This document shows, piece after piece, positions 1 to 64,000 of a DNA stretch of 64,000 nt. The stretch spans positions 96,136-160,135 of the forward strand of contig JALHFY010000001.1 of the NCBI GenBank assembly GCA_022837635.1. Reading direction: 5' to 3'. This DNA is from Candidatus Shapirobacteria bacterium. GTDB taxonomy: Bacteria; Patescibacteriota; Microgenomatia; UBA12405. The notes beneath the pieces were generated by a model, which saw only the letters and a list, made by a program, of their open reading frames with translations, ran no database searches and had not been told where the DNA came from. Made by a program: the position numbers and the translations under genes. Numbering within the stretch: position 1 is the first letter of the stretch; every line of letters starts with the position of its first letter.

Positions 1-156
1 ATCCGGAAAAGGTCCATTTTCCAATTCCGGTCAATGATGACAATGTTAAAAGTATTGCGGTAGTGGTGGAAGAAATTGGTAGAGCCATTAAAGCGGCGGG
101 GGTGAAATAAGATAATTAGATAAGTAGTCATTAGTTATTAGTAATTAGTAAAAAAA

Positions 157-615
157 ATGGATAATAAAAAAATAATTGAACTAGTTAAAAAAATTAGAGC
201 AGAAACGGGTTTGGGAATTATAGAAATCAAGGCGGCTTTGGAAGAAGCCAAGGGTGATGAAAAAAAAGCTAAAGAAATTTTAAAAGAACAGGGTTTTGCT
301 AAAGCGGAAAAAAGAGCCGAAAAGGAAACTCATCAGGGAATAGTGGCTACGTATACCCATAGTACCGGTAAAATCGGAGTGATGGTGGAACTGTTGTGTG
401 AGACTGATTTTGTGGCTAAAAATGAAGAATTTGTGGCGGTGGCTAAGGATTTTTGTTTACAAATTGCGGCCATGGCACCAAAAGACAGCAAGGAGTTGTT
501 GGCACAGGAATTTGTGAAAGATCCGAGTCTAAAAATGAAAGATTTGGTAGTCGCTCTCAACTCCAAGTTTGGTGAGAATATCAAACTAGGTAGATTTGAA
601 AGGTTTGAAATATAA
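157..615 (+). CDS. tsf: Elongation factor Ts, minimal 152-aa form
   Basis: N-terminal UBA-like motif IKAALEEAKGDEKKAKEILKEQG and core TDFVAKNEEF are typical of EF-Ts. Lies next to frr. Confidence 0.85.
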   Translation: MDNKKIIELVKKIRAETGLGIIEIKAALEEAKGDEKKAKEILKEQGFAKAEKRAEKETHQGIVATYTHSTGKIGVMVELLCETDFVAKNEEFVAVAKDFCLQIAAMAPKDSKELLAQEFVKDPSLKMKDLVVALNSKFGENIKLGRFERFEI

Positions 616-653
616 ATAAGAAATAACCAATAACCAAATCTACAATTTCCAAA

Positions 654-685
654 CAAATTACAAATCTCAAACTATTTGTAATTTG
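654..685 (+). repeat. Perfect 12-bp stem hairpin (CAAATTACAAAT-8nt-ATTTGTAATTTG) downstream of tsf
   Basis: Inverted repeat read directly from the sequence. No clean U-tract follows, so only a weak intrinsic-terminator candidate. Confidence 0.5.
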
Positions 686-785
686 GAATTTGAAAAATTG
701 GATATTGTTTGTATCTTGTAGTTTTGGTTATTGAATTTTGTTTGTATCTTGTTTTTTTGGTGATTGGATTTTGTTAGAATAAAGC

Positions 786-1337
786 ATGATTGATTTTGCA
801 GAAGTCCGAGAGAGGATGGAAAAAATTTTGGCAATTTTTACTGAGGATATTGCTTCGATTAGAACCGGACGGGCGACAGCAGCCCTGATAGAGAATGTGA
901 CAGTGGAGGTGTATAACGGTCAAAAAATGAGATTAATGGAATTGGGTTCGATTACAGTGCCGGATGTGAGGAGTTTAGTCTTTGAACCTTGGGACAAGAC
1001 AGTATTGAGGGAAATCAATAATGGCATTCAGGCGGCCAATATTGGGATGATGCCGGTGGTTGATGGAGAAGTAATTAGACTGAGTTTACCAATGTTAACG
1101 GTAGAACAGAGAGAGGATTATGTAAAACTTTTAGGTCGGAAATTAGAGGGAGCCAGAGGGATGTTGCGAGACGCTAGAGCTGATTTTAGAAAAAAAATTA
1201 TGGATGCTAAAAACGATAAATTAATTTCGGAAGATGAATTCAAGAGAGATGAGGCGGAGTTGCAAAAAATAACTGATGAATTTATGAAGCGAATGGAAGA
1301 GTTGTCTCAAAAGAAAGAAGAGGAGATTAGGTCTTAG
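786..1337 (+). CDS. frr: Ribosome recycling factor
   Basis: Full-length similarity to RRF (VYNGQKMRLMELGSITVPDVRSLVFEPWDK, LSLPMLTVEQREDYVK). tsf-frr synteny supports the call. Confidence 0.9.
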   Translation: MIDFAEVRERMEKILAIFTEDIASIRTGRATAALIENVTVEVYNGQKMRLMELGSITVPDVRSLVFEPWDKTVLREINNGIQAANIGMMPVVDGEVIRLSLPMLTVEQREDYVKLLGRKLEGARGMLRDARADFRKKIMDAKNDKLISEDEFKRDEAELQKITDEFMKRMEELSQKKEEEIRS

Positions 1338-1340
1338 GCT

Positions 1341-2411
1341 ATGGATGTCTTAATTTTTATCATGGCTCTATCGGTATTGGTGTTGGTCCATGAATTTGGT
1401 CATTTTATGGCGGCAAAATTAACCGGGGTTAAAGTTGAAGAATTTGGATTGGGTTTACCACCACGATTGGTAGGTAAAAAAAAGTGGGGTACAGTTTGGA
1501 GCTTGAATTGGTTGCCGATAGGTGGTTTTTGTAAATTGTATGGTGAAGATTCGACTGAAAAAAAGGCAAAAAAATCAAACGAGTCTTTTTTAACTAAAAA
1601 TCCCTGGCAGAAGATGTTGATAGTTTTGGGAGGAGTGTTGATGAATGTGGTCTTGGCGGTGGTGATTTTTGCAGTCAGTTATACAGTCACCGGAATTCCG
1701 GAGGAGAGTGGTCGGGTGAAAATTTTGGAAATAGCTGCTGGAAGTCCAGCGGAGTCAGTTGCTTTGAAAGAAGGAGAGGTAATTTTGAAAATCAATGAAG
1801 AGGAATTAAAAAAAGGGGAGGAGTTGACAGCTAAAGTGGGCGAGAATAAAGGTCAAGAGGTAACTTTATTGGTTAAAAAAGAAAACAAAGATGAAGCGGT
1901 GCCAGTGAAAATAAAAATTAGAGAGAGTGCGCCGGAGGGACAGGGATTGATGGGGGTAGTGGTTTCTAGCGTGGAAATGAAAAAAATCCAGTTCTTTGAG
2001 TTTTATAAAGGAATTGGAGTTGGGTTCAAAGAGGCGATTTATTGGGGTAAATTAATCTTGGAAGGATTGTGGCAAATGATTAGCGGTTTGTTTCAAGGTC
2101 AGGTACCCAAAGATGTGACCGGACCATTGGGAATGTATAGGGCAACTTCAGCTATTAGAAGTGATCAGGGAATATGGGCGGTGATTCATTTTTTTGGAAT
2201 TATTTCGGTGAATTTAGCGATTGTGAATATTTTACCTTTTCCGGCTTTAGATGGAGGAAGGATTATTTTTGTACTTTATGAATTAGTATTTAGAAAACGA
2301 GCCAATGAGAAGTTTGAAATAATGGTGAACAATATTGGGATGGTAATTTTATTGGGATTGATTTTGTTGGTAACGATTGGAGATGTAAAAAATCTGTTAA
2401 TAAACAAATAG
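1341..2411 (+). CDS. rseP: Site-2 protease / M50 zinc metalloprotease with PDZ domain (RseP-like)
   Basis: HEFGH zinc motif in the first TM helix, an internal PDZ-like segment, and a C-terminal NILPFPALDGG (LDG) motif. Confidence 0.85.
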   Translation: MDVLIFIMALSVLVLVHEFGHFMAAKLTGVKVEEFGLGLPPRLVGKKKWGTVWSLNWLPIGGFCKLYGEDSTEKKAKKSNESFLTKNPWQKMLIVLGGVLMNVVLAVVIFAVSYTVTGIPEESGRVKILEIAAGSPAESVALKEGEVILKINEEELKKGEELTAKVGENKGQEVTLLVKKENKDEAVPVKIKIRESAPEGQGLMGVVVSSVEMKKIQFFEFYKGIGVGFKEAIYWGKLILEGLWQMISGLFQGQVPKDVTGPLGMYRATSAIRSDQGIWAVIHFFGIISVNLAIVNILPFPALDGGRIIFVLYELVFRKRANEKFEIMVNNIGMVILLGLILLVTIGDVKNLLINK

Positions 2412-2413
2412 AT

Positions 2414-3745
2414 TTATCTGGGGATTAATTCTAGAAAGTAGGCGGTGTTGGGGGACAGGTAAATATTTTCAGTGTGAGTTGAGGTAGTGACGGTGATAAT
2501 TTTTTGAGTACTTTTACCTAGATATTGGGTAGTTTTAAGAAGATAGTTTCCAGGAATGAGAGAAGTATAGGTTAGAGGGACGGTTTCACTGTGTCGATTT
2601 TTGGGGTCATAGTTGACTAAAAGAGTTTGAATAATAGTGCCTTTTTTGGCAGAGAGAGAACTTACCCAAGTACCATCACCTTCGTGGGCGACTTGGGTGC
2701 CATTAAGCTGATTCAGGAATTGCAAAGCCTGGTAGCGGGGTTTGATTTGACCGCTGTGTGTCAGGATACCCCAGCCGGTGGATTTGTGAGAGCGAGGAGA
2801 AGGTCCGTCAATAGCTTCAAAAGTAAAGAGACGATGAATTTTTCCATAAAGTTTAGTGGATAGAGAGATTAGATGAATCCCACTAAGAGAATTGTCATAG
2901 GCGGGATCGGGTTCGGAGTTGGGACCAATTTCAGTGATAAGTCTTTCAATATTGAAGTATTGAGGGTAATCGCTGAGAATAGAATTTAGATTTTCAAAAT
3001 CGCGTAAATAATCATCGAGATTAAAAGAATATTTATGCCAGGAGATGAAATCTAGGGGTAAATTGTTGGTGGCGGTGAATTTGAAGAGAGCAGTGATCCA
3101 GTTTGGGTAATAGGCGGTAATGGCGGGGCCACCGATTTTATAAAAGGTGTTACCGGCACCTTTTTTAACGGCTAAAGAGGTATTTTTATATAGAGTGAGA
3201 TAGTTAGGAGACTTGCCATAATGCCAACCACCAAAAAGATCGGGTTCGTTCCAAACTTCGTAATAGATACCGGAGATATTTTTTTCGACTGAGTAATGGC
3301 GAGCGGTGGCTTCGACCAAGCGATTCCATTGATTCCAATCGTTGGGTTCTTTGGAGTCGGGGGTATAGGAAAGAGAAAGCATGGGTTTGGCACCAGTGGC
3401 CAAGATACTGTTTACGGCTTGGTCAAGTCGGGAAAAATCATATTGACCGTTACCTTGGTCAACTTGATAATAATCAAAGAGATGATCAATGCGGATAAGT
3501 TGGAGATCTAAGGCTTTGAGAGGGGAGATAACTGGAGCAATCATATCCTTGGTTTCTTCACCACCTTGAGAAATGTTTTTCCAGAGACTGCCGGTGATGG
3601 TGGTACCTAGAGATTGAGTATGAATGGTGATATTAGCGGGGATACCGGAGGCGGATTTACGAAGATCGAGAATGGTTTTAAGAGAAAACAGGAGAAAAGG
3701 GAGAAGAAGAAGCAGAATTAGGGTTTTAATATTTTTTGATTTCAT
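2414..3745 (-). CDS. Membrane-anchored glycoside hydrolase, clan GH-A (GH39-like)
   Basis: N-terminal signal/TM (KTLILLLLLPFLLFSL). WNEPD acid/base motif (YYEVWNEPDLFGGW) and a downstream ITEIG nucleophile-like motif. Confidence 0.55.
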   Translation of the reverse strand: MKSKNIKTLILLLLLPFLLFSLKTILDLRKSASGIPANITIHTQSLGTTITGSLWKNISQGGEETKDMIAPVISPLKALDLQLIRIDHLFDYYQVDQGNGQYDFSRLDQAVNSILATGAKPMLSLSYTPDSKEPNDWNQWNRLVEATARHYSVEKNISGIYYEVWNEPDLFGGWHYGKSPNYLTLYKNTSLAVKKGAGNTFYKIGGPAITAYYPNWITALFKFTATNNLPLDFISWHKYSFNLDDYLRDFENLNSILSDYPQYFNIERLITEIGPNSEPDPAYDNSLSGIHLISLSTKLYGKIHRLFTFEAIDGPSPRSHKSTGWGILTHSGQIKPRYQALQFLNQLNGTQVAHEGDGTWVSSLSAKKGTIIQTLLVNYDPKNRHSETVPLTYTSLIPGNYLLKTTQYLGKSTQKIITVTTSTHTENIYLSPNTAYFLELIPR

Positions 3746-3842
3746 GAGTCTCCAGAATCAGTATACTATATATGGTATAAGGATTTGACTATTGACCTCG
3801 TTTGATAAACATGTAAAACTGGAAGCAGAAGCAATTGAAAAT

Positions 3843-5165
3843 ATGATAATGAAAAGAAAAGGTTTAGCTCAAATTCCATTGATTTTAGGTCTATTGGTAA
3901 TGGCGGTTGCTATTCCAGTAGCAACAAAATTGGTCCAAGAGAATCAAGATAGTAGAAACCAGGCTGCTGGGTGTGCTGGTATTAATCAGGGTTGTTCTAC
4001 TAGACCATGTTGTGCTGGTTTGACTTGTGCAGACGAAAGTTCAGGTTTTAGTTATCCGAGGTGTATTGGTGCTGGTAGTTGTCCTCAAGGGCATAGAAAA
4101 TGTGAAGGAAATAATCAGTACTATTGTAATGCAGGAAACTGGGTTTTAGAGAAAGCCTGTGGAAGTTTAGGGTGTGATGGTGATGGTTGTCGGGTGCCAG
4201 CATGTTCAGGTACAGAAACAAAATGTAATGATAGTGGTAATCAGGTTTTGCAGTGTAATAACGGTGTGTGGAAGTTGCTGAGTAATTGTTCTTATGGTTG
4301 TAGTAATGGAGCCTGTAAAAACCCCCCACCCACAGCAACTCCGACCAAAAAACCTACGGCAACTCCAGCTCCTTGTGCGAAGTCCGGTCAGGCTTGTTCT
4401 ACTAGGTCTTGCTGTAATGCAACAGATGTGTGTACGAATGAGGGTTTATCGTATCCTAAGTGTGTGCCTAGGGCTGAAATTCCCACTTATATCCCTGTTC
4501 CTACAGAAGTATGTGTTGGTCCTGGTAAGCCTTGTTCGACTCGATCTTGTTGTGCAGGTTTAACTTGTACAGCTGAAGCTTTGGCTTATCCTCAATGTGT
4601 AGAAAATTGTAGTTTGTTGACTAACAGGCCAGATAATTGTAAATGTACTAATAATACTCATTGTAAGAGTAAAAACTGTTCGGGAGGAGTTTGTAAGCCA
4701 TCAGGTAGGGTGTCACAGCCGCCGATATCTGATAAATGTCCTGGAGCACAGGCATGTCCTGACAGTACGGGTAACGTATTGCGTGATTGTAAGAACCCTG
4801 ACTCTGACGGAACTTCCAGAGATAGTATTTGTTCGGCTGCAGGTGGGGTAGAAACTTGTGATGGTAGGAATTTTTGTTGCCCGAATGCTGGTGGAAAATG
4901 GACTACTGATATGACACAATGTCCGACAGCAGCTACGTGTGCTAAATGTGCCGATGCTTCAGCTAAAGGAAAGGGTGATGCTAATTGTAATGGGGTAGTG
5001 GATTTAGTGGATTATTCTATTTGGAGAGAGGAATTCAATATAGCTAAATGTGGTACGGATACGGCTACTAGAAATAATTGGAAGGCTGACTTTGATTGTA
5101 ATGGTCTGGTCAATATGGCTGACTACAATATTTGGAGAAATAATTATATTACTATGTTCAAATAA
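3843..5165 (+). CDS. Secreted Cys-rich protein with triplicated CSTRxCC...YPxC modules, a PT linker and a C-terminal dockerin pair
   Basis: Signal peptide MIMKRKGLAQIPLILGLLVMAVA; start at an internal Met of ORF 3792. Three copies of C-S-T-R-P/S-C-C-x-G/A-x-x-C...YPxC, a PPPTATPTKKPTATPAP linker, and C-terminal Ca-binding dockerin loops DANCNGVVDLVD and DFDCNGLVNMAD. Confidence 0.6.
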   Translation: MIMKRKGLAQIPLILGLLVMAVAIPVATKLVQENQDSRNQAAGCAGINQGCSTRPCCAGLTCADESSGFSYPRCIGAGSCPQGHRKCEGNNQYYCNAGNWVLEKACGSLGCDGDGCRVPACSGTETKCNDSGNQVLQCNNGVWKLLSNCSYGCSNGACKNPPPTATPTKKPTATPAPCAKSGQACSTRSCCNATDVCTNEGLSYPKCVPRAEIPTYIPVPTEVCVGPGKPCSTRSCCAGLTCTAEALAYPQCVENCSLLTNRPDNCKCTNNTHCKSKNCSGGVCKPSGRVSQPPISDKCPGAQACPDSTGNVLRDCKNPDSDGTSRDSICSAAGGVETCDGRNFCCPNAGGKWTTDMTQCPTAATCAKCADASAKGKGDANCNGVVDLVDYSIWREEFNIAKCGTDTATRNNWKADFDCNGLVNMADYNIWRNNYITMFK

Positions 5166-5169
5166 GAGA

Positions 5170-6489
5170 ATGAAGTTAGGCAAAATTTTATTAACATTTT
5201 TATTACTAACAGCTGCTGGTGGAGCTTTGCTTTTAGTCAAACAAAATCAGGATGTTAGAAGAGGGGCAGCGGCTGGGATTTTGAATTTGTCATTATCTCC
5301 GGGAACGCGAGTGACTAAAAAGGTTGGAGAAAAATTAACTTACACTATCAATTATTCTGGGCCTGCTGGTTCTAAAGTGGAAACAGTTCAGAGTAAAGTT
5401 TGTTATGGTCCAGAGATTGTTTTTAAGAGTGCTACTGGTAATACTGCTAATGGGTTTAAGAGTGAAGTGTTGAGTAAAACTTTAGCGGCGAATTCAGCAG
5501 GTTTGACTTGTACTTTTGTAACGGTAGTAGCAGATGATACAGCGACAACTTGTACAACTAAGTTAGCGAATGCGGGGCAGGCAATGACTTTGAATTTTGA
5601 AGCAGTAAGGAAAGGCGGTCCGAGAGCGATAACTTTAGTAGAAGCGGACACCAAAGGGACGATTTATGTTCCAGGGAGTGCAGAAAAGCTTTTGAATGGG
5701 AAAATTGGTGGAAATGGGGAGTATGAAATTATAGATGGAGCTTCAGATTGTAGGCCTCTGTGGGGGATAGTAAATAGCGAGCCAGATGGTGACGGTACGA
5801 CTGAGAGAGAAGTGGAGAAGTATTGTAAGGAGTTTAGTAGTTGCGATAATCAGATTACGATAATTGGTCAAGCTTATGAAACGAAAGAAGAGTGTGAAGC
5901 GGCTCTAAATGGTGATACACCGATATTAAATTATAAAGTGTCTTTTGCCTATGTTAATGCAACAGCCAGTGAGTGCGCTGAGAATTGGCCGGTACAAGTG
6001 ATTGCTTTACATGGAGAAACCAAGAAGGTGTATACAAATGTGATTATGAAAAATAAAAAGATTGTAGGAGATAAAGTGACTTTTGAAGGAAGTCTACCAT
6101 TGGTTGGATTTCCTTACAAGAAAGATGTAGCAGTTTTCTTTAAGGGTCCAAAGCATTTGCAAATGAAATATGCTGTTCAAAATCAGACAACCTCTTATGG
6201 TAAGGCGGGAGGAGAATTAGTTTTGACCAGTGATCCAGCTACAAGTATTCAGTATGATTTTAGTGGCTATCCTATGTTACCTGGCGATTTAGTTGGTAAT
6301 GACTCCGACACTCCTGATGGTTGGATTAATGGCCGTGATTTTTCATATATTAAGAACCATGCTGATCATACTACGGTTAAGCACGGTGAGTACTTGCATA
6401 CTGATTTGAATGGTGATTGTCAGGCTAATTCGGGAGATGTTAATGCCTTAAAGAAGTCTCTTGAATTTAAGCAAGATCAACTTTATTAA
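5170..6489 (+). CDS. Secreted protein with C-terminal dockerin-like repeats
   Basis: Signal peptide MKLGKILLTFLLLTAAGGALLLV; the ORF-track start 5050 overlaps the previous gene, so internal ATG 5170 is used. C-terminal DLNGDCQANSGD matches the dockerin D-x-N-x-D-x-x-x-N-x-x-D loop. Confidence 0.5.
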   Translation: MKLGKILLTFLLLTAAGGALLLVKQNQDVRRGAAAGILNLSLSPGTRVTKKVGEKLTYTINYSGPAGSKVETVQSKVCYGPEIVFKSATGNTANGFKSEVLSKTLAANSAGLTCTFVTVVADDTATTCTTKLANAGQAMTLNFEAVRKGGPRAITLVEADTKGTIYVPGSAEKLLNGKIGGNGEYEIIDGASDCRPLWGIVNSEPDGDGTTEREVEKYCKEFSSCDNQITIIGQAYETKEECEAALNGDTPILNYKVSFAYVNATASECAENWPVQVIALHGETKKVYTNVIMKNKKIVGDKVTFEGSLPLVGFPYKKDVAVFFKGPKHLQMKYAVQNQTTSYGKAGGELVLTSDPATSIQYDFSGYPMLPGDLVGNDSDTPDGWINGRDFSYIKNHADHTTVKHGEYLHTDLNGDCQANSGDVNALKKSLEFKQDQLY

Positions 6490-7034
6490 TGAAACAAAAT
6501 ATGAAAAATAAACTTTTTTGGCCAATGGTTGTTTTATCATTAGTTGTTTTGGTGGAAAGCGTGCTTTTCTTGTCGAAGACTAATAATAAAACAGAGAATA
6601 ATGTAGAACAAGTTTCTCCGACGGTAACAGTTAGTGAAACAGATTCGATTGTAGCAAAGGATAAGATAATAAATTTTTCTTGGCTTCAAAAAAGTAATAA
6701 TAAAATGACTTTGGTGTTGCAGAGTAGTGAAGATGTAGCGGTGGATGCTATTGATTTAGAGATGGCTTATGAAGGTGTCAAGGTTTTATCAGTGGTTAAT
6801 GCTGGTGTTTTACCTGAACCTTCAAAACCTATTATATCCCGCGATAAATCATTGATAGTGACTCATTATTTGATAGACGCGATGGGGGGTTTTAAGTTGA
6901 ATAAAAACGAGAAATATGAGTTGTTAGATATAAATTATTCTTTGATTGAAAGAAGTGAAGCGAAGTTTACTTTAGAAGAAAAGACTTTGGTGGTTGAAAG
7001 CGTTACTTCTAAAGTGTTACCTTATTCTATATGA
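6489..7034 (+). CDS. Small secreted cohesin-like domain protein
   Basis: N-terminal TM/signal segment. VDAIDLEMAYEGVKVLSVVNAGVL resembles the cohesin signature (fdlsYD.svLevvsv.aG). Confidence 0.4.
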   Translation: MKQNMKNKLFWPMVVLSLVVLVESVLFLSKTNNKTENNVEQVSPTVTVSETDSIVAKDKIINFSWLQKSNNKMTLVLQSSEDVAVDAIDLEMAYEGVKVLSVVNAGVLPEPSKPIISRDKSLIVTHYLIDAMGGFKLNKNEKYELLDINYSLIERSEAKFTLEEKTLVVESVTSKVLPYSI

Positions 7035-7696
7035 AAAGAGTAGTTCTCTTATTTTTGCTTGTTTTTTTGGTATCTGCCAGGGGTGTGGGTGCTGCTGGAC
7101 CGATGCTTAAGTTCGTGCCAACAAACACTACTTATGTGCCAGGACAGAATTTTGATGTAGTTTTGGGGGTGGATTCAGGTACTGAAAGGACGGCAGCGGT
7201 AGATGCTTGGGTGACTTTTGATCCGGCTCAGGCAGAAATTGTGTCAATAAGGGCAGCGACTAATCCAGCTTTTCCTTTTACAATAATGCAGAATGTTTAC
7301 AATGATACTGGTAAGTTTAATATTAGTTTTAATTCGACTGACAGCAGTAGCTTTGAAATGAAACCGTCAGTGGGTGACTTAGCGGTAATTACTGTTAAGC
7401 CTAAATCTAACGGAACTATAAATTTGAACTTTGTTTGTACTGATGGTTCACAAGTAGATTCAAATATTTTTAATTTTGATGGTAAAGAAGTGTTAGCTTG
7501 TTCTTTGAATCAAAATGGAGTTTATACGACTACAGGAGCTGCTCCGGTGGCAACAGCTGCTCCGACTTCTGCATCGGGAACAACAGTTCCGACTTCGACT
7601 GAGTTGCCGAAGACTGGAGCGGTGGAGAATACAATTGTGTTGATGGTCATGGGGATGATTGGAGTGTTATCTTCGCTAGCTTTGAGGAAATTATGA
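7031..7696 (+). CDS. Cohesin-domain surface protein with LPKTG sortase sorting signal
   Basis: Signal peptide. Cohesin-like core (AVDAWVTFDPAQAEIVSIRAATNP). C-terminal LPKTG, then a hydrophobic stretch (AVENTIVLMVMGMIGVLSSLAL) and an RKL tail: a canonical cell-wall sorting signal. Confidence 0.65.
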   Translation: MKRVVLLFLLVFLVSARGVGAAGPMLKFVPTNTTYVPGQNFDVVLGVDSGTERTAAVDAWVTFDPAQAEIVSIRAATNPAFPFTIMQNVYNDTGKFNISFNSTDSSSFEMKPSVGDLAVITVKPKSNGTINLNFVCTDGSQVDSNIFNFDGKEVLACSLNQNGVYTTTGAAPVATAAPTSASGTTVPTSTELPKTGAVENTIVLMVMGMIGVLSSLALRKL

Positions 7697-8364
7697 CCAA
7701 GAAACCGAATGTAAAAACGATTATTATTATCGTCATTATGCTTTTAGTGGGAGTTTTAGGAGTGTTGGGGATGACTACTGCCAAAACTTTTTTTAGTGGA
7801 GCATCGGCGGCGACTGAGCCTAAAAATGTATTGGCTAAGGCTAATGAGGATGGTAAGAGCGCGGTGGTTACTTGGGTGTCTGATAAAGCTAGTATGGGAA
7901 CTGTAGAATATGGAACGACTCCGGCGAGTCTACTTTTAAGAGCACCGGAAAGTGAATCTGTGACTAACCACTCAGTAACTTTAAGTTCACTTAAGGCTAA
8001 TACTAATTATTATTTCAGAATTAAGATAGGGGAAGAGGTTTTTGACAATAACGGAATTCCTTATTCTTTTAAGACTAAAGGGGCAACTCCTTCGGGAACA
8101 GTATTGCCAGTGATAACAGTAACACCGACGATGGTGGCTTCGACTGAAGCTAAACCAACTGTAGTCAGTGGGGTTTGTGATCGGACGACTGATTATAATA
8201 AAGACGGAGTGGTTAATAGCCTGGATTATTTGACCTGTCAAAGGGATCAGGGCGGAAAAGCAATTACACCAGTGCCAACAGGGAAATGTTCATCTCCTGG
8301 GGATTTGAATAATGATGGAGTAGTCAATAGTCTGGATGTACGCAAGTGTTTACAAAGTCAGTAA
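7693..8364 (+). CDS. Secreted FN3-like domain protein with two C-terminal dockerin repeats
   Basis: N-terminal TM/signal. FN3/PAP-like segment (TWVSDKASMGTVEYGTTP...NTNYYFRIK). Two near-perfect dockerin loops, DYNKDGVVNSLD and DLNNDGVVNSLD. Confidence 0.6.
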   Translation: MTKKPNVKTIIIIVIMLLVGVLGVLGMTTAKTFFSGASAATEPKNVLAKANEDGKSAVVTWVSDKASMGTVEYGTTPASLLLRAPESESVTNHSVTLSSLKANTNYYFRIKIGEEVFDNNGIPYSFKTKGATPSGTVLPVITVTPTMVASTEAKPTVVSGVCDRTTDYNKDGVVNSLDYLTCQRDQGGKAITPVPTGKCSSPGDLNNDGVVNSLDVRKCLQSQ

Positions 8365-8398
8365 AGACAGGTAAAATAGCAGAGTTTAAGGAGGTGAT

Positions 8399-8617
8399 TT
8401 GATGCCTATAATTGTCAAAAGAAAAAAAGGTGAATCAAAAGATGATATTATCGGTAAATTCCGGCGGTTGTGCATGGAAGAGGATATAACTGAAGAAGTG
8501 CGTAAAAGGGCGGCTTATGAAAAACCTTCTGAAGTCCGTTATGCCCAAAAGAAAGTAATTTTATGGCGAGAAAAATGCCGTAAGAGAGCTAAAAAATCTC
8601 GAAACTATGTTGCGTGA
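8399..8617 (+). CDS. rpsU: 30S ribosomal protein S21
   Basis: Small basic protein (KFRRLCMEEDITEEVRKRAAYEKPSEVR) with a preceding AAGGAGG Shine-Dalgarno. TGA stop. Confidence 0.85.
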   Translation: MMPIIVKRKKGESKDDIIGKFRRLCMEEDITEEVRKRAAYEKPSEVRYAQKKVILWREKCRKRAKKSRNYVA

Positions 8618-9041
8618 TCAAATTCAAAAACAAGCAGTTGAAGCCTTAAAGTCAGGCGAGAGTAAAAAAGCTAATGCCTTGAGGTTTTTAGTGTCTTTAA
8701 TTGATAAAAGAGCACTCCAATTGCCTCCTGGAGAGATGAGTGAAGCTGAGGAAATCCAGGTGTTGCGTAAGGAATTGAAAAATAAAGAGGAAGCTAAAGC
8801 GATGTTTGCACAGGGAGGACGAGAGGATTTGGTAGCTGAACAGGAGACAGAAATTGAGCTGGTAAAGACTTTTTTACCTCAGGAAATGAGTGAAGATAAG
8901 ATTAGAGAGATAGTAAAGAAGGTGGTGACTGAGAAAGGTAATAATTTTGGAGCGGTAATGGGAGAGACGATGAAATTAGTAGCCGGTCAAGCCGGTGGGG
9001 AATTGGTGTCCAAGATAGTCAAAGAAGAATTGTCTCAATGA
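8607..9041 (+). CDS. yqeY: GatB/YqeY domain protein
   Basis: Matches the YqeY family pattern (QIQKQAVEALKSGESKKANALRFLVSLI...). Follows rpsU as in many bacteria. Confidence 0.8.
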   Translation: MLRDQIQKQAVEALKSGESKKANALRFLVSLIDKRALQLPPGEMSEAEEIQVLRKELKNKEEAKAMFAQGGREDLVAEQETEIELVKTFLPQEMSEDKIREIVKKVVTEKGNNFGAVMGETMKLVAGQAGGELVSKIVKEELSQ

Positions 9042-9400
9042 AAAATAGAATTTTGATAAGGCATCCTAAAAATTGGGGTCTATCGGAACAAGAAGTAATT
9101 AAATATAGTTTGGAATGGCTGGATTTTTTTGGTTTCAAAACAGAGACGGAGTTAAGTTTGTATTTTGTGGGAGTGAAAAAAGCTAAAGAATTAAATCTTA
9201 AGTATCGGCAAAAAGATTATGTTCCCCAAGTGTTGGGGTTTCCTCTTAACAGAGAGATTGACAGTGATGGTTGGTTGAGATTGGGGGATATTGTCATTTG
9301 TACTCCAAAATTGAAATATGAAAGTAAATTTTTACAAAAAAAACAATCAGAAATTTTGTCAGCGTGGATTAAGCATGGTATAGAAAATCTTTTAAAATAA
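9038..9400 (+). CDS. ybeY: YbeY-like rRNA maturation factor with a degenerate metal-binding motif
   Basis: VLGFPLN...LGDIVICTP matches the YbeY core. The C-terminus reads KHGIENLLK, i.e. HxxxE, and the protein ends before the GYDH histidine instead of carrying HxxxHxxxxxH. Confidence 0.6.
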   Translation: MKNRILIRHPKNWGLSEQEVIKYSLEWLDFFGFKTETELSLYFVGVKKAKELNLKYRQKDYVPQVLGFPLNREIDSDGWLRLGDIVICTPKLKYESKFLQKKQSEILSAWIKHGIENLLK

Positions 9401-9411
9401 GCTAGAATGGG

Positions 9412-10857
9412 TTGATGGCTGTTTTTCATTTGAAATATCGACCGACCAAAACTACTGACCTGGATTTACCTGAAGTATCGGAAAAAATAAAAAAGTTAAT
9501 TAGTGAAAAAAGTAGTTTTCAAGCCTTGTTGTTGGCGGGACCCAAGGGTTCCGGCAAGACTTCGGCGGCGCGAATTTTAGCCAAGGCGGTGAATTGTTTG
9601 GATTTGGTCAAGGGAGAGGCTTGTGGAAAGTGTGTTAATTGTCGGGAAATAGAAAAAGGTAACAGTTTGGATATTATTGAAATTGATGCGGCTTCAAACC
9701 GAGGAATTGATGACGTTCGGGCCTTAAAAGAAAATGCTTATTTGGTGCCGGTAAGGCTTCAGAAAAAGGTGTTTATTATTGATGAAGTACATATGTTGAC
9801 CAAGGAGGCTTTTAATGCGCTTTTAAAGCTGATAGAAGAGCCGCCGGAGAGGACCTTGTTTGTATTGTGTACCACTGATCCACAAAAGATACCGGAAACA
9901 GTTTTATCCAGATTATTAAGAATTAATTTTAGAAAAGGGGGAGCGGAGGATTTGGAGAGATCTTTGGATAAAGTAATTAAAGGGGAAAAAATTGAAATTG
10001 AGGCAGGGGCTAAAAAAATAATTATTGATAATTCCGATGGTAGTTTTCGGAATCTGCAAAAGAGTTTTAATGAAATTGTGTTGGAATATGGAAAAAAGAT
10101 TAAGAAGTCTCAGGTGGAGGAATATTTTGCTAAAAATAAGGGAGAATATGAAGCAGAGGAGTTGGAAAAAGATATAGCTAAAGGTGAAACGCAAAAGATT
10201 ATTAATCGATTGGAAGAAATGGCCGCCAAGGGAATTGATTTTGGAGAGTTGCGTTTGAAATGGTTGAATTTTTTTCATCAAAAAATGTTGGCAAATTTAG
10301 ATGATGCGAGATTAAAAGAAATTGTAGAAAAATTGGTAATGGCGGGAGGATGGGAAAAAATTTCACCGATTGAACAATTACCATTGGAAATGGTGATGAT
10401 TGAAATAACCAATAACCAAATTCCAATTTCCAAACAAATTACAAATCACAAAAAACAAATTACAAAGGAGGAGCCCGTCTCCGCCCCGCCGCTGCGGGGC
10501 TCCGACGTGGTGAAAATAGAAGAAATTGAAAATAGGTGGGGGGAAATATTAGCGGCGGTTAAACCCTTTAATCATTCAGTGGAGGCCTTTTTGAGGGCGG
10601 CTAGGCCTCAGAAGATGAATAAGGAGGAGTTGGTGATTGAGGTATTTTATAAATTTCATAAAGATAAACTGGAAGAGGCCAAGCATCGACAAATAGTTGA
10701 GAAGGGTTTAGATAAGGTTTTTGGTGAAGGGATGAGTTTTAGATGTGTGTTGGCGGAGAAAAAACAAGAAACAAGAGACAAGAAATTAGAAACTAGAATA
10801 GAAGATAAAAAAGAAGAGAAGGCGATAGAGGATGTGGCTAAAGAAATCTTTGGTTAA
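9412..10857 (+). CDS. dnaX: DNA polymerase III subunit gamma/tau
   Basis: Walker A GPKGSGKTS, a zinc module CGKCVNCREIEKG, and EIDAASNRGIDDVR. dnaX-ybaB-recR synteny supports the call. Confidence 0.9.
   Translation: MMAVFHLKYRPTKTTDLDLPEVSEKIKKLISEKSSFQALLLAGPKGSGKTSAARILAKAVNCLDLVKGEACGKCVNCREIEKGNSLDIIEIDAASNRGIDDVRALKENAYLVPVRLQKKVFIIDEVHMLTKEAFNALLKLIEEPPERTLFVLCTTDPQKIPETVLSRLLRINFRKGGAEDLERSLDKVIKGEKIEIEAGAKKIIIDNSDGSFRNLQKSFNEIVLEYGKKIKKSQVEEYFAKNKGEYEAEELEKDIAKGETQKIINRLEEMAAKGIDFGELRLKWLNFFHQKMLANLDDARLKEIVEKLVMAGGWEKISPIEQLPLEMVMIEITNNQIPISKQITNHKKQITKEEPVSAPPLRGSDVVKIEEIENRWGEILAAVKPFNHSVEAFLRAARPQKMNKEELVIEVFYKFHKDKLEEAKHRQIVEKGLDKVFGEGMSFRCVLAEKKQETRDKKLETRIEDKKEEKAIEDVAKEIFG
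10402..10448 (+). repeat. Intragenic copy of a ~47-nt AT-rich repeat also found at 620-667
   Basis: GAAATAACCAATAACCAAAT..CAATTTCCAAACAAATTACAAATC is about 94% identical to the tsf-frr intergenic copy. Here it is in-frame inside dnaX. Confidence 0.7.
10467..10507 (+). repeat. GC-rich imperfect palindrome inside dnaX (GCCCCGC-CGCT-GCGGGGC core)
   Basis: A 40-nt GC-rich block in an AT-rich gene. It encodes the PVSAPPLRGSD linker. Confidence 0.6.
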
Positions 10858-10890
10858 TGGTAGAATTAAGAGTTAATAATTTTTATAAAT

Positions 10891-11142
10891 ATGTTTGATA
10901 AAGCAAAATTAATGGCTCAGGCTTTTAAGTTAAAAAAGGCTTTAGAATCGGAAATAACCGAGGTTGAAGATGGAGGAATTGTGATTAAAGTGTCTGGAGA
11001 TCAAAAGGTTAAATATCTGTCTATTAACGGGGAAGAAAATAAATTGTTGGTAGAAGTCATCAATAAAGCCATGAAAAAGTCTCAGGAAACGGCGGCTAAA
11101 AAAATGCAGGAAATGGGTGGCTTGGAAGGATTGATGAAATAA
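10891..11142 (+). CDS. ybaB: Nucleoid-associated protein YbaB/EbfC
   Basis: Family pattern (MAQAFKLKKALESEITEVEDGGIVIKVSGDQKV) and position between dnaX and recR. Confidence 0.85.
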   Translation: MFDKAKLMAQAFKLKKALESEITEVEDGGIVIKVSGDQKVKYLSINGEENKLLVEVINKAMKKSQETAAKKMQEMGGLEGLMK

Positions 11143-11147
11143 AAACT

Positions 11148-11759
11148 ATGAAAAAAATTCCGGTTGCTATGCAGGAGGTCATCGATAATTTCGAGAGACT
11201 GCCGGGGATTGGTCCGAAAAGTGCGCAAAGATTAGCTTTTTATCTATTATCAGTGCCGGAGGCGGTAACTGATAATATGGGAGAGGCGATTAAAAATCTG
11301 AAAAAGAGGATAAAAATTTGTCGAGAATGTTTTGGAGTCGGAGAGGAGGATTTGTGTGAGATTTGTAGTGACAGCAGTCGAGACAGGAAAATAATATGTG
11401 TGGTTGAGAGGGCTGATGAGGTGATGGCGATTGAGGCGGTGGGAAATTTTAAGGGTGTATATCATGTATTAGGAGGGGTGATTAATCCCTTGGAACATAT
11501 TGGTCCGGAGGATTTGAAAATTAAGGAATTAATGAAGAGAATAGAGATGGGTGGTGTGGAAGAGGTGATTTTGGCGACTAATCCGACCATTGAAGGAGAG
11601 GGGACGGCACTTTATATTAAGAAAAAGTTAGAAGAGGGTGATTTTAAGGGAAAAATTAGTCGAATAGGTAGTGGTTTACCAATGGGAGCTGAATTGGGTT
11701 TTGCGGATCAGGTGACATTGAGTCGGGCTTTTGAAGGTAGAAGGGAGATGAATGTATAA
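11148..11759 (+). CDS. recR: Recombination protein RecR
   Basis: LPGIGPKSAQRLAFYLL helix-hairpin-helix, a C4 zinc finger (CRECFGV...CEICSD) and a Toprim region. Confidence 0.9.
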   Translation: MKKIPVAMQEVIDNFERLPGIGPKSAQRLAFYLLSVPEAVTDNMGEAIKNLKKRIKICRECFGVGEEDLCEICSDSSRDRKIICVVERADEVMAIEAVGNFKGVYHVLGGVINPLEHIGPEDLKIKELMKRIEMGGVEEVILATNPTIEGEGTALYIKKKLEEGDFKGKISRIGSGLPMGAELGFADQVTLSRAFEGRREMNV

Positions 11760-12258
11760 TAAAAATATGATGAAAAAATTGGTAGTGTTGATATTGATAG
11801 TAATTTTGTGGGGAGGCGGATTTTATTTTTTTAAGCAAAAAGAAATTAAAAAAGAAGAAGTATGGTTAAATAATAAGGAGCAGATAAGTCCGACACAGGT
11901 GAGTAAGAAGGGGACTGTAGAGGGAAAGATATGTTATCCTTCGAGTTTTATTCCTGATGGACAAATTTTGGCTAAAAATGTGCAAACAAAGGAAATTTTT
12001 TCCCAGGTTTTTAAGATGGAAGGTAACAACCAAGAGTTTGAGATGGAGTTGGTTGAGGGTAAATATGTCTTTGCTTATAAACCGGATGAGGCAGGGGGAA
12101 TGATGGGTTTTTATAGTCCTTGTGCGGTGGAAATGGAAACTTGTGCGACTGATGAGTCCCATGAATTGATAGAAGTGGAAGTTAAAGCTGGGGAGAGACT
12201 TAAAAATATAGATATTTGTGATTATTATTATGAGACTGAAAAAGAGCGGTGGGATTAA
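11752..12258 (+). CDS. Hypothetical membrane-anchored protein
   Basis: N-terminal TM helix (LVVLILIVILWGGGFYFF). No recognisable domain. Confidence 0.35.
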   Translation: MYNKNMMKKLVVLILIVILWGGGFYFFKQKEIKKEEVWLNNKEQISPTQVSKKGTVEGKICYPSSFIPDGQILAKNVQTKEIFSQVFKMEGNNQEFEMELVEGKYVFAYKPDEAGGMMGFYSPCAVEMETCATDESHELIEVEVKAGERLKNIDICDYYYETEKERWD

Positions 12259-12267
12259 GATAGATTT

Positions 12268-12768
12268 ATGGCAGACCAGAGTATCTTAAAACAAGTAGTT
12301 AAAGGGATTGGAGAAATTGGAGAAAAAACGGTAGAAACTGGAGTTAAGGAAGGAGTGAATATAACTCAGAGTGTTATTTCCGGGCAGGAATTATTAAAAG
12401 GGGTTAAAAAATTGGATGAAAGAGAAGAACAACAATTGAAAGATGAAGAAAAGATAAAAAAAGAAGAGGAAATGAATCGCCTACGTGAAACTTCGGCGTA
12501 TCCAGGGAGAGATGTGGAGGGAGAAATTAAAGAGATTCGGGATAAAAAAACAGCCGAAGAGGAGGAGGAACAGAAGCAGTTTTTAGAACAAATAAGATTA
12601 CAAAGAGAGGCGGAAGCACAAGAAAGAGAGGAATTACTAGAAGCTCCGGGTAATGCTAAAAGAGAGGCGGCAAAAACTCAATTTGCGCCGGGAAAAAGGA
12701 AAAAACAGGCGCCGGATGCTGCACAAATGTCACAGACGAGTGAGTTTAAAGGTGGTAAAATAGACTAG
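12268..12768 (+). CDS. Hypothetical charged, low-complexity protein
   Basis: E/K-rich coiled-coil-like composition. No recognisable domain. Confidence 0.3.
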   Translation: MADQSILKQVVKGIGEIGEKTVETGVKEGVNITQSVISGQELLKGVKKLDEREEQQLKDEEKIKKEEEMNRLRETSAYPGRDVEGEIKEIRDKKTAEEEEEQKQFLEQIRLQREAEAQEREELLEAPGNAKREAAKTQFAPGKRKKQAPDAAQMSQTSEFKGGKID

Positions 12769-12770
12769 AA

Positions 12771-14135
12771 ATGAAAGTTTACAATACCTTGACACGAAAA
12801 AAGGAAGAATTGAAAACCATCAAGAAAAATGAAGTGGGGATTTATTCTTGCGGACCGACAGTATATTGGAATCAACATATTGGTCATATGTATGCTTATG
12901 TGCAATGGGATACTTTGGTGAGATTATTGCGTTATTTGGGTAATAAAGTGACTTGGGTGATGAATATTACTGATGTGGGGCATATGACTTCAGACGAGGA
13001 TGCAGGTGAAGATAAGATGGAAAAAGGGGCTAAGAGAGAAGGATTGAGTGTTTGGGAAGTAGCTAAAAAATATGAAAAGCAGTTTTTGGAAAGTTTAAGA
13101 TTGTTAAATATTTCTACACCTGACGTGTTATGTCGGGCGACAGAACATATTGAGGAGCAGGTTAATTTAGCTAAAAAAATAGAAGCAAGAGGTTTTACTT
13201 ATCAAACTAAAACAGGTTTGGTGTATGATACTTCCAAGTTTCCTGAATATGCCAATTTTGCTAACTTGAAATTAACGGAAATGGAGGCGGGAGCCAGAGT
13301 GGAAGTAGATGAAGAAAAGAAAAAACCCTGGGATTTTTTGTTGTGGGTGACTAATCAACCTAATCATGTGATGAAATGGCCCAGTCCTTGGGGAGAAGGT
13401 TTTCCCGGCTGGCATTTGGAGTGTACGGCGATGTCAACGCGATATTTGGGAAATAAATTTGATATCCATACCGGTGGCAAAGAACATATTGGAGTGCATC
13501 ATACCAATGAGATAGCTCAAGGATACGGGGCTTTTGGTCATCAGACGGCTAATTATTGGTTGCATAATGGTTGGCTGACTTTTGAAGGGGCAAAAATGTC
13601 AAAAAGTTTGGGTAATGTAGTACTAGCAACTGATCTTAAAGAAAAAGGTTTTGATCCATTAGCTTTGAGATATTTAATTTTAAGTTCTAATTATAAACAG
13701 GGTTTGGATTTTAACTTTAGAAATTTGTCGGTGGCAGCGGAGGCTTTAGCTAAATTAAAGGCAGCGGCTGGGGTGCCTGGAGAAGGTAAGGTGATTGAAT
13801 CGGTAAAAAAGGAGTTTTTAGAAAAAATGGAAGATGATTTGTCCACACCTGAGGCGATAGCAGTGATTTGGAAAATGATCAAAGGAGAGTATAAAAAGGA
13901 GGATATCAAGGCAACTCTGTTAGAACTAGATAAGATCTTAGGGTTGAAATTGGCAGAAAAAGAAGAAGTCAGGGTACCGGAAACAGTGATAAAACTGGTT
14001 GAAGAGAGAAATAAGGCCAAGAAAGAGAAAAATTGGGTAGAGGCGGATAGACTAAGAGAGGAGATTAAGAAAAAGGGATATTTAGTGGAAGATACGAAAG
14101 ATGATTGTAAAATTAAAAAAATCATGTTAAGCTAA
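12771..14135 (+). CDS. cysS: Cysteinyl-tRNA synthetase
   Basis: Class I HIGH-type motif (NQHIGHM), KMSKS motif (KMSKSLGN), and a zinc-binding Cys near the N-terminus (YSCGPTVY). Confidence 0.9.
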
Positions 14136-14141
14136 ACTTCG

Positions 14142-14441
14142 ATGAAAGACAGTCTAAATTACCGTTACGAGGTGGTGGTGGTGCTTAACCCCAAAGCCGA
14201 GTTAAAGGAAAAAGAAAAAAGCCTTAAGCTAATTGAAGAAGAGATTGGCAAGTTGGGTTATGAATTGGAGAAAAGAGAAGACTTGGGGACCAAAACTTTG
14301 GCTTATGAGATAGCCGGTAGCCAGAAAGGGGATTTTTGGGTATTTACGATTGGTGGTCGGGAAGCTATCAAGTCTAAAGATTTCACTTTGTTCTTAAATC
14401 GAGAAAAAAATATTATCCGTTATTTAATTTTAAAAATTTAA
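14142..14441 (+). CDS. rpsF: 30S ribosomal protein S6
   Basis: YEVVVVLNPKAELKEKEKSLKLIEEEIGKLGYEL is typical of S6. rpsF-ssb-rpsR operon. Confidence 0.85.
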   Translation: MKDSLNYRYEVVVVLNPKAELKEKEKSLKLIEEEIGKLGYELEKREDLGTKTLAYEIAGSQKGDFWVFTIGGREAIKSKDFTLFLNREKNIIRYLILKI

Positions 14442-14458
14442 AGTAAGAAAGGAGAAAA

Positions 14459-15043
14459 ATGCCTAGTCGCTGTCTTAATAAAGTTATATTAATTGGTAAC
14501 CTAACCCGTGATCCGGAGTTAAGGTACACCCCAGGAGGAATGGCTGTAGTTTCTTTTGGAGTAGCCACCAACAGAGTTTGGGTGACGAAACAAGGTGAAA
14601 AGAAAGAAGATGCTCAATTTCATCGGATTGTAGCGTGGAATAAATTGGCTGAACTTTGTTCTCAATTATTATCTAAAGGTCGCCGGGTTTATGTAGAGGG
14701 TCGAATTCAATATAGAGATATTACCGATTCAGCCGGAGTGCAAAAACAAATATCGGAGATTGTAATTGAGGATATGATTGTTTTGGATAATAAAGGTTCA
14801 GGAAATTATGCTCCCAAAGAGGAAGAGGAAGCTAATTTAGAGTTAAATAACGGGGCAATTGAGGATATTGTTATTCCTGATGATATTGGTTTGGAGACAG
14901 AGACCACTGAGACAGATATTGCGGAGACATCTGCAACCGAGACTCCTGTGGCAGAAGAAACTCCGGTGACTCAGGAAGAAAGTCCGGCTGTTGAAGAAGC
15001 ACCGGTAGTTGAGGAAACTCCAACTCAGGAAGAAAATCAATAA
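14459..15043 (+). CDS. ssb: Single-stranded DNA-binding protein
   Basis: OB-fold N-terminus (LNKVILIGNLTRDPELRYTPGGMAVVSFGVATNR) and an acidic C-terminal tail. Confidence 0.85.
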   Translation: MPSRCLNKVILIGNLTRDPELRYTPGGMAVVSFGVATNRVWVTKQGEKKEDAQFHRIVAWNKLAELCSQLLSKGRRVYVEGRIQYRDITDSAGVQKQISEIVIEDMIVLDNKGSGNYAPKEEEEANLELNNGAIEDIVIPDDIGLETETTETDIAETSATETPVAEETPVTQEESPAVEEAPVVEETPTQEENQ

Positions 15044-15048
15044 AAAAT

Positions 15049-15303
15049 ATGAAAAAAGGACGTAAAGATAGAAATAGACTAGTTAGACTCAAAGGTCGAG
15101 GGACTGATTGTGCCTTTTGTAAGGCCAAGAAGTCGCCTAATTGGCGTGATTATGAAAAACTGAGTGAATTTTTATCAACCAGAAAGAGAATTTTATCGGC
15201 GCAAAACACGGGGGTGTGTATGAAGCATCAACGGGAAATGGCTAGAGTCATCAAAGAGGCTAGAGAATTAGCTTTGTTGCCTTATACCGCTTCAACAGAG
15301 TAA
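15049..15303 (+). CDS. rpsR: 30S ribosomal protein S18
   Basis: CAFCKAKKSPNWRDYEKLSEFLSTRKRIL is typical of S18. Confidence 0.9.
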   Translation: MKKGRKDRNRLVRLKGRGTDCAFCKAKKSPNWRDYEKLSEFLSTRKRILSAQNTGVCMKHQREMARVIKEARELALLPYTASTE

Positions 15304-15313
15304 AATGGTATAG

Positions 15314-15529
15314 ATGAAGCAGAAAATCAAGCTAGTAGTAGCTTTGCGAGAGCTTAATATGGACTCAAAAGGAGGAGTAATTAAGACTTGGACTTTGGAT
15401 GAAGTATTGTTGACCAAGGCGGAGGTGATTGGAGTTAAGAAGATTATTTGTGTAGAAGATTTAAGTGGTCGAGATGGGGAGGTGGAAGTTAAGAAAATAA
15501 GTGAAAGTGAATGGAAAAAATTAAGGTAG
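15314..15529 (+). CDS. Hypothetical small protein
   Basis: ORF only. Sits where rplI (L9) usually lies but does not resemble L9. Confidence 0.3.
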   Translation: MKQKIKLVVALRELNMDSKGGVIKTWTLDEVLLTKAEVIGVKKIICVEDLSGRDGEVEVKKISESEWKKLR

Positions 15530-15538
15530 AATAGAAAC

Positions 15539-16762
15539 ATGGGTAAAGCTTTAAGAAATACCAGTGTAGTCTTGGCTCTAATGGCGCTAAGCGCTTTGAT
15601 TGCTTTTAGAGCAGGTAGAATTAGTCAACAAAAAGTATTAGGAACAGGAATTGAGGAAAAATTGGATTTAAGTTTAATGTCTAAGGTACGGGCAAAATTG
15701 GAAGAGAGTTTTTTGGAAAAGACAAAAATTAATGATAAGGAAATGAGCTATGGAGCTATTGAAGGCATGGTAGCAGCTTTAGATGATCCTTATACTGTTT
15801 TTTTACCACCGAAAGAAAATAAAAGCAGTAATGATGATTTAGCAGGGGAATTTGGAGGGGTGGGGATTCAGTTGGGTTATAAAGAAGAGACTTTGGCAGT
15901 GGTGGCACCATTAGCTAAGACTCCGGCAGAAAAGGCGGGAATAGAAGCAGGGGATTTGATTTTGAAGATTGTAGATAAAGAGAATAATGTCAACAAGGAT
16001 ACAGTTGGTATCAGCCTAAATGAAGCGATGACATTGATTCGAGGTAAGGTTGGTAGCGAGGTGATTTTGACTCTTTATAGAGAAGGAAAAGCAGAAACAT
16101 TTGATGTAACTTTAACTAGAGACACAATTGTGGTGGCCAGTACTGAGTGGGAATGGGTAGAATTTGAGGGTAAGCAAGTGGCTTGGGTCAGATTGTATAA
16201 ATTTAGTGAACAAACGTTCAAAGATTGGCCTGAGGTAGTGAATAAAATAAATGAAGAAAAAGTTAAATTTGGGGCGAAATATGGAGGAATTGTGTTGGAT
16301 TTGAGGAATAATCCGGGCGGTTATTTAGATGCCAGTGTATTGGTGGCCTCTGATTTTTTGGAAAAAGGAGTGGTGGTGACTCAAGAGAGCAGTAATGGTA
16401 GAAAGGAGAATTACGAAGTAGATATAAAGAGAAGAAACTTGTTAAAGGATAAATTGGTGGTATTGATTAATGCTGGTTCGGCTTCGGCGGCAGAAATTTT
16501 GGCAGGATCTTTGCGGGATCATAGTCGGGCGAAATTGGTAGGGGATAAAAGTTTTGGCAAGGGAACGGTTCAGGAGCCAATAGATTTTGTTGATGGTTCA
16601 GGTTTGCATGTAACTGTGGCCAAATGGTTGTTGCCTTCGGGGAAAAATATTCATCATGATGGGGTGAAACCTGATGTAGAGATTAAATATGAAGCTGAAA
16701 AAGAAGAAGTAAAGATTGATAATCAGTTGAAAAAGGCCTTAGAGGTGTTACTCGGAGTCTAA
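15539..16762 (+). CDS. ctpA: Carboxyl-terminal processing protease (S41 family)
   Basis: N-terminal TM, PDZ region, and S41 catalytic region ([27 protein letters not shown]). Confidence 0.85.
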
Positions 16763-17455
16763 AACACTTAGTTCCAAGAGAAGATCACTCATATCACCGT
16801 CTAGAATCTTTTGCAGAGGAAAGTCTTTATCAATGCGATGGTCCTTGACTTGATTGCGGGGATAATTATAGGAGCGAATTTTATCAGCACGCATAGCCAA
16901 ACCGACTTTTTCGCGAGTGGTACCTAGTTTCTGAATGCGTTTATCTTCTTCCAATTGCCATAATTTACCCCGTAACAGGTCCATGGCAATAGCCCGATTT
17001 TGCTCTTGAGAGCGTTCCTGACGAACGGAAAAGGTGAGACCGGTGGGTTTGTGAAGAATACGAACGGCGGTTGACACTTTATTAACGTTTTGGCCACCAT
17101 GACCACCAGCACGAGAGGCGGTCATTTCGATATCGTCGGGATTAATAACAACGTCTTGAGCGGTAACTTGGGGATAAACAGCAATAGCAGCGGTAGAGGT
17201 TTGGAGACGACCACGTTTTTCAGTAGCAGGGATTCTTTGGACTCGATGAGTGCCGGTTTCCCATTTAAGTTGAGGAAAGGCATCGATACCTGAGACTTGC
17301 AAGATATTACTGTCAAGATACTTAACTTTCCAGCCGACTTTTTCGGCATAGCGAATGTACATACGCATGAGGTCTTCAAGCCAAAGTTCAGCTTCTTGAC
17401 CACCAGGGCCGACACGGAATTCTAAAATAGCAATGTTAGGATTAATAGCAGGCAT
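16748..17455 (-). CDS. prfA: Peptide chain release factor 1-type protein lacking N-terminal domain 1
   Basis: GGQ motif ([13 protein letters not shown]). PAT tripeptide ([18 protein letters not shown]) identifies RF1 rather than RF2. Begins at the equivalent of E. coli RF1 residue ~107 ([15 protein letters not shown]). Only 9 nt separate its start from rpmE. Confidence 0.8.
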
Positions 17456-17464
17456 AGAAAGAAG

Positions 17465-17710
17465 CTATTTTTTGCTTTTTTTAGCCTTTTTGGCTTCTTT
17501 GTAAGCAGTACCTTTAGCTTCTTTTTCTTTGAATTTTTCAATTCTACCCTTGGTATCGACAAATTTTTGTTGCCCAGTAAAGAAGGGATGACATTGACTG
17601 CAGACTTCAACTTCAATTTTTTCCAAAGTGGAACCGGTGGTAAATTTATTACCACAGGCACAGGTGACCTGACAGTTAGAGTAATATGTAGGATGAATCG
17701 CTGATTTCAT
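17465..17710 (-). CDS. rpmE: 50S ribosomal protein L31
   Basis: [28 protein letters not shown] is an L31 zinc-ribbon type. Confidence 0.9.
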
Positions 17711-17759
17711 AGCCAGTTATTATAACAGAAGTGGTGAAAATTGAATAGTCAGATATATT

Positions 17760-17795
17760 ATTGACAATAACTAAATTATGTATTAGAATTAAATT
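17760..17795 (+). promoter_or_regulatory. Sigma-70-like promoter (TTGACA-17nt-TAGAAT) with two TAAATTATGTAT direct repeats
   Basis: TTGACAATAACTAAATTATGTATTAGAAT read directly from the sequence. The direct repeats overlap the -10 element, as expected for an autoregulated toxin-antitoxin operator. Confidence 0.55.
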
Positions 17796-18035
17796 ATGTA
17801 TACAGTATCCATTTCCAGTCGAGGTTTAATGTATCTACCTTTGGCTTTACAAAAGGAACTTAATATTGAAAAAGAGTCTAAGGTTAGGTTAAAAGTGGTA
17901 GGTAAAGGTAAATTACAGGTGAGTCCTTTACAAGATATTTTTTCAATGGCAGGTAGTCTAAAATCGCCTAAAAACGAAGAATTTGATTTAAGTAAGTGGA
18001 GACAAGAACAAGAAAAAGAATATGCCAGGTTATAA
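17796..18035 (+). CDS. AbrB/MazE/SpoVT-type antitoxin (VapB-like)
   Basis: Small protein with swapped-hairpin-like N-terminus (VSISSRGLMYLPLALQKELNIEKESKVRLKV). Overlaps the downstream PIN gene by 14 nt. Confidence 0.6.
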   Translation: MYTVSISSRGLMYLPLALQKELNIEKESKVRLKVVGKGKLQVSPLQDIFSMAGSLKSPKNEEFDLSKWRQEQEKEYARL

Positions 18036-18423
18036 GTATATAGATACTAATGTTTTGATTAGGGTTGGGGAAGGGAAGGAAGAATATATAAAGTGGTTAC
18101 AGGCTAAGGAAGAAAAAGATGAAAAAATGATGGTGGCTTCGATAGTAATGGCGGAGGTAATTTGGGTACTAAAGAGTTTTTATAAGAAAAATAGGGAAGA
18201 AATAAATCAGTTTATGGACAGTATTGTGGCAACTCGTTGTCTGCAGTTGAGAAGTAAGCATGATATTAAAAAAGCCTTGGAATTATATAAAAAGAGTGGA
18301 ATTAAATTTACAGACTGCTTAATTGCTAGTTACATGAAAGCGGAGGATGTGATCTATAGTGATGACTTGGATTTTGAGAAATTGGGGGTTAAGAGACGAG
18401 AGATAAGAGCTGATCAGGACTAA
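18022..18423 (+). CDS. vapC: PIN-domain toxin (VapC-like)
   Basis: PIN acidic residues: IDTNVLI (N-terminal Asp), FTDCLIA and YSDDLDF. Confidence 0.75.
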   Translation: MPGYKYIDTNVLIRVGEGKEEYIKWLQAKEEKDEKMMVASIVMAEVIWVLKSFYKKNREEINQFMDSIVATRCLQLRSKHDIKKALELYKKSGIKFTDCLIASYMKAEDVIYSDDLDFEKLGVKRREIRADQD

Positions 18424-19654
18424 TTAATTTTTGTTCGCCGGTATCGAGGTTTTTGAGACTGACTTGGTTGTTATCAATTTCTTCTGGTCCCAAGACGATG
18501 ACATATTGAAAATTGTTTTTGGAGGCGTACTTAAATTGTTGACCTAATTTTAGATTGGGATCAAGATTGAGGGTAGCATTAACTTGATTTTTCCGTAAAA
18601 AGTTGACTAAATCTAGAGAATTTTGATAGGTATCTGGGGAAAAGGTGGTGACAAAAATTGAGCTGGGATTGGAGTTAATAGAGGGGAGTTTGTTTAATTC
18701 TTTGAAGAATTCAAAGATAGCCATGTCACCGATAGCGAAACCAACTCCGGGAAGATTTTTTTGACCACCAATCTGTTGGGTGAGGTTATTGTAACGACCG
18801 CCGCCAAAAAGAGCTCGTTTGAGAGTGGAAGTGGTGGCCCAGGCTTCAAAAACCAAGCCGGTATAGTAATCAAGGCCACGGACAATTTTAAGATCAATAG
18901 TAAAAAAGTCTTTAAGGTCGTTGGGAATAAGAGAGAGGGTGGTGTTGAGGCGAGGAGAAAAGTTGGCGGGAGGCTTGGCGAGAAGAGAGGGGAGTTGAGA
19001 AATTTGTTTTTGAGAAAAACCTAGATCTTGGAGCCATTCTGCAAAGACTTTTGTGTCCATTTTATCGATTTTATCGATAGCTTGGAGTAATGTTTTGTAT
19101 TGATTTTGGTCAAGAGATAATTTTTCAGAGAGGTATTTTTGAAGAGCTTGGCGATCACTGAGTCGGATTTGAACGTCAGAGGGAGATATACCCAGAGTTT
19201 GAAAAACAGTCGCGGCAATGGTAAGAATTTCAGCGTCAGCTTCAGGAGAATCGATACCAATCAGATCAATATTCCATTGGAAAAATTCTCGACCACGACC
19301 ACGCTGAGGTTGTTCATAACGCCAAAAACGGCCCCAAGATTGCCAGCGAAGAGGAAAAGAGAGTTCATTCTCTTGGGCGACGATGAGTCGAGCCAAAGAA
19401 GGAGTCAGTTCGGGGCGGAGGACTAGGCGATCACCACCGCGATCATTGACAATAAAGGTCTGTTTTTCCAATAATTCTTGACTGCTTTTATCGAGATAAA
19501 GATTGATATTTTCTAAAACGGGGGCCTCATATTCGCTGTAACCAAAAAGACGACCGGTGTTTAGAAAAATATTGGAAAGCCAAAGTTGAGTTGTCCAAAT
19601 CTCAGGATAAAAATCCCGCATGCCTTTGACAGTTTTATAGGTATTTTTAGCCAT
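18389..19654 (-). CDS. hisS: Histidyl-tRNA synthetase
   Basis: N-terminus MAKNTYKTVKGMRDF matches HisRS (E. coli MAKNIQAIRGMND). Class II motifs and an anticodon-binding C-terminus. Start set at the MAKN Met, not the longer ORF-track start. Confidence 0.85.
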   Translation of the reverse strand: MAKNTYKTVKGMRDFYPEIWTTQLWLSNIFLNTGRLFGYSEYEAPVLENINLYLDKSSQELLEKQTFIVNDRGGDRLVLRPELTPSLARLIVAQENELSFPLRWQSWGRFWRYEQPQRGRGREFFQWNIDLIGIDSPEADAEILTIAATVFQTLGISPSDVQIRLSDRQALQKYLSEKLSLDQNQYKTLLQAIDKIDKMDTKVFAEWLQDLGFSQKQISQLPSLLAKPPANFSPRLNTTLSLIPNDLKDFFTIDLKIVRGLDYYTGLVFEAWATTSTLKRALFGGGRYNNLTQQIGGQKNLPGVGFAIGDMAIFEFFKELNKLPSINSNPSSIFVTTFSPDTYQNSLDLVNFLRKNQVNATLNLDPNLKLGQQFKYASKNNFQYVIVLGPEEIDNNQVSLKNLDTGEQKLISPDQLLSLVS

Positions 19655-19691
19655 AAGTGATTTTACCATTTGCTTTGGGATAAAATACATT

Positions 19692-20405
19692 ATGAAATTA
19701 ATAGAATTCAAAAACAAAAATTGGATACTAAAAATAGATTTGGAAGGAGGTCGGATTTATGAGTTGTCTAAAGATGGAGAAAAGATTTTAGGGACTTATG
19801 AAAGAATTGATGGAAAAATAGGTAATACTCATGTTTGTACACCGAATTTTGCGAGGGAGGGAGTGGATAGTTTGGGGATGGTGGCTCATGGACCCTTTAG
19901 AAATCAGAGATGGAAATTAGAAACTAGAAACAAGAAACTAGAAAGGAGAATAAAAGCGGAAGTGGAGGGCTTGGAGGTGGAGCAGGTGTTTAGTTTAGAA
20001 GAGGGTTTCAGTCAAAAGATAATTATTAAAAATAATTTTTCGGCAGCTAAAAGAGTTAATGTGGCGGTACATAATTATTGGGATACGCCTTTGAGTTGGC
20101 ATGGATTAAAATTAAACGGAAAGGGTATTACCGAGGCAGTTAAAGAGAATCCAGAAATAAAAATAAAGAAAGAAAATATTTTGGAAATACCGGGTAAAAA
20201 GACTATTAAATGGCAACTTTTGGGTTTTAATTTTGTTAAAGTGTGGACAGCTTTTAAGGAAGAAGGGAAGATTAAAATATATGATCCCGGTTATGTATGT
20301 TTGGAACCGTTGAGGCAAAAAGAGGGTTTTGTAGAATCTAAAGCCAGTTTATTATCACCAGAAGGAGAAATTGTGGTGGAACAGAGGATAGAAAATATTT
20401 TATGA
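19692..20405 (+). CDS. Aldose 1-epimerase family protein (glucose-6-phosphate 1-epimerase/YeaD-like)
   Basis: HGPFRNQRW resembles the HGFAR motif of YeaD-type mutarotases. Confidence 0.5.
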   Translation: MKLIEFKNKNWILKIDLEGGRIYELSKDGEKILGTYERIDGKIGNTHVCTPNFAREGVDSLGMVAHGPFRNQRWKLETRNKKLERRIKAEVEGLEVEQVFSLEEGFSQKIIIKNNFSAAKRVNVAVHNYWDTPLSWHGLKLNGKGITEAVKENPEIKIKKENILEIPGKKTIKWQLLGFNFVKVWTAFKEEGKIKIYDPGYVCLEPLRQKEGFVESKASLLSPEGEIVVEQRIENIL

Positions 20406-20425
20406 TATCGTAAAGGTGACGAAAA

Positions 20426-21634
20426 ATGACTAAGAAACAAGTACGGTTATCAAAAAAATATTTAATTTATAAATTACTCACAAACCTTTGGTTTCTGACG
20501 GCAATTTGGTTGTATTTTTATCGGATATATATTACAGATAAGGAAATAGGGATTTTAGACGGAATAGCTTTTGCTATTGGTTTATTAGCAGAGGTACCAT
20601 CAGGTGCATTGGCAGATAAGTTTGGTAGAGACAAGATAGTTAAATTGGGACAATTTTTAGCAGGTAGTGGATTTATGATTCAAGCTTTTGGTTCTCGATT
20701 TTTTCATTTTTTGTTAGGTCAAACAATTATGGTGATAGGAACAGCGTTTGTCTCTGGAGCTGATGAAGCCTTATTTTTTCAGCAATTAAAATTTAAAAAA
20801 GAATCGGCGGAGTGGAAAAGATTGGTGATAAGAGGAACCCAAGTTGCTTTAGTAGGTGTAACCTCAGCTGTAATTTTAGGGGGGTGGTTGTATGGTATAA
20901 ATGAAAGACTGCCTTGGATTTTAACGAGTTTACCATTTTTTGCTTCTGTTATTCTTTTATGGAATATCAAAGACACAAGGTTATTAAAAAGTGGACAATC
21001 ATTGCTATTTGAAGTCAAAAAACAATGGAAGGAAATTAAACTGGGATTTAAGGAATTTTTAACACCAAAATTATTTTTTTATGTGCCAATTATAATGATT
21101 ATTCAAGGTTTATTTTATGCGGTTGAATGGGGTTTATTAAGAGTGGTTTTGTTGGATAGATTCCATTTTAGTCCACTTATGGGTTCGATAGTAGTATCAT
21201 CATGTAGTTTATTAACAGTAGGAATATTATTTGTGTTGCATAGGTATGCGGGTAAAGTAAGTGAAAAGAGGATAATAACGACAATATCGGTATTATCTGG
21301 AATGAGTTTATTGGTTTCAATATTTGATATAGGTGTATGGGGTTATTTTGTAATTTTGATTTTTTGTCTAGGGGAGAATATCTTGTATCCTTTTATGAGT
21401 GAGGTGTTAAATTACAGAACATCAGAAAATAATCGAGCGACAGTGTTATCTGTATCTTCTTTTTTAAGAACATTGCCATATGTGTTGTTGGCACCAATAA
21501 TAGGTTCACTTAATGCGATGGGTAAATTGGAGTATTTTTTAGTAGGTTGGGCGATTATGATAGTAGTGGCGGTATCGGTGTATTTGTTACACAAAAAGAA
21601 AGATATCCAGATTACATTAACAGAAAGTGATTGA
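20426..21634 (+). CDS. MFS transporter
   Basis: About 12 predicted TM helices. MFS loop motif GALADKFGRDKIV between TM2 and TM3. Confidence 0.8.
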   Translation: MTKKQVRLSKKYLIYKLLTNLWFLTAIWLYFYRIYITDKEIGILDGIAFAIGLLAEVPSGALADKFGRDKIVKLGQFLAGSGFMIQAFGSRFFHFLLGQTIMVIGTAFVSGADEALFFQQLKFKKESAEWKRLVIRGTQVALVGVTSAVILGGWLYGINERLPWILTSLPFFASVILLWNIKDTRLLKSGQSLLFEVKKQWKEIKLGFKEFLTPKLFFYVPIIMIIQGLFYAVEWGLLRVVLLDRFHFSPLMGSIVVSSCSLLTVGILFVLHRYAGKVSEKRIITTISVLSGMSLLVSIFDIGVWGYFVILIFCLGENILYPFMSEVLNYRTSENNRATVLSVSSFLRTLPYVLLAPIIGSLNAMGKLEYFLVGWAIMIVVAVSVYLLHKKKDIQITLTESD

Positions 21635-21644
21635 TAATAAGTTG

Positions 21645-21719
21645 GGTGAGATACCGGACTTGAACCGGCAACCTTCTGCTCCACAGGCAGACGCTCTAAC
21701 CAATTGAGCTAATCCCACC
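21645..21719 (-). tRNA. tRNA-His (GTG) with genomically encoded G-1
   Basis: Cloverleaf folded by hand. Anticodon loop CTGTGGA, T-loop TTCAAGT. An extra 5' G (21719) pairs with discriminator C73. CCA is not encoded. Confidence 0.8.
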
Positions 21720-21756
21720 ATAATATAGGCATAGGAATTATAACAATTTTTGCTGA

Positions 21757-22416
21757 TTATAGGGTGATGAGGCGGAGAGCGGGATAGGATTGTTTATCTA
21801 AGGGTCCAGAAATACAAATAATTTTTTGATCTTTTTTCAAATCGGAAACTTTAAGGACTTTATTGTCTTTGCTTCTGATTTCAGTCTTGGAATCTAATTT
21901 GATTTGCAGCTTTTCGTTTTGATTATTGACACTGACCAGAGTGAGGACAGAACCGGCAGTGGAGATGTCAGCAATGCTGCCAAAGGTAGTTTTTTTGTTG
22001 TTTTCGAGATCTTTGGGTTCAACCAATAAAATTCTTTTGGCATAATTAATAGTGTCTTGGTTGAGACTGAGAAGAAGAACATTTTGGTCTTTTTTTAAGT
22101 CCTCTCGTTTAATTGTGCGTTGTTTTTGATTGAGATAGGCAGTGTCGGAGGCGAGAGTAAATTCCATTTCCTGAGTTTGAGTTTTAATTTTAATTTTATC
22201 TTCACTCAATTCCACAATAGTACCAGGATAGGCTTTTCTAGGATTGAGGGGGGTAGTATCGGTGATTTCAGCCAATTTTTCGCGAACTTTTTGTTGGAGA
22301 TTTTCACGCAGATCGCCGATATTTTCACCTAAAGTTTGGGTGGGGCTTTGAGCTTGAAGGGGAGTAGTTAGAAAGAAATAAACAGTGGTTAAAAAAATCA
22401 AGAGAAATTTTTTCAT
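21757..22416 (-). CDS. Hypothetical secreted protein with internally duplicated domain
   Basis: Signal peptide (MKKFLLIFLTTVYFFLTTPLQAQS). Two similar halves (..REDLKKDQNVLL.. and ..VSDLKKDQKIIC..). Confidence 0.4.
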   Translation of the reverse strand: MKKFLLIFLTTVYFFLTTPLQAQSPTQTLGENIGDLRENLQQKVREKLAEITDTTPLNPRKAYPGTIVELSEDKIKIKTQTQEMEFTLASDTAYLNQKQRTIKREDLKKDQNVLLLSLNQDTINYAKRILLVEPKDLENNKKTTFGSIADISTAGSVLTLVSVNNQNEKLQIKLDSKTEIRSKDNKVLKVSDLKKDQKIICISGPLDKQSYPALRLITL

Positions 22417-22895
22417 TAGATTTTAGCGGTAGAAAAAGTTAAATAATAAGTGAGCTCGGTTTCCTGATTATCAGGACTGATAGCTTTGAGGTGTAAGGTG
22501 TTAAAACCGGAGTCCAAGGTGATAGCTTGAGAAAATTTACCGGTATCATCGGCAGAAAAATTATAATTTTGACTGGGGGTAGTCAAAACTAGAATACTAT
22601 TGGGGGTGGTAGTGCCAGTAAGGGTGATTTTAGCAGTAGAGACCAGGTCATAATTTTGGTGGGAGGTGATGGTGAGAGATAGAGGTAGAGTCGAGTTGGG
22701 TTGGTCAGGAGTGTTGGTGGGAGAGAGATTGTCAGTTTGAGGATTAAGAGTGGGAACAACTGTTGATAGACTTTGACGGCTTTTTTGATTCTGTTTGATA
22801 TAGTAGACAGTACCGCTGAGGCCTAGACCCAAAATGAGCGCAAAAAAGGCGGTCACAAGCAAGGTCTTAATCATAGATTGCTTTAATGTTATCAT
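22416..22895 (-). CDS. Hypothetical membrane-anchored T/N/S-rich protein
   Basis: N-terminal TM, low-complexity linker, beta-rich C-terminus. No recognisable domain. Confidence 0.35.
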   Translation of the reverse strand: MITLKQSMIKTLLVTAFFALILGLGLSGTVYYIKQNQKSRQSLSTVVPTLNPQTDNLSPTNTPDQPNSTLPLSLTITSHQNYDLVSTAKITLTGTTTPNSILVLTTPSQNYNFSADDTGKFSQAITLDSGFNTLHLKAISPDNQETELTYYLTFSTAKI

Positions 22896-22901
22896 AGGGT
22901 T

Positions 22902-23453
22902 ATGGAAATTAGATACTTTGGACGTAACAAAATATACCTACAAGGTAAGAAAGAAGGGGTGTGGATTAACCCTGAAAAAAGTGATTTAGAACAAAAACAG
23001 AGGCCAGCTAGAATTGTAATTTTTACCAGAAAAGAGGCTAATTTTATTACTTTAGGAGAAGAAGGAGAGAAGGTGATAATCACCGGGGCAGGGGAGTATG
23101 AAATCGGTGGAGTGGAAATAAATGGTATTAATGGGATGTATTCTTTAATGATAGATAAGGTTAAAGTATTGTTAACTGGTCGACAGGAAGGGGAGTTGAG
23201 TGAAAAGAAAAAAGAGAAACTGGAGGAGGCGGATGTTCTGTTGGTGTTTATGAATGAAAAAGCCATAGAATTGGCTAAAGGTACGGCAGCTAACTATATC
23301 ATTCCGGTTGATTTTGAGGAAAATGAGACAGAATTTCATAAGTTTATGGATGAATTTGATAAGGAAGATTTGGCGGCGATAGATTCTCTAAAAGTAGATT
23401 CAGATAATTTACCCGAAGGGAAGGAGGTAATCCTATTAAAGAGTCAAGCATAA
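22902..23453 (+). CDS. Hypothetical protein
   Basis: ORF only. Weak resemblance to MBL-fold UPF0173 N-termini, but no HxHxDH motif. Confidence 0.35.
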   Translation: MEIRYFGRNKIYLQGKKEGVWINPEKSDLEQKQRPARIVIFTRKEANFITLGEEGEKVIITGAGEYEIGGVEINGINGMYSLMIDKVKVLLTGRQEGELSEKKKEKLEEADVLLVFMNEKAIELAKGTAANYIIPVDFEENETEFHKFMDEFDKEDLAAIDSLKVDSDNLPEGKEVILLKSQA

Positions 23454-23524
23454 AATTACCACCTGCCTTTGAAGAGGCAGAAATCTCGGTTTTAGGATCA
23501 ATTCTAATTGACAATGATGCCATA

Positions 23525-24721
23525 TTGGGAGTGTCGGAGTTTTTAAGGCCGGAGCATTTTTATAACCGAAACTATGGCCTGATTTACGAATCGATGATGG
23601 AACTTTATGAGAGCAGAAGTCCGATTGATATGGTGACGGTGGCAGGGAAGCTGAAGGAAAAAAAACTATTAAAAACAATTGGAGGTAAGGCTTTTTTGTC
23701 AAAATTGGCGGCGGAGGTACCGACCTCGGCCAATGTGGAAAGTTATGGCAGAATTATCAAGGCGCTATCGGCTAAAAGAGAATTAATTACGGCGGCGGGA
23801 CGGATTGCCGAAAAGGCTTTTGATGAGGCGATACCGGCAGATGAGTTGTTGGATATGGCAGAACAGGAGGTTTACGCCCTATCACAACGGCACATGAAAT
23901 CAGTACCCTCGTCGATTAGAGAAGTATTGACAGCGTCTTTTGACCGCTTAGATGAATTACAAAAGAGGGGGAGTGGTTTACGAGGTTTACCGACCGGATT
24001 TAAGCAAATGGACTCAATGTTGGCAGGGATGCAGGATAGTAATTTATTGATTTTGGCGGCGCGGCCAGGGGTGGGAAAAACGGCATTTTTGCTTAATATT
24101 GCCCGGCATGTAGCGGTGGAAGAAAAGTTACCAACAGTGATATTTTCCCTGGAAATGAGCAAGGAAGAGTTGGTAGACAGGTTGTTGGTTAGACAAGGTT
24201 TAATTGATGCTTGGAAATTGAAAACAGGGCAATTATCAGATGATGATTTTACCTCTTTATCGGAAGCGATGGGAATTTTGGCAGAGGCACCACTTTATAT
24301 TGATGATACCCCCGGTTTAACGGTGACGGAGTTACGGACCAAGGCGCGCCGACTGCAGTCGGATAAAGGCATTAAATTTGTAGTGGTGGATTATTTGCAA
24401 CTGATGCATGGTTATACTCGGGATAATCGAGTCCAAGAAGTTTCGGAAATTTCTCAGGGTTTGAAAAATTTAGCCAGAGAATTGAAGGTGCCGGTGATTG
24501 CGGCAGCTCAGTTGAACAGGCAAATGGAGAGTCGGGGAGGGAAGCCGAGATTGTCGGATTTACGGGAATCGGGTAGTATTGAACAAGATGCGGATGTGGT
24601 TATGTTTTTGCATCGGGAGGATGAGGAGGTAAAAGAGATTGTGACTTGCGCTATTGAAAAACATCGTAATGGTCCGACAGGACAATTTAATCTCTACTTT
24701 AACGCAGGTCAGTTTTTTTGA
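23525..24721 (+). CDS. dnaB: Replicative DNA helicase DnaB (N-terminus probably extends upstream)
   Basis: Walker A GVGKTAF, Walker B VVVDYLQL, and a DnaB N-terminal domain. Conserved N-terminal residues (PPAFEEAEISVLGSILIDNDA) are encoded in-frame upstream of the TTG at 23525, behind a perfect AGGAGG Shine-Dalgarno (23422-23427). Confidence 0.85.
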   Translation: MGVSEFLRPEHFYNRNYGLIYESMMELYESRSPIDMVTVAGKLKEKKLLKTIGGKAFLSKLAAEVPTSANVESYGRIIKALSAKRELITAAGRIAEKAFDEAIPADELLDMAEQEVYALSQRHMKSVPSSIREVLTASFDRLDELQKRGSGLRGLPTGFKQMDSMLAGMQDSNLLILAARPGVGKTAFLLNIARHVAVEEKLPTVIFSLEMSKEELVDRLLVRQGLIDAWKLKTGQLSDDDFTSLSEAMGILAEAPLYIDDTPGLTVTELRTKARRLQSDKGIKFVVVDYLQLMHGYTRDNRVQEVSEISQGLKNLARELKVPVIAAAQLNRQMESRGGKPRLSDLRESGSIEQDADVVMFLHREDEEVKEIVTCAIEKHRNGPTGQFNLYFNAGQFF

Positions 24722-24740
24722 TGTAGAGAAAAAGAACTAA

Positions 24741-25469
24741 ATGTCTTTTAGTATAAGTAAAATCAGATCAGAACTAAGAACTTTGTCTAAAGGTAATGAG
24801 GAATATGCCAAATTTAACAAGAGAATTGTTAACACCCAAAAAAGTGTTTTGGGGGTGCGGGTGCCGGATTTAAGAAAATTGGCGAAAAAGATAGTAAAGA
24901 ATAGTAGTGTTAAGGATATGATGAATTACCTGTCTAAGCTAGACAGTCATGCTTTTGAACAGGTATTGTTATTTGGACTAATGATAGTAAATAGTACGGG
25001 TGTGATAGAGGATGAAGATTTGATTGACTTGGTTTCAAAATATTTAGATTTAGCTGATAGTTGGGCAGAAGTAGATATTTTTGCCTCAAAAAGAAAAAGA
25101 AAAAATAAAAATTCATGGTGGAATTTTGCTTTAGATTGTTTAGATTCAGAAGATGAATTTGTGGTTCGCTATGGACTAGTAGATATTATGGGAAATTATT
25201 TAACGGAGGAGTATATTGAAGATATTTTTACTAAACTTCGTCTCATAAAACATAAGGGTTATTATGTCAAAATGGCGATGGCATGGCTTTATGCGACAGC
25301 TGCTGTTAATTTTTATCAGCAGACATTAGAGGAAATTAAAAACTCGAATATAGATTTGTGGGTTAAAAAGAAGGCATTGCAAAAGATGCTGGAATCGCGT
25401 CAGCTTAGTTTGGAACAAAAAGAGGAAATAAAGAAGTTAAGGGATAAGTTGGTATTGAAGAGATATTAA
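24741..25469 (+). CDS. DNA alkylation repair protein (AlkD/AlkC-like HEAT-repeat glycosylase family)
   Basis: N-terminal pattern (EEYAKFNKRI...VLGVRVPDLRKLAKKIVKN) matches the DNA_alkylation family. Confidence 0.65.
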   Translation: MSFSISKIRSELRTLSKGNEEYAKFNKRIVNTQKSVLGVRVPDLRKLAKKIVKNSSVKDMMNYLSKLDSHAFEQVLLFGLMIVNSTGVIEDEDLIDLVSKYLDLADSWAEVDIFASKRKRKNKNSWWNFALDCLDSEDEFVVRYGLVDIMGNYLTEEYIEDIFTKLRLIKHKGYYVKMAMAWLYATAAVNFYQQTLEEIKNSNIDLWVKKKALQKMLESRQLSLEQKEEIKKLRDKLVLKRY

Positions 25470-25825
25470 CTCATTTGATTGAGTTTATTGACAGTAATAA
25501 GGATTGCTCCCTTGGGATTATTGTCAGGAGTGGTAAAAAGTTTGACTATCTGTTCAAAGTATGGGCCGTTATTAAAATATTCAGCTTTACCATAAATTCT
25601 GATGCCTTGCCAGTCCTGATTAAAAGAAGTAATGCAAATTTTTTCCTGATTTTTAATATTGGTAATGGTTTTAATCATTTCATTATGAGCAATCAAAAGT
25701 TGGTTTTCACTAATAACTTTGACATCAGCAGCAACCGCTAAATTTGGTTGACCATTATCATTAACTGTGGCGATAGTTAAAGGATTTTTTTCTAAAAGAT
25801 CTGTAAATTGATAAAGATTTAACAT
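25466..25825 (-). CDS. Pyridoxamine 5'-phosphate oxidase-like FMN-binding family protein
   Basis: Split-barrel-like pattern (PLTIATVNDNGQPNLAVAADVKVI...). Weak. Confidence 0.45.
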   Translation of the reverse strand: MLNLYQFTDLLEKNPLTIATVNDNGQPNLAVAADVKVISENQLLIAHNEMIKTITNIKNQEKICITSFNQDWQGIRIYGKAEYFNNGPYFEQIVKLFTTPDNNPKGAILITVNKLNQMS

Positions 25826-27177
25826 TAAGATTTCTGTTCGCTGTCTAAATAAGCTTGAATAACTTTTGGTTGATTAACAAATTTTAACATTTCTTTAGTT
25901 CTATCAAGTAAACTTTGATGGCGACTGATTTTTTCTTGTTGTTGTAAGGTGTGTAAATAATTTTGATATTCTGATGTTTGATGAATTTTAACTAATTCAT
26001 CTTGAAAACTAGTAATATCACGATCATGACGTAGGCGATAGATTAATGATCGTAGATAATTATTGGTTTCTTGACTGCTAGCGACATCATGACGATTAAG
26101 AAAAATATTAAAAACTGGATCTGGTGGACCACCAACAGGATCAGGAATCAGCCAATTACTGTCTGGATTATGAGTAGTAATTAGATTTAGCATGTCTCCA
26201 ATAGTGTCAATGACAGTAAAGGGTTCAAGCATTTTATAACGACCATTTTTTCGTAAAACATCAGTGATAGTATTTGGTTGAATATTAGCAAACATTAAGA
26301 CAGGAAAAATATTTTTTTGTAATAAATATTGAATGGTTTTAAGAGCATCATTTTTAGCTTCTAGATCTGTCATTAGGGCTAAACCACTGAAGACAAAAGC
26401 TCCAACTGACAATTTTTGTTTCTGTAATTCTTGACTGGCTGTTTCAAAATCTTTAAGTGATAAATTTTTGTTATAAAGACCATTACGTACAAAATCGTTT
26501 TGAGATTCAAAACCTAAAAGAACTTGTGCATGTAGTGCTCGAAGTAAATTTATTTCTTCTTTGCCTAGCGGGGAGGAAAAATAACCTGATTGTGTTTTTT
26601 TAACAATATCACGAGCATGGGCCTCGACTGTCAAAACTAAATTGACTTGATAAGCTTGGGCTGTTTCTAAAACTTTTTGTAAAATTTGCACACGATTTTC
26701 AGCAGGTAATTCATTTTCAGCAAAAAAAGAACCGGTGGGACTTAAAGTTAAACCAAGGGGATTATCTACATCTGGTCGCAGTATTTTTCCATATTGTTTA
26801 TCAATTACATTTTTTTGAAAATTGTTTAGAAATTTATCGGTTTGATTCATAATGGAATCAACAATTTCTTTTTTAGAAATGTCCGGACGCAAAACGGTAT
26901 AGCCACATACTGAACATTGACCACACTTGCTATTGATGCAACGTGAAGGCGCCCATGGTCCAGGAGATTCTGCTTCACTTAAGGGCTCTATAGGTTCATT
27001 TTTGTTGGGTAAATTTTCAGTCAAAGAATTTACGCGTAAAATTTTGGTGATTTCTTTGGTTTTTTTAGCGATTTGAACAATATCTAAAGCAGGTATTTCT
27101 TGTTGATGGTTTACATCATAGGACTTAGTGTCTAGTGTGTGAGAGGAGGTAGTCGAAGCCAATTGTTCTGTACTCAT
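25825..27177 (-). CDS. Hypothetical protein with CX4CX2CX2C motif (possible Fe-S / radical-SAM-like enzyme)
   Basis: Cys cluster CINSKCGQCSVCGY near the N-terminus, followed by a ~300-aa alpha/beta-like region. Confidence 0.3.
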   Translation of the reverse strand: MSTEQLASTTSSHTLDTKSYDVNHQQEIPALDIVQIAKKTKEITKILRVNSLTENLPNKNEPIEPLSEAESPGPWAPSRCINSKCGQCSVCGYTVLRPDISKKEIVDSIMNQTDKFLNNFQKNVIDKQYGKILRPDVDNPLGLTLSPTGSFFAENELPAENRVQILQKVLETAQAYQVNLVLTVEAHARDIVKKTQSGYFSSPLGKEEINLLRALHAQVLLGFESQNDFVRNGLYNKNLSLKDFETASQELQKQKLSVGAFVFSGLALMTDLEAKNDALKTIQYLLQKNIFPVLMFANIQPNTITDVLRKNGRYKMLEPFTVIDTIGDMLNLITTHNPDSNWLIPDPVGGPPDPVFNIFLNRHDVASSQETNNYLRSLIYRLRHDRDITSFQDELVKIHQTSEYQNYLHTLQQQEKISRHQSLLDRTKEMLKFVNQPKVIQAYLDSEQKS

Positions 27178-27211
27178 CTTATAAATGTATTATAGTAAAA
27201 AAAGATAAAAA

Positions 27212-27298
27212 TGGTGCCGAGGGTGGGAATCGAACCCACATGATGTTGCCACCACACGATTTTGAGTCGTGCGCGTCTACCAATTCCGCCACATCGGC
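27212..27298 (-). tRNA. tRNA-Leu (CAA), type II with long variable arm, CCA encoded
   Basis: GCCGATGTGGCGGAATTGGTAGACGCG..CTCAAAA (anticodon CAA)..long variable arm..GGTTCGATTCC..CACCA. Folded by hand. Confidence 0.8.
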
Positions 27299-27363
27299 AA
27301 TAAACTCTTTTGTATTATCTCACGAAAGAGAGTAATTATGGAGAAACTAGGATAAAATAGGTT

Positions 27364-27954
27364 ATGAATTGGTTTTATTTGCTGTTGGCAACTTTTGGGT
27401 ATTTGTACATAAGTTGGCGGAGGTTAAAGGAAAATTATCCCAATGAAGACGTAGTGGCCTTTAACTGGGTGGGTTTATGTTTGTTTTTAATCGGAGCCAG
27501 GTTGAGTTTTGGTTTGGTAAATTGGGGTAAGTGGCAGGGGAATGCAGGGGCTTGGCTTGAATTTTGGAAGATAAATGAAGCCTTGATTTGGGGAGGATTA
27601 ATTTTGTGGATTCTGTTTGCGTTTTTGATTGCTAAGGACAAGGAATGGAAATTATGGTCTTTTTTAGAAGATGCTCTACCAGGATTGGCTTTTTTAGTGA
27701 CAGTGATGGCTTGGTCGCAACAGAATTGGCGGGTGCCGGTGACGATAGTGATAGCGGCGTTATTAACCTTACCAGTTAGGCAGAAATATCGGTCTTTTTT
27801 ATGGTTCAAAAGTGGTCGAAAAGGATTTTTATTTTTTTGGTTTATGATTTGTTTGTGCCTATTTTTAGGGATATTTTATCGGAGTTGGTGGGGAGCAGTG
27901 AGTTTGCTTTTTGTGGGCGGATTGTTTATGCTGGGATATGATAAATTTTCCTAA
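27364..27954 (+). CDS. Hypothetical integral membrane protein
   Basis: Five to six hydrophobic helices, W-rich. No motif recognised. Confidence 0.4.
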   Translation: MNWFYLLLATFGYLYISWRRLKENYPNEDVVAFNWVGLCLFLIGARLSFGLVNWGKWQGNAGAWLEFWKINEALIWGGLILWILFAFLIAKDKEWKLWSFLEDALPGLAFLVTVMAWSQQNWRVPVTIVIAALLTLPVRQKYRSFLWFKSGRKGFLFFWFMICLCLFLGIFYRSWWGAVSLLFVGGLFMLGYDKFS

Positions 27955-28264
27955 AAACCTGACAGTCGGTATTCAAAAATTTTTGGAAAAGAGATTGATG
28001 GAGTTGAAACGAAATGAGAAAGAATTAAAGGAAACTAAGGAAAGAGAAGGTGATGTGGATGATCAGGTGGAACATTTTGAAAATCAAGTTAAGGCTAATT
28101 TTATCCAGAAACAGGTGGTGCAGATTCGCAAAGCTTTAACTAGACTGAAATTGGGGAAGTATGGGATTTGTGAAAAATGCGGGCAAATGATTGATACGGA
28201 TCGTTTGGCGATAAATCCGGAAGCGACGATTTGTATGAAATGTGCTCAGGAAGATGAGAAATGA
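27938..28264 (+). CDS. DksA/TraR-family C4 zinc-finger protein
   Basis: Coiled-coil followed by CEKCGQ...CMKCAQ (CxxC-x17-CxxC), typical of DksA/TraR. Start uncertain (27911, 27938 or 27998). Confidence 0.55.
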   Translation: MINFPKNLTVGIQKFLEKRLMELKRNEKELKETKEREGDVDDQVEHFENQVKANFIQKQVVQIRKALTRLKLGKYGICEKCGQMIDTDRLAINPEATICMKCAQEDEK

Positions 28265-28560
28265 AAATTGTTAATCAAGGGGTTAGTTTTGGGTTGACTT
28301 TTAAGGGAGTAGAATGGCTGCAGATGATTTTATTAATAATTTGTGCTTGGGCTTGGTGGAAAGAAAAATCCGCTTGGGGGTGGTTGTTAATATGTATCGG
28401 TGGGATGTTAAATTATTACGAAAGAATGTTTTTGGGAGGGGTCAGAGATTATTGGCAGATACCAGGAACTAGGCTTTATAATAATGTAAATGATTACCTG
28501 ATAGTTGTTGGAGCGGGGCAGGTAATATGGTATTTATTATGGAAAGTAAGGCGAAAATAA
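28261..28560 (+). CDS. Truncated lipoprotein signal peptidase (LspA)-like membrane protein
   Basis: NQGVSFGL ~ NYGAAFSFL, GGMLNYYER ~ GGALGNLFDR (Asp to Glu), NNVND ~ FNLAD. Only 99 aa. An in-frame TGA lies immediately upstream. Precedes an rluD-like gene, as lspA does in Bacillus. Confidence 0.45.
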   Translation: MKIVNQGVSFGLTFKGVEWLQMILLIICAWAWWKEKSAWGWLLICIGGMLNYYERMFLGGVRDYWQIPGTRLYNNVNDYLIVVGAGQVIWYLLWKVRRK

Positions 28561-29192
28561 TTTATAAAAACAAGGAAATGTTGATTTTGAATAAGGCAGC
28601 GGGGGTGGTATGTACTGGTGAAGGTCGAGAGGTTAAAGGTACTCTAGAAGAGTGGTTGAAAAATAAATTGGGTGATAATAAATTACCACGGCAGGGGATT
28701 GTACATAGGTTAGACAAAGGTACTTCGGGATTGATGGTAGTGGCAAGAACAGCCGAATTTAGGACAAAAATAATGAAGTTATTTAAGGATAGGAAGGTTA
28801 AAAAAGAATATTGGGCTTTGGTGGAAGGGGATTTACCTCAAAATGGAGTGATAAAGGTGCCAATCAATAGATCGAAGTATCAGTTTGGTCGCTTTGCGGT
28901 AGGAGAGGATGGTAAGGAAGCAGAAACTCACTTTAAGTTATTGGAAAAATATAAGTTTGAAAATAGAATTTATAGTTTAGTGGAGGTGGATTTGAAAACA
29001 GGCCGGACTCATCAGATTAGGGTACATTTTAGTTATTTGGGGTGGCCTTTGGTGGGGGATACAATCTATGGAGGACATTCACTTTTAGGTCTACAAAGGC
29101 CATTTTTACATGCTAAAAAATTGGCATTTTTGGATAAAAATTATGAGTCAGAGTTAGCACCAGATTTGAAAAAAATTATTGCTCAATTATGA
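28527..29192 (+). CDS. rluD: RluA-family pseudouridine synthase (RluD-like, no S4 domain)
   Basis: Catalytic motif HRLDKGTSGLMVVART. Confidence 0.8.
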   Translation: MVFIMESKAKIIYKNKEMLILNKAAGVVCTGEGREVKGTLEEWLKNKLGDNKLPRQGIVHRLDKGTSGLMVVARTAEFRTKIMKLFKDRKVKKEYWALVEGDLPQNGVIKVPINRSKYQFGRFAVGEDGKEAETHFKLLEKYKFENRIYSLVEVDLKTGRTHQIRVHFSYLGWPLVGDTIYGGHSLLGLQRPFLHAKKLAFLDKNYESELAPDLKKIIAQL

Positions 29193-29998
29193 AAAAAATA
29201 TTAGTAGCATTGGTTATTTTTATATCTCTATTTTTACTGATTAAAAGAGCTTGGCGAGAGGGGGATAGAGTAGTGGGACTAGTAGCACCAGAGGGGGTGG
29301 GAGTGGTGTCGATATCACCTTTGAGAGGGATGGTGAATGTATTAAAAGTGGCTCCAGAAGTGGAATTGTGGTTTCCAGGAGGGATGGGTTGGTATGCGGC
29401 TGATAGGGTGGAAAAGATTTATGATCAAGGTAAACAAGAAAAGTTGGTTAAAGAGATGTTTTTTTATAATTTTGGAATTTATCCAGAAGTGATTATGCCG
29501 GTAGTTAAAATTGATGAGTGGAGAAATACAACAAGATTTTGGAAACATTTGGGTTTGATAGAAAGTGGTCGTTTTTGGTTAGAACAGAGTAATTGGCTGT
29601 TGAAAACGGAGTTGATAAACACTAATTTATTGGTAAAAAAGGAAGAACTTGATGATATTTTGGCTCGTGATTTTGCTAGAGCTGATCTCTTGGAAAAGAA
29701 TTTAAGAGTGACAGTTAAAAACAGTAGCGGTGAAAATGCCTTGGGGGCTTTTGTGGCGGATCGCTTGAATTGGTTGGGATATAACGTGGTGGCAGTGGAA
29801 AATGACATAGTTAAAGATGGTTGTGAAGTGGTCAGTCAAGGGGGTGATTTGACCAAAGATCATGCGGATTTTTTGGCAAAAATGTTTGGTTGTTCTCAGG
29901 TGAGTAATCAGACTTTATTGCCTGAGGAATTAATGCTTAATCCGGGTAAAAATTATGCCTCAATGATAAAATATAATAGTTATGTCAGGGCATTCTAA
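29189..29998 (+). CDS. Membrane-anchored LytR_C-domain protein
   Basis: N-terminal TM. C-terminal VTVKNSSGENALGAFVADRLNWLGYNVVAVEN matches the LytR C-terminal domain pattern. Confidence 0.5.
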   Translation: MKKILVALVIFISLFLLIKRAWREGDRVVGLVAPEGVGVVSISPLRGMVNVLKVAPEVELWFPGGMGWYAADRVEKIYDQGKQEKLVKEMFFYNFGIYPEVIMPVVKIDEWRNTTRFWKHLGLIESGRFWLEQSNWLLKTELINTNLLVKKEELDDILARDFARADLLEKNLRVTVKNSSGENALGAFVADRLNWLGYNVVAVENDIVKDGCEVVSQGGDLTKDHADFLAKMFGCSQVSNQTLLPEELMLNPGKNYASMIKYNSYVRAF

Positions 29999-30698
29999 AT
30001 GGGCTAATATTAAAAACCGAAAAGGGGCTCAGGATAAAAAGAGAAGTGAAGCTTTTACCAAAGTTTCCAAGGATATTTTAACGGCGATTCGAGAAGGAGG
30101 GGGTAATAGTAATCCAGACTCAAATTCAGCTTTACGGGTAGCGATTGAAAAATCCAGGGCAGTAAATATGCCCAAGGAAAATATTGACAGATTATTGAAA
30201 AGATTTGAAGAGAGAAAAAATAATTTGAGCAGTGGTTTATTGGAGGCCTTTGGTCCCTTTGGAGTACCAATGATGATTGAGTTTGAGACAGATAATAAAA
30301 ATCGGATTTTAGGGGAAGTGAAGTTAATTTTGCGAAATTTTGACGGAAACTTAGGGGAAAGTGGTAGTGTAGCTTTTATGTTTGAGAGGGTAGGGGAGAT
30401 AGAGACGGAAAAAGATTTGGATGAGGAGACAGAGTTATTTTTAATTGATACTGGAGTGATTGATATAGATAATCGAAAAATATTGACTAAAAGTGAGGAT
30501 TTAAGTCGAATTAAATCAGTGATGATGGAAAAGGGGATAGCTATAGAAAGTGCAGGTCTAATTTACCGAGTATTAAACCCGATTAAATTAAATTCTGAGG
30601 AAGAATTGGATAAAATTTTAGATTTAATTGAAGAACTGGAAGGAAATGAAGACATAGTTAATGTCTTTGCCGGTTTTGATTATGAACAAAAGACTTAA
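29982..30698 (+). CDS. yebC: YebC/PmpR-family probable transcriptional regulator
   Basis: MSGHSKWANIKNRKGAQDKKRSEAFTK is the hallmark N-terminus. Confidence 0.85.
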   Translation: MSGHSKWANIKNRKGAQDKKRSEAFTKVSKDILTAIREGGGNSNPDSNSALRVAIEKSRAVNMPKENIDRLLKRFEERKNNLSSGLLEAFGPFGVPMMIEFETDNKNRILGEVKLILRNFDGNLGESGSVAFMFERVGEIETEKDLDEETELFLIDTGVIDIDNRKILTKSEDLSRIKSVMMEKGIAIESAGLIYRVLNPIKLNSEEELDKILDLIEELEGNEDIVNVFAGFDYEQKT

Positions 30699-31470
30699 AC
30701 ATTTTATCGCTTCATTAATCGGTGCTGGGGCTTTTGCGATGTATTTATCATTACCAATAGAATCAAGTTATTATGGTTTGTTGGTATTGTTGGCGATGGT
30801 AGCTTTTTTGTTTTGGTTTGGTTTGGGGATAATTTTTGAAGGTAGTGTAGATACTAAGATTATGGTGATTCTGTTGCCAGGGCTGTGGACCATAGGTTTT
30901 GGTTTATTCGCTTCTCTATTACCAAATACGCCAGTATATATTACTGGTTCTAGCCTGTTTTTCGGTTTAATTTTATATACGCTGTTTTTAGTAAATAACG
31001 TGTTTTTAGTGGCGATTGGTTATAAAACAGTACCTTTGTATCGGGCAGCTTATACAGTGAGTCTGATTATTTTATTGTTGGCGGCTTTTTTCCTTTTTGA
31101 TTCTCTTTTTTCTTTTAAGTTGCCTTTTTGGGGAAACATGTTGGTGACTTTGGTGATAGCTTTAATGTTGTTTACCAATAATTACTGGAATATAGCGATA
31201 GAATTACCTGATGATGGTAAAGAGAAGGGGAGATGGCCTTATATTATAGTGCCCAGTGTAGTACTGTCTGAACTTATAGGAATACTGTCTTTTTGGCCTG
31301 TAGGAATTTTTAGAGGTTCTGTCTATCTGGTAGTGGTTATATACATAATTTCTGCCTTAATACAGGCAGAAATTAGAGATCGACTGTTTAAGGGAGTAGT
31401 ACGAACTTTTGTTTATATGACCATAGGAGCGCTACTGGCGATGATTTTAACTACCAGGTGGGGTGGATAA
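30661..31470 (+). CDS. Hypothetical polytopic membrane protein
   Basis: Seven to eight hydrophobic helices. No recognisable domain. Confidence 0.4.
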   Translation: MSLPVLIMNKRLKHFIASLIGAGAFAMYLSLPIESSYYGLLVLLAMVAFLFWFGLGIIFEGSVDTKIMVILLPGLWTIGFGLFASLLPNTPVYITGSSLFFGLILYTLFLVNNVFLVAIGYKTVPLYRAAYTVSLIILLLAAFFLFDSLFSFKLPFWGNMLVTLVIALMLFTNNYWNIAIELPDDGKEKGRWPYIIVPSVVLSELIGILSFWPVGIFRGSVYLVVVIYIISALIQAEIRDRLFKGVVRTFVYMTIGALLAMILTTRWGG

Positions 31471-31565
31471 AATAAGATAAATAAATAAAAAACATACCTG
31501 TCTTCGCAAAAAAAAAGCTATGGCATGGCGAAGTAGGGAAGTGGGGGAGGATTTTCACGATATAT

Positions 31566-31591
31566 CCTATAATTTTCATGAATATTATAGG
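31566..31591 (+). promoter_or_regulatory. 26-bp near-perfect palindrome CCTATAAT-T-TTCATGAA-T-ATTATAGG (dif-like Xer site candidate)
   Basis: Read directly from the sequence. Left arm ATCCTATAAT resembles the B. subtilis dif XerC arm TTCCTAGAAT. About 520 bp upstream of the only Xer recombinase gene. Confidence 0.45.
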
Positions 31592-32107
31592 ACAGGGTAG
31601 TGATATAGTATGATATAGTTTGTGTGGAAAACTCAAATTGGCAGCAATAGATCATTTTTGCCGATGAGAGTGGTCCGGGGAGAGGGCTATGAGTCAAGAT
31701 TATATTAAATGAAATAAAAAGACATTGGTGTAAGACAAGAGAGAAGATAAAAGACGGTTATCCCCCTGTGGAGGGGAAGTGAAAAATACTATGTCGCACA
31801 ATGTATCTTTTACGACGTTATGTAAAAGAGAAGTGGAGGGGAGTGGCTGGGATCCTGTGTTTTGGATTTTTTATTTTTTATCTTTATTATTGGTGATTTT
31901 ATTGAGAGCTTATTAAATAAAGGCACTTTTACTCTCCTATTAGCTGTCTGTTGCCTGAGAAAAGTTTAGGCTTAAAAGCTCCTCTTGACTCCCCCAGCCT
32001 CTTTTTTTTTGGATTTATTTTAATACGTGATAAATTTTGCCTATTTATAGGTAAAATTTATATATGACTTCACCAGAGGCCCGTAAACGAACGTTTATGA
32101 CTTTTCT

Positions 32108-33067
32108 GTGCTAGGATTAACTATGGATTTGGATTTGAACACAGCTATTAGGCGTTTTTTGGAACATTTGGAAATAGAAAAGAACTGCTCAAAGCTGACA
32201 GTGAGAAATTATCAACATTATCTGTCGGTGTTAGAAAGGTACTTTCAAAGTAAAGGAATGGAAAAACCGAATGTTTCCGATATAAATCCAGAGACAGTGC
32301 GAGATTTCAGATTGTATTTATCAAGATTACCGGGAACTCACGGTGAAATGAAAGTAGTGACTCAAGGTTATTATGTGATTGCATTGAGGTCTTTTTTGAA
32401 GTGGTTGATTAAAAACGATTATGAAGTAATGCAGCCGGAAAAGATTGATGTGCCTAGAAATAAGGATCATTCTTTGAAATTTTTGAATGCTGAGCAATTA
32501 GAAAGATTACTAAATCAACCCTTACTTTCCACTAAAACTGGCTTGAGAGACAGGGCAATTTTGGAAATGCTGTTTTCCACTGGATTGCGGGTATCTGAAC
32601 TGGTGAGATTGAATCGTGAGCAAATTAACCTAAAGACACGTGAATTTGGTATTATCGGCAAAGGTGGTAAGGCTCGAGTGGTGTTTATATCCCAAAGAGC
32701 AGCGGAATATATTGATAGATACTTAAAAAGTCGGACTGATCATGATGAGGCGATGTTTATCCGTTATGGTGGAAAAAAGGAATTGACTGGTAGTTTAAGG
32801 TTGTCGGCTCGATCGGTGGAGAGGATGGTGAAGCATTATGTCAGATTAGCCAAGTTACCGATTGAGGCTACTCCCCACACCTTACGTCACTCGATGGCCA
32901 CAGACCTATTGAGAGCTGGAGCTGATTTGCGTTCGGTGCAAGAAATTTTGGGACATAAAAATATTGCTACCACTCAAATCTATACTCACGTGACTGATGC
33001 TAGATTACGTGAAGTTCATGAAAAATATCATTTAGGTAATGTGGTTGATTCAAACAAAAAAGATTAA
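32108..33067 (+). CDS. Tyrosine site-specific recombinase, XerC/XerD family
   Basis: N-terminal SAM-like domain (FLEHLEIEKNCSKLTVRNYQHYLS). Catalytic R..HxxR..Y region (HTLRHSMATDLLRAGADLRSVQEILGHKNIATTQIYTHV). Confidence 0.85.
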   Translation: MLGLTMDLDLNTAIRRFLEHLEIEKNCSKLTVRNYQHYLSVLERYFQSKGMEKPNVSDINPETVRDFRLYLSRLPGTHGEMKVVTQGYYVIALRSFLKWLIKNDYEVMQPEKIDVPRNKDHSLKFLNAEQLERLLNQPLLSTKTGLRDRAILEMLFSTGLRVSELVRLNREQINLKTREFGIIGKGGKARVVFISQRAAEYIDRYLKSRTDHDEAMFIRYGGKKELTGSLRLSARSVERMVKHYVRLAKLPIEATPHTLRHSMATDLLRAGADLRSVQEILGHKNIATTQIYTHVTDARLREVHEKYHLGNVVDSNKKD

Positions 33068-33230
33068 TAGCCTATAGTCAGACCCTTTTAGCGAATCTAT
33101 GGGCAAAATTAGTTAAAATGACTCCCCTAGCCTGAATAATGGTCGATTTTTCCCTATTTTAGGTCTTTTTTGAATTTTTGAAGCTGCTTAGCAGTCACTC
33201 CCCTACTCTGCTAATAATGGAAAATATTAT

Positions 33231-33273
33231 ACGAATATCCTATAATTTTGATATAGAAATATCCTATATTTTT
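33231..33273 (+). repeat. Two direct copies of ATATCCTATA(A/T)TTTT, matching the upstream copy at 31563-31577
   Basis: ACGAATATCCTATAATTTTG..ATATCCTATATTTTT downstream of xer, versus ACGATATATCCTATAATTTTC upstream. The second copy overlaps the gyrA stop codon. Confidence 0.5.
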
Positions 33274-35933
33274 TTAGGGTTAGAGTCGGACTCAGGGTTG
33301 ACAGGTAATACAGTTAAAGTACTGACTTTATCATCGCTTTTAAGTCTCATGAGAATCACTCCTTTAGTGTTTCTGGATAAGGTAGGAATGTTTTTAAGAG
33401 GTAGTTTAATAGTAGCGGCCTTGCGACTGACAAAAAGGACTTGATCGTCATTTTCAGTGACAATAGCGGCGCCGGAGATATTGCCAGTTTTTTCAGTAAG
33501 ATGGGAAACTTTAACACCTACTCCACCGCGTTTTTGGAGAGGATAAAGATAGGCATCAGAACGTTTACCAATACCATTTTCAGTAATAGTTAAGAGATGA
33601 CGGAAAAACTTTTTACTGGTTTTTTCGGCTTTGGCAGCGGTGACACTTTGAGGCAGAACATCCAAGCCAACTAAATAATCATTTTCTTTAAGGTTAATAC
33701 CTCGAACGCCGCGGGTGTGTCGACCCATAGGACGAGCATCAGTTTCATTGAAGCGAATACATTTACCTTGATAGGTAACCATAAAAATTTGGTCATTGCC
33801 GGAGCTGAGTTTGGCCCAAATTAATTCATCGTGAGGATCAAGTTTGATGGCGGCTAGGCCGGATTGGCGAACATTTTTGAACTTATCAATAGCAGTTTTT
33901 TTGATGACACCTTTTTTAGTAGCCAGGATAATATAATTAGCGGAATGTCCCTTACTGACGGGTAAAATAGCTTGAACAGTTTCTCCTTGAATAATATTGA
34001 TTAGGTTAATAACGGCTTGACCTTTGGACTGACGACTAGATTCATTGATGTCCCAAACTTTGATTTTGAAACAGCGACCTTTGTTGGTAAAAATCAATAA
34101 ATCATCATGGGTATCGACAAAGAGCATGTTTTCGACTTCGTCTTCGGCTTTGGTAGTCATACCACTGACACCGATACCGCCACGACGTTGAGTCCGGTAG
34201 GTACCCATAGCCACTCGTTTGATATAACCACCGCGGGTAAGAGTTACTAGCGTGGCTTCATTGGGAATAAGGTCTTCGTCAGTGAAGTCTTCAAGAGATT
34301 TGGCGTAAATTTTGGTTTTACGGTCGTCACCATATTTGTTAGTAATTTCCTGGTTTTCAGCTTTTAATACAGCAATCATTTTTTCAGGTACGGTTATAAT
34401 GGCGGTGAGATTGGCAATACTTTGTTGGATATTTTGGTATTCTTCGTCAATTTTTTGACGTTCCAAACCTGAGAGCTTACGCAATTGCATATCTAAAATA
34501 GCTTGGGATTGAAGATCAGTAAAGCCGAATTTCTCCATTAATTTTAATTTAGGATCTTCATCGGCTTTAGTGGCTCTGATGGTTTTAATAACCTCGTCGA
34601 TGATATCCAAGGCTTTTTTGAAGCCTTCCAAAATATGGTTACGAAGATAAGCACTTTTAAGTTCAAAAATAGAGCGACGGCGGATGATACTTTCGCGGTG
34701 TCTAAGGAATAAAAGGAGAATTTGTCTGAGGTTGAGAGTTTGAGGAATGCCGTTGACTAAGGCTAAAATGTTGGCTGAATAGGAAGATTGAAGAGGTGTA
34801 TATTTGTAAAGTTTATTGAGAACAGCTTTAGGTTTGCCGTGCTTTTTAATTTCGGCAACAACTCGGATACCATGTCGATCGGATTCGTCTCGAAGATCGG
34901 AAATACCGATAATTTTTTTATCAGTGACCAATTGGGCGATTTTCCGAATCATTTCGGATTTATTAACTTGATATGGGATTTCGGTAATAACAATTCTGAT
35001 TTTGCCGGATTTAGTTTCTTCGATAGTGGCTTTACCGCGGAGAACAAACTTACCTCGGCCGGTGTTGTACATCTCTAAAATACCGGTTTTTCCGTAAATT
35101 TCTCCGGCGGTGGGAAAATCAGGACCGGTGACAAATTGGGCTAAATCTTCACTGGTAACAGCAGTCTCCACGTTAAAAGAAAGTCTTTCTAGATCTTTGA
35201 CCGGTTTTAAGACTATTTCCTGAGTAGTTAAGTTTTTTTCTAAGATGGGATTGATTTCTAGAGGAGCCTCTTCTTTTTCCAGAGTGCAATTATTGAGAAG
35301 ATGGTCAATTCCGGCACAAAGTTCCTTGAGATTGTGAGGTGGAATTCTGGTGGCCATACCGACAGCAATGCCATCAGCTCCGTTTAAGAGTAGATTGGGA
35401 ATGCGGGCCGGGAGAACTTCTGGTTCCTGGAGAGTAGCGTCAAAATTGTCTTTCATGGGAATAGTGTCTTTATCCAGGTCGGCAATCATTTCCGGAGCAA
35501 TTTTACTCATTTTGACCTCGGTGTAACGCATGGCAGCCGGAGGATCGCCATCAACAGAGCCAAAATTTCCTTGACCGTTAATCAGGGGATAACGCAAAGA
35601 AAAGTTTTGAGCTAAACGGACTAGGGAGCCGTAAACGGCGGCATCACCATGGGGATGGTATTTACCCAAGACTTCACCGACCACTTTAGCTGATTTAGTA
35701 AAGCGGCCGCTAGGTCCCAGATTCATTTGTTCCATGGCATAGAGAATACGACGATGAACTGGCTTAAGACCGTCTCGGATATCAGGTAAAGCTCTTTCAA
35801 CAATGACAGACATGGCATAATCCAGATAGGATTTTTCCATTTCTGGGATAATATCTACCGGAATGATTTTACCGATATTTCCAGTTGAATTGGTTTTATT
35901 AGGAGTATTGTCAGTCATATTTTTAGACATCAA
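33264..35933 (-). CDS. gyrA: DNA gyrase subunit A
   Basis: Active-site region [28 protein letters not shown] and a C-terminal beta-pinwheel. Confidence 0.95.
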
Positions 35934-37863
35934 TATTGGCTAAATGAGCATGAGTAACGATGAATTTTTTACGGGGGGGAACTTCTTCTCCCATCAAGAC
36001 TCTGAAGACTTCGTCGGCTTTAACAGCGTCTTCAATATTGACCTGTTTTAGTTGGCGAGTTTCTGGATTCATAGTAGTTTCCCAAAGTTGTTGAGGATTC
36101 ATTTCTCCCAGACCTTTGTAACGTTGAATGTCATAACTTTTACTAGTGTCAATGCTTTGAAGATAAGCTTCTTTTTCTTCGTCAGTATAGACGTAGTGGA
36201 CGTTTTTACCTTGTTTAATGCGATAAAGTGGTGGCATGGCAATGTAGATATGGCCATTTTCAATTAAACCAGGCAGATGGCGAAAAATAAAGGTCAGAAG
36301 CAGAGTAGCGATATGGGAACCGTCAACGTCGGCGTCAGACATCAAAATCACTCGATGATAACGTAACTTTTCTAAATTAAAGGTATCCCCTATTCCGGTA
36401 CCTAAGGCAATAATAAAGTCTTTGAGTTTATCGGAGTTAACGACTTTATCCAGTCGAGCCCCTTCGGTATTTAAGGCTTTACCCCAGAGAGGTAAAATAG
36501 CTTGAAATTTACGATCACGACCTTGTTTAGCGGAACCACCGGCAGAATCCCCTTCGACAATATAGATTTCACATTCAGCCGGGTTTTTACTCTGACAATC
36601 AGCTAATTTTCCGGGAAGACCCATAGAATCAAAGGCACCTTTACGCATAATAGCGTCTTTGGCGGCTTTAGCGGCTTTACGGATTTGAATAGTTAAAAGA
36701 GCCTTACCAACAATGGTTTTGGCAGTATCAGGATGTTCCTCAAAATAAGTATCAAGTTGCTCTCTGACGATTTTAGCGACAATAGGTTGAACTTCGGAAT
36801 TACCTAGTTTACCCTTGGTCTGACCTTCAAATTGAAGATCTTTACTGCCCATTTTAATGGAAATAACAGCGGTGAGACCTTCACGAACATCGTCACCAGT
36901 GATAGTGTCATTTTTGTTTTTAATTAATTCCTTTCTTTCGGCATAATCTTTAATAGATTTGGTGAGGGCAGTCTTAAAACCAGTCAGATGGGTACCGCCT
37001 TCATGGGTGTTGATAATATTGACAAAGGAAGGAGTATTTTCTTGGAAAGAATCGTTGTATTGGATGGCAATTTCAACGTCGACACCATCACTTTCACCAT
37101 GGAGATAAATCGGCTCATGAAGGACAACTTTATTTTTATTAACTTCTCTCAGTAATGATAAAATGCCACCTTCAAAGTAATAATGATGTTCACTGTCGTG
37201 GCGTTCATCATAATAATGGAAATAAATTTTACTGGTTAAATAGGCTCGATCTTTAAGAGATTTAATAATGGTCTTGTTGTCAAAATTCAGAGTTTCCTTA
37301 AAAATTTGAGAATCGGGATAAAAGGTGGTGGTAGTGCCACTAATGGTTTTAGGAATGAGTTCGTTGATTTTGTCGATATGGGACTGATCAATAGTTTTTA
37401 GAGGTGATTTGACCTTGCCTCTGGAGAATTCTATAGATTGGATTTTACCTTCACGACGAATTTCGACTCGGAAAGTGGAAGAAAGAGCGTTGACACAAGC
37501 AGCACCGACGCCATGAAGACCACCGGAAACTTTGTAAGCAGCGCCTTCAAACTTACCACCAGAGTGGAGAGTGGTCATAATGACTTCGACGGCAGGTTTG
37601 TTGTATTTAGGCATGATATCCACTGGAATTCCCCGACCGTCATCAGCAATAGTGACGGAGTTGTCTTTATGGACAATAACCCAAACATTTTTAGCAAAAC
37701 CAGCCAGGGCCTCGTCGATAGAGTTGTCAATAATTTCTGTTAAACAGTGATGAAGTCCCCGAGTGTCAGTGGAGCCAATGTACATGGCCGGTCGTTTTCG
37801 GACCGGTTCCAGACCTTCAAGAACGATGATTTGATCAGAAGTATATTTTTGAGTATCAGACAT
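35923..37863 (-). CDS. gyrB: DNA gyrase subunit B
   Basis: GHKL ATPase N-terminus ([18 protein letters not shown]), Toprim EGDSAGG, PLRGKILN-like motifs. Confidence 0.95.
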
Positions 37864-38012
37864 AAAAAAGCCTCATTATAGAGGTAATTTCATTCTAACA
37901 GATTAAATTAGCTTTACAAGTGGCAAATTAGACGTAAAGATAGGCAAAATTTTAGTGAAAAACTGTATCAAATTATATCAAAAAATACCTTAAAATTTGG
38001 CCTAAACTTAGG

Positions 38013-38546
38013 TTATTTTTTAACTTTTTCCAAGGACTTGAAGGCGATAAGGGCGGTGGCTAGAAGAACATTGAGGGAAATATTGACACCATACATTGGG
38101 ATTTCAATAATTTGATTACAGAGTTTGAGATTATCGGCAGAGATGCCGGCGACTTCACTACCGGCGACGATAGCCAAAGGAAAAGGATAGTGGTAATGAC
38201 GATAGTCAACAGTGTTTGGACCTTGCTCACAGGCAATAATATGGAAGCCATCTTTTTTAAGTTGTTTGAGACAGTCGGTGGTGGAATTAAAATGTTGCCA
38301 AGGTACCCATTTCCAGGTGCCGACAGAAGCGCGATGAATTTTGAGATTGGGAGGGGTGACAGTGGGGCCACAAAGGTAGATTTTTTGGGCACCTATGGCA
38401 TCGGCTAAACGAAAAAAGGAACCGATATTGTAGGTATCTAAAACATTATCTAAAACTAAGACTAAAGGTTGGCGCGGGATTAGACGTTGTTGTTTTTGCG
38501 ACTTCCCTACCCTGCTCTGACGTAATTGGTGGGAATTGAGTTTCAT
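38013..38546 (-). CDS. SpoU/TrmH-family RNA 2'-O-methyltransferase with basic N-terminal extension
   Basis: SPOUT motifs (LVLDNVLDTYNIGSFFRLADAIGA; IVAGSEVAGIS). The first ~30 codons overlap a GC-rich repeat copy. Confidence 0.75.
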   Translation of the reverse strand: MKLNSHQLRQSRVGKSQKQQRLIPRQPLVLVLDNVLDTYNIGSFFRLADAIGAQKIYLCGPTVTPPNLKIHRASVGTWKWVPWQHFNSTTDCLKQLKKDGFHIIACEQGPNTVDYRHYHYPFPLAIVAGSEVAGISADNLKLCNQIIEIPMYGVNISLNVLLATALIAFKSLEKVKK

Positions 38547-39253
38547 AATTTTTTACCTACAAATCTAATTAGATTGTCATTATCATCGTGGTATATTTTG
38601 CCATTTTCGTCAAAAATGATTATTTGATACTTATTTTCTATTAGTTGACGAAAAGATGATAGTGAGAAAAATCTTTTCTTAATACCAACAGGACTCAGAA
38701 AAAACTCTGTTTCGATTGATTTTGATTGAAGTACTTCGGGATCATTGATGGTATTTACCAGAGCAGCAAAGATACCACCTGTTTTTAGAATACGATTAAT
38801 TTCATCGAATAATTTTTTGGTGGTGGTATTGTCAAAATAATGAAGAGCTAGATGAGAATAAACAATATCAAATGAGGAGTTATTAAAAGGTAATTTTTTA
38901 CTTAAATCTACAATTTGAAAATCAATGTTTTTATCTTTTAAGTTTCTTTTAGAAAAATCCAAAGCATTGACAGCAAAATCGGTACTGGTAACTTGAAAAC
39001 CATTATCCGCAAAAAAACAACTATCTTGACTTTGGCCTGCACCAAGATCAATCAGTTTTCCTTTTTTTGGTAGTAAATTAATGATTTGTTCAGCAAAAAT
39101 AGTTGGTTTAGTTATCCAATATTTTTTATTGTATTCCCGGTGTCTTTGTTCCCAGTAATCAATTGCTTTCATAGTATATTTTACATTAAAAAAGCCCCGC
39201 AATGACGGGGCTTTGATAGTTTTTAATCTAGCAACCGCCGGCTGAAGCGGCAC
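38543..39253 (-). CDS. Class I SAM-dependent methyltransferase
   Basis: Motif I LIDLGAGQSQDSCFFADNGFQVTSTDF. Confidence 0.7.
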   Translation of the reverse strand: MPLQPAVARLKTIKAPSLRGFFNVKYTMKAIDYWEQRHREYNKKYWITKPTIFAEQIINLLPKKGKLIDLGAGQSQDSCFFADNGFQVTSTDFAVNALDFSKRNLKDKNIDFQIVDLSKKLPFNNSSFDIVYSHLALHYFDNTTTKKLFDEINRILKTGGIFAALVNTINDPEVLQSKSIETEFFLSPVGIKKRFFSLSSFRQLIENKYQIIIFDENGKIYHDDNDNLIRFVGKKL

Positions 39254-40223
39254 CTTGAACTTGGTCGGTGGGAGTGTCCAGAGTGGTTTTACATTCCTTG
39301 GGAGATCGATTGAAAGAAGCGCAGACGGCCTCTTTGATAATATTTGGAGTCAATATAGGGGTATAAAGATTTTCCGTAAATATCTCTTTTCCAATTTTAA
39401 GACTGCCTGTGCCATCTTGGGTATAAGCTGATTTTGGCGGAAAGGAGACGTCATTAATGAAAACAGTAGGTGATCCAGAGACATCATTTTGAGTAGTCAG
39501 AGCAATTTCTTTTTCGATTAAACTAATCCCCTCTTTATTGAAGCATTCGGTAATTTTTTGAGTATCAAGACCAGCGGTTTTAGCTTGGGCTTCCCAGCAA
39601 ACATCAGCATTTTCATAATTGCAATTTTGGTTGATATTATCAATAAAGGTCCACCATTGATCTTTATTTTCAAGCATATTCCAGGCGCAAATTTCTCGGA
39701 TATTTTGGTTGGCTTCTTGGCGACCATGGAGAGCCGAGTACATGGTACCATTTTCAGCTTTAACGTAGTTGTTGGTATCCATACATTTGTTATAAGCGTC
39801 GGTAATAGTTTTCTTGCAGTCAGCTTCGTTTTTGAAGTAACCGTTTTGGATGTAAATAGAGCACTGATTAACATCACCGAAATTTTTACAGTAAGCTTGA
39901 AGATTATCGATTTTATTAAAAATATAGCGGGGGACAAAATCGGCTTTATCTTTGAGCAAGTCATAAACTGGGCGGAGAGAATCCTCAATTCGGTTACCCC
40001 AAGGGCAAAAGCTCATGACATAAAAGTCTAATTGGGGTTGATTAGTTTTTTTGGCAGCGAAAACTATGCTTTTACTTTTATCAATAGTGTTGGTGGTACT
40101 ATTCTTTTTCCAGGAATAACCCGAATAAAAGGAGGTGACCAATAGTAACAAAGATAAAATAGCAGCTATAGGAGTGGGAACAAAGATTCCAGATTGATTT
40201 TTAGAAGAAATATTTTTTGCCAT
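39228..40223 (-). CDS. Secreted Cys-rich thioredoxin-fold (DsbA-like) protein with CPWG variant motif
   Basis: N-terminal TM. FYVMSFCPWGNRI resembles the DsbA/Thioredoxin_4 CPxC site with the second Cys replaced by Gly. About 12 additional Cys. Confidence 0.35.
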   Translation of the reverse strand: MAKNISSKNQSGIFVPTPIAAILSLLLLVTSFYSGYSWKKNSTTNTIDKSKSIVFAAKKTNQPQLDFYVMSFCPWGNRIEDSLRPVYDLLKDKADFVPRYIFNKIDNLQAYCKNFGDVNQCSIYIQNGYFKNEADCKKTITDAYNKCMDTNNYVKAENGTMYSALHGRQEANQNIREICAWNMLENKDQWWTFIDNINQNCNYENADVCWEAQAKTAGLDTQKITECFNKEGISLIEKEIALTTQNDVSGSPTVFINDVSFPPKSAYTQDGTGSLKIGKEIFTENLYTPILTPNIIKEAVCASFNRSPKECKTTLDTPTDQVQGAASAGGC

Positions 40224-40241
40224 GTAGACATTAAAGCACAG

Positions 40242-40454
40242 TTATTTAGTCTCTTCAACAATGGAAATAGCACCCACCGGACAGGAACTCACTGCTGATT
40301 GAATACTTTCAGTGATAGTACTGGGTTGTTTTTTAACTTTGGCTTTATAGATAGTAGTATCCATTTCAAAGGTATCGGAATCGATTAAAGGACAAGTGTT
40401 ACAACCGATACAAAGGTCTTGATTGAGAAGTATTTTTGGTGCCATAGAGCTCAT
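40242..40454 (-). CDS. 4Fe-4S ferredoxin
   Basis: CIGCNTCP...CPVGAI cluster-binding motifs in a 70-aa protein. Confidence 0.7.
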   Translation of the reverse strand: MSSMAPKILLNQDLCIGCNTCPLIDSDTFEMDTTIYKAKVKKQPSTITESIQSAVSSCPVGAISIVEETK

Positions 40455-40954
40455 TATAGCAGAGTGCCGTTGATGTAATCTTGGTAGAATTTGCCGGAGT
40501 CTTTGATGGCGGAGAGGAGCATAGTAATCCGGTCCAGAGCATCTTGACGGGAGAGAAATTTGAGTTTATTGGGAAAAAAGTGGAAAATTTCGTTGCGGCC
40601 ATATTTCCAAGCGTTCCAGAGTTTTTCAGCCATTTCCTCCCCACTTCGACTGAGGTCGGCCAGTTTTTGGTAAATAGAAAAACGTTTGTAACGAAGAGAA
40701 GGGTTGAGAGTTTTACCAACTCGAAAACGATCACTTTGATAATTATAATTATCAATAATCCCTAATTTAAGGAAAAAATCCTTCAAATAACCTTCATAAG
40801 CCTTGGACACTGGAGCGACTAAAAAAGAATAGTCATTAACATGGTTTTTTTTAAGATTATCAAGAACCATCAAAGCATCGTCAATCAATGCTAATTGGGA
40901 AGGGGCGAGATGTTTTTTAGCCTGTTTAATTAGGCTGGGAGAAATATCGTTCAT
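40454..40954 (-). CDS. Hypothetical protein, possible HEPN-like (Rx4H motif)
   Basis: GRNEIFH near the C-terminus fits the HEPN Rx4-6H motif. Otherwise unassigned. Confidence 0.3.
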   Translation of the reverse strand: MNDISPSLIKQAKKHLAPSQLALIDDALMVLDNLKKNHVNDYSFLVAPVSKAYEGYLKDFFLKLGIIDNYNYQSDRFRVGKTLNPSLRYKRFSIYQKLADLSRSGEEMAEKLWNAWKYGRNEIFHFFPNKLKFLSRQDALDRITMLLSAIKDSGKFYQDYINGTLL

Positions 40955-41511
40955 TGTGAAAAAATAAGTAATAAGGTAAAAAGAAGATTAAAGGTGGCAA
41001 AGATATAGAGATAGTATTGAAGAGAAGAAGTTGGAAGTTGTTTCTTTTCTCGAGCAAAAAGCCAACTTTTTAAGAATTCAGGATTTTCCCGATAATCATA
41101 ATATTCTTTAAGCAAGAGATGAAGTCCGGTGGCCAAAGTAAAAGCTTTGATAAAAATATTGGGAGTAGAGGTGAAGATAAAAAAAGAAATGAGAGTTAAG
41201 ATGATTTGGAAGAAATAATGGTGGAAAATTAGGCTGGTATGTTGATGGTGAGTTGATTGAAATAACTTAAAAAGTGATTTGAAATCTTTCTTTTTCCAGG
41301 CAGTTAGAGCCAATTGACTTTCTTCAAGTTCAGGATGAAGGAAGAACCAGTAGATGAGATGATCAACTTCGATAAAAACGGAACCTATAAAAAGACCTAA
41401 AAATAGGAAAAAGAATTGATACCAAGCGACACGGTTAAAAATCCAAATAGGTAAGGTAACAGCAAAGACAATAATTGAAGGTAGAAAATAACGTCGAATA
41501 TCGTATTTCAC
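40951..41511 (-). CDS. Hypothetical membrane protein
   Basis: Four to five hydrophobic helices, His-rich loop. ORF only. Confidence 0.35.
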   Translation of the reverse strand: MKYDIRRYFLPSIIVFAVTLPIWIFNRVAWYQFFFLFLGLFIGSVFIEVDHLIYWFFLHPELEESQLALTAWKKKDFKSLFKLFQSTHHQHTSLIFHHYFFQIILTLISFFIFTSTPNIFIKAFTLATGLHLLLKEYYDYRENPEFLKSWLFAREKKQLPTSSLQYYLYIFATFNLLFTLLLIFSQ

Positions 41512-41528
41512 TAATTTATATTAGCAGA

Positions 41529-41843
41529 TTATTTAAGTGTACTTTTAGCTTTTTCCAAACGGAGTTGTTTGAGCTTCCACATGAAGAGAGCGGCTTTGTT
41601 TTTAACAGTGCCGGGACTATGGTCTTTAATATAGTAGAGAGCGGTTTCCAAAAGTTGACGATCTTCGGTTTTGGCCAGACGGATATAAAGAGATTTATGG
41701 TCCCAGTCATCAAGTTCATCGGCTAATTCCAGACCATAGGCTTGATATTCGTTTTTGACATATTTTTTACGTTTATCAAAGTTTTCTTTGAAAAGAGACA
41801 GAGTTTCAGAAATAGGTGTCGGTGCGGATTGTCTTTTGCTCAT
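41529..41843 (-). CDS. Hypothetical protein
   Basis: ORF immediately downstream of tRNA-Ala. No recognisable domain. Confidence 0.35.
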   Translation of the reverse strand: MSKRQSAPTPISETLSLFKENFDKRKKYVKNEYQAYGLELADELDDWDHKSLYIRLAKTEDRQLLETALYYIKDHSPGTVKNKAALFMWKLKQLRLEKAKSTLK

Positions 41844-41917
41844 GGTGGACCTTGGCGGACTCGAACCGCCCTCTTAGCAATGCGAATGCTATGCTCTACC
41901 AGATAAGCTAAAGGCCC
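41844..41917 (-). tRNA. tRNA-Ala (CGC), CCA encoded
   Basis: GGGCCTTTAGCTTATCTGGTAGAGCATAGCATTCGCATTGCTAAGAGGGCGGTTCGAGTCCGCCAAGGTCCACCA. G3:U70 identity pair present. Anticodon loop TTCGCAT. Confidence 0.8.
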
Positions 41918-42435
41918 TATTTTGACAGTTGCTCTATTTTATCAAGAATTTCGGGAACAATGGACTCGATTTGGATTTTTTCGGTGGCTGGTAGAGGTTG
42001 AAGAACATAGTCTTCGGCGAGAATGTTATGATTTATTGGCTTACCGATACCAACACGGATTCGCCAAAAGCCTTGGGTGCCTAAATGATCAATGATGGAT
42101 TTGATACCGTTGTGGCCGGCGGAACCTCGGTCAAATTGGAGTCGCCACTCCCCTATCGGGAGGTCCAAATCATCATGAATGACATAGATATTGTCGGGAG
42201 AAATTTTATAGAAACGGGCGACTAAACTGAGGGGTATACCCGACTCGTTCATGAAGCCGGTAGAGTGGGCAAAAATATTTTTAGATGACTCCCCCACTCT
42301 ACTTTTCAGCTTACTTTTTTCAGAGAGTCGGAGATGATATTTTTGGGCAAATTGCAGGAGAATATTTTGACCTAAATTATGACGAGTGGACTGATATTTG
42401 GTGCCGGGATTACCAAGACCAAAAAATAATTTCAT
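41917..42435 (-). CDS. pth: Peptidyl-tRNA hydrolase
   Basis: MKLFFGLGNPGTKYQSTRHNLG N-terminus and catalytic His region. Confidence 0.9.
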   Translation of the reverse strand: MKLFFGLGNPGTKYQSTRHNLGQNILLQFAQKYHLRLSEKSKLKSRVGESSKNIFAHSTGFMNESGIPLSLVARFYKISPDNIYVIHDDLDLPIGEWRLQFDRGSAGHNGIKSIIDHLGTQGFWRIRVGIGKPINHNILAEDYVLQPLPATEKIQIESIVPEILDKIEQLSK

Positions 42436-42531
42436 TTTGATATACTTTGTATTTAATTTATATATAAGTTTTGTCTAAAGATAGGTTTTATTTAATTTGA
42501 TATATTTATTAGCAGTCTGATACGGAGAGTG

Positions 42532-42933
42532 CTAAAAATTTGCTTGTTCATAAAATTGATTAAGACTGAAAAAGAGGGCTTCACTGTGAAGATAAATTAG
42601 ACTATCACAAAGAGATTGTAAGTGAGCTTTTTGAGACTCAGCAATGACGGGTATGGCGACAATAATTTTGAGTCGAGGGTAAAGTTTGCGGAGGGCTAAA
42701 ATTGGTTTTTCAAAATCAGTAGATTGACTGAGTCCGAGGTCACTGATGATCAATAAATTGGAGTCAACAGGAGCCTGTCGTTGTTCATCTAAAAAGTCTG
42801 ATAATTTTTGTCGGTATTGGTCCAGGTGAGGGTGGGAGGAATTGAGACAAACAACAGTTTTAGCACCAGGAAAATTATCCAAAATTTTTTTAGCCAAAAT
42901 TTGGGCGGAGTCAGAGTAGTTTTTGAAAATCAT
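42532..42933 (-). CDS. Hypothetical protein
   Basis: ORF only. Alpha/beta-like composition. Confidence 0.3.
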   Translation of the reverse strand: MIFKNYSDSAQILAKKILDNFPGAKTVVCLNSSHPHLDQYRQKLSDFLDEQRQAPVDSNLLIISDLGLSQSTDFEKPILALRKLYPRLKIIVAIPVIAESQKAHLQSLCDSLIYLHSEALFFSLNQFYEQANF

Positions 42934-44896
42934 TTTCGGTGATAATTTTAACGCCTAATTTTTTGGCGGCAATTAATTTAGCAGAGTTGGAGCTAGGGTC
43001 ATTGGTGATGAGGTAATTGGTGTGTCGGGTGACAGTGGAGTGAAATTTACCGCCGGAATTTTCAATTTGTTGAACCAAGTCAGCACGGGGTTGAGAGAGA
43101 GTGCCGGTGATGGCAAAGTTGAGACCAGAGAGGGATTTTTTTTGGGCTGAAGGAGTGCTTAAAGTCGTATTGACAAGTATCGATATAATCCATTCTTGCC
43201 TGAAATTTATACCATCAATAATTTTTTGAGCCAAGGTTTTTTGAAAACCTTTTTGAGATAATAAATCTTCAAGAGTTAAATTTAATAGCTTGTCTGGAGT
43301 GTCAAAACCGACCAAAATTAATTGTTGAATGCGGGCAGCAGAGAAATTGGGAATGGCGGCAGCATTGAAAACTTCTTTGAGACTGAGACTTCTTTTGGAA
43401 TCGATTTGGGCCAGGATATTTTTGGCAGATTTTTCGCCGAGATTATCTAAATTGGCAATGTCGTGAAGTTGGAGTTTATAAAAATCGCCCGGTTGTTTAA
43501 CTTTGCCGGAGTGGTAGAGTTTTTCAATAGTTTTATCTGAGAGACCAAGGATATTCAGCCGATCACAGAAAAGTTTGAGAGAACCCAGGATTTGGGGTAA
43601 ACAATGATGGCCATTGGGACACTCTAAGTTTTTGTCAGCACGGTGTAAAGGAGTTTGACAGGCGGGACAATGGGTGGGAATAGTAACGTGGCCGGGGGTA
43701 ACCTTGGTAACCACACTTTCAATATGAGGAATGACATCACCACGACGAGATATTTCAATAATGTCACCCAGATTAAGATTTTTTTTGATGACTAAATCAT
43801 AGTTACCCAGAGAAGCAAAGTTGATGACCGCGCCGGAGATTTCCACTGGTTCAATTTCGGCAACGGGGGTGACGGAGCCCAAAGGGCCGACTTGCCAGAT
43901 AATTTTTTGAATTACACTTTGGTTGGAGTCAGCTGGGAATTTATAAGCCACTTGGTATTTAGGGCGGCCATTTTTTTCACCCAGACTTTGGGCAATATTC
44001 AGATTATTGATTTTGACGACTAAACCATCGATGTCAAAGGGGTAGTCTCCCCTATCTCGGCGTAAAAAATTTTGATAAATTGTTTCCACTTCTTCAAAAC
44101 TGTGACAGAGATGTGATTCCACCGGAGTAAAGCCCAGGTTTTTAAGCAAGTTTATTTTTTCTAGTTCAGTGTCAAGTGTGGGAGTGTTGACAGAAATGTC
44201 GGTAGCGTATAAAGAGCAAAGTTCAGAATACATACCATCCAGGCGTTGAGATAGACCGGAGGCGGCATTGCGAGGATTGGAATAAAATCCCTCCGGTCCC
44301 GATAAAATTGTTTTTTTTACGAGTTGATTTAATTTAATAAAGTCTTTTTTAGTCACCAAGATTTCACAGCGAACGGAACCGGTAAATTTTTTGGCAGTGC
44401 TTAAAACTACTTGTTTCATTTTGACTACATTTTGAGTAATGACATCGCCGGTGTGACCGTCACCTCTGGTAATGGCGTCTACAAGTTGGCCATTTTGATA
44501 TTCGATTTCCAGAGAAATACCGTCACATTTGGGCTGGACCAGAAAATCTTCCCCAATTTCCCTCTTATCCCCTTTTGACAAAGGGGAGGATAAAATTTTC
44601 TTTTTAAGTTCAAAGTAATGGACCAGATCGGAGTAGGTACTGACTTTGTTTTGAGAACCCATAGTGAGAGAGTGGGCTTTTTTCTCCCAGCCGGTGTCGA
44701 AATTGTCATGACCGACTTTGGAAAAGAGCCGATGATAGGGTGCTTTTTTCTTTAAGACAGCCTCAAGAGTATCGTAGGTGTGGTCGTCCATAATGGGCCG
44801 ACCGGTAGTGTAATAAGCTTTTTTGGCGTCGACTAAAATTTCACCTAGTTTTTGAGGAGAAATGCTTTCCAAGTCAAAATCAGCAAGAGAGTACAT
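42911..44896 (-). CDS. ligA: NAD-dependent DNA ligase
   Basis: Adenylation KxDG (QPKCDGISLEIEY), Zn-finger Cys4 (CPACQ...CPNGHHC), HhH and C-terminal BRCT. Confidence 0.9.
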   Translation of the reverse strand: MYSLADFDLESISPQKLGEILVDAKKAYYTTGRPIMDDHTYDTLEAVLKKKAPYHRLFSKVGHDNFDTGWEKKAHSLTMGSQNKVSTYSDLVHYFELKKKILSSPLSKGDKREIGEDFLVQPKCDGISLEIEYQNGQLVDAITRGDGHTGDVITQNVVKMKQVVLSTAKKFTGSVRCEILVTKKDFIKLNQLVKKTILSGPEGFYSNPRNAASGLSQRLDGMYSELCSLYATDISVNTPTLDTELEKINLLKNLGFTPVESHLCHSFEEVETIYQNFLRRDRGDYPFDIDGLVVKINNLNIAQSLGEKNGRPKYQVAYKFPADSNQSVIQKIIWQVGPLGSVTPVAEIEPVEISGAVINFASLGNYDLVIKKNLNLGDIIEISRRGDVIPHIESVVTKVTPGHVTIPTHCPACQTPLHRADKNLECPNGHHCLPQILGSLKLFCDRLNILGLSDKTIEKLYHSGKVKQPGDFYKLQLHDIANLDNLGEKSAKNILAQIDSKRSLSLKEVFNAAAIPNFSAARIQQLILVGFDTPDKLLNLTLEDLLSQKGFQKTLAQKIIDGINFRQEWIISILVNTTLSTPSAQKKSLSGLNFAITGTLSQPRADLVQQIENSGGKFHSTVTRHTNYLITNDPSSNSAKLIAAKKLGVKIITENDFQKLL

Positions 44897-44920
44897 GGGA
44901 TTATTATACTGGAAAATCTA

Positions 44921-44992
44921 CCCCTTAATCCCCTCCTTTGATGAAAGGAGGGGAACATTTGAATATAAAACCCCTCTTTATTCAAAGAGGGG
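44921..44992 (+). repeat. Two GC-rich hairpins (CCCCTCCTTT-GATG-AAAGGAGGGG and CCCCTCTTT-ATTC-AAAGAGGGG)
   Basis: Perfect 10- and 9-bp stems read from the sequence. The first is preceded by CCCCTTAATC, identical to the element at 52031-52064. Confidence 0.7.
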
Positions 44993-45002
44993 TAGGGGTG
45001 AT

Positions 45003-46133
45003 TTAGACATTACTTAGGCAATAATAAGCACCCTTGGTGGAGCCACGTTTTTGGACGACTTTATCATCAATCAGTTTTTTGAGGTCACGCCAAATAGTGT
45101 CATCACTGACCATGGGTAAAAGGGATTTGGCGTCGGGCATGCGGAGACCACCGAATTGTTGCATGTATTCGACTAATTTAATTTGTCTTTCACTAAGATG
45201 AATTTGTTTACCACCTAGTTTTTGTTTGAATTTAAGGTCCCGAGAGAGGGTTTGAACTTTGTCTTTGACCCGAGACAATTCAATGGCTAGGACTTCGGTG
45301 TAATAGGTTACCCAATCAGTAAGGTCGCGTTCAAAGATATCGCTGTCTTTTTCGTGGGTTGATTGAAGAGTGTTGTAATAGGTTTCAGCGTTACGATCAA
45401 AATATTCCTCAATAGAGAAAAGACGGCGAATGTCATAACCTTCAACATAAAGAGGTAAAATACCGAAAGCTCGGGAAACACGGCCATTACCTTCGACAAA
45501 AGGGTGGATGGCGACTAAAATGTATTGGGTAATAGCGGCACGGATAGCGGGATGAATCTCTCTGGATTTGGGCTCGTTGAGCCAGGCAACAAAGTCAGAC
45601 ATTAAATATGGGACTTCAATGGCTGGAGGTGGTCGATGAGCAATTTCTCCGGTTTGGGTATTTTTTAAGACGACTTGTTGGCGACGATATTTACCAATAT
45701 CGGCTTCGTCGATGATTTTGGTAGTAGTTAGTTCGTGGATTTTTTTAATAATGCTTTCGCTATAAAAAAAAGGTCGGTTTTTAGGATCGACTCCCTCTTT
45801 ATATTTTTCCTCAGGTAAGGGTAAACCAGCATCAAAGGTGGCCCAGATTTCTTCAAGGTAATTAATAACATTGCGGTAGTTGATGACTTCCTGAATATCC
45901 CGATCGGCAGCGGTAACTTGGCGGCCTTCGACCAATTTGGCCACGTCTTGGTAAGTTAGGTCATTACCTTCGATACGAGTACCATAGTGAACAGTCCGGA
46001 TGACAGCTTCCTGTTGAAATTGTTTTTCATAGGCAGGAATTAAGGGAGCCTCATCGATAACCGCTTTAGCGGCTTCGAGAGTACCGATGTTTTTTAGAAT
46101 CTGGTTATTAATGGTAAATATCGGAGAAAACAT
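45003..46133 (-). CDS. Fic/DOC-family protein with C-terminal wHTH
   Basis: Canonical Fic motif HPFVEGNGRVSRAF. TRIEGN segment near the N-terminus resembles the auto-inhibitory (S/T)xxxE(G/N) helix. Confidence 0.8.
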   Translation of the reverse strand: MFSPIFTINNQILKNIGTLEAAKAVIDEAPLIPAYEKQFQQEAVIRTVHYGTRIEGNDLTYQDVAKLVEGRQVTAADRDIQEVINYRNVINYLEEIWATFDAGLPLPEEKYKEGVDPKNRPFFYSESIIKKIHELTTTKIIDEADIGKYRRQQVVLKNTQTGEIAHRPPPAIEVPYLMSDFVAWLNEPKSREIHPAIRAAITQYILVAIHPFVEGNGRVSRAFGILPLYVEGYDIRRLFSIEEYFDRNAETYYNTLQSTHEKDSDIFERDLTDWVTYYTEVLAIELSRVKDKVQTLSRDLKFKQKLGGKQIHLSERQIKLVEYMQQFGGLRMPDAKSLLPMVSDDTIWRDLKKLIDDKVVQKRGSTKGAYYCLSNV

Positions 46134-46190
46134 GGTGGCCTTATTATAGCAGTTTTTTTTAAGATGTGAGGAAAAAATGCGGTTAATGGT

Positions 46191-46683
46191 AAAACCCTAT
46201 CCCCTCCCCCTTTCCCTTGACAGGGCAAGGGGTTTATATTTAATGTAATATAAAATACACATGAAAAATGGAATTGTAGTTGAATTAAAAACAAGAAAAT
46301 TTCATGTTCGATATTTGGAAAAATTAACTAGAGAATCCAGATTGCATCGTCGAAATCAAACGGAAGCAGAAAAAATAGTTTGGGAACAATTATTGCGACG
46401 AAAACAATTAGGAGTTAAGTTTGTACGTCAAAAAGCTGTTGATAGGTTTATATTAGATTTTTATTGTGCTGATTTATGTTTGGCAATAGAAATTGATGGA
46501 GATTATCACTTAAAGATTAAAGATAAAGATGATTATCGAGACAAGTTTTTACAAGCTTGTGGGATTCGAACTCTAAGATTTACTAACACGGAAGTATTAA
46601 CTGATTTAAATAAAGTTAAATCTACAATTTTGGAATTTATTCACCCTGCCCTGTCAAGGGAAGGGATGGGGAAGGGTTTTTAA
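46191..46683 (+). mobile_element. DUF559 endonuclease ORF bracketed by ~44-bp imperfect inverted repeats
   Basis: Left IR 46191-46234 (AAAACCCTATCCCCTCCCCCTTTCCCTTGACAGGGCAAGGGGTTT). Right IR 46641-46683 (reverse complement AAAAACCCTTCCCCATCCCTTCCCTTGACAGGGCAGGGTG). The right IR encodes the ORF C-terminus and stop. Confidence 0.5.
46261..46683 (+). CDS. DUF559 (Vsr-like restriction-endonuclease-fold) domain protein
   Basis: Pattern QTEAEKIVWEQLLRRKQLGVKFVRQKAVDRFILDFYCADLCLAIEIDGDYH...IRTLRFTNTEV is typical of DUF559. Confidence 0.7.
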   Translation: MKNGIVVELKTRKFHVRYLEKLTRESRLHRRNQTEAEKIVWEQLLRRKQLGVKFVRQKAVDRFILDFYCADLCLAIEIDGDYHLKIKDKDDYRDKFLQACGIRTLRFTNTEVLTDLNKVKSTILEFIHPALSREGMGKGF

Positions 46684-47306
46684 CTCAACAAAAACCAATC
46701 TAGGGCGCTTTTGGGGTCAACATTGGCTTCAATTAGTTCAAGAGAATGAATGAGGGCGGAGAGTTTTTTGGCGCTTTGAGCTGAGGGTTGTTGAATTAAT
46801 TCGATTTGCCAGGCAGTTATTTGTTCTAGAAGTAGATCTTTAATTTCACTTTTGTCGGTGTAAAGAGTTGGGGCTAAATTTAGATCTTTTTTAACTTGGC
46901 CACTGGTTTTAATGGGAGTGACCGATTTTGTCGGTTGAGTTTCAACGACTTTGATTTGGTGACAACGAGAGATGATAGTAGGTAGCAGTCGAGCGGGATG
47001 GGTAGATGTCAGAATAATATAGTTGTTTTCACCGGGATCTTCGAGGGTTTTTAAGAGAGTATTTTGAGATTCTAAATTAAGCTGGTGAGCTTCAGGGATA
47101 AAAATAATTTTACTGGGATGGTTGTAGGCTTTTTGAGAGAGAAATTTTTTGAGTTTACGGACGGCTTCGATACTATAATCAGTGAGTTCAAAAAGATCGG
47201 GGTTATTGTCAGGAAGATGGTTTAATTTGGAAAAAATTTCCAGTGCTTTTTGACGTGAAGATTGGGGGGAAGAGCTGATAATTAGGCTTGAAGGAAAGGG
47301 TGTCAT
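46680..47306 (-). CDS. holB: DNA polymerase III delta-prime subunit, short form lacking Walker A region
   Basis: LLKTLEDPGENNYIILTSTHPARLLPTIISRCHQIKV matches the delta-prime sensor/SRC region. Confidence 0.6.
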   Translation of the reverse strand: MTPFPSSLIISSSPQSSRQKALEIFSKLNHLPDNNPDLFELTDYSIEAVRKLKKFLSQKAYNHPSKIIFIPEAHQLNLESQNTLLKTLEDPGENNYIILTSTHPARLLPTIISRCHQIKVVETQPTKSVTPIKTSGQVKKDLNLAPTLYTDKSEIKDLLLEQITAWQIELIQQPSAQSAKKLSALIHSLELIEANVDPKSALDWFLLS

Positions 47307-47328
47307 AGTTTACTATAGATTATAGTGT

Positions 47329-49068
47329 ATGCCTGCCGAATTAAAAAATTATAAAAAACTGTCAGAACTCCTTTTAGATAAGGGGGTGATTACCAAGGCT
47401 CAGGCTGAAGAAATCAGCTTGAAGATGGTCAAGAGTGGTGAAAGTGAAGAGGCGATTATTCGGTCAATGAGATTATTTCCGGAAGAAGATTTCCTGAGAT
47501 ATAAGGCAGAATTCTTAAAAATTCCCTTTGTAGATTTGGATGAGGTTGGTTTTTCACCGGAGGCTTTGTCATTAGTGGCCCAGAGTGTGGCGGAAAAGTA
47601 TCATTTGGTCCCCTATCGCATGGATCCCAAGAACAAAATTCTTGAAGTGGCGATGGCTAATCCTCTGGATTTGGAGACAATCGAATTTTTGGAAAAGAAG
47701 ACTGGTCTGCGGATTAAAGCAGTGATGGCGTTGGAGTCAAAAATTGACGCTTTTATCCAAGAAAAATATGAGAGAGAAAAAGGAATTACCTCCGAGGTGA
47801 GCAAGGCTTTGGATGAAAGAAAGGCTGATGAGGCTAAGATTGAAGAGGAAAGCGCTAAAGCGGTTACAACAGAAGCTCCAATTGCCAAAATTGTGAATAC
47901 GATTTTGGCATACGCAGTTCGTTCTCGGGCTTCTGATGTACATATTGAACCGTTAGAAGAAAATGTTAGAGTTAGATATAGAATTGATGGTATTTTACAG
48001 GAAAAATATGTGTTACCTCGAAATGTGCTGGAGGCGGTGGTTTCCCGGATTAAGATTTTAGCTAACTTAAAAATTGATGAAAAAAGAATCCCTCAAGATG
48101 GACGTTTTAATATCAATGTTGATGGTAATGAAGTGGATTTGCGGGTATCAACTTTACCTGTGTCTTATGGTGAAAAGGTGGTAATGCGCTTACTGCGGAA
48201 ATCTTCAAAGGTGCCGTCTTTACCTGATTTAGGCTTAAGAGGTTTAGCTTTGAAGAATTTGATTGAGTCAATTGAGAGACCACACGGAATTATTATTGTT
48301 TGTGGACCAACAGGTTCAGGTAAAACCACGACCCTCTATTCAATTTTAGACAAGGTGGCGACACCAAAAGTCAATGTAGTTACGATTGAAGATCCGGTGG
48401 AGTATCAAATGAAGGGAGTTAATCAGGTTCAAGTGAATGTCCAAGCAGGTTTAACTTTTGCCTCGGCTTTGAGGTCATTTTTACGGCAGGATCCAAATAT
48501 CATGATGGTAGGAGAAATTCGGGATACAGAAACGGCGGAGCTAGCAATTAATGCGGCTTTAACTGGGCATTTAGTGTTTTCAACTTTACACACCAATGAT
48601 GCAGCGGGAGCACCACCGCGGATGTTGGATATGGGGGTGGAGCCATTTTTGTTAATTTCAGCTTTGACTTGCGTGGTGGCTCAGCGGGTACTGAGGAGAC
48701 TATGCACTGAATGTCGTCAATTTGTAGAAATTGATCCAGGAACATTGAGTGAGCTCAAAGAAACTTTGGGACCGATTTATGGGATGCTTGAAGAGAAGGC
48801 TAAAAAAGAAGGTAAGGTGTTAAAACTGCCTAAGGCAGTAGGGTGTCCAAAATGTAATAATACCGGTTATATGGGGAGAATTGCTATTTATGAAGTAATG
48901 CCGATTACAGAAAAAATTAGTAAAATGATAGTAGAGCATGCGGCGGCATCGGCGATTCAAAAACAGGCAATTGAAGAAGGGATGTTGACCATGAAACAAG
49001 ATGGTTACGTTAAAGTTTTAGAAGGAATTACTACCGTAGATGAAGTGCTACGGGTAGCACAATATTAA
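47329..49068 (+). CDS. pilB: Type IV pilus assembly ATPase PilB (GspE family)
   Basis: GspE N-terminal domain, Walker A GPTGSGKTTTLYS, Asp/His boxes, tetracysteine (CTECRQ...CPKCNNTG). Confidence 0.9.
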   Translation: MPAELKNYKKLSELLLDKGVITKAQAEEISLKMVKSGESEEAIIRSMRLFPEEDFLRYKAEFLKIPFVDLDEVGFSPEALSLVAQSVAEKYHLVPYRMDPKNKILEVAMANPLDLETIEFLEKKTGLRIKAVMALESKIDAFIQEKYEREKGITSEVSKALDERKADEAKIEEESAKAVTTEAPIAKIVNTILAYAVRSRASDVHIEPLEENVRVRYRIDGILQEKYVLPRNVLEAVVSRIKILANLKIDEKRIPQDGRFNINVDGNEVDLRVSTLPVSYGEKVVMRLLRKSSKVPSLPDLGLRGLALKNLIESIERPHGIIIVCGPTGSGKTTTLYSILDKVATPKVNVVTIEDPVEYQMKGVNQVQVNVQAGLTFASALRSFLRQDPNIMMVGEIRDTETAELAINAALTGHLVFSTLHTNDAAGAPPRMLDMGVEPFLLISALTCVVAQRVLRRLCTECRQFVEIDPGTLSELKETLGPIYGMLEEKAKKEGKVLKLPKAVGCPKCNNTGYMGRIAIYEVMPITEKISKMIVEHAAASAIQKQAIEEGMLTMKQDGYVKVLEGITTVDEVLRVAQY

Positions 49069-50133
49069 ATGCATTCAAAAACAGAAGAAATTTGTAAATT
49101 AGCGATTGCTAATGGGGCTTCAGACATTCATTTACAAATGGGTCAAGTACCCAAGATGAGAGTCCATGGTTCACTTATTGATATTGGTACCTTTGGAGTT
49201 ATTGATGATCCGGAGTTAATTTTATCCTTGCTTTCGGAAAAACAAAGAGAAGAATTTATAGTAGAAAAGGAAATGGATTTGTCAGTAACTTTAGATGATT
49301 ACCGCTTTCGGGCTAATGTTTTTCACCAAAAAGGTCAATTAGCCTCTGCCCTGAGAGTGATTGTTGATCAGATTCCGGAACTTGGTAGTTTAGGATTACC
49401 AGAAGTGGTTAAAAGTTTTACCAAGTTAAGACAAGGTTTTGTTTTAGTTACTGGTCCGACAGGTCAAGGAAAATCGACTACTGTGGCTTCAATCTTGAAT
49501 GAAATTAACAAGGAAAACTCGGTAAGTATTGTAACAATTGAGGATCCGATTGAGTATGTGATTAGACCAATTAAATCCTTGGTTTCACAACGTGAATTAG
49601 GGGAAGATACTTTGAGTTTTGATAGGGCCTTAAAATCTTCATTAAGACAGGATCCGAATGTGGTTTTTGTGGGGGAAATGCGAGATTTAGAAACGATACA
49701 GTTGGCTTTGACAGTGGCGGAAACCGGACATTTGGTCTTTTCGACTTTACATACTAATTCAGCAGCTCAGTCGATTGATAGAATTATTGACGTTTTTCCT
49801 GAAGGGAGTAAACCCCAAATTAGAATGCAGTTAGCATCGGTATTGTCGGCAGTAGTGTCACAGCGGTTGATACCGACCACTGATGGTCAGCGAACAGTGG
49901 CAGCTGAAATATTGATAACTAATCCGGCTTTGGCTAACACTATCCGAGAAGGAAAAACTTTTATGATTGATAATATTATTCAAACTGGGGCCGATCAGGG
50001 AATGGTGGGGTTGGAAATGTCACTGGCGAGATTGGTTAAGAGTGGTAAAGTTGAAGAGCGTTTGGCGGCAAGTTTTGCCTTGAGACCGGAAGAATTTCTT
50101 AATAGTTTAAGACTTCTAAAGAAAAATGGCTAA
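49069..50133 (+). CDS. pilT: Type IV pilus retraction ATPase PilT
   Basis: Walker A GPTGQGKSTT. PilT-type core without an N-terminal GspE domain. Confidence 0.85.
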   Translation: MHSKTEEICKLAIANGASDIHLQMGQVPKMRVHGSLIDIGTFGVIDDPELILSLLSEKQREEFIVEKEMDLSVTLDDYRFRANVFHQKGQLASALRVIVDQIPELGSLGLPEVVKSFTKLRQGFVLVTGPTGQGKSTTVASILNEINKENSVSIVTIEDPIEYVIRPIKSLVSQRELGEDTLSFDRALKSSLRQDPNVVFVGEMRDLETIQLALTVAETGHLVFSTLHTNSAAQSIDRIIDVFPEGSKPQIRMQLASVLSAVVSQRLIPTTDGQRTVAAEILITNPALANTIREGKTFMIDNIIQTGADQGMVGLEMSLARLVKSGKVEERLAASFALRPEEFLNSLRLLKKNG

Positions 50134-51340
50134 ATTTATTTATAAAGCCAGGGATTGGAGTGGAAAATTAGTCAAAGGTGAGTTGGATTTACCGAGTCAA
50201 AAAGAAGTAGTGGAGTCAATTAAAGATAGTGGCTTGATTCCTTTGTCAGTGAAAGCCAAATCTGGAGGAATGTTTTCGGAATTAACCAAGGCGCTTAAAG
50301 GTAGAGTTAACTTAAAACAAGTCAGTACTTTTACTCGTCAATTATCAACGATGTTGACGGCCGGATTGGCACTGACGGATGCTTTGGCACTGTTAAAAAA
50401 TCAATATGATGAAGGTAGCGGTTTAGGACAAATTGTAGGTAAGGCTTTGGATGAGGTTCGAGGAGGGATGCCTTTGGGAAAATCACTTTCAGGATCTCAA
50501 AAAGTTTTTGGAGAGGCATATATCGCCTCGATTTCAGCTGGAGAAGAGGCGGGAGTATTGGATGAGGTGATGAGTAAATTGGCTGATACGACGGAGAATC
50601 AAAGTGAGTTTCAGGGTAAGGTCAAAGGAGCGATGATTTATCCGATTATCGTGATTGTGGCCATGATAGTTGTGGCTTTTGTAATGATGATTTTTGTGAT
50701 TCCGAAAATGACGGCTATGTATGCGGATTTTGGAACGGCCCAAATGCCCAAAATTACTCAGGCTTTGATGAGTATTTCCAGTTTTGTGTCTAAGGTGTGG
50801 TTTATGTTTCCTTTAATGGGAGTGATTTTGTTCATGGTTTATAGAGTGGCTATGAAAAGTCAGGATTTTCATATGCGTCGGGATAGATATATTTTGAAAA
50901 TTCCGATTATCGGGGTATTAAACGAAAAATCGGTTTTGGCCAATACTACTAGGACTTTGTCTATGTTGTTAACGGCAGGAATTACTTTAGTGGAGGCCTT
51001 AAAGATTGTAGCGACAGTTTCGGGAAATAAAGTTTATGAAAAAGCTTTTTTGGAAATTGCGGAAAAGGTGCAAAAAGGTTTTTCAGTGGCGGTATCTTTT
51101 GAAAATACCGGTATTTTTCCACCGATTGTTAATCAAATGATTTCGACTGGTGAGGCGACAGGAAAACTGGATGAGGTATTAATGAAAGTTTCAGATTACT
51201 TTACCAAAGAGGCGGAAGAAGCGGTGAAAGCTTTGACGGCGGCGATAGAGCCGTTGATTATGGTAATTTTAGGTATTGGAGTGGGTTTTTTGGTAGTAGC
51301 GGTGATCATGCCTATTTATACCTTGACATCTTCCGTCTAA
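50126..51340 (+). CDS. pilC: Type IV pilus platform protein PilC (GspF family)
   Basis: Two GspF repeats with three TM segments. Confidence 0.85.
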   Translation: MAKFIYKARDWSGKLVKGELDLPSQKEVVESIKDSGLIPLSVKAKSGGMFSELTKALKGRVNLKQVSTFTRQLSTMLTAGLALTDALALLKNQYDEGSGLGQIVGKALDEVRGGMPLGKSLSGSQKVFGEAYIASISAGEEAGVLDEVMSKLADTTENQSEFQGKVKGAMIYPIIVIVAMIVVAFVMMIFVIPKMTAMYADFGTAQMPKITQALMSISSFVSKVWFMFPLMGVILFMVYRVAMKSQDFHMRRDRYILKIPIIGVLNEKSVLANTTRTLSMLLTAGITLVEALKIVATVSGNKVYEKAFLEIAEKVQKGFSVAVSFENTGIFPPIVNQMISTGEATGKLDEVLMKVSDYFTKEAEEAVKALTAAIEPLIMVILGIGVGFLVVAVIMPIYTLTSSV

Positions 51341-51385
51341 AAATGCCACAATGGTATCAAGTTAGTTAAAAATTTCTTAAAAAGA

Positions 51386-52018
51386 ATGACAATGAGAAAA
51401 GCTTTTACATTGGTGGAACTATTGATAGTTATCACCTTGATTGCCATATTGTCGGTCGCAGTGTTGGCAACTTTGAATCCTATTGAACAGACCAATAAGG
51501 CTCGCGATGCTCAGTTTAAGAATGATGCGGCGGAAGTCTTGAGTGCTCATGAACGTTACTTTGCCTCCCAGAACGCTTATGCTTGGAATTCTGGCACTGG
51601 TCAAACTGTTGCTGTAGGAGTTGCTGCAGTAATGCCTGGAAATGTTCCTATGTTTGGAGTAGTAGGTAGCAATTGGGATGGTAATGGGGTCGGGTCTACA
51701 GATTCGCCTTTAATCCAGACATCAGAAATTAAAACCTCTTTTCTGAATAAGGCTCCTTTTAGAGAGGAACCTAAACCAATTGATATGTTTTATGCTTATA
51801 CTGATGGAGCGGACACTAATTATGTCTGTTTCTTTCCTAAAGCTAAGGCTAACAGAACTGGAGAGCAAGGAGCCAAGTTAAAATGTATGGATCCGGTTGA
51901 TACTGCAGATGCTCAAATATATTCACAAGGAGTGGGTTGTACATTAGCCACTTCTTGGACAAATGCTGATTTGACACCTCAAAGTGGGATAGCTAATTTG
52001 ATGTGTGTACCGGAATAA
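51386..52018 (+). CDS. Type IV (pseudo)pilin, likely major pilin
   Basis: Class III signal MTMRKA|FTLVELLIVITLIAILSVAV with Glu at +5. First pilin gene, followed by a strong terminator. Confidence 0.75.
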   Translation: MTMRKAFTLVELLIVITLIAILSVAVLATLNPIEQTNKARDAQFKNDAAEVLSAHERYFASQNAYAWNSGTGQTVAVGVAAVMPGNVPMFGVVGSNWDGNGVGSTDSPLIQTSEIKTSFLNKAPFREEPKPIDMFYAYTDGADTNYVCFFPKAKANRTGEQGAKLKCMDPVDTADAQIYSQGVGCTLATSWTNADLTPQSGIANLMCVPE

Positions 52019-52040
52019 GGTACTAAATCCACCCCTTAAT

Positions 52041-52075
52041 CCCCTCCTTTGAGTAAAGGAGGGGAGTTTTTTTTG
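52041..52075 (+). terminator. Intrinsic terminator: CCCCTCCTTT-GAGT-AAAGGAGGGG followed by T8
   Basis: Perfect 10-bp GC-rich stem plus a U-tract, read directly, just downstream of the major pilin. Same element as 44921-44954. Confidence 0.75.
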
Positions 52076-52086
52076 TACAATAGGCT

Positions 52087-52839
52087 ATGAATTTAGTTTG
52101 CTTTCTTTTGGGATTGGCGGTGGGGAGTTTTGTCAATATGGCAATATGGCGGGTGGAGCATAGGCAGTCGATTCTTAAAAAACAGCGAAGTTTTTGTGAT
52201 TTTTGTAAAAAGCCACTGAGATTTTATGACAACATTCCCCTACTCTCTTTTTTAGTATATAGAGGAAAAAGCCGATGTTGTGGTAAAAAATTGCCAGGAT
52301 ATTATCCGGTGGTGGAAATGTTGATGGGAATATTGTTTGCTTTAAAATCACCCCCTAGCCCCCTCTTTGAGGAAAGAGGGGGAATTGTGCTCTTAGTTTT
52401 ATGGAGTATATGGGTTTTGTTGGTTTTTGAGGCGGTGTTTGATGTCAAAAAAATGATGATTCCGGATGCGACGGCCATACCTTTAATGGTGTTGGCTGAA
52501 TTAAGGAGAAGATTGTTAGGTTTGCCGGTAAGTGAATGGTGGAGTGCTTTGGGAGCAGGTCTGTTTATCTGGTTATTAACTAAAATTAAAATTAAGGGGA
52601 AGCAAGCAATGGGCGAGGGTGATGCTTTGTTGGCGGTATTTATGGGACTATTTTTGAGTTTTCCTAAAATTATAGTGGCTTTTTATGTGGCTTTTATCAG
52701 CGGGGCGGTGATTGGTTTGATATTAATAGCGAAGAAAAAAAAGAAGCAACTCTCCCCTATTCCCTTTGGCCCCTTTTTAATTTTTGGAACAATAATTGCC
52801 TATTTTTGGGGAGAAAAAATTATTAGTTTATTTTTTTGA
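52087..52839 (+). CDS. pilD: Prepilin peptidase PilD (A24 family)
   Basis: N-terminal Zn-binding CxxC pairs (CDFCKK...CCGKK), polytopic membrane protein with the conserved Asp-containing loop. Contains an in-frame GC-rich repeat insertion (SPPSPLFEERGG). Confidence 0.85.
   Translation: MNLVCFLLGLAVGSFVNMAIWRVEHRQSILKKQRSFCDFCKKPLRFYDNIPLLSFLVYRGKSRCCGKKLPGYYPVVEMLMGILFALKSPPSPLFEERGGIVLLVLWSIWVLLVFEAVFDVKKMMIPDATAIPLMVLAELRRRLLGLPVSEWWSALGAGLFIWLLTKIKIKGKQAMGEGDALLAVFMGLFLSFPKIIVAFYVAFISGAVIGLILIAKKKKKQLSPIPFGPFLIFGTIIAYFWGEKIISLFF
52349..52383 (+). repeat. GC-rich palindromic element (ACCCCCTAGCC-CCCTCTTT-GAGG-AAAGAGGGGG) inside pilD coding sequence
   Basis: Same architecture as the intergenic elements at 44921 and 52031. 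Perfect 10-bp stem, read directly. Confidence 0.7.
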
Positions 52840-52860
52840 GAAAAGGTTACAATAGTTTAT

Positions 52861-53406
52861 ATGAAAAAACAGAAAGCAATAAGTTTAGTGGAGATAATAA
52901 TCGTGATAGCGATTTTGATGATTTTACTGGTAATTGCTTTGGGGATATTTAAGCCAGCGGCAATGGTTAATCGGGCTCAAGATGCCGAAAGAAAGGCAGA
53001 TTTGGATAGAATTAAAATTGCTTTTGAGGATTATTACAACGACAAAGGATGTTATCCAAATTACAACGAATATTTACATAAAATGTTTGATGAAGCTTAT
53101 TGTGATAAGGATTTTTTTAAGCCTTGGATGAACAAGTGGCCTTGTGATCCTGACGGTAAGCCCTATCCGATAATTGTGGGGGTTGGAAGTGAGACTGAAA
53201 TTTGTCCAAAGTTTTTTAAGATTATGGCTAAGTTGGAAAATAAAGGTGATCCTCATCTTTATAATCAAGGACCGATAGAGGAGGAGTTTGCCAACGTCGC
53301 CAACTACTCAGTTTCCAGTCCTAATTATCCAAATATTCCACCAACGATAATTGTGGATGCGACCAGTACTCCAATGTTGACCGATATCAGAACTCAAGGG
53401 GGCTAA
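52861..53406 (+). CDS. Type IV pilin-like protein (minor pilin 1)
   Basis: MKKQKA|ISLVEIIIVIAILMILLV class III signal with Glu at +5. Confidence 0.65.
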   Translation: MKKQKAISLVEIIIVIAILMILLVIALGIFKPAAMVNRAQDAERKADLDRIKIAFEDYYNDKGCYPNYNEYLHKMFDEAYCDKDFFKPWMNKWPCDPDGKPYPIIVGVGSETEICPKFFKIMAKLENKGDPHLYNQGPIEEEFANVANYSVSSPNYPNIPPTIIVDATSTPMLTDIRTQGG

Positions 53407-53408
53407 GT

Positions 53409-53930
53409 ATGATATCTTTAATTATGAAGAGAGCTTTCACTTTGGTAGAACTGTTAGTAGTGATAGCAATTATGGGAATTTTGACGACGATTGCGGTTGG
53501 ACAATTTCAGACTGCTAAAAGAAAGGCCAATGATGTGGCTCGTAAAGGTGATTTGGATGCTGTTTCCAAAGCTTTGCAACTTTATTATGCGGATTATAAG
53601 AGGTTTCCGGAGGCGACCAGTGATGGAAGAATGGTGATTGGGACGGGGACAACTGTGGAATGGGGTGATGAGTTTGTGGATGAGGGTTATATTTATATGA
53701 AAAAAATGCCTCAAGAGAATGTGGTGAGTTCCCCTCAGTATTGTTATAAGAGCAGTGCTGACGGTAAAAATTATGCTCTTTTTGCTAAATTGGAAAATAA
53801 AGAAGATAAGCAGTGTAAATTAGATGAAAATAAAAAAATGACCTATGATTGTGGAGGGATAACTGATAATTATTGTTTTGTTTATCTCAGTCCCAACGTG
53901 GAGGTAGATAGTGATGGAAATTTTATCTAA
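53409..53930 (+). CDS. Type IV pilin-like protein (minor pilin 2)
   Basis: ...MKRA|FTLVELLVVIAIMGILTTIAV. Alternative start at 53424. Confidence 0.7.
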   Translation: MISLIMKRAFTLVELLVVIAIMGILTTIAVGQFQTAKRKANDVARKGDLDAVSKALQLYYADYKRFPEATSDGRMVIGTGTTVEWGDEFVDEGYIYMKKMPQENVVSSPQYCYKSSADGKNYALFAKLENKEDKQCKLDENKKMTYDCGGITDNYCFVYLSPNVEVDSDGNFI

Positions 53931-53931
53931 T

Positions 53932-54324
53932 ATGAAAAAAGCTTTTACTTTAATTGAATTATTGGTAGTGATTTCGATTATTGGTGTTTTGACGGCGATA
54001 GTGGTGCCTAATTTTATGGGAGCCAGAGAAAGGGCTAGTGATAGCCAGAGAAAACAAGATATGGTGTCGATTAAAAATGCTTTGAGGACTTACTATAATG
54101 ACAATCAAAGATATCCGAGTATGGCCACTTGGACAGATGATATAGAAGACTATATTCCTTCAATTAAGGATTTTAGTGATTACAGTTATGTTTTAGTCAA
54201 TAGCGATGCTTTTACCTTGGGAGCGGAAATGGAGGCGACACGAGAACAGGAAATTAAGGATAGTCAAGACAGGTGTGGAATTACTGATGATAATGATACA
54301 AAATATTATGTATGTGCTAATTAA
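53932..54324 (+). CDS. Type IV pilin-like protein (minor pilin 3)
   Basis: MKKA|FTLIELLVVISIIGVLTAIVV. Start chosen after the upstream stop at 53930. Confidence 0.7.
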   Translation: MKKAFTLIELLVVISIIGVLTAIVVPNFMGARERASDSQRKQDMVSIKNALRTYYNDNQRYPSMATWTDDIEDYIPSIKDFSDYSYVLVNSDAFTLGAEMEATREQEIKDSQDRCGITDDNDTKYYVCAN

Positions 54325-54362
54325 AAATTAAAGCAATAAGTAAAATTACAAAATATAAATTT

Positions 54363-54770
54363 ATGAAGAAAGCGTTTACCCTTTTTGAACTATTGGTAGT
54401 GATTTCAATTATTGGGATTTTGATTGCGGTGGCGTCAATATCTTATAGTGGGGCTCAAAAAAAGTCTCGGGATGCTAGAAGGATTCAGGATATGAATGCG
54501 ATCCAGAAAGCAGCGGAGATGTATTACAGTCAGAACAATTATCTTTATCCAGGTAGCAGTCAATTGATTAGTTCAGGTTTGATGTCGGTGATGCCGACAG
54601 ATCCAAAGAATGCTTCTCCTTATGTTTATAGTTTTTCAGGGTTGACGAATGGGGCTAGTAATTATTGTCTTTGTGCCCTGTTGGAAAATGCTACAGGAGG
54701 TAATGCCAGTGATGGTAATTGCACTATGGCAAGTTCTGGTACTTATTATTGTGTTAGAAATCAACAATGA
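54363..54770 (+). CDS. Type IV pilin-like protein (minor pilin 4)
   Basis: MKKA|FTLFELLVVISIIGILIAVA. Confidence 0.7.
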   Translation: MKKAFTLFELLVVISIIGILIAVASISYSGAQKKSRDARRIQDMNAIQKAAEMYYSQNNYLYPGSSQLISSGLMSVMPTDPKNASPYVYSFSGLTNGASNYCLCALLENATGGNASDGNCTMASSGTYYCVRNQQ

Positions 54771-55138
54771 GAAAGGCTTTTACTTTGATCGAATTAATTG
54801 TGGTGATTACTATCATTGCGGTTTTAAGTGTAGTGGGAATGGTGAGTTTTTCAGGGATAAATATGAAATCTCGGGATGCTAGAAGGATTCAGGATTTACA
54901 AAAAATTGCGGCGGCTTTGGAGATATTTCGACAAGCTGATATTAGCAAGAGTTACCCAACAACAACAGCATCATTGGTACCTAATTATTTACAGGTTATG
55001 CCCACTGATCCCAAGACTAAAGCAAATTATCCTTATAATCGGGTGAATCCATATCGATATACTCTGACGGCAACTTTGGAAGATGCTCGAAATAATCCTA
55101 ACCAAGCTAGTACGACTTATACGCTAAATAGTCCTTGA
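54767..55138 (+). CDS. Type IV pilin-like protein (minor pilin 5)
   Basis: MRKA|FTLIELIVVITIIAVLSVV. ATGA overlap with the previous gene. Confidence 0.7.
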   Translation: MRKAFTLIELIVVITIIAVLSVVGMVSFSGINMKSRDARRIQDLQKIAAALEIFRQADISKSYPTTTASLVPNYLQVMPTDPKTKANYPYNRVNPYRYTLTATLEDARNNPNQASTTYTLNSP

Positions 55139-55158
55139 TTTGTGCTAAAGTTTTTATA

Positions 55159-55656
55159 GTGAAACGAGCTTTTACTTTAATTGAATTATTGGTAGCAGTA
55201 GGCATTATTTTGGTGTTGTCGGCGGGAGCTTTTGTCTATATAAATCAAGGTTTACAGAGGCAAAAATTGCTCAGGGCGGCAGGAGAAGTAATGTCAGGAT
55301 TCAGATTAGCTAATTCATTGGCAAAAACTAGACAAATGCCTCAAGGTAGCAGTGGTAATTTGGTGGTGGTGGAGAGTTATTTTAATAATAATAGATTGTA
55401 TGTAAATGCAATTTCATCGGTGGGGACAACAATTAATTTTTCTGAAGAGGTGGTAGAAATACCGATAAATAATAGTAACAGGTGGTTTTTTTATGCGGGA
55501 ACTGGATTTTTAGGGAAAAATGCGACTGGAACAATGTATGGTGCCGGGGAAACAGCCACCATTACCTTGAGTTTAAGTGAAAATTATAATATGTCGATTC
55601 CGATTTTTATTGACGCCATGGGTCAGGTGAGCCAAGGGGAGGTAGTGCAAAACTAA
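55159..55656 (+). CDS. Type IV pilin-like protein (minor pilin 6); start uncertain (GTG 55159 or TTG 55135)
   Basis: VKRA|FTLIELLVAVGIILVLSAGA. Confidence 0.6.
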   Translation: MKRAFTLIELLVAVGIILVLSAGAFVYINQGLQRQKLLRAAGEVMSGFRLANSLAKTRQMPQGSSGNLVVVESYFNNNRLYVNAISSVGTTINFSEEVVEIPINNSNRWFFYAGTGFLGKNATGTMYGAGETATITLSLSENYNMSIPIFIDAMGQVSQGEVVQN

Positions 55657-56060
55657 TGAAAAAAGGTCAAGCTTTAATTGAATCAGTGGTGGCAGTGGGA
55701 GTTTTGGCTTTGGTGATGACGGCGGCAATTGCTTTGATAGTGATGTCAACTGCCAATAGAAGGAGCAATTTTGACAGGAGAAAGGCCAATGAATTGGCTA
55801 ATAAAGTAGTAGAGACTTTTGTTAATGAGAGTCAGAATAATGTGGTTGTTTTTTGGAATAATTTGAGTGGAGGTGATTGCGGGGAATCCGCTTTTACTGG
55901 ATATACTTGTAACTATAATTTTACTATATTGACTCAACCGGCTCATGCTAATTGTGGCAATGGCTCACCACCCAGATGTGTTGAATTGACAGTAACAGTC
56001 AGCTGGCCCGGAAAAACACCGCAAAATTTAATTGTTAAGCGTTTTTTTAGTCAAGGATGA
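55656..56060 (+). CDS. Type IV pilin-like protein (minor pilin 7, Gly at -1)
   Basis: MKKG|QALIESVVAVGVLALVMTAAIALI with Glu at +5. Confidence 0.65.
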   Translation: MKKGQALIESVVAVGVLALVMTAAIALIVMSTANRRSNFDRRKANELANKVVETFVNESQNNVVVFWNNLSGGDCGESAFTGYTCNYNFTILTQPAHANCGNGSPPRCVELTVTVSWPGKTPQNLIVKRFFSQG

Positions 56061-56557
56061 AAAGGGCTTTTACTTTGATTGAAATTGTGGTGATGGTGGC
56101 TATTTTGGGGTTGATTATGACGATGTTGTCTGGATCTTTAGGAATTTCTTTTAAGCTTAAAAATTCAACTGAAACTAATGAGAAATTGACCAGTAAAGCT
56201 AATTTTGTTTTTAATGAATTGAAAAAAAATATTTTAGAGGCTAAACCGGAAACGATAGTTTGTAGTGGTGGTAATCAACTGCGTTACACGGCGACTAATG
56301 GTAAAGAGATTGTTTTAAGCTGTGATATAGTTGGAAGCCAGATTGCTTCCAGGTCAGCGACAACAGGAGAGGTTTTTTATTTATTAGATAAGGAAGTTTC
56401 ACCTAATAATTGCAGTAATTTTGTTACTTGTCATTTGAGAACAGGAAGTAGTGTGGTGGAGTCGGTAGATGTGGTTTTGGATTTAAGGACAGTAGTGGGG
56501 GCTGAGGGAGTGGGTAGTAGTGGTCGTTTTTACCAAACAATTTCGCCACGTCTCTAA
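56057..56557 (+). CDS. Type IV pilin-like protein (minor pilin 8)
   Basis: MKRA|FTLIEIVVMVAILGLIMTML. Confidence 0.7.
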   Translation: MKRAFTLIEIVVMVAILGLIMTMLSGSLGISFKLKNSTETNEKLTSKANFVFNELKKNILEAKPETIVCSGGNQLRYTATNGKEIVLSCDIVGSQIASRSATTGEVFYLLDKEVSPNNCSNFVTCHLRTGSSVVESVDVVLDLRTVVGAEGVGSSGRFYQTISPRL

Positions 56558-56603
56558 AAAAGTGTTATAATATCTTGTACGTACATTATAGGTTATACCT
56601 AAA

Positions 56604-57779
56604 ATGACACCTGAAAAAGTTCCGATTCGGGCTACTAAAGCAGAAGTAGTCCCTAAAAATTCTCAAAAATATTTGAGAAAGTGGTTTAATGGTTTGGTGG
56701 CTGGGATGATTGTTGGTGGCCATCTTACTGCCTGTATGCCTACTGAAGCTCGATCTGTAATTCCCACAGATACTGATAGAGTGGTGGCTACTTCAACTTA
56801 CCTCCCTCCTCAAAAAACACTAGAATCATCCACTCCCACTCTCGCCCAAACCACCTCTACCACCGTTGAAGCTCAGGTTACAACCACCACTGCCACCCCA
56901 GAATCAATAGTTGACCCCGATATTGAAGCCGTTGATGAGGTATTGGCTGAACAAATTAGGAATTCTATGCCCTCAATGTGGGTTTACGATCGAGAACAAA
57001 AACAATTTGTAATTAGATCCAACGATGACTTTGTTTTTTCAATTTACAAAAGAACTACTTTAAGAATTACTAATAGCAATGGCGAAGAAATTGGTTATGC
57101 TAGATATTTTAACAAGAATCGTCCAGACAGCGATGCTTCTGAATACTTTTCTCTTACCGATAAATCAGAAAATACCATAATTCCTTTCAAACTCTACTCA
57201 CAGATGGGTGAGTTTAAAACCGACAATTTAACAACCATTGGGAAATACAACACTAAACAATGTCTATTTGCTTTCACTAATGATTTACATGTAGTTAAGT
57301 ATAATTTTCAGTTTCCACAAATTAATATGGACTGGACAAATAAATATGCTTCTGACACGCTTGATATAGTGAATGGAGACGAATTGGTTCAAGCAGGTAT
57401 TGTTAGAACTGTCTCTATAATCAAATCAGAAAGCGAAGAAAAGATATACGAAGATTTAAAAAATAATATTCCAGTTATTGTGAATATAGGTGAAAAAGAA
57501 TGGGTGGTTAACAAAGGTATTAATTATATTTGGGATGACTCTCGGGATAGAGATTATGAAGTTATTGATGGTCACTTGATTTTATTCAACGGAGTTGCTG
57601 ATGATCAAAATGCTTGTATGTCTCTTCAATGGGATGAAGCTTTTCCAGCATTAATACTTTGGGAACATTACGAAAAACGGTTCCCAGAAATTACAAGGAT
57701 ATATGACGTTGTTACTCAACCTTTTATTGATTTGAGTACAATTAGAACCCCAGTAATCAGTTTTCTTCGAGAAAAATAA
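56604..57779 (+). CDS. Hypothetical lipoprotein within pilus locus
   Basis: Signal peptide ending in lipobox LTAC (KWFNGLVAGMIVGGHLTAC), T-rich linker, globular C-terminus. Confidence 0.4.
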   Translation: MTPEKVPIRATKAEVVPKNSQKYLRKWFNGLVAGMIVGGHLTACMPTEARSVIPTDTDRVVATSTYLPPQKTLESSTPTLAQTTSTTVEAQVTTTTATPESIVDPDIEAVDEVLAEQIRNSMPSMWVYDREQKQFVIRSNDDFVFSIYKRTTLRITNSNGEEIGYARYFNKNRPDSDASEYFSLTDKSENTIIPFKLYSQMGEFKTDNLTTIGKYNTKQCLFAFTNDLHVVKYNFQFPQINMDWTNKYASDTLDIVNGDELVQAGIVRTVSIIKSESEEKIYEDLKNNIPVIVNIGEKEWVVNKGINYIWDDSRDRDYEVIDGHLILFNGVADDQNACMSLQWDEAFPALILWEHYEKRFPEITRIYDVVTQPFIDLSTIRTPVISFLREK

Positions 57780-57826
57780 TATAGTTCCTTTACTTAAGAC
57801 ATCTTTGTCTTGTATAATCTTTAAGT

Positions 57827-58342
57827 ATGAGAATAAGGTTAGTGCGCGTATTGATACTTCTTAATCTCTTTCTCCTGGTAGGAATAGTTTTTCTGCCAAA
57901 TATTACCAAAATAAAGCCTAAACCAGCTACATCACTAGGTTTTTTATGGGTAAACAGGTTTAAATTAGCTATGGATTTACGTAATGTTTCTAAAGTATTT
58001 AATAAAACAAATACTAATCGCAATAATTTTTTTAAACATATTGGTGAGGATCTTAAATTTGCCGAGCTGGATAATCAAGGCATTAGAATGGGTGAAACTG
58101 GAATTACATATAAATGTGAAAGATACAGTGATACCAGTCGCGTCATTATTTCACTTGACAAAAACAAGATAAACCATGACAAAAGTTTATTAGCTAAAAG
58201 AATTTATCTTACCTTGCTTGAATGTAAACTAAGCAAAGTTAACTTAACTGATAGTTCTATTCAACAAGATGAAAGTATAATCAATTACATAATCAATCTT
58301 GTTCTTAAACAGAATAAATTAAGTCCAATTGTCATTTTCTAA
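57827..58342 (+). CDS. Hypothetical membrane-anchored protein within pilus locus
   Basis: N-terminal TM (LVRVLILLNLFLLVGIVFL). No recognisable domain. Confidence 0.35.
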   Translation: MRIRLVRVLILLNLFLLVGIVFLPNITKIKPKPATSLGFLWVNRFKLAMDLRNVSKVFNKTNTNRNNFFKHIGEDLKFAELDNQGIRMGETGITYKCERYSDTSRVIISLDKNKINHDKSLLAKRIYLTLLECKLSKVNLTDSSIQQDESIINYIINLVLKQNKLSPIVIF

Positions 58343-58344
58343 TT

Positions 58345-60333
58345 ATGAAGCGAATAATAACGACTCTTTTTGCTTTCGGACTATTTCTGAATGTAAATAT
58401 AACCAAAACTAATGCTGCTTGTACAGGTACATGCACAACTTGTGATTCTCTTTACAATATATATAGATGTCAATATACAGGAATTCCTTGTACAGGACCA
58501 GGAAGTTATTGCTCAGGAGGCGGTCAGTGCTTATACCAAGGATTAGGTTGTGATGGTAAGGACACTTGTTCTTGTGATACCATTACCTCAACTTGTGGTT
58601 GTACTGGTGGATGTAAACCTGGACAAGTTTATTATAGTGATACCTGTGAATATAGTTGTACTCCTAACTGTAGCTGCGCTAATAATCTCTGTAGTACTCA
58701 AACTTGTCCCAATGGTTGCGGTGGTACTTGTATTGGCCGGGTTACTTATGACTGTAGCTGTGCAAACAATTTATGTTCTGATCAGACTTGTCAAGGCTCT
58801 TGTGGTACCTGTACTGGTCAACTCAATTGTCCTCTGACCACCCTAACCACCTTTGAAATTAGGCGAGCTTCAGACTGGTCTTATACGGATCGAAACGATG
58901 GTGGTAAAGACATTACCGATGATCAAAATCGTCTCCATATTTGCGATCCTTACTTAAGTATTCAAGCTTCTCAACCCAGAAGTGTCATCTATGTTGCCTG
59001 GTTATCAAACACTCTCGGTTGTGACAATATTGATCCCGATTCAGTTAAGATGAGATGGTTGGGTAATAGTCAAGAAATTTCTATGAGCAAACTAACTGAT
59101 CATCAAAATCATCCTCACTGTGGCTATTCTGCCACTGTGACTTATCTTGATACTGTTAACATTCCTGATCCGGCCACCTTTCAAATCACTATGAAGAGTA
59201 TTCAAGGTAATAAGGTTACTCCTTGGACCAACGTTATTCCTGCCCTAAGACTTAAAGTCTGGGATTGTAATCTCTCGGTCACTGGTAACTTCTATGATTC
59301 CTCAGGTCAGACAATCTGTAGTTCAAATGCCTTTAATGACAGTCTACCCTCAAACTTAGTTGAAAATCTAAGTTACTATTCTTCATCCGGCAGTGCTGGG
59401 ATGAGTCTTGGGGCTAATAGCTACAATGGGACTATTCGTTGGGGGAGAAGCTACAATCCAGTCTTTAACAATGGTCTTTATCCTGCTAATCCTTATGGTT
59501 CTCTCCCAGTCACCTCTCATTGGACCAGAATCAATAACAGTAGTAGTTGTCTCACTGGTTCTACTATCACTACCTCTCAAGTTGATCCCTATGTCACCTC
59601 TCCCTCTCTGGATGTTGATTTTTCCTTTACTCGTATCATGGAGCCTTGGTATCAGGTGGTGGGGTCGGGAGTGAAGACTAGAGGTACCTTGACCAGTGGT
59701 GTGCCGGTGACGGCCAGTTTTGCGTACCTAACTCGAGGTACCTCTTCAGGTGGCTTTACAGAAATGCATGTACCCAATAATGGCGGGGTCTTTTTTAATG
59801 ACAGTTTTAATCGTAATGCCTATTATCCCAGTACTCCGCCTTATGGTTCACCAAATAACTGGTACAAGCAAAGAAAACTGGGTTTAGCCTCTATCTATGA
59901 TTATAATTACTTTTACAATCATCTCTACTTGAAACAAGGTGTTGGTACTACTGGAACTAGTTGGAATCAAAGACCAGAGTCAGGCCCCTTCTTTGTCAAT
60001 GGTGACTTAACTATTAATGCCAATAACCAAGCCTTTACCGGTCAACCTCTCTTAACCATTGTTAAAGGTAACTTAGAGATTGATCAAAACGTAACCACTC
60101 TTCATGGTCTCTTTGTCGTCAATGGTAATATTGGTATCGGTGGTAGCAATACCACTGCCCTTAATATTCATGGTTCAGTCTATGCTCGAGGTGATATCCG
60201 AGCCTCTCGTTCTCTAGTTCCTAAAATCAATAACAATACTTCTCCCTCAGTTATCTACAACTATCAACCCTCATATGTGTTAAATTTACCTATGGAAGTT
60301 GTTAGAGTTTTATCTGGATGGAGGATGGAATGA
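58345..60333 (+). CDS. Large secreted Cys-rich protein (candidate pilus-associated adhesin)
   Basis: Signal peptide. About 40 Cys in the first 170 aa with tandem CSCANNLCS(T/D)QTC repeats. Large beta-rich C-terminus (...FVVNGNIGIGGSNTTALNIHGSVYARGDI). Lies between the minor pilins and pilX/M/N/O. Confidence 0.45.
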   Translation: MKRIITTLFAFGLFLNVNITKTNAACTGTCTTCDSLYNIYRCQYTGIPCTGPGSYCSGGGQCLYQGLGCDGKDTCSCDTITSTCGCTGGCKPGQVYYSDTCEYSCTPNCSCANNLCSTQTCPNGCGGTCIGRVTYDCSCANNLCSDQTCQGSCGTCTGQLNCPLTTLTTFEIRRASDWSYTDRNDGGKDITDDQNRLHICDPYLSIQASQPRSVIYVAWLSNTLGCDNIDPDSVKMRWLGNSQEISMSKLTDHQNHPHCGYSATVTYLDTVNIPDPATFQITMKSIQGNKVTPWTNVIPALRLKVWDCNLSVTGNFYDSSGQTICSSNAFNDSLPSNLVENLSYYSSSGSAGMSLGANSYNGTIRWGRSYNPVFNNGLYPANPYGSLPVTSHWTRINNSSSCLTGSTITTSQVDPYVTSPSLDVDFSFTRIMEPWYQVVGSGVKTRGTLTSGVPVTASFAYLTRGTSSGGFTEMHVPNNGGVFFNDSFNRNAYYPSTPPYGSPNNWYKQRKLGLASIYDYNYFYNHLYLKQGVGTTGTSWNQRPESGPFFVNGDLTINANNQAFTGQPLLTIVKGNLEIDQNVTTLHGLFVVNGNIGIGGSNTTALNIHGSVYARGDIRASRSLVPKINNNTSPSVIYNYQPSYVLNLPMEVVRVLSGWRME

Positions 60334-61091
60334 AAAAAAGAAAGGCGCAAGTAGCCATTATTGCTCTGTTGATTTCAGCACTGGTGATGACAGTGGGTTT
60401 GACTTTGTCAAGGAAAACCACCATTGAGACTAGGTTAGATACTAATGAAGAGGCTCTTCGTGACGCTTTTAATGCGGCTGAGTCGGGAATAGATTATTAT
60501 CTAAAAACAGGGACAACTGCTTATACGGTGCCTGATTTAAGTGCCAAGGCGGATGTTAGTGTAAAAAATTTAGGGGGTGAAGCGACGTTGAATTTTGGGG
60601 AATATACCCCTGAGGGAGGTAGTGAATTTTATTGGTTGACTAATCGCAATAGTGATGGAAGTTTAGGGACAAGTTATTATTCTGGCAATCAGATTACAGT
60701 GGCTCATGGGGGAATGAACGGATCTTTGGCGATTAATATTTTTTACAGAAGTGGAAGCGGTTTTGGAGTGAGACGTTGGGGTTATAACTTTAGTAGTGAC
60801 AGTAATCGCCAAGTTTCAGGCTTTACTGCGGCTACCGGAGCGCAAAATGTAACTATTACTTCTTTACCTTCTTCGCCGGTTTTAATGACGGTGACACCGA
60901 TTTTTACTGGGGCTAATCTGTCGATTACTGGTAATAATAATTTTCCTGCCCAAGGTGAGGAAATCAGTTCTTTGGGAAAAGTAGGTGAGGTTAATACTAC
61001 TCAAGCCAATAAAAAAGTAGTGATACAAAGACGCTATAAATTGCCGACTTTCTGGTTGGATGCCTTGGTGGCTGAAGGAAATATTGAGTAA
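60330..61091 (+). CDS. PilX_N-domain protein (pilus assembly / minor component)
   Basis: KAQVAIIALLISALVMTVGLTLSRKTTIETRLDTNEEALRDAFNAAESGIDYY matches the PilX N-terminal pattern (hydrophobic helix + ..NE..R..AFqAAEaal). Confidence 0.55.
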   Translation: MKKRKAQVAIIALLISALVMTVGLTLSRKTTIETRLDTNEEALRDAFNAAESGIDYYLKTGTTAYTVPDLSAKADVSVKNLGGEATLNFGEYTPEGGSEFYWLTNRNSDGSLGTSYYSGNQITVAHGGMNGSLAINIFYRSGSGFGVRRWGYNFSSDSNRQVSGFTAATGAQNVTITSLPSSPVLMTVTPIFTGANLSITGNNNFPAQGEEISSLGKVGEVNTTQANKKVVIQRRYKLPTFWLDALVAEGNIE

Positions 61092-61118
61092 TTAAAAGAA
61101 AACACCTATACTGGATAT

Positions 61119-62147
61119 ATGAGTCAGATGATAGGGGTGGATATTGGCCTCAAAAGCATCAAAGTAGTAATTTTGGATAAAAATCAGGAGAATTATGTGT
61201 TGACAGGAATTGGAGAGGTTGCCAGTCCGGGAACTGATTGGATTAGTTCTCAGACCACATCAAAAAATATTGAGGAAGTTTCTCGATCTATTAAAGTTTT
61301 GCTTAAGGACCTTAAGGTAACGACTAAATTGGCTAGTACAGCTTTACCGGAACATGAAACTGTTTCCCGTTTGGTGTCTTTACCCCCTCTTAAAGAGACG
61401 GAGATTAGGGATGCACTTCGTTTTGAGGCAGAAACCTTTGTCCCCTACCCTCTCGATCAGGTATCAATTGATTATGAAGTGGTTGATGAAGATCAGGCGG
61501 GACGTTTGAGTGTTTTTACCATTGCGGCTAAGAATGATTTGATTGCTAATTTTGTCAAGATTTTTAGAGGTGCTGGTTTGGATTTGGTGGCAATTGAGTC
61601 ACCGGCAGTGGCGATGAAAAGATTATTGAGACAGATGGGGGTTTCCACCGAAGCTTCCATGGTGGTGGATATTGGTGAGAAATTTTCAAATATTATTACT
61701 TTAAGAAAGGATAATATTTATTTTTCCAGATCAATGCCGGTGGGAGGAGAGTCGTTGACGCGAGCAATTTCTGTTAATTTGGGATTGGATATGGCTAGCG
61801 CTGAGGAATATAAGAGAGCTTATGGTATCAGAGAGATGGAACTTGAGGGAAAAATCAAAAATGCGATTATGCCAGTTTTTAACAGCATGGCTGAAGAAAT
61901 CAGAAAAGCTATGGCTCTGTTTGCGGAAAATGGTGAGCAAAAAATTCAGTTGTTGATTTTATCCGGTGGAGGTTCCAAGATGCCGGGTATGGCTGAAGAA
62001 TTAACTAGAATTTTAGGAATTGAAGTGCAAGTAGTACAACCTTTTTTGAAAATTGATGCTACCAAGATTGTAGCTCCGATTGATTTGAATGCTGATGGTT
62101 ATCGTTTTGCGACTGCAGTTGGGTTGGCAATGAGGGAGGGGGCATGA
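61119..62147 (+). CDS. pilM: Type IV pilus assembly protein PilM (actin-like ATPase fold)
   Basis: IGVDIGLKSIKVVILD N-terminus and actin/FtsA-like fold motifs. Confidence 0.8.
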   Translation: MSQMIGVDIGLKSIKVVILDKNQENYVLTGIGEVASPGTDWISSQTTSKNIEEVSRSIKVLLKDLKVTTKLASTALPEHETVSRLVSLPPLKETEIRDALRFEAETFVPYPLDQVSIDYEVVDEDQAGRLSVFTIAAKNDLIANFVKIFRGAGLDLVAIESPAVAMKRLLRQMGVSTEASMVVDIGEKFSNIITLRKDNIYFSRSMPVGGESLTRAISVNLGLDMASAEEYKRAYGIREMELEGKIKNAIMPVFNSMAEEIRKAMALFAENGEQKIQLLILSGGGSKMPGMAEELTRILGIEVQVVQPFLKIDATKIVAPIDLNADGYRFATAVGLAMREGA

Positions 62148-62698
62148 AATTAGGTAGTAGTGCTAATTTGAATTTACTGCCAAGTCAGGCCAAATTCCAG
62201 GCTGATCGGATGAATTTACAGGCTAAATTAAGGCACTATATTTTAGTAGCTGTGGTTATTTGGTTGAGTTTGGGGATATTAACCTTGGCTTTGAATATAA
62301 CTTTTGATTTGAGATTAAAACAAGCGGAACGAAGATATCAACAAAGCTTGGAGGCTTTGAAAAGTATGGATCAGGAAATTGCTTTGAGTCAGTTGATTAA
62401 ATATCGGATTAAGGTTTTGGGAGAAGTGCTTAAAGAAAGGTTTGAATATTCAACGGCTTTTGAAACTATAACTAATTTGTTTGCCGAAAAAGCCTCTTTA
62501 GGCAAATTCAATATGGACGAAAATAAGAAATTTGAAATTGAAGTTTTGGCCAGTGATAAGGAAAGTTTGGATTATATTGAAGATCGGGTAAAAAGGATAA
62601 ATCAAGGAGAGGTTCCGGGAGTTAAAAATGTGACCATGAAGCAGGCAGTAGCGGAGGCTGAGCAATGGTCGGTAACAATGGAGGTAGACTTAGAATGA
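62144..62698 (+). CDS. pilN: PilN-like pilus assembly protein
   Basis: LNLLPSQAKFQADRMNLQ followed by a single TM and coiled coil, as in PilN. Confidence 0.7.
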   Translation: MKLGSSANLNLLPSQAKFQADRMNLQAKLRHYILVAVVIWLSLGILTLALNITFDLRLKQAERRYQQSLEALKSMDQEIALSQLIKYRIKVLGEVLKERFEYSTAFETITNLFAEKASLGKFNMDENKKFEIEVLASDKESLDYIEDRVKRINQGEVPGVKNVTMKQAVAEAEQWSVTMEVDLE

Positions 62699-63471
62699 AA
62701 TTAGATTTTAAGTTAGACTTAAAATTACCGGATAAGCTGTTTGGGCAGGATTCCAGATTAATTGTAGTTTGGATTGAACCTTTAGTGGTTGGATTAATTA
62801 TTTTAATGACGACTTTGGGATTAATTGTGCCTAAAATATCTTTGTTAGCTGAAAAGAATGATCAGGTGAAAGCGGTTGAAAATAAGGGCAGAGAGGCAAA
62901 TGAAAAAATAGCTTATTTACAAGCCATGGATAGCGAGGAGGTCAAAGGCAATACTGACAAGCTTGGTCAGGGATTATTGCCTCAAAGAAGTGCTTACTTG
63001 TTGTTGGGTGTAGTTAGACAGGTTTCAGGACAATTGGATTATTACATTGATGATTTTATGATTGCAATGATGGGTGATGCTAAACAACTTGAAGGTGAGG
63101 CACTAGATAAAAAGAGTCGTTTTGATATGTTGCCGATAAAAATGACTTTGATGGGGCCAAAAGAGAAATATGTTGATTTGATTAAGGCTTTGGAGAGAAC
63201 TTTGCCGATTATATCGATTGATAGTGTAGAAATGAAATCAACACTAGGTTCAGATGTGGCGAAGGTGGATTTGAATATGTCGGCTTATTATTTACCGGAA
63301 ATGAATGTGCCTAATGTGGAAAAATTAAATTTGGCGGATTTAACTCCCAATAAACAGGAATTAGATTTAATGGCTCAATTGGAAACATATCAGACCTTAG
63401 ACGTGGAAACATTAGAGACTGACAAGGTTTTCGTAGAATATCAAAGAGAAGATCCTTTCTTTATTCCTTGA
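62695..63471 (+). CDS. pilO: PilO-like pilus assembly protein
   Basis: Single TM after a short N-terminus, coiled coil, alpha/beta C-terminus. Follows pilM-pilN. Start at the ATGA overlap with the pilN stop. Confidence 0.6.
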   Translation: MKLDFKLDLKLPDKLFGQDSRLIVVWIEPLVVGLIILMTTLGLIVPKISLLAEKNDQVKAVENKGREANEKIAYLQAMDSEEVKGNTDKLGQGLLPQRSAYLLLGVVRQVSGQLDYYIDDFMIAMMGDAKQLEGEALDKKSRFDMLPIKMTLMGPKEKYVDLIKALERTLPIISIDSVEMKSTLGSDVAKVDLNMSAYYLPEMNVPNVEKLNLADLTPNKQELDLMAQLETYQTLDVETLETDKVFVEYQREDPFFIP

Positions 63472-63715
63472 TTTGGAGAAGATAACGAGTGTTGGGAAAA
63501 CTAAGATTAAGAAGGGTGCGGATTGATTTAATAATTTTGCCTTCTTTTCCAATAATTTGACCGACAATTTCGCTGGGAGCAACAATATCGAGGATAATCA
63601 TTCCATTTTCTTCTCGGGATTCGAGACTAACCTGAGAATCGTCATTGACAACTGCTTTGATAAGATATTCAGCCGAGTCTCTAATATCGGTCATATTATT
63701 TTTGACTGTCTTCAT
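63461..63715 (-). CDS. khpA: KH-domain RNA-binding protein (KhpA/YlqC family)
   Basis: GQIIGKEGKIIKSIRTLL (GxxG KH motif). Immediately downstream of rpsP. Confidence 0.8.
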   Translation of the reverse strand: MKTVKNNMTDIRDSAEYLIKAVVNDDSQVSLESREENGMIILDIVAPSEIVGQIIGKEGKIIKSIRTLLNLSFPNTRYLLQIKE

Positions 63716-64000
63716 TATTAACTACAGTTTCAGTTTGAGCTTGCTCTTCTGTGGGTTGTGCTTCTGGGACTGATTCTTCTTTTGGTGACTCTTTTTTAGG
63801 GGCAGTATCGGCAACCTTCTTTATTTTTTTCTTTTTGCGAGGATATTTATCGGGATGGAGAAGTTTATCGACACCTTCGGTGAGTTGGGCTCCATTTTTG
63901 AGCCATTTTTCCAATTCTTTTTTATCAAGATTAAGGGTATTGGTTTGAGGGGTGTAAAAACCTAAATCAGCAGTGATTTTGCCGTTATATTTACTGCGCA
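63696..64000 (-). CDS. rpsP: 30S ribosomal protein S16 (5' end beyond window edge)
   Basis: ...ADLGFYTPQTNTLNLDKKELEKWLKNGAQLTEGVDKLL matches S16 (RVGFFNP...WLSVGAQPS). The reading frame stays open to position 64000, so the N-terminus lies outside the window. C-terminal K/E-rich tail. Confidence 0.8.
   Translation of the reverse strand, partial: RSKYNGKITADLGFYTPQTNTLNLDKKELEKWLKNGAQLTEGVDKLLHPDKYPRKKKKIKKVADTAPKKESPKEESVPEAQPTEEQAQTETVVNNEDSQK

Follow-up and report, generated by a model that had tools for sequence, protein, structure and literature searches.

A probable cohesin-dockerin surface assembly with a sortase-signal base encoded by a five-gene operon of Candidatus Shapirobacteria

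Pairwise binding of cohesin and dockerin modules is also known outside cellulosomes, from Clostridium perfringens and Archaeoglobus fulgidus. The closest known system to the locus described here is the Ruminococcus flavefaciens sca cluster (scaC-scaA-scaB-cttA-scaE) with its sortase-anchored ScaE. ScaE is a single-cohesin protein attached covalently by the LPXTG/sortase route, and it binds the X-dockerin dyad of the scaffoldin ScaB and of the non-enzymatic binding protein CttA (PMC5301203, PMC11557425). In the Saccharibacterium Southlakia epibionticum, SEML1_0315 is an essential envelope protein with a dockerin domain, for which the authors speculate on host-glycan targeting (PMC10633639).

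We analysed 64 kb (the window) of the chromosome of a tiny, uncultured Candidatus Shapirobacteria bacterium, where a sequence-only reading had proposed a cohesin-dockerin set of five consecutive secreted proteins in a CPR-like organism. The features to which we refer are as follows.

2414-3745, minus strand: gene A, GH39 glycoside hydrolase, 443 aa
3849-8364, plus strand: cassette B-F, a tight operon on the Candidatus Shapirobacteria (Microgenomates/CPR) chromosome
3849-5165, plus strand: gene B, with a QNQDSR-motif leader, knottin-like Cys-rich modules and a C-terminal dockerin
4974-5165, plus strand: B dockerin, loops DANCNGVVDLVD (4977-5012) and DFDCNGLVNMAD (5088-5123)
5170-6489, plus strand: gene C, 439 aa (public gene calls agree), adaptor mini-scaffoldin
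5260-5745, plus strand: C cohesin, aa 31-192, the third cohesin, missed by the sequence-only reading
5920-6309, plus strand: C X-like beta domain, aa 251-380, directly N-terminal to the dockerin
6304-6486, plus strand: C dockerin, degenerate loop SDTPDGWINGRD (6304-6339) and loop DLNGDCQANSGD (6403-6438)
6489-7034, plus strand: gene D, 181 aa, with a predicted N-terminal membrane helix, a linker and a cohesin-fold domain
7031-7696, plus strand: gene E, 221 aa, with a signal peptide (7031-7093), a cohesin (7094-7540) and an LPKTG signal (7604-7693)
7693-8364, plus strand: gene F, 223 aa, with a predicted membrane helix, an FN3-like domain (7816-8082), a Pro/Thr linker and a dockerin
8176-8238 and 8287-8349, plus strand: F dockerin, two Cys-bracketed loops, the Cys bracketing also being present in orthologues
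8191-8226 and 8302-8337, plus strand: Ca2+-loops of F, both canonical
4320-7590, no strand assigned: exchanged hypervariable block, running from distal B (dockerin included) through complete C and D and the E cohesin, and stopping at the sorting signal

The five genes B, C, D, E and F lie consecutively on the plus strand, and overlaps of 1-4 nt were observed at the C/D, D/E and E/F junctions; since start and stop codons overlap, the C, D, E and F genes are translationally coupled. A hydrophobic segment is present at the N-terminus of each of the five proteins, and the features described for them were found at their positions. The proposed CPR-like affiliation held as well, as the source names on homologues were only Candidatus Shapirobacteria, Woesebacteria and Microgenomates. 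The gene order RseP, GH39 (minus strand), B, C, D, E, F, S21, YqeY is kept in genomes of 10 GTDB species and in further metagenome loci, and synteny of the cassette extends over ~25 related loci. Additionally, a PBP1 gene just 3' of the window provides an envelope context. In total, the cassette comprises three cohesins (C, D and E) and three dockerins (B, C and F).

The E cohesin was matched by Pfam Cohesin PF00963 (34.4 bits, cutoff 24.1), and a precomputed PF00963 match is present on most of 53 E homologues. A Thr/Pro/Ala linker separates this domain from the sorting signal, which consists of LPKTG, the hydrophobic stretch AVENTIVLMVMGMIGVLSSLAL and RKL and scored above the cutoffs of both Pfam Gram_pos_anchor (21.3 bits, cutoff 20) and NCBIfam LPXTG_anchor (18.7 bits, cutoff 15.9). 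Among 32 E homologues, the L, P, T and G of LPxTG are invariant or nearly so, and an LPx[TS]G ending was found in 86 of 121 short representative relatives; the sortase signal read from LPKTG, hydrophobic helix and RKL was thus confirmed. No sortase gene was detected in the 64-kb window or in the 10 kb flanking it on each side, and no TLxTC-type ORF was found in the window or in any related locus fetched. Meheust et al. 2019 (PMC6744442) report sortase to be nearly ubiquitous among Microgenomates, and from this literature together with the invariant sorting signal we infer that the enzyme is present. An LPXTG signal on E would also suit a sortase-assembled pilus or fibre locus of Gram-positive type, with the beta-sandwich proteins as pilins. 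We regard this as highly improbable: only one of the five proteins carries LPXTG, no pilus-type sortase lies in or near the operon, cohesins score above pilins as structural matches by 4-6 Z units, and dockerins are not pilus components.

Protein C consists of a QNQDVRR-motif leader, a cohesin, a variable linker, an X-like beta domain and a dockerin. Its whole-chain AF2 model (pLDDT 85) had as top Foldseek matches the CohI9-X-DocII structures of CipA (3kcp_A and 4fl4_C, E 3e-11, ~408 columns). The C cohesin was unmatched by Pfam and aligned with the E family in hhalign (Prob 95%, E 3.7e-8). For the X-like domain, no Pfam or PDB sequence match was found; its strands are predicted with pLDDT ~90, and in the Foldseek alignment it takes the place of the CipA X module. 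The two cohesin proteins originally described are both present, while the count rises to three with the N-terminal cohesin of C. This cohesin and the X module had both been missed earlier, and with them the set becomes a hierarchical scaffold. The predicted structures of D and C show the flattened jelly-roll beta-sandwich of cohesin type, as had been anticipated for the structural check. In D, the N-terminal membrane helix carries an invariant Glu23 and the cohesin-fold domain spans aa 59-181 (6663-7031); no sequence relation to cohesins was detected (no Pfam match, non-significant hhalign).

Dockerin loops were judged as 12 residues with D/N at positions 1, 3, 5, 9 and 12, two in tandem with a helix after each. 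All five loops quoted for B, C and F are present, and six-frame translation of the 64 kb yielded no further match to the pattern. In B, both Ca2+-binding loops read as canonical. In C, loop 2 is canonical while loop 1 deviates, with S at position 1 and T at position 3, and in the AF2 model helices (388-397 and 421-438) follow both loops. Against Pfam Dockerin_1 PF00404 (cutoff 22.9 bits), F scored 31.9 bits, whereas C (20.4 bits) and B (18.2 bits) remained below; the check proposed with cohesin, dockerin and anchor HMMs therefore succeeded for E (Cohesin and Gram_pos_anchor) and F (Dockerin_1) and fell short for B and C. Family profiles nevertheless placed solved dockerins at the top for the C-terminus of B (E 8e-5 to 2e-4), and for C the Xyn10B dockerin 2ccl_B came first (E 8e-8), ahead of over 15 further dockerins. 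The label of type I given to these dockerins was not established. In F, where the FN3-like domain was matched above cutoff by Pfam Pur_ac_phosph_N (40 bits), the loops are separated by a variable Pro/Thr spacer of 18-30 aa and each is followed by only ~4 residues and then Cys; furthermore, one loop is lost in the related locus L014. The best PDB match of the F-family profile was the dockerin 4fl4_A (E 8e-6). The F dockerin is atypical and may not fold as one.

The atypical F dockerin, with EF-hand proteins lower in its match list, and the lack of detectable sequence relation between D and cohesins would suit an alternative in which the folds are real and do not bind each other, the sandwiches serving as stalks or binders of non-dockerin ligands and the loops as Ca2+-stabilised termini of independent, co-transcribed envelope proteins. 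Non-cellulosomal cohesins and dockerins whose partners are unknown are widespread, which also speaks for it. We nonetheless consider it quite unlikely, first because equal numbers of cohesins and dockerins are kept in one tight operon across ~25 loci, and further because of how the modules vary together and are exchanged.

In blastn against the related locus L015, nucleotide identity was 86-95% outside the hypervariable block, while inside it was at most ~70% or no alignment was obtained. In the nearest relative, the flanks are 94-97% identical and the stretch running from the dockerin of B to the cohesin of E only 33-58%; low identity between near-identical flanks indicates that the block has been exchanged between lineages, and that the dockerins of B and C moved with all three cohesins as a unit. 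Mantel tests on module distances, which drew on 13-21 taxa that are few and related, gave the strongest association for the C dockerin and the E cohesin (r 0.77, partial r 0.73, p 0.0002), a co-variation exceeding the species background. The C dockerin and the D cohesin were associated less closely (0.59), even though D sits between C and E on the DNA. The B dockerin was associated with the C cohesin (partial r 0.41, p 0.001) and hardly with the cohesins of D or E (~0). These two modules adjoin on the DNA, and a shared recombination history could yield their correlation. For the F dockerin and the D cohesin, partial r was 0.32. Natural fusions that bypass one putative plug-socket pair were also observed: in L014, B-type Cys modules are joined to the X-Doc of C without the B dockerin and without the C cohesin, and P0128 is a C-type protein with B-type modules inserted. 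Together, co-variation and the two fusions, both read from sequence, suggest that B docks on C and C on the wall-anchored E; this, with the exchange of both plugs and sockets as a unit, argues against folds that ignore one another.

For gene B, the longest ORF (3792-5165) opens at TTG 3792, and ATG 3849 is the probable start, as orthologues begin MKRK.LAQIPL. Its Cys-rich modules gave a weak, non-significant match to tachystatin A (E 0.09), and Pfam detected no catalytic domain in B; possibly the modules bind a ligand, as their cysteine pattern and the non-significant tachystatin match would allow. Upstream and on the opposite strand, the membrane-anchored GH39-like glycosidase of the sequence-only reading was recovered as gene A, with Pfam Glyco_hydro_39 at 85 bits (E 7e-24), GH39 beta-xylosidases in the PDB (E 1e-20), the motifs WNEPD (3239-3256) and ITEIG (2924-2938) and an N-terminal membrane helix. 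It is divergent from the cassette and syntenic in L007, L013 and L015.

As an apparently catalytically intact and conserved divergent neighbour, this enzyme could point to the scaffold of a true cellulosome-like complex, in which C, D and E would use their cohesins to recruit dockerin-tagged glycoside hydrolases encoded elsewhere in the genome, and the cassette would serve glycan degradation together with GH39. The layout does mirror the R. flavefaciens sca cluster, and the E cohesin has multi-cohesin relatives, such as P0156 with nine cohesin stretches and a dockerin. We judge this unlikely. The Pfam scan found no dockerin on GH39 and no catalytic domain on the dockerin proteins B, C and F; there is no other dockerin loop in the 64 kb; cohesins and dockerins are equal in number, three and three; and CPR genomes are small. 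In the window, each cohesin protein has a single cohesin, and neither a dockerin-bearing enzyme nor a CBM was detected. The earlier preference for adhesion or glycan foraging over a true cellulosome fits dockerin proteins without a catalytic domain and a GH39 without a dockerin.

In the reading that we prefer and consider likely, the operon encodes a non-enzymatic, self-contained assembly of cohesins and dockerins on the cell envelope of Candidatus Shapirobacteria, and the five-gene set probably forms a swappable cell-surface attachment device. The base would be E, joined to peptidoglycan by a sortase. Protein C would then plug its X-dockerin into the E cohesin in a Ca2+-dependent manner, and B its dockerin into the C cohesin, so that the disulfide-rich modules of B would be held out from the wall. 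There, B may act as an adhesin for the surface of a host cell or a particle, perhaps recognising a glycan. D, predicted to be tethered to the membrane, would offer a second socket, for which the dockerin of F, with a predicted membrane tether of its own, is the most likely partner. The whole hypervariable block (B dockerin, C, D, E cohesin) would move between lineages as one unit, and exchange in this way would keep cognate plug-socket pairs together while the displayed surface changes. More tentatively, and with a chance that we put well below even, the cassette could be a device by which Microgenomates episymbionts set their host or substrate specificity, namely a three-tier non-enzymatic stalk (E, the adaptor C and the knottin-rich adhesin B) whose interacting parts are swapped as a co-adapted block. 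If true, recombination at the cassette would direct the cell to a different partner surface with the assembly kept intact.

Literature searches agree with the earlier statement that such an arrangement has not been characterised in these organisms, although automatic annotations as 'cohesin/dockerin domain-containing protein' already exist on Shapirobacteria proteins. Compared with the sca cluster, the locus likewise groups cohesin and dockerin proteins; E resembles ScaE, whose cohesin (2zf9_A) is among the structural matches, and C resembles an X-Doc scaffoldin. In contrast, the Shapirobacteria scaffoldins have one cohesin each, no dockerin enzymes or CBMs were found, and the cargo consists of Cys-rich knottin-like modules. 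D adds a cohesin and F an FN3-dockerin, both with predicted membrane anchors, and the organism is a CPR bacterium rather than a Firmicute, with ~10-15% identity to the Ruminococcus modules. The CohI9-X-DocII end of Clostridium thermocellum CipA (3kcp, 4fl4) is the best whole-chain match of C, has the same module order and serves in CipA as the plug for an anchoring scaffoldin; TM-scores stay low (0.25-0.38), as the domains are oriented differently. Unlike C, CipA combines nine cohesins with a CBM3 and is anchored via SLH-domain proteins instead of sortase, and the X domain of C is without detectable sequence relatives. SEML1_0315 is likewise a dockerin-annotated envelope protein, from another Patescibacteria lineage; the paper describes neither a cohesin partner nor a cassette for it (PMC10633639). 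Finally, the toxin and GH complexes of Clostridium perfringens, as well as Archaeoglobus fulgidus, resemble the cassette in using cohesin-dockerin modules outside plant cell wall degradation; there, the modules are on enzymes or isolated proteins, and not in a sortase-anchored operon of three sockets and three plugs.

The region between positions 2414 and 8364 of the window comprises five closely packed genes on the forward strand and one gene on the reverse strand:

Gene A, 2414-3745, reverse strand: GH39 glycosidase (Pfam Glyco_hydro_39, 85 bits)
Gene B, 3849-5165, forward strand: Cys-rich modules and a dockerin (Pfam Dockerin_1, 18.2 bits, under the cutoff); 438 aa from the favoured ATG at 3849, the longest ORF being 3792-5165 (TTG at 3792, 457 aa in public gene calls)
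Gene C, 5170-6489, forward strand: cohesin, X-like domain and dockerin (Pfam Dockerin_1, 20.4 bits, under the cutoff); 439-aa start as in public gene calls
Gene D, 6489-7034, forward strand: predicted cohesin fold, no Pfam match
Gene E, 7031-7696, forward strand: cohesin (Pfam Cohesin, 34.4 bits, cutoff 24.1) with sorting signal (Gram_pos_anchor, 21.3 bits, cutoff 20)
Gene F, 7693-8364, forward strand: FN3-like domain (Pfam Pur_ac_phosph_N, 40 bits) and dockerin (Dockerin_1, 31.9 bits, cutoff 22.9)

Neighbouring genes overlap by 1-4 nt at C/D, D/E and E/F, and the five forward genes therefore form an operon. A promoter and terminator scan returned no more sites than shuffled sequence. ATG 3849 is the likely start of B because the orthologue N-termini (MKRK.LAQIPL) all begin at the equivalent Met; the deposited protein probably has 19 residues too many at its N-terminus (3792-3848). 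In a six-frame pattern scan of the whole 64 kb, dockerin-type Ca2+ loops were confined to B, C and F, and a C-terminal LPxTG followed by a hydrophobic tail was confined to E; these patterns are therefore not background noise.

The cassette encodes three cohesin modules, or sockets (in C, D and E), and three dockerin modules, or plugs (in B, C and F), with D assigned by predicted fold. The sequence-only reading had described a cohesin-dockerin set with an LPKTG-anchored cohesin; that observation was confirmed and its interpretation is supported, with corrections: the cohesins number three, C is an X-Doc adaptor, and the label "type I" for the dockerins is unproven. For the weak dockerin cases, orthologue family alignments were built, and profiles of the C-terminal 60-80 residues were searched against the PDB. 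The best matches were dockerins for all three families: 2ccl_B for C (E 8e-8), 8x39_A, 4fl4_A and 2y3n_B for B (E ~1e-4), and 4fl4_A for F (E 8e-6). Protein E additionally matched the NCBIfam model LPXTG_anchor.

Protein C had been read as a dockerin carrier only, but contains a cohesin as well: residues 31-192 of the C-family profile align to the E-family cohesin (hhalign Prob 95%, E 3.7e-8). With this module the cohesins number three, the earlier count having included those of D and E and missed that of C. The top whole-chain Foldseek matches of the C model were the CipA CohI9-X-DocII fragments 3kcp_A and 4fl4_C (E 3e-11, ~408 columns), and the layout is therefore cohesin, X module and dockerin, as at a scaffoldin terminus. 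The two fold searches with this model cover the whole chain without query ranges, the X domain not being matched on its own, and the beta domain of C (aa 251-380) has no sequence relatives in Pfam or the PDB. The linkers of C orthologues are highly variable, including a PKD domain in one related locus (L011) and CxRCS repeats in two others (L007, L010) and in the homologue P0103.

For protein D, comparison with the E family was not significant (hhalign Prob 1.6%), and the family profile gave zero matches to PDB sequences. D is therefore assigned as a cohesin by its predicted fold, in a model that was built from a 6-sequence alignment and has pLDDT ~90 across residues 60-181. As two of the three cohesins escape Pfam, counts of such systems in CPR genomes come out too low.

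Protein E opens with a signal peptide that looks cleavable (VGA/AGP), followed by the cohesin and a Thr/Pro/Ala linker; it ends in LPKTG, a stretch of 22 hydrophobic residues and RKL. Across 32 homologues with 33-60% identity, L192, P193 and G196 of the sorting signal are invariant and T195 is almost so. When 1.84 billion representative proteins were searched with a profile, 5,911 E-type relatives were identified at E <= 1e-3; among the best 144 of these, 121 were under 300 aa, and 86 of the 121 end in LPx[TS]G. Judged from these sequences, the architecture of signal peptide, cohesin and LPXTG is a large, selected one that is frequent in metagenomes. A pilus reading of the locus was rejected, as LPXTG occurs on one protein only and the cohesins score above pilins. 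Among the E-cohesin relatives, P0156 (2276 aa), P0201 (916 aa) and P0270 (1023 aa) contain 6-9 cohesin stretches per protein, with dockerin-like sequence at the end of P0156 and P0201; the sequence neighbourhood of E therefore includes genuine scaffoldins with several cohesins.

No sortase was identified in the window or in 23 related loci by motif search, nor in gene tables for 10 kb past either window end. We infer a sortase because the sorting signal is conserved, a class A PBP gene lies just downstream of the window, and Meheust et al. 2019 found the sortase family to be near ubiquitous in Microgenomates (PMC6744442). The N-terminal hydrophobic helices of D and F show no obvious cleavage site. 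Within the membrane helix of D (6513-6578, residues 9-30), Glu E23 is invariant in 13/13 orthologues, which is unusual for a simple signal anchor.

Within the window, an unusual N-terminal leader is found in B (3849-3970) and C (5170-5275) only. It comprises basic residues, a hydrophobic stretch and then (L)V(K/Q)xNQ(D/E)xR(R/N/K)xA, as in TKLVQENQDSRNQAAG (B) and LLVKQNQDVRRGAAAG (C). The leader stands at the same position in the orthologues of five related loci (L007, L010, L013, L015, L016) and recurs on other cohesin proteins of the wider family (P0147, P0165, P0217, P0235). It has no matching model in NCBIfam or Pfam and so may be a lineage-specific signal for export or processing.

By Pfam, none of the dockerin proteins (B, C, F) carries a catalytic domain. 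Protein B is a string of Cys-rich modules, three of which are spaced C-x6-C-x4-CC-x4-C-x11-C, a pattern that we take to be typical of inhibitor cystine knots. Searched against the PDB, the Cys-rich part matched only the chitin-binding knottin tachystatin A, at a non-significant E of 0.09. An 8-Cys module of B (CPGAQAC...TDMTQC) is present once in the window and in five or six copies in the nearest related locus. The dockerin of F is atypical: both loops are Cys-bracketed (C-x4-DxNxDGVVNSLD-x3-C) and parted by a Pro/Thr spacer of 18-30 aa, and the first loop is gone in L014, a locus of Ca. Shapirobacteria CG2_30_35_20. The FN3-like domain completes this protein. The GH39 enzyme (A) is membrane-anchored and has no dockerin; it looks catalytically intact, with the motifs WNEPD and ITEIG present and PDB beta-xylosidases matched at E 1e-20. 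The cassette is by definition not a cellulosome, though made of the same parts.

Relatives of the locus were sought with a 10-sequence E alignment. The gene order RseP, GH39 (reverse strand), B, C, D, E, F, S21, YqeY is kept in 10 GTDB species representatives, and the cassette was seen again in 16 more metagenome loci; 18-19 public contigs carry an E protein identical to that of the window. The source names on homologues are Candidatus Shapirobacteria, Woesebacteria and "Microgenomates group" only, in agreement with the CPR host guessed beforehand, and the two homologue clusters with taxon names among their members are both Shapirobacteria. Core housekeeping genes flank the cassette (EF-Ts, RRF, RseP, S21, YqeY, YbeY, DnaX, RecR, GyrAB, LigA, DnaB).

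The nearest relative, L015 from Shapirobacteria UBA1420, shows 86-95% DNA identity to the window before position ~4320 and after ~7590, and the alignment collapses between. Along the locus, identity to L015 is 95% for RseP, 94% for GH39, 48% for the B dockerin, 33% for the C cohesin, 58% for the C X domain, 56% for the C dockerin, 38% for the D cohesin, 42% for the E cohesin, 79% for the E sorting signal, 86% for the F FN3 domain, 84% for the F dockerin, 97% for S21 and 94% for YqeY. L007 and L008 are more distant by their flanks (68-88%), yet within the block they resemble the window more closely than L015 does (E cohesin 66-68%, C dockerin 81-86%, C X domain 72-74%). Flanks and block disagree, and this means that the block passed between lineages and did not just evolve fast. 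The breakpoints fall within B and right before the LPKTG of E, and the exchanged block unites all three cohesins with the dockerins of B and C. The locus would be a natural example of co-adapted plug-socket pairs travelling jointly in one recombination block.

Possible pairings were assessed by comparing module distance matrices across 13-21 non-redundant loci, using Mantel and partial Mantel tests with YqeY controlled. The best correlate of the C dockerin is the E cohesin (r 0.77, partial 0.73, p 0.0002), above both its own X module (0.67) and the D cohesin (0.59); on the DNA, D sits between the C dockerin and E. On this covariation, we give about an even chance that the C dockerin binds the E cohesin. 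The B dockerin correlates with the C cohesin (partial 0.41, p 0.001) and at ~0 with those of D or E; it adjoins the C cohesin on the DNA, so linkage confounds this correlation. Docking of B on C is in keeping with two natural fusions. One is an ORF at L014:1-1104 (MNZO01000008), running off the contig end, in which B-type Cys modules are joined straight to the C X-Doc, the B dockerin and the C cohesin both being absent; in the other, P0128, a C-type cohesin protein contains an insertion of two B-type 8-Cys modules. We put the chance that the B dockerin binds the C cohesin just short of even. The F dockerin varies with the species background (r 0.83 with YqeY), leaving a slight residual for the D cohesin (partial 0.32, p 0.006), and that these two bind each other seems rather unlikely. 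The proposed stack would run, from the wall outward, wall, E, C, B, and a second pair, close to the membrane, would consist of D and F.

Elsewhere in the window, Pfam assigned ten other large ORFs (GyrA, GyrB, LigA, HisRS, DnaB, an MFS transporter and a Fic protein among the assignments), none cassette-related. The Fic/DOC family protein (45003-46133, reverse strand, 66.7 bits) is surrounded by housekeeping genes. A large type IV pilus cluster occupies 47329-63471, where Pfam identified a prepilin peptidase, six N_methyl pseudopilin genes and PilM; at its 5' end, ORFs of 579, 354 and 404 aa were placed as PilB, PilT and PilC by size and position only, and proteins of 662 aa (58345-60333) and 391 aa (56604-57779) had no Pfam match. 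In Saccharibacteria, pili of this type have been linked to host attachment. GC skew is strongly positive nearly throughout the window (1-64000; +0.1 to +0.5 in 2-kb windows), and the forward strand holds most of the genes; the title of a paper on a complete Microgenomates genome refers to an [quoted passage not shown] (PMC7143001).

The module families are well known, and their wide non-cellulosomal spread is already documented. Familiar parts are arranged here in a minimal, non-enzymatic, hierarchical and exchangeable way, in an unexpected lineage, with functional steps that we infer. To our knowledge, attachment of CPR/Patescibacteria cells to hosts or particles is poorly understood outside a few cultured Saccharibacteria. 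The locus is a compact, conserved candidate attachment system whose six small modules lend themselves to expression and pairwise in vitro tests with no need to culture the organism. It presents cohesin-dockerin logic without enzymes, in a minimal hierarchy of one socket per protein, and should be useful for both CPR surface biology and cohesin-dockerin evolution.

Shapirobacteria entries already bear the automatic labels "cohesin domain-containing protein" and "Dockerin domain-containing protein". The literature searched contained no description of a cohesin-dockerin cassette in CPR, with cohesin or dockerin mentioned only in passing; the sole related Patescibacteria mention found concerns an envelope protein of a Saccharibacterium, which is essential and carries a dockerin annotation (PMC10633639). 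The closest known system is the sca cluster of R. flavefaciens, in which ScaE, a single cohesin attached via LPXTG and sortase, binds the XDoc of ScaB and that of CttA, a non-enzymatic CBM protein (PMC5301203, PMC11557425). As modelled, protein C structurally resembles the CohI9-X-DocII end of CipA. Unlike these systems, the cassette has one cohesin per protein, knottin-like cargo in place of enzymes and CBMs, and an extra membrane-tethered cohesin protein (D) and FN3-dockerin protein (F); its host is a CPR bacterium, and its putatively interacting modules are exchanged as a block.

Follow-up and report, generated by a model that had tools for sequence, protein, structure and literature searches.

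A putative domain-1-less RF1 encoded behind rpmE in a Shapirobacteria-like Microgenomates bacterium

The rpmE-prfA locus

A short prfA gene and rpmE, the gene for ribosomal protein L31, lie side by side in the window, by which we mean the whole 64,000-nt stretch of DNA that was analysed, with the following layout:

16748..17455, minus strand: short prfA, called as an open reading frame with ATG start and TAA stop (235 aa), comprising domains 2, 3 and 4 only
17456..17464, minus strand: pyrimidine-rich spacer of 9 nt, CTTCTTTCT, separating the TAG of rpmE from the ATG of prfA
17465..17710, minus strand: rpmE (L31, 81 aa), matching Pfam Ribosomal_L31 positions 1-63 of 65, with stop TAG at 17465-17467
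17719..17727, minus strand: extended -10 promoter-like element TGtTATAAT, read from the sequence, ending 8 nt before the rpmE ATG

Short prfA shares the last 15 nt of its 3' end with an S41 peptidase gene (15539..16762) that runs towards it. In our alignment, M1 falls at about residue 103 of E. coli RF1, on the boundary of domains 1 and 2; the initial annotation had named the same boundary but residue ~107, which we judge close enough. The numbering of the E. coli RF1 reference used here agrees with the published positions of PAT (188), GGQ (233), H197 and E155/H156. The rpmE stop only 9 nt upstream leaves no space for a further exon, an earlier start or a domain 1 in a shifted frame, and the TAG at 17465-17467 together with a complete L31 upholds the earlier argument that this stop excludes a lost start.

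Inspection of the spacer revealed no Shine-Dalgarno motif, implying translational coupling to rpmE; the arrangement of TAG, 9 nt and ATG also occurs in the two closest relatives. The -10-like element was not reported by a consensus scan, which demands a -35 hexamer, but it lies so close to the rpmE start codon (8 nt) as to suggest that the rpmE-prfA transcript is leaderless, with rpmE likely the first gene of the bicistron. We surmise that prfA would be expressed second on this apparently leaderless message, via re-initiation 9 nt past the rpmE UAG.

As the stop codon of rpmE and the start codon of prfA share a reading frame, a layout kept in the two closest relatives, we considered whether domain 1 might be supplied otherwise, either by an ORF of its own or by read-through of the rpmE UAG into an L31-RF1 fusion. 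We regard this as very improbable on several counts: 1) neither tblastn with 44 domain-1 queries nor a domain-1 HMM picked up a stand-alone domain-1 ORF in any of the six reading frames of the window (best E ~0.4-0.7); 2) the spacers of two related loci (L005, L094) carry extra in-frame stops; 3) the two genes are in frame at 26 of 53 loci, which is not above the background for adjacent genes (about 43% at gaps of <=35 nt); and 4) L31 shows no similarity to domain 1.

The UAG stop codon is read by RF1 only. In the window, TAG ends 7 of 67 long ORFs, including rpmE, so that it serves as a real stop codon and RF1 is needed; another 18 of the 67 end in UGA. The ribosome recycling factor RRF is encoded at 786..1337, while no second RF1, prfB, prfC or prmC was found in the 64-kb window or in its flanks of about 10 kb each. 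The initial annotation had regarded the missing adjacent hemK/prmC as unusual. This view did not hold, because an ORF for a methyltransferase with the NPPY motif (prmC) was found neither in the window, nor within +-10 kb of prfA at any of 80 related loci, some of which encode full-length RF1, nor in a set of 84 loci. A methyltransferase is encoded at 38543..39253; it is of the generic Methyltransf_11 type, without NPPY.

Family assignment and decoding residues

Both Pfam domains of the protein score above gathering: RF-1 at residues 101-207 (112 bits) and PCRF at residues 8-91 (102 bits), the latter covering profile positions 101-194 of 194, i.e. the C-terminal half only. The NCBIfam prfA models align with residues 9-229 over positions 106-338 of 347 and 114-346 of 361, with model positions 1-105 unmatched. 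Among solved structures, the best match is T. maritima RF1 (residues 87-321, E = 5e-62), and the top PDB matches are all RF1. These Pfam, NCBIfam and PDB alignments bear out the initial description of an RF1-type factor with a PAT motif and without the entire domain 1, which is wholly missing from the 235-aa product. An AlphaFold2 model, for which a shallow alignment limited the confidence to medium (mean pLDDT 66.8) and which served for fold confirmation only, had T. thermophilus RF1 on the 70S ribosome as its top Foldseek match.

The initial annotation had also called for comparison with the RF1, RF2, ArfB and RF-H families, and in this comparison the RF1 models scored highest (prfA 261 bits, prfB 196, PrfH 66, ArfB 45). 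The protein is thus closer to RF1 than to the other class I families, yet it misses the prfA equivalog cut-offs (261.6 vs. 400 bits for NF001859; 261.2 vs. 423.25 for TIGR00019). These sub-threshold scores against curated models explain why NCBI names its relatives only 'release factor-like protein', and marker sets built on such models may count prfA as missing in these lineages. As an RF2 it fails on both motif (PAT, not SPF) and score (195.7 bits vs. a TIGR00020 cut-off of 370).

A rescue or damage-response factor of the PrfH/ArfB kind, rather than a stop-codon terminator, might be suspected from the missing domain 1, as in PrfH, and from weak NCBIfam matches to PrfH and ArfB. However, both scores are far under their cut-offs (66.3 bits vs. 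166.65 for TIGR03072; 44.6 vs. 100, with the ArfB match confined to residues 99-134) as well as under that of prfA. In addition, domains 2/4 are complete with an RF1-type PAT and stop-codon contacts, whereas ArfB is without these domains, and the gene upstream is rpmE, whereas a conserved partner gene always precedes PrfH genes (PMC1586002). We therefore think a rescue role most doubtful.

The residues on which decoding and catalysis would depend were located by alignment as follows:

17393..17404, minus strand: codons of G18-G19-Q20-E21, equivalent to E. coli G120-G121-D122-E123 at the tip of helix alpha5
17309..17314, minus strand: codons of D48 and S49, flanking the site at which 10 residues of E. 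coli RF1 (151-160, ASEGEHGGYK) are deleted
17222..17230, minus strand: codons of P76-A77-T78, the PxT 'tripeptide anticodon', equivalent to E. coli P188-A189-T190
17201..17203, minus strand: codon CAA of Q85, the residue aligned with E. coli His197
17090..17098, minus strand: codons of G120-G121-Q122, the catalytic GGQ motif

An alignment of 42 family members shows no variation at G18, G19, E21, Q73, P76, T78, T86, G120, G121 or Q122. In E. coli RF1, the stop codon is contacted by G120, E123, Q185, H197 and T198, with the alpha5 tip reading U1 (PMC3974865); four of these five contacts are conserved here as G18, E21, Q73 and T86, the fifth, His197, being replaced by Gln85. Gln occupies this position in 100 of the 120 closest homologues listed; the equivalent residue is His in 75/75 other RF1s drawn from related loci. 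His197 stacks on the second stop-codon base, and its replacement by Ala raised the KD from <0.003 to 0.35 uM, with a koff of 175 per s and 5-fold slower release (PMC3974865).

The 10-residue deletion removes the domain-2 loop bearing Glu155/His156, which touch the anticodon stem-loop of the P-site tRNA (PMC6076264). Four full-length Microgenomates RF1s (L009, L017, L023 and L070) also carry this deletion, which rules out that it arose with the loss of domain 1 and makes it the older event. Neither this loop deletion nor the His197 to Gln change had been remarked upon in the initial annotation.

Conservation, synteny and loss of domain 1

The identical 235-aa sequence was called in four independent assemblies. 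The best 120 homologues listed are 69-100% identical and 213-249 aa in length, with 119 of them at 232-249 aa and a single outlier of 213 aa (P0031), and share the N-terminal pattern MP-x-x-N/D, with a V start in two; thus, in the comparison with related genomes that the initial annotation had proposed, the truncated length is kept across these 120. Against relatives 96% and 94% identical, dN/dS was ~0.03, indicative of strong purifying selection. An assembly, annotation or pseudogene artefact would have the unusual length in its favour and nothing else; given the four identical assemblies, at least 120 clusters of similar length, the low dN/dS and the intact catalytic and decoding motifs, this explanation is barely credible and is refuted.

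In 53 related loci, rpmE is directly upstream of prfA, and the RF1s encoded there range from those with a complete domain 1, through those with half of it, to those without it. Pfam PCRF coverage in Microgenomates RF1s falls into three tiers (profile positions 14-194, 42-194 and 101-194), and N-terminal alignment together with this coverage yields three corresponding tiers of residues preceding domain 2 (about 105, about 60-70 and 0-4). In a neighbour-joining tree, the short gene nests among Microgenomates prfA, and the domain-1-less RF1s form one small group and one large clade, the latter comprising Woesebacteria, Blackburnbacteria, Shapirobacteria and Roizmanbacteria. Accordingly the gene looks like the positional orthologue of prfA, and domain 1 was apparently lost in steps, from full to half to none.

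These data also bear on the possibility that short prfA is an accessory paralogue, specialised or redundant, with a canonical full-length RF1 encoded elsewhere in the genome. The NCBIfam score under the prfA equivalog cut-off would fit such a paralogue, and the His197 to Gln change could mean relaxed or altered function. Nevertheless, we consider it unlikely for the following reasons: 1) the gene occupies the ancestral rpmE-prfA position, common to relatives with half- and full-length RF1; 2) it nests inside the Microgenomates prfA tree; 3) dN/dS is 0.03; 4) the genomes are very small (contigs 0.5-0.95 Mb), so that keeping a duplicate RF1 would be costly; and 5) no assembly is shared among the 80 best genome loci, a weak test since the scan used few exact peptide patterns. 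The conserved position and the strong purifying selection likewise make an ArfB- or RF-H-like paralogue unlikely. We thus believe that short prfA is quite probably the housekeeping prfA orthologue of a Shapirobacteria-like Microgenomates (CPR) bacterium, trimmed to a tRNA-sized RF1 core.

Proposed mode of termination and comparison with known systems

In bacteria that have been studied in depth, class I release factors possess domain 1, and its role is debated, either as coupling to RF3 or as bL12/uL11-assisted recruitment; to our knowledge, this role has so far been probed by laboratory deletions only. As summarised in PMC1586002, Mora et al. (2003) found that an E. coli RF1 stripped of domain 1 is active in peptide release in vitro and works in vivo, and that domain 1 is required for stimulating nucleotide exchange on RF3; in the summary given by PMC6076264, RF3 can still recycle RF1 lacking domain I. 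The latter study did not see an RF1-RF3 contact and considered domain I to act in docking via bL12/uL11, the bL12 C-terminal domain bridging domain I to uL11; on bL12-depleted ribosomes, RF1 binding was 150-fold slower, with the apparent affinity shifting from 9 to 210 nM (PMC6076264). The initial annotation had suggested an RF3-independent lifestyle. This suggestion is weaker than claimed, because the two papers summarise the same experiments differently.

Our best reading is that short prfA encodes a putative release factor that works at UAA/UAG but has given up docking on the bL12/uL11 stalk. We speculate that domains 2/4 would bind the decoding centre and read UAA/UAG via G18, E21, Q73, P76-A77-T78 and T86, with domain 3 placing G120-G121-Q122 into the peptidyl-transferase centre, resulting in peptidyl-tRNA hydrolysis. 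Without domain 1, neither the C-terminal domain of bL12 nor uL11 would be able to dock the factor at the base of the stalk; with the P-site tRNA contact loop (Glu155/His156) gone and Gln in place of the stacking His197, the factor probably binds more weakly and leaves the ribosome unaided, with little dependence on RF3, whereupon RRF would take over recycling. The weaker, faster-dissociating binding is an extrapolation from E. coli mutants to an unstudied ribosome. We likewise infer the release activity, codon specificity and kinetics of the factor, its being the sole RF1 of the genome and its RF3 independence.

More tentatively, and leaning slightly against it, we entertain a wider reading in which the sole RF1 of a large Microgenomates clade is tRNA-sized and terminates without contact to the bL12/uL11 stalk, the loop and His197 losses being co-adaptations that speed spontaneous dissociation, and recycling proceeding without domain 1 or RF3. 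The clade in question would take in Shapirobacteria, Roizmanbacteria and many Woesebacteria and Blackburnbacteria; the loss of His197 is seen in the Shapirobacteria family. An extreme version, in which RF2 is also missing and the short RF1 reads UGA, is much less likely and strikes us as far-fetched.

A search of open-access papers and bioRxiv yielded no description of a natural domain-1-less RF1 in CPR bacteria, and release factors go unmentioned in the principal paper on how CPR ribosomes have been reduced. CPR ribosomes have lost uL30, bL9, uL1 and rRNA segments (PMC9297842), and a domain-1-less RF1 would carry this pattern of reduction over to translation factors. The clade without RF1 domain 1 may be viewed as a natural experiment on which ribosome contacts are dispensable for stop-codon decoding, and the stepwise loss predicts co-variation in stalk proteins and RF3 content across Microgenomates genomes. 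The short protein may also be of use in structural and synthetic biology, as a compact RF1 scaffold.

Compared with canonical RF1 (E. coli, T. thermophilus, T. maritima), short RF1 has domains 2, 3 and 4 in common, with about 40-53% identity over the aligned region, and retains PxT, GGQ, the alpha5-tip G..E and the equivalents of Gln185 and Thr198; the rpmE-prfA position of canonical RF1 genes in related CPR and other lineages is also the same. In contrast, the domain 1 of about 100 residues, the Glu155/His156 loop and His197 are all present in the canonical factor. From the same lineage as our factor come the half-domain-1 Microgenomates RF1s of about 290-318 aa, encoded at Levybacteria, Curtissbacteria and Chisholmbacteria loci (including L011, L033 and L013): all share the rpmE-prfA synteny and the GGQ context, and most share the domain-2 loop deletion, but domain 1 retains its C-terminal helical hairpin in them (PCRF from position ~42), and His197 is also kept.

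The E. coli RF1 from which Mora et al. (2003) deleted domain 1, known to us through PMC1586002 and PMC6076264, has the same architecture of domains 2-4 and demonstrates that stop codons can be recognised, and peptide released in vitro and in vivo function retained, by such a protein. It was made in the laboratory from a factor adapted to domain 1, whereas the truncation described here is natural and fixed in a whole clade, and is accompanied by two more contact losses. PrfH (RF-H, TIGR03072) is a natural class I homologue that is also without domain 1 and has GGQ, but differs in its divergent decoding region and conserved upstream partner gene, while short RF1 keeps the RF1 decoding residues and its gene follows rpmE. 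Finally, ArfB, ICT1 and C12orf65 resemble short RF1 in their GGQ domain 3 fold and reduced size; they have no domains 2/4 and place a C-terminal tail in the mRNA channel, whereas short RF1 comprises complete domains 2/4 and no such tail.

Gene structure and conservation of the short prfA

The gene under study codes for a 235-residue RF1-type release factor and lies directly downstream of rpmE:

16748..17455, minus strand: prfA-short, 235-aa ORF
17465..17710, minus strand: rpmE, matched by Pfam Ribosomal_L31

Pfam analysis revealed a complete RF-1 (GGQ) domain at residues 101-207 but only the second half of PCRF (profile positions 101-194 of 194, at residues 8-91). Likewise, both NCBIfam prfA equivalog models aligned with residues 9-229 (model positions 106-338 of 347 and 114-346 of 361). 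Since nothing in the protein matches the first ~105 model positions, the score of 261 bits fell well short of the curated cut-offs (400 and 423). The best structural matches were RF1s, aligned from residue 87 (T. maritima), 105 (T. thermophilus) or 111 (E. coli) onward. M1 corresponds to approximately residue 103 of E. coli RF1, based on alignment with an E. coli sequence whose numbering was matched to published landmarks; the short RF1 therefore begins at the linker that precedes domain 2's first strand. As the TAG stop of rpmE stands 9 nt upstream of the prfA ATG, the gap is too small to hide a lost start codon, an exon or a frameshifted N-terminus. These data confirmed the proposal in the initial annotation of an RF1 that lacks domain 1 and has no room for a lost N-terminus. 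Neither an L31-RF1 read-through fusion nor, within the window, a domain 1 encoded as a separate ORF held up.

The gene is real and conserved, having been called identically in four independent assemblies. The best 120 matches among 5.8 billion proteins were 69-100% identical and 213-249 aa long (232-249 aa in all except the homologue P0031, 213 aa), with an N-terminus of MP-x-x-N/D in all 120 (first residue V in two); their named sources were Shapirobacteria or Woesebacteria, and NCBI labels these homologues 'peptide chain release factor-like protein'. In comparisons with relatives sharing 96% and 94% identity, dN/dS of the short prfA was 0.030 and 0.029, a level expected for an essential translation factor. 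Seven RF1-like database representatives (P0140, P0160, P0172, P0191, P0214, P0252 and P0266) start directly at domain 2 yet span 327-422 aa; they could be either RF1s without domain 1 that carry C-terminal extensions or fusions, or gene-calling artefacts.

RF1 identity and loss of domain 1 among relatives

The protein is an RF1 and probably the prfA orthologue. Its 261 bits with the prfA models compare with 196 for prfB, 66 for PrfH and 45 for ArfB, and its tripeptide is PAT, not SPF. Among 80 RF1 loci from species-representative genomes, 53 carry rpmE immediately before the RF1 gene, and the N-termini fall into tiers. RF1s of Chloroflexi and a few CPR genomes carry ~100-110 residues ahead of domain 2; those of Levybacteria, Curtissbacteria, Chisholmbacteria and many unnamed Patescibacteria carry ~59-78; and those of Shapirobacteria, Roizmanbacteria, Woesebacteria, Blackburnbacteria and others carry 0-4. 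A handful have 12-21, some of which are probably start-codon over-calls. In agreement with these tiers, the Pfam PCRF match starts at profile position 14 (locus L017), 42-45 (L033, L011) or 101 (the window, L005, L018). On a neighbour-joining tree of domains 2-4, which is only indicative, the domain-1-less RF1s formed a single large clade, with L014/L015 as a small second group. Taken together, synteny with rpmE, length tiers, PCRF coverage and the tree suggest erosion of domain 1 within the housekeeping prfA itself, half first and then whole. The low ArfB and PrfH scores, the shared rpmE position and the graded domain-1 lengths make an ArfB- or PrfH-like paralogue unlikely. As for the adjacent hemK/prmC, its absence had been considered unusual; however, no related locus, whatever its RF1 length, has an NPPY-motif methyltransferase within ±10 kb of prfA.

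Expression of rpmE-prfA and other features of the window

The 9-nt rpmE-prfA spacer (CTTCTTTCT) has no Shine-Dalgarno motif, and a GGAG/GAGG/AGGA motif precedes the start of only 13 of 63 window genes. A TGtTATAAT sequence at 17719-17727, ending 8 nt before the rpmE ATG, suggests that the rpmE-prfA mRNA is leaderless and bicistronic; in that case, ribosomes terminating at the rpmE stop would re-initiate to translate prfA. This stop (17465-17467) is TAG, an RF1-specific codon, as it is in the two closest relatives. Across related loci (L005-L084), which are phylogenetically non-independent, rpmE ends in TAG in 31/53, TAA in 22/53 and TGA in 0/53, with a background usage in the same loci of 23% TAG and 18% TGA. 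We surmise that prfA translation could be coupled to RF1-dependent termination, a lead rather than a finding given the non-independence of these loci. TATAAT boxes also occur 6-12 nt before the start of many genes (e.g. 42911..44896, 45003..46133, 46680..47306, 57827..58342 and rpmE), suggesting that leaderless mRNAs are widespread in this genome.

Between rpmE and hisS (17796-18423, +) lies a VapBC-like pair, comprising a small antitoxin-like ORF and a PIN-domain toxin gene that overlaps the hisS 3' end on the opposite strand; the pair is not present at the matching position in relatives L092 and L093. Elsewhere, adjacent 221- and 223-aa ORFs (7031-8364, +) carry cohesin and dockerin / purple-acid-phosphatase N-terminal domains, i.e. 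cellulosome-type interaction modules in a CPR genome. A long type IV pilus cluster (47329-63471, +) encodes PilB-like and PilT-like ATPases, PilC, a prepilin peptidase, PilM and at least 6 N-methyl pilin-like ORFs, together with several large ORFs (391 and 662 aa) that Pfam does not match. GyrA (33264-35933, -; 889 aa) matches the DNA_topoisoIV domain in two separate stretches, which hints at an insertion inside its catalytic domain.

Additional lost contacts and proposed mode of action

The loss of domain 1 noted in the initial annotation stands, but two further reductions had not been noted there. First, alignment showed a 10-residue deletion covering E. coli positions 151-160 (ASEGEHGGYK), a loop in which Glu155/His156 touch the P-site tRNA at its anticodon stem-loop (PMC6076264). 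This deletion is common to almost all Microgenomates except Curtissbacteria-type sequences and, being found in full-length RF1s as well, is therefore older than the loss of domain 1. Second, His197, which stacks on the second base of the stop codon (PMC3974865), is replaced by Gln85. Gln occupies this position in 100 of the 120 closest homologues listed, vs. His in 75/75 other RF1s from related loci and 139/150 diverse representatives. The E. coli His197Ala mutant has a KD of 0.35 uM (vs. <0.003 uM), a koff of 175 per s and 5-fold slower release (PMC3974865). The remaining residues that contact the stop codon (G120, E123, Q185, T190 and T198, numbered as in E. coli) do not vary in the short-RF1 family, nor does GGQ.

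According to the summary of Mora et al. (2003) contained in PMC1586002, a domain-1-deleted E. coli RF1 still reads stop codons, can release peptide in vitro and is functional in vivo. Cryo-EM and kinetics assign domain I a docking role, with the bL12 C-terminal domain bridging domain I to uL11; removal of bL12 slows RF1 binding 150-fold and shifts apparent affinity from 9 to 210 nM (PMC6076264). The same authors saw no RF1-RF3 contact and state that RF3 is able to recycle RF1 lacking domain I (PMC6076264). Based on this activity and docking role, we read the short RF1 as a functional terminator that would act at UAA/UAG while giving up stalk-assisted docking. With two other stabilising contacts also lost, its binding is probably weaker and its dissociation spontaneous, which would lower any need for RF3. 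Both TAG (7) and TGA (18) serve as stops among 67 long ORFs in the window, so RF1 activity is needed, as is RF2 or an equivalent activity. Two other translation factors adjoin each other in the window:

157-615, plus strand: EF-Ts, only 152 aa (Pfam EF_TS)
786..1337, plus strand: RRF, 183 aa, adjoining EF-Ts

E. coli EF-Ts has about 280 aa, and the 152-aa protein may be another reduced translation factor.

Our search of the open-access literature and bioRxiv, the main CPR ribosome-reduction paper included, turned up no account of an RF1 that naturally lacks domain 1. Within these sources, clade-wide natural loss of domain 1, on top of the P-tRNA loop and His197 losses, appears so far undescribed; the release factor family and its chemistry are already known, and the engineered domain-1-less equivalent works.

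Follow-up and report, generated by a model that had tools for sequence, protein, structure and literature searches.

A candidate 28-bp Xer target site in the conserved non-coding island beside a lone xer gene of Candidatus Shapirobacteria

Does a solitary Xer recombinase gene that stands behind a long non-coding stretch act on a site of its own, and which element of that stretch would be the site? CPR/Patescibacteria represent a large share of bacterial diversity and, to our knowledge, almost nothing is known about the maintenance of their chromosomes. No dif site for these bacteria was found in the searchable literature. The window analysed here, i.e. the whole stretch of 64 kb, contains one xer gene of a Candidatus Shapirobacteria (Microgenomates, CPR) behind a conserved non-coding island. 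We consider it fairly likely that this locus is a core, vertically inherited single-Xer module, formed by a recombinase gene, its probable site and a conserved flanking region. The main elements of the locus are the following:

31471 to 32122, no strand assigned: conserved non-coding island of 652 bp between the membrane-protein gene and xer, with no Pfam-supported ORF
32123 to 33067, plus strand: xer, 314 aa, XerD/XerA-like tyrosine recombinase with intact catalytic motifs
33264 to 35933, minus strand: gyrA, convergent with xer, stop codon at 33264-33266

The open reading frame at 32108-33067 encodes a Phage_integrase domain (Pfam, E = 5.6e-43) and an N-terminal SAM-like domain. The true start of xer is probably the ATG at 32123, with an AGGA located 6 nt upstream, and the 314-aa product read from this codon is exactly the called gene on 11 public contigs. 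With this start, the gene-free stretch announced by the original prediction is indeed present but ends at 32122 instead of 32107, which gives 31471-32122 and 652 bp. A single xer gene had also been announced: searching all six-frame ORFs of the 64-kb window with phmmer, the query found only itself and no second Xer.

Aligned to E. coli XerD (1a0p), the protein exhibits the GLRVSEL, GKGGK, HxLRH, GH and IYTH motifs, and it has the catalytic R-K-H-R-H/W-Y set of Xer-family tyrosine recombinases. The FtsK-contact residues RQ..QQ of XerD are replaced in this alignment by RE..EK. The closest solved structures are E. coli XerD (1a0p, E = 6e-41) and P. abyssi XerA (4a8e, E = 8e-37), XerH being matched in the PDB at E = 6e-13 only. 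Among the NCBIfam models, XerA was scored at 225.9 bits for a cut-off of 220; XerC (238 bits) and XerD (231 bits) obtained higher scores, yet under their own cut-offs, and XerS reached 129.9 bits, below its cut-off of 267. Xer-related tyrosine recombinases of candidate phyla form the 'Cand' subgroup (Smyshlyaev et al. 2021, PMC8138268), and no target site for proteins of this subgroup was found in the searchable literature.

All 35 Candidatus Shapirobacteria genomes examined share the gene order lytR-yebC-membrane protein-island-xer-gyrA-gyrB, their loci having been retrieved by Xer protein similarity (64-98% identity) and hence independently of the site sequence. The synteny check suggested with the original prediction thus places xer and its flank between the membrane protein and gyrA in every relative. 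Since xer and both flanks are syntenic in 35/35 genomes, xer is core, a fixed chromosomal part and not a mobile cassette. The island is one of four gaps above 400 bp in a crude gene map of the window (711, 652, 566 and 495 bp) and accounts for about 11% of its ~5.9 kb of intergenic DNA. Of the 35 relatives, 28 retain a gap of 557-816 bp, and in the other seven ordinary genes are inserted upstream of it. Conservation of its length and of nine sequence blocks in the 35 genomes supports the view that this long non-coding stretch is functional. Its left part comprises three of the conserved elements:

31533 to 31550, plus strand: G-rich block 1, GTAGGGAAGTGGGGGAGG, conserved in the alignment, reverse complement of the ACTCCCCTA motifs right of the site
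31552 to 31580, plus strand: promoter-like box TTTTCAC-N7-CCTATAAT-TTTCA, nearly invariant in relatives, holding a 15-mer at 31562-31576
31601 to 31634, plus strand: block 3, TGATATAG-N2-TGATATAG then TGTGGAAAA (DnaA-box-like), the most invariant block besides the core site

The xer-gyrA spacer, on the other side of the gene, contains related motifs:

33119 to 33133, plus strand: TGACTCCCCTAGCCT motif, 52 nt past the xer stop
33195 to 33209, plus strand: TCACTCCCCTACTCT motif, second copy
33226 to 33276, no strand assigned: back-to-back TATAAT boxes with copies 2 and 3 of the 15-mer

It had been proposed from these sequences that a palindrome at 31565-31592 is a dif site at the replication terminus and that xer is a cassette bracketed by ATATCCTATAATTTT repeats. 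The palindrome exists (arms 31565-31578 and 31579-31592, 93% complementary), its TCCTATAAT resembles TTCCTAGAAT of the B. subtilis dif left arm (PMC3025954), and genes do converge at the locus in the gene map of the window. The 15-mer ATATCCTATAATTTT likewise flanks xer, with exact copies at 31562 and 33235 and a third at 33259 that has 1 mismatch and overlaps the stop codon of gyrA; nothing else in the 64 kb matches it at fewer than 3 mismatches. The palindrome, however, is made of two face-to-face CCTATAAT boxes. About half of the relatives lack its right arm, and the copy number and direction of the extra boxes vary among them; for want of conservation, the palindrome fails as an Xer site. 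The boxes look like promoter -10 boxes, and TATAAT stands 9-12 nt ahead of start codons elsewhere in the genome. In the spacer, ATTATA occupies 33226-33231 (minus strand) and TATAAT 33241-33246 (plus strand), with TGATATAG at 33249-33256 and 15-mer copies at 33235-33249 and 33259-33273; about 22 of 39 loci exhibit a CCTATAAT box there.

A second repeat family, missed by the original prediction, was identified as TGACTCCCC(C/T)AGCCT at 31986, 33119 and 33195, with 7 matches at up to 3 mismatches for 0.93 expected. Most relatives have the form ACTCCCCTA(C/G)YCT between xer and gyrA, in many cases at exactly 143 nt from the stop codon of gyrA. The flanking repeats thus correspond to motif classes conserved in both intergenic regions, and the palindrome and flanking 15-mers to a promoter-like box family, neither a dif site nor att repeats. 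Against an integrated cassette also stand the fixed synteny and the single copy of the core site described below. The extra DNA of some relatives consists of ordinary genes (pta and an ABC transporter) lying outside the flanking repeats, and neither IMEX-like insertions nor second site copies were found in these loci. The two hallmarks of IMEX, variable presence and a dif paired with a dif-like att repeat, are both absent from the locus. Together with a GC skew that does not switch at the locus, these observations make the palindrome-dif and cassette model very improbable; it is already largely refuted.

About 200 bp from the palindrome, another element fits far better as an Xer site, judging from its layout and conservation:

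31791 to 31818, plus strand: candidate Xer core site ATGTCGCACAA-TGTATC-TTTTACGACGT, 11-6-11, with two inverted arms and an asymmetric 6-bp centre

The 11-6-11 layout is the one defined for dif (PMC2958812). Two inverted arms of ~11 bp around a 6-8-bp centre and conservation between related species (35/35 loci), both expected of a dif, are found at 31791-31818; a position at the terminus is not. The element is located 304 bp from the xer start in the window. Each of the 35 relatives has a single copy in constant orientation, located 290-490 bp ahead of the xer gene and with at most 2 substitutions in the 22 bp of the core. One copy was counted in the 64-kb window and one in every 2-15-kb locus, and no second full or right-half copy was detected near the locus. 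Mirror symmetry of the arms is observed at offsets 4, 5, 7 and 9-12 from the centre, and offset 12 co-varies from G:C to T:A (126 vs 8). At offset 8 the four possible base combinations are all observed, each about as frequently as chance predicts, so the conserved feature is not a hairpin. The centre TGTATC is asymmetric and invariant. In three loci of 54-57% identity (L042-L044), a more perfect palindrome, GTCGTAAATTGTATCTTTTACGAC, stands at the same place.

At least 120 metagenome contigs were found to carry the core, one copy each, the invariance of the core among them being imposed by the construction of the search. In about 70% of these contigs xer lies downstream, in the same direction as the site. 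Approximately 24 others exhibit the site within unrelated flanks and without xer, often between convergent gene blocks, and such unlinked copies lack the conserved accessory-like blocks of the island. The site had 0 matches in viral contigs, and no phage or integrated element carrying it was found. In other lineages, copies of the left half-site GTCGCACAAT(G/A)T coincide in part with TTGACA-like hexamers located 60-220 bp ahead of xer; there are lineages in which the half-site GTCGCACAATGTTGACA overlaps the -35-like hexamer of xer.

From this anatomy we infer binding and cleavage of the site by the neighbouring protein as well as its biological role. Two Xer monomers would bind the ~9-11-bp inverted arms, GTCGCACAA and its imperfect mirror TTTTACGAC, and would exchange strands across the asymmetric 6-bp centre TGTATC, so as to resolve chromosome dimers or otherwise recombine two copies of the site. 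In related lineages Xer probably also binds single left-arm copies at its own promoter, which would lead to autoregulation.

Such half-sites, which suggest a regulatory use of the arm sequence, and the location of the site away from a skew switch would also suit a regulatory operator only, recognised by Xer or another DNA-binding protein without any recombination. We regard this as unlikely. The site, ~300 bp ahead of xer, is farther upstream than the likely promoter and lies between convergent genes with nothing there to regulate; the full site is conserved also where xer is not nearby; and its asymmetric 6-bp centre, which an operator does not need, is invariant. The right part of the island, between the site and xer, includes the elements below, of which the last (conserved block 9) is probably the promoter and leader of xer:

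31830 to 31846, plus strand: G-rich block 6, GAAGTGGAGGGGAGTGG, conserved
31855 to 31890, no strand assigned: A+T-rich stretch, with short tandem A+T repeats in relatives
31985 to 32000, plus strand: block 8, TTGACTCCCCCAGCCT, then a T run, first member of the ACTCCCC repeat family
32030 to 32122, plus strand: putative xer promoter/leader with the palindrome ATAAATTTTGCCTAT/ATAGGTAAAATTTAT, conserved TGACTTCACCAGAGGCCC, GTAAACG-AA-CGTTTA and an AGGA ribosome-binding site

The preferred reading, a recombinase beside its own site, can be compared with well characterized Xer systems. Single-recombinase systems are noted for having gene and site side by side (PMC5357621). In XerS/difSL (streptococci and lactococci) and in XerH/difH (Helicobacter and Campylobacter), one gene stands beside an imperfectly palindromic site and forms a single module with it (PMC5357621), as is the case here; the general idea of the original prediction, a lone Xer beside its own site as in these two systems, is thus supported (PMC5357621). 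The locus shares with a XerS/difSL-type module the site next to a single recombinase gene, but neither the XerS protein nor the 31-bp site: the Shapirobacteria protein is XerD/XerA-like and has 314 aa whereas XerS has about 356, the centre is of 6 bp instead of 11 bp in difSL and 6-10 bp in difH, and the site lies ~300 bp from the gene. Moreover, xerS/difSL is located at the terminus (PMC2958812), unlike the present locus, which is not at a skew switch.

Archaeal XerA/dif also relies on a single Xer and on a 28-bp 11-6-11 site with near-symmetric arms that is highly conserved between species and has conserved inverted repeats on its flanks (PMC2958812), likewise here. Archaeal dif is not adjacent to xerA and is found in termination regions (PMC2958812), whereas our candidate is adjacent to xer and off a skew switch; the protein, in addition, is bacterial (CPR) and scores higher on the XerC and XerD models. 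XerCD/dif has the same 11-6-11 layout. The centre TGTATC resembles TGTATA of E. coli, and CGCAcAATGTAT resembles CGCAtAATGTAT in the E. coli XerC arm and centre (E. coli sequence: PMC3025954). In contrast with XerCD/dif, one recombinase gene is seen in the window, the site is not at a skew switch, and the right arm mirrors the left one and bears no resemblance to a XerD arm.

A skew test for a terminus near 31.5 kb had been suggested with the original prediction. On either flank of xer the top-strand skew at third codon positions (GC3 skew) amounts to +0.45 to +0.72, for genes of both strands, and this holds in all Shapirobacteria loci too. This lack of a switch indicates that no terminus lies within ~30 kb of the locus, although canonical dif, difSL and archaeal dif stand at the replichore boundary. 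The site is likewise away from a skew switch in three strongly skewed unlinked loci (L093, L166 and L123), and some unlinked loci exhibit convergent gene blocks at the site. In unlinked loci, GGGRAG is biased towards the site (+21/-2 upstream, +10/-21 downstream), a polarity confounded with gene direction; as it follows gene direction in the window, a KOPS-like reading is not decisive. If a mid-replichore position holds true in complete genomes, it would challenge the rule of dif at the terminus and suggest a different route to directional recombination.

Could the island instead be a replication origin? Its DnaA-box-like TGTGGAWAA, of which TGTGGATAA is a perfect DnaA-box complement in many relatives, its A+T-rich tandem repeats and the adjacent gyrB and gyrA, next to the island-xer locus, would be in keeping with one. 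We give this hardly any credence: the sign of the GC3 skew is unchanged across the locus, genes run towards it and not away from it, the DnaA-box-like element is the only one, and neither dnaA nor dnaN was found among the scanned ORFs of the window. A 'DHTTV' match resembling dnaA at 5050-6489 turned out to be a dockerin protein.

Rather than an origin, the preferred reading sees in the flank a set of elements that may serve the module. Block 3 stands 172-212 bp from the core (median 199, 82 distinct loci) while the intervening sequence varies, and no period stood out when helical phasing of this spacing was examined. Over the ~250 bp left of the core, TTTTCAC, CCTATAAT, the two TGATATAG copies and the DnaA-box-like TGTGGAWAA, kept at a nearly fixed distance, would be, together with the G-rich motifs directed towards the core on either side, conserved promoter elements or binding sites for proteins. 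Control of the reaction, or of transcription in the vicinity, may be their role, as it is for the accessory sequences and the Pcer promoter in cer. In cer (ColE1) and psi (pSC101), a short core stands beside ~180 bp of non-coding accessory DNA with protein-binding sites; the accessory DNA of cer holds a small-RNA promoter and the cer/psi reaction is independent of terminus position (PMC5357621). The island resembles this layout by its conserved motifs, which all stand on one side of the core, 170-260 bp away and with nearly constant spacing. It differs in that the locus is chromosomal and that no ArgR, ArcA or PepA sites were recognised; a cer/psi-like accessory role is conjectural. It is a long shot that the Shapirobacteria site acts away from the terminus and without FtsK guidance, the ~250-bp island being cer/psi-like accessory DNA whose bound proteins, and possibly a site-encoded RNA, allow only dimer-to-monomer recombination. 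If true, a plasmid-style, topology-filtered dimer resolution would have been adopted by a minimal bacterial chromosome.

A further element close to the core brings in a possible RNA product of the island, which had also been suggested from the sequence:

31762 to 31776, no strand assigned: small G+C hairpin CCCCC-TGTGG-AGGGG (CCCCCTGTGGAGGGG), 15 nt upstream of the core site

This hairpin is present as predicted, and hairpins with different stem sequences recur at that place in xer-linked loci (mean z of -1.2, against -0.5 in unlinked loci, equal on both strands). The island might then mainly encode a small RNA of ~200 nt that would begin at the CCTATAAT promoter (31566-31573), end at the hairpin (31762-31776) and have UGAUAUAG...UGUGGAAAAC as its conserved 5' part; such an RNA could coexist with a recombination site. 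We find this possible but lean against it. The promoter-like box has a conserved block downstream, the recurrent hairpin with its varying stems stands just ahead of the core, and in cer, too, a promoter within the site drives a small RNA, Rcd (PMC5357621). The minus-strand fold has a z of -4.15, which we attribute to the G-rich/C-rich inverted motifs; the plus-strand fold reaches -0.93 only. Changes in the CTATATCA arm are uncompensated, the hairpin signal does not distinguish the strands, and no U run follows the hairpin in the window. RNAalifold yielded no consensus structure (-5.8 kcal/mol over the island, 0.0 over 82 putative-RNA sequences). Block 6 is predicted to pair with block 8, with G-U and A-C cases mixed. 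No known small RNA was recovered in the island: Rfam gave nothing there at gathering or permissive thresholds, with no credible match in 31300-33400 even at E = 10, and over the window three tRNAs only.

The putative single-Xer module provides a concrete 28-bp candidate, conserved across many uncultured lineages and directly testable with the purified 314-aa protein. In CPR genomes it could be used as a landmark, both to close assemblies and to orient them. As a statistic for this candidate, identity to the dif sites of E. coli, B. subtilis and Frankia was discarded, being not discriminating in an A+T-rich window: it shares 16/28 positions with E. coli dif and 327 28-mers of the window reach at least 15. 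The core could also be read as a small ORF (ATG TCG CAC AAT, i.e. MSHN, which is the Xer N-terminus in L062 and L065); this was rejected for the clade because relatives have ATA, ACG or ACT in place of the ATG. Upstream of the island, a perfect palindrome inside the membrane-protein gene (31346-31375) is retained in close relatives only.

The tyrosine recombinase is encoded by an ORF at 32108-33067, which matches the Pfam Phage_integrase family (E = 5.6e-43) and carries an N-terminal SAM-like domain. Its NCBIfam scores were 238, 231 and 226 bits for XerC, XerD and XerA, respectively, and of the corresponding cut-offs only that of XerA (220) was reached. By protein similarity the enzyme falls among XerD and XerA rather than XerS or XerH; it differs from XerD in having RE..EK at the positions of the FtsK-contact residues RQ..QQ. 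The ATG at 32123 is more likely to be the xer start than the ORF start at 32108, because AGGA lies 6 nt upstream and the resulting 314-aa product is the exact called gene on 11 public contigs. The gene-free stretch upstream of xer (the island) therefore spans 31471-32122 (652 bp). The sequence of the region, including this long noncoding stretch, was as originally described, and a phmmer search with Xer against all six-frame ORFs of the window returned the self-match only, confirming a single Xer in the window.

The original prediction likened xer to an integrated cassette. An Xer protein scan with one genome per species yielded 75 loci, the closest being Candidatus Shapirobacteria (Microgenomates, CPR), such as UBA1420 with 98% Xer identity. 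Wherever Xer identity was at least 64%, the genes followed one and the same order (LytR_C protein, YebC, 269-aa membrane protein, gap, xer, gyrA, gyrB), gyrA and gyrB lay on the strand opposite to xer, and the island accompanied xer between the membrane-protein gene and gyrA. Thus, xer belongs to the fixed core gene set, which refutes the cassette reading. In 28 of the 35 loci, xer is preceded by a gap of 557-816 bp; longer gaps held additional DNA upstream of the conserved island, coding for phosphate acetyltransferase and an ABC transporter.

The islands of 35 Candidatus Shapirobacteria relatives, chosen by Xer protein similarity independently of any core-site sequence, were compared using blastn and a MAFFT alignment. 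Nine conserved blocks emerged among otherwise variable sequence:

Conserved blocks of the island (forward strand of the window)
31533-31550, block 1: G-rich GTAGGGAAGTGG...
31552-31580, block 2: TTTTCAC-N7-CCTATAAT-TTTCAC
31601-31634, block 3: TGATATAG-N2-TGATATAG, then TGTGGAWAA
31762-31776, block 4: small G+C hairpin
31790-31816, block 5: invariant TATGTCGCACAATGTATCTTTTACGAC
31830-31846, block 6: G-rich GAAGTGGAGGGGAG
31855-31890, block 7: A+T-rich repeats
31985-32000, block 8: TTGACTCCCC...
32030-32122, block 9: probable xer promoter and leader

Block 5 includes most of a 28-bp element, the core site (31791-31818), which reads ATGTCGCACAA-TGTATC-TTTTACGACGT. Its layout, a 6-bp centre flanked by two inverted arms, is the one that defines dif sites (PMC2958812). 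The core site is single-copy in the window, the runner-up match to its 22-bp core having 6 mismatches. It was found once in each of the 35 relatives (35/35), always in the same orientation; it precedes xer by 290-490 bp, and its 22-bp core differs at no more than 2 positions. Across 82 distinct loci its distance from block 3 was tightly kept (172-212 bp, median 199) despite the variable sequence in between. Over 137 distinct copies, mirror symmetry was observed at offsets 4, 5, 7 and 9-12 from the asymmetric centre TGTATC, with co-variation from G:C to T:A at offset 12 (126 vs 8). At offset 8, C/T faced G/A, each of the four pairings being as frequent as chance predicts; selection is therefore not keeping a hairpin at this site. 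Three more distant loci (L042-L044, 54-57% Xer identity) carry a more perfect palindrome, GTCGTAAATTGTATCTTTTACGAC, in the same position. A conserved ORF start at the core site was ruled out, its ATG being ATA, ACG or ACT in relatives.

The best-supported reading is that of a single-Xer module with the 28-bp element as candidate recombination core, to which the island would supply conserved control or accessory elements. The locus resembles difSL and difH in gene-site adjacency, archaeal dif in its near-symmetric 11-6-11 site with conserved flanks, and cer/psi in combining a core with ~200 bp of one-sided accessory DNA containing an internal promoter. Xer-related recombinases of candidate phyla have already been grouped as the 'Cand' subgroup (PMC8138268). 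Our literature search found no paper text giving this 28-bp site or discussing dif in Patescibacteria.

Beyond the clade, the core TCGYACAATGTATCTTTTRCGA was absent from the viral contigs searched and present in at least 120 metagenome contigs, one copy each, ~70% of which carry xer downstream, in matching orientation. In ~24 distinct contexts the core site occurs without xer although space for one exists; the flanks of these unlinked sites are unrelated and lack blocks 2-3. Several lie between long convergent gene blocks, with one plus-strand gene facing seven minus-strand genes in L151, one facing six in L195 and two facing nine in L169. A recurring arrangement at unlinked loci has a TraG/TrwB-like ATPase gene, of the Pfam type IV coupling-protein families, on one side of the core site and an FtsQ-like cell-division gene on the other (L128/L164, L195, L093, L166, L160, L123, L135, L138, L169). 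GGGRAG motifs are oriented toward the core on both sides (+21/-2 upstream and +10/-21 downstream at unlinked loci); in the window their polarity also tracks gene direction.

A left half-site, GTCGCACAAT(G/A)T, was detected 60-220 bp upstream of xer in other lineages, frequently overlapping a TTGACA-like hexamer, and overlaps the xer start codon in loci L062 and L065. Half-sites upstream of xer are a second link of the arm sequence to xer and suggest Xer autoregulation. In these two Parcubacteria-type loci (L062 1099-1113, L065 5977-5991) the left arm ATGTCGCACAATAT is in frame with the xer start (MSHNI...) and nucleotide-identical, though the proteins are only ~48% identical to the window's Xer.

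The palindrome first proposed as dif-like (31565-31578/31579-31592) is present and 93% complementary, but of its two CCTATAAT boxes conservation extends to the left one only: about half of the relatives lack the inverted right copy, and some others have extra direct copies upstream. The flanking 15-mer ATATCCTATAATTTT is exact at 31562 and 33235, with 1 mismatch at 33259. In most relatives the xer-gyrA spacer likewise holds a CCTATAAT box together with ACTCCCCTA(C/G)YCT, a motif whose distance to the gyrA stop is often exactly 143 nt. This makes the flanking repeats classes of conserved motifs and not att duplications. A second, overlooked family, TGACTCCCC(C/T)AGCCT (31986, 33119, 33195), has 7 matches vs 0.93 expected, and ACTCCCCTAC is the reverse complement of block 1. 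The CCTATAAT boxes are best read as putative -10 promoter elements, because elsewhere in this genome, e.g. at gyrB, TATAAT precedes the start codon by 9-12 nt and a recognisable -35 hexamer is missing. This position suggests that the organism may use leaderless or very short-leader mRNAs. Such boxes lie on the minus strand at 37875-37880, 46143-46148, 44903-44908 and 27189-27194. In the convergent xer-gyrA spacer (33226-33246), back-to-back -10-like boxes, ATTATA (minus) and TATAAT (plus), are separated by 9 bp; should they be active, antisense transcripts covering the 3' ends of xer and gyrA would result. The 3' part of the membrane-protein gene contains a perfect 12-6-12 palindrome, TAATTTCTGCCT/AGGCAGAAATTA (31346-31375), which only close relatives retain.

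As for RNA, the predicted GC-rich hairpin is real (31762-31776). An Rfam scan returned only three tRNAs across the window and no credible match within the island, where RNAalifold gave almost no consensus structure. Loci with a linked xer repeatedly show, 15-20 nt ahead of the core, a small hairpin whose stem varies and whose signal is equal on both strands.

A replication terminus had also been anticipated near the locus. GC skew was positive throughout the window, and top-strand GC3 skew ranged from +0.45 to +0.72 on both sides of xer for genes of either strand (membrane protein +0.60, xer +0.45, gyrA +0.53, gyrB +0.49); hence no replichore boundary lies within ~30 kb of the locus. All Shapirobacteria loci and the strongly skewed unlinked loci L093, L166 and L123 likewise show no switch. 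This absence distinguishes the locus from canonical dif and was counted against that assignment. Neither DnaA nor DnaN was found among ~45 window ORFs scanned against Pfam.

Fourteen minus-strand genes (gyrA, gyrB, SpoU methylase, ligA, Fic and others) occupy 33264-46133, an arrangement kept across the clade. The five tested all lie on the C-rich strand (coding GC3 skew ~ -0.5), and these genes would run head-on to replication if the G-rich strand is the leading one. Within a type IV pilus cluster (PilB-, PilT-, PilC- and PilM-like genes, 47329-51340 and 61119-62147), four plus-strand ORFs at 56604-61091 (391, 171, 662 and 257 aa) gave no hit to Pfam. Two of them, of 391 and 662 aa, have top-strand GC3 skews of -0.15 and -0.36, opposite in sign to the other 22 genes tested, and the segment may be a recent inversion or acquisition. 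Finally, a DnaA signature in a 479-aa protein was rejected as a chance 'DHTTV' mimic; the protein is part of a cellulosome-like surface module of this CPR genome (5050-8364), a cluster of dockerin, cohesin plus LPXTG-anchor, and dockerin plus purple-acid-phosphatase-N proteins.
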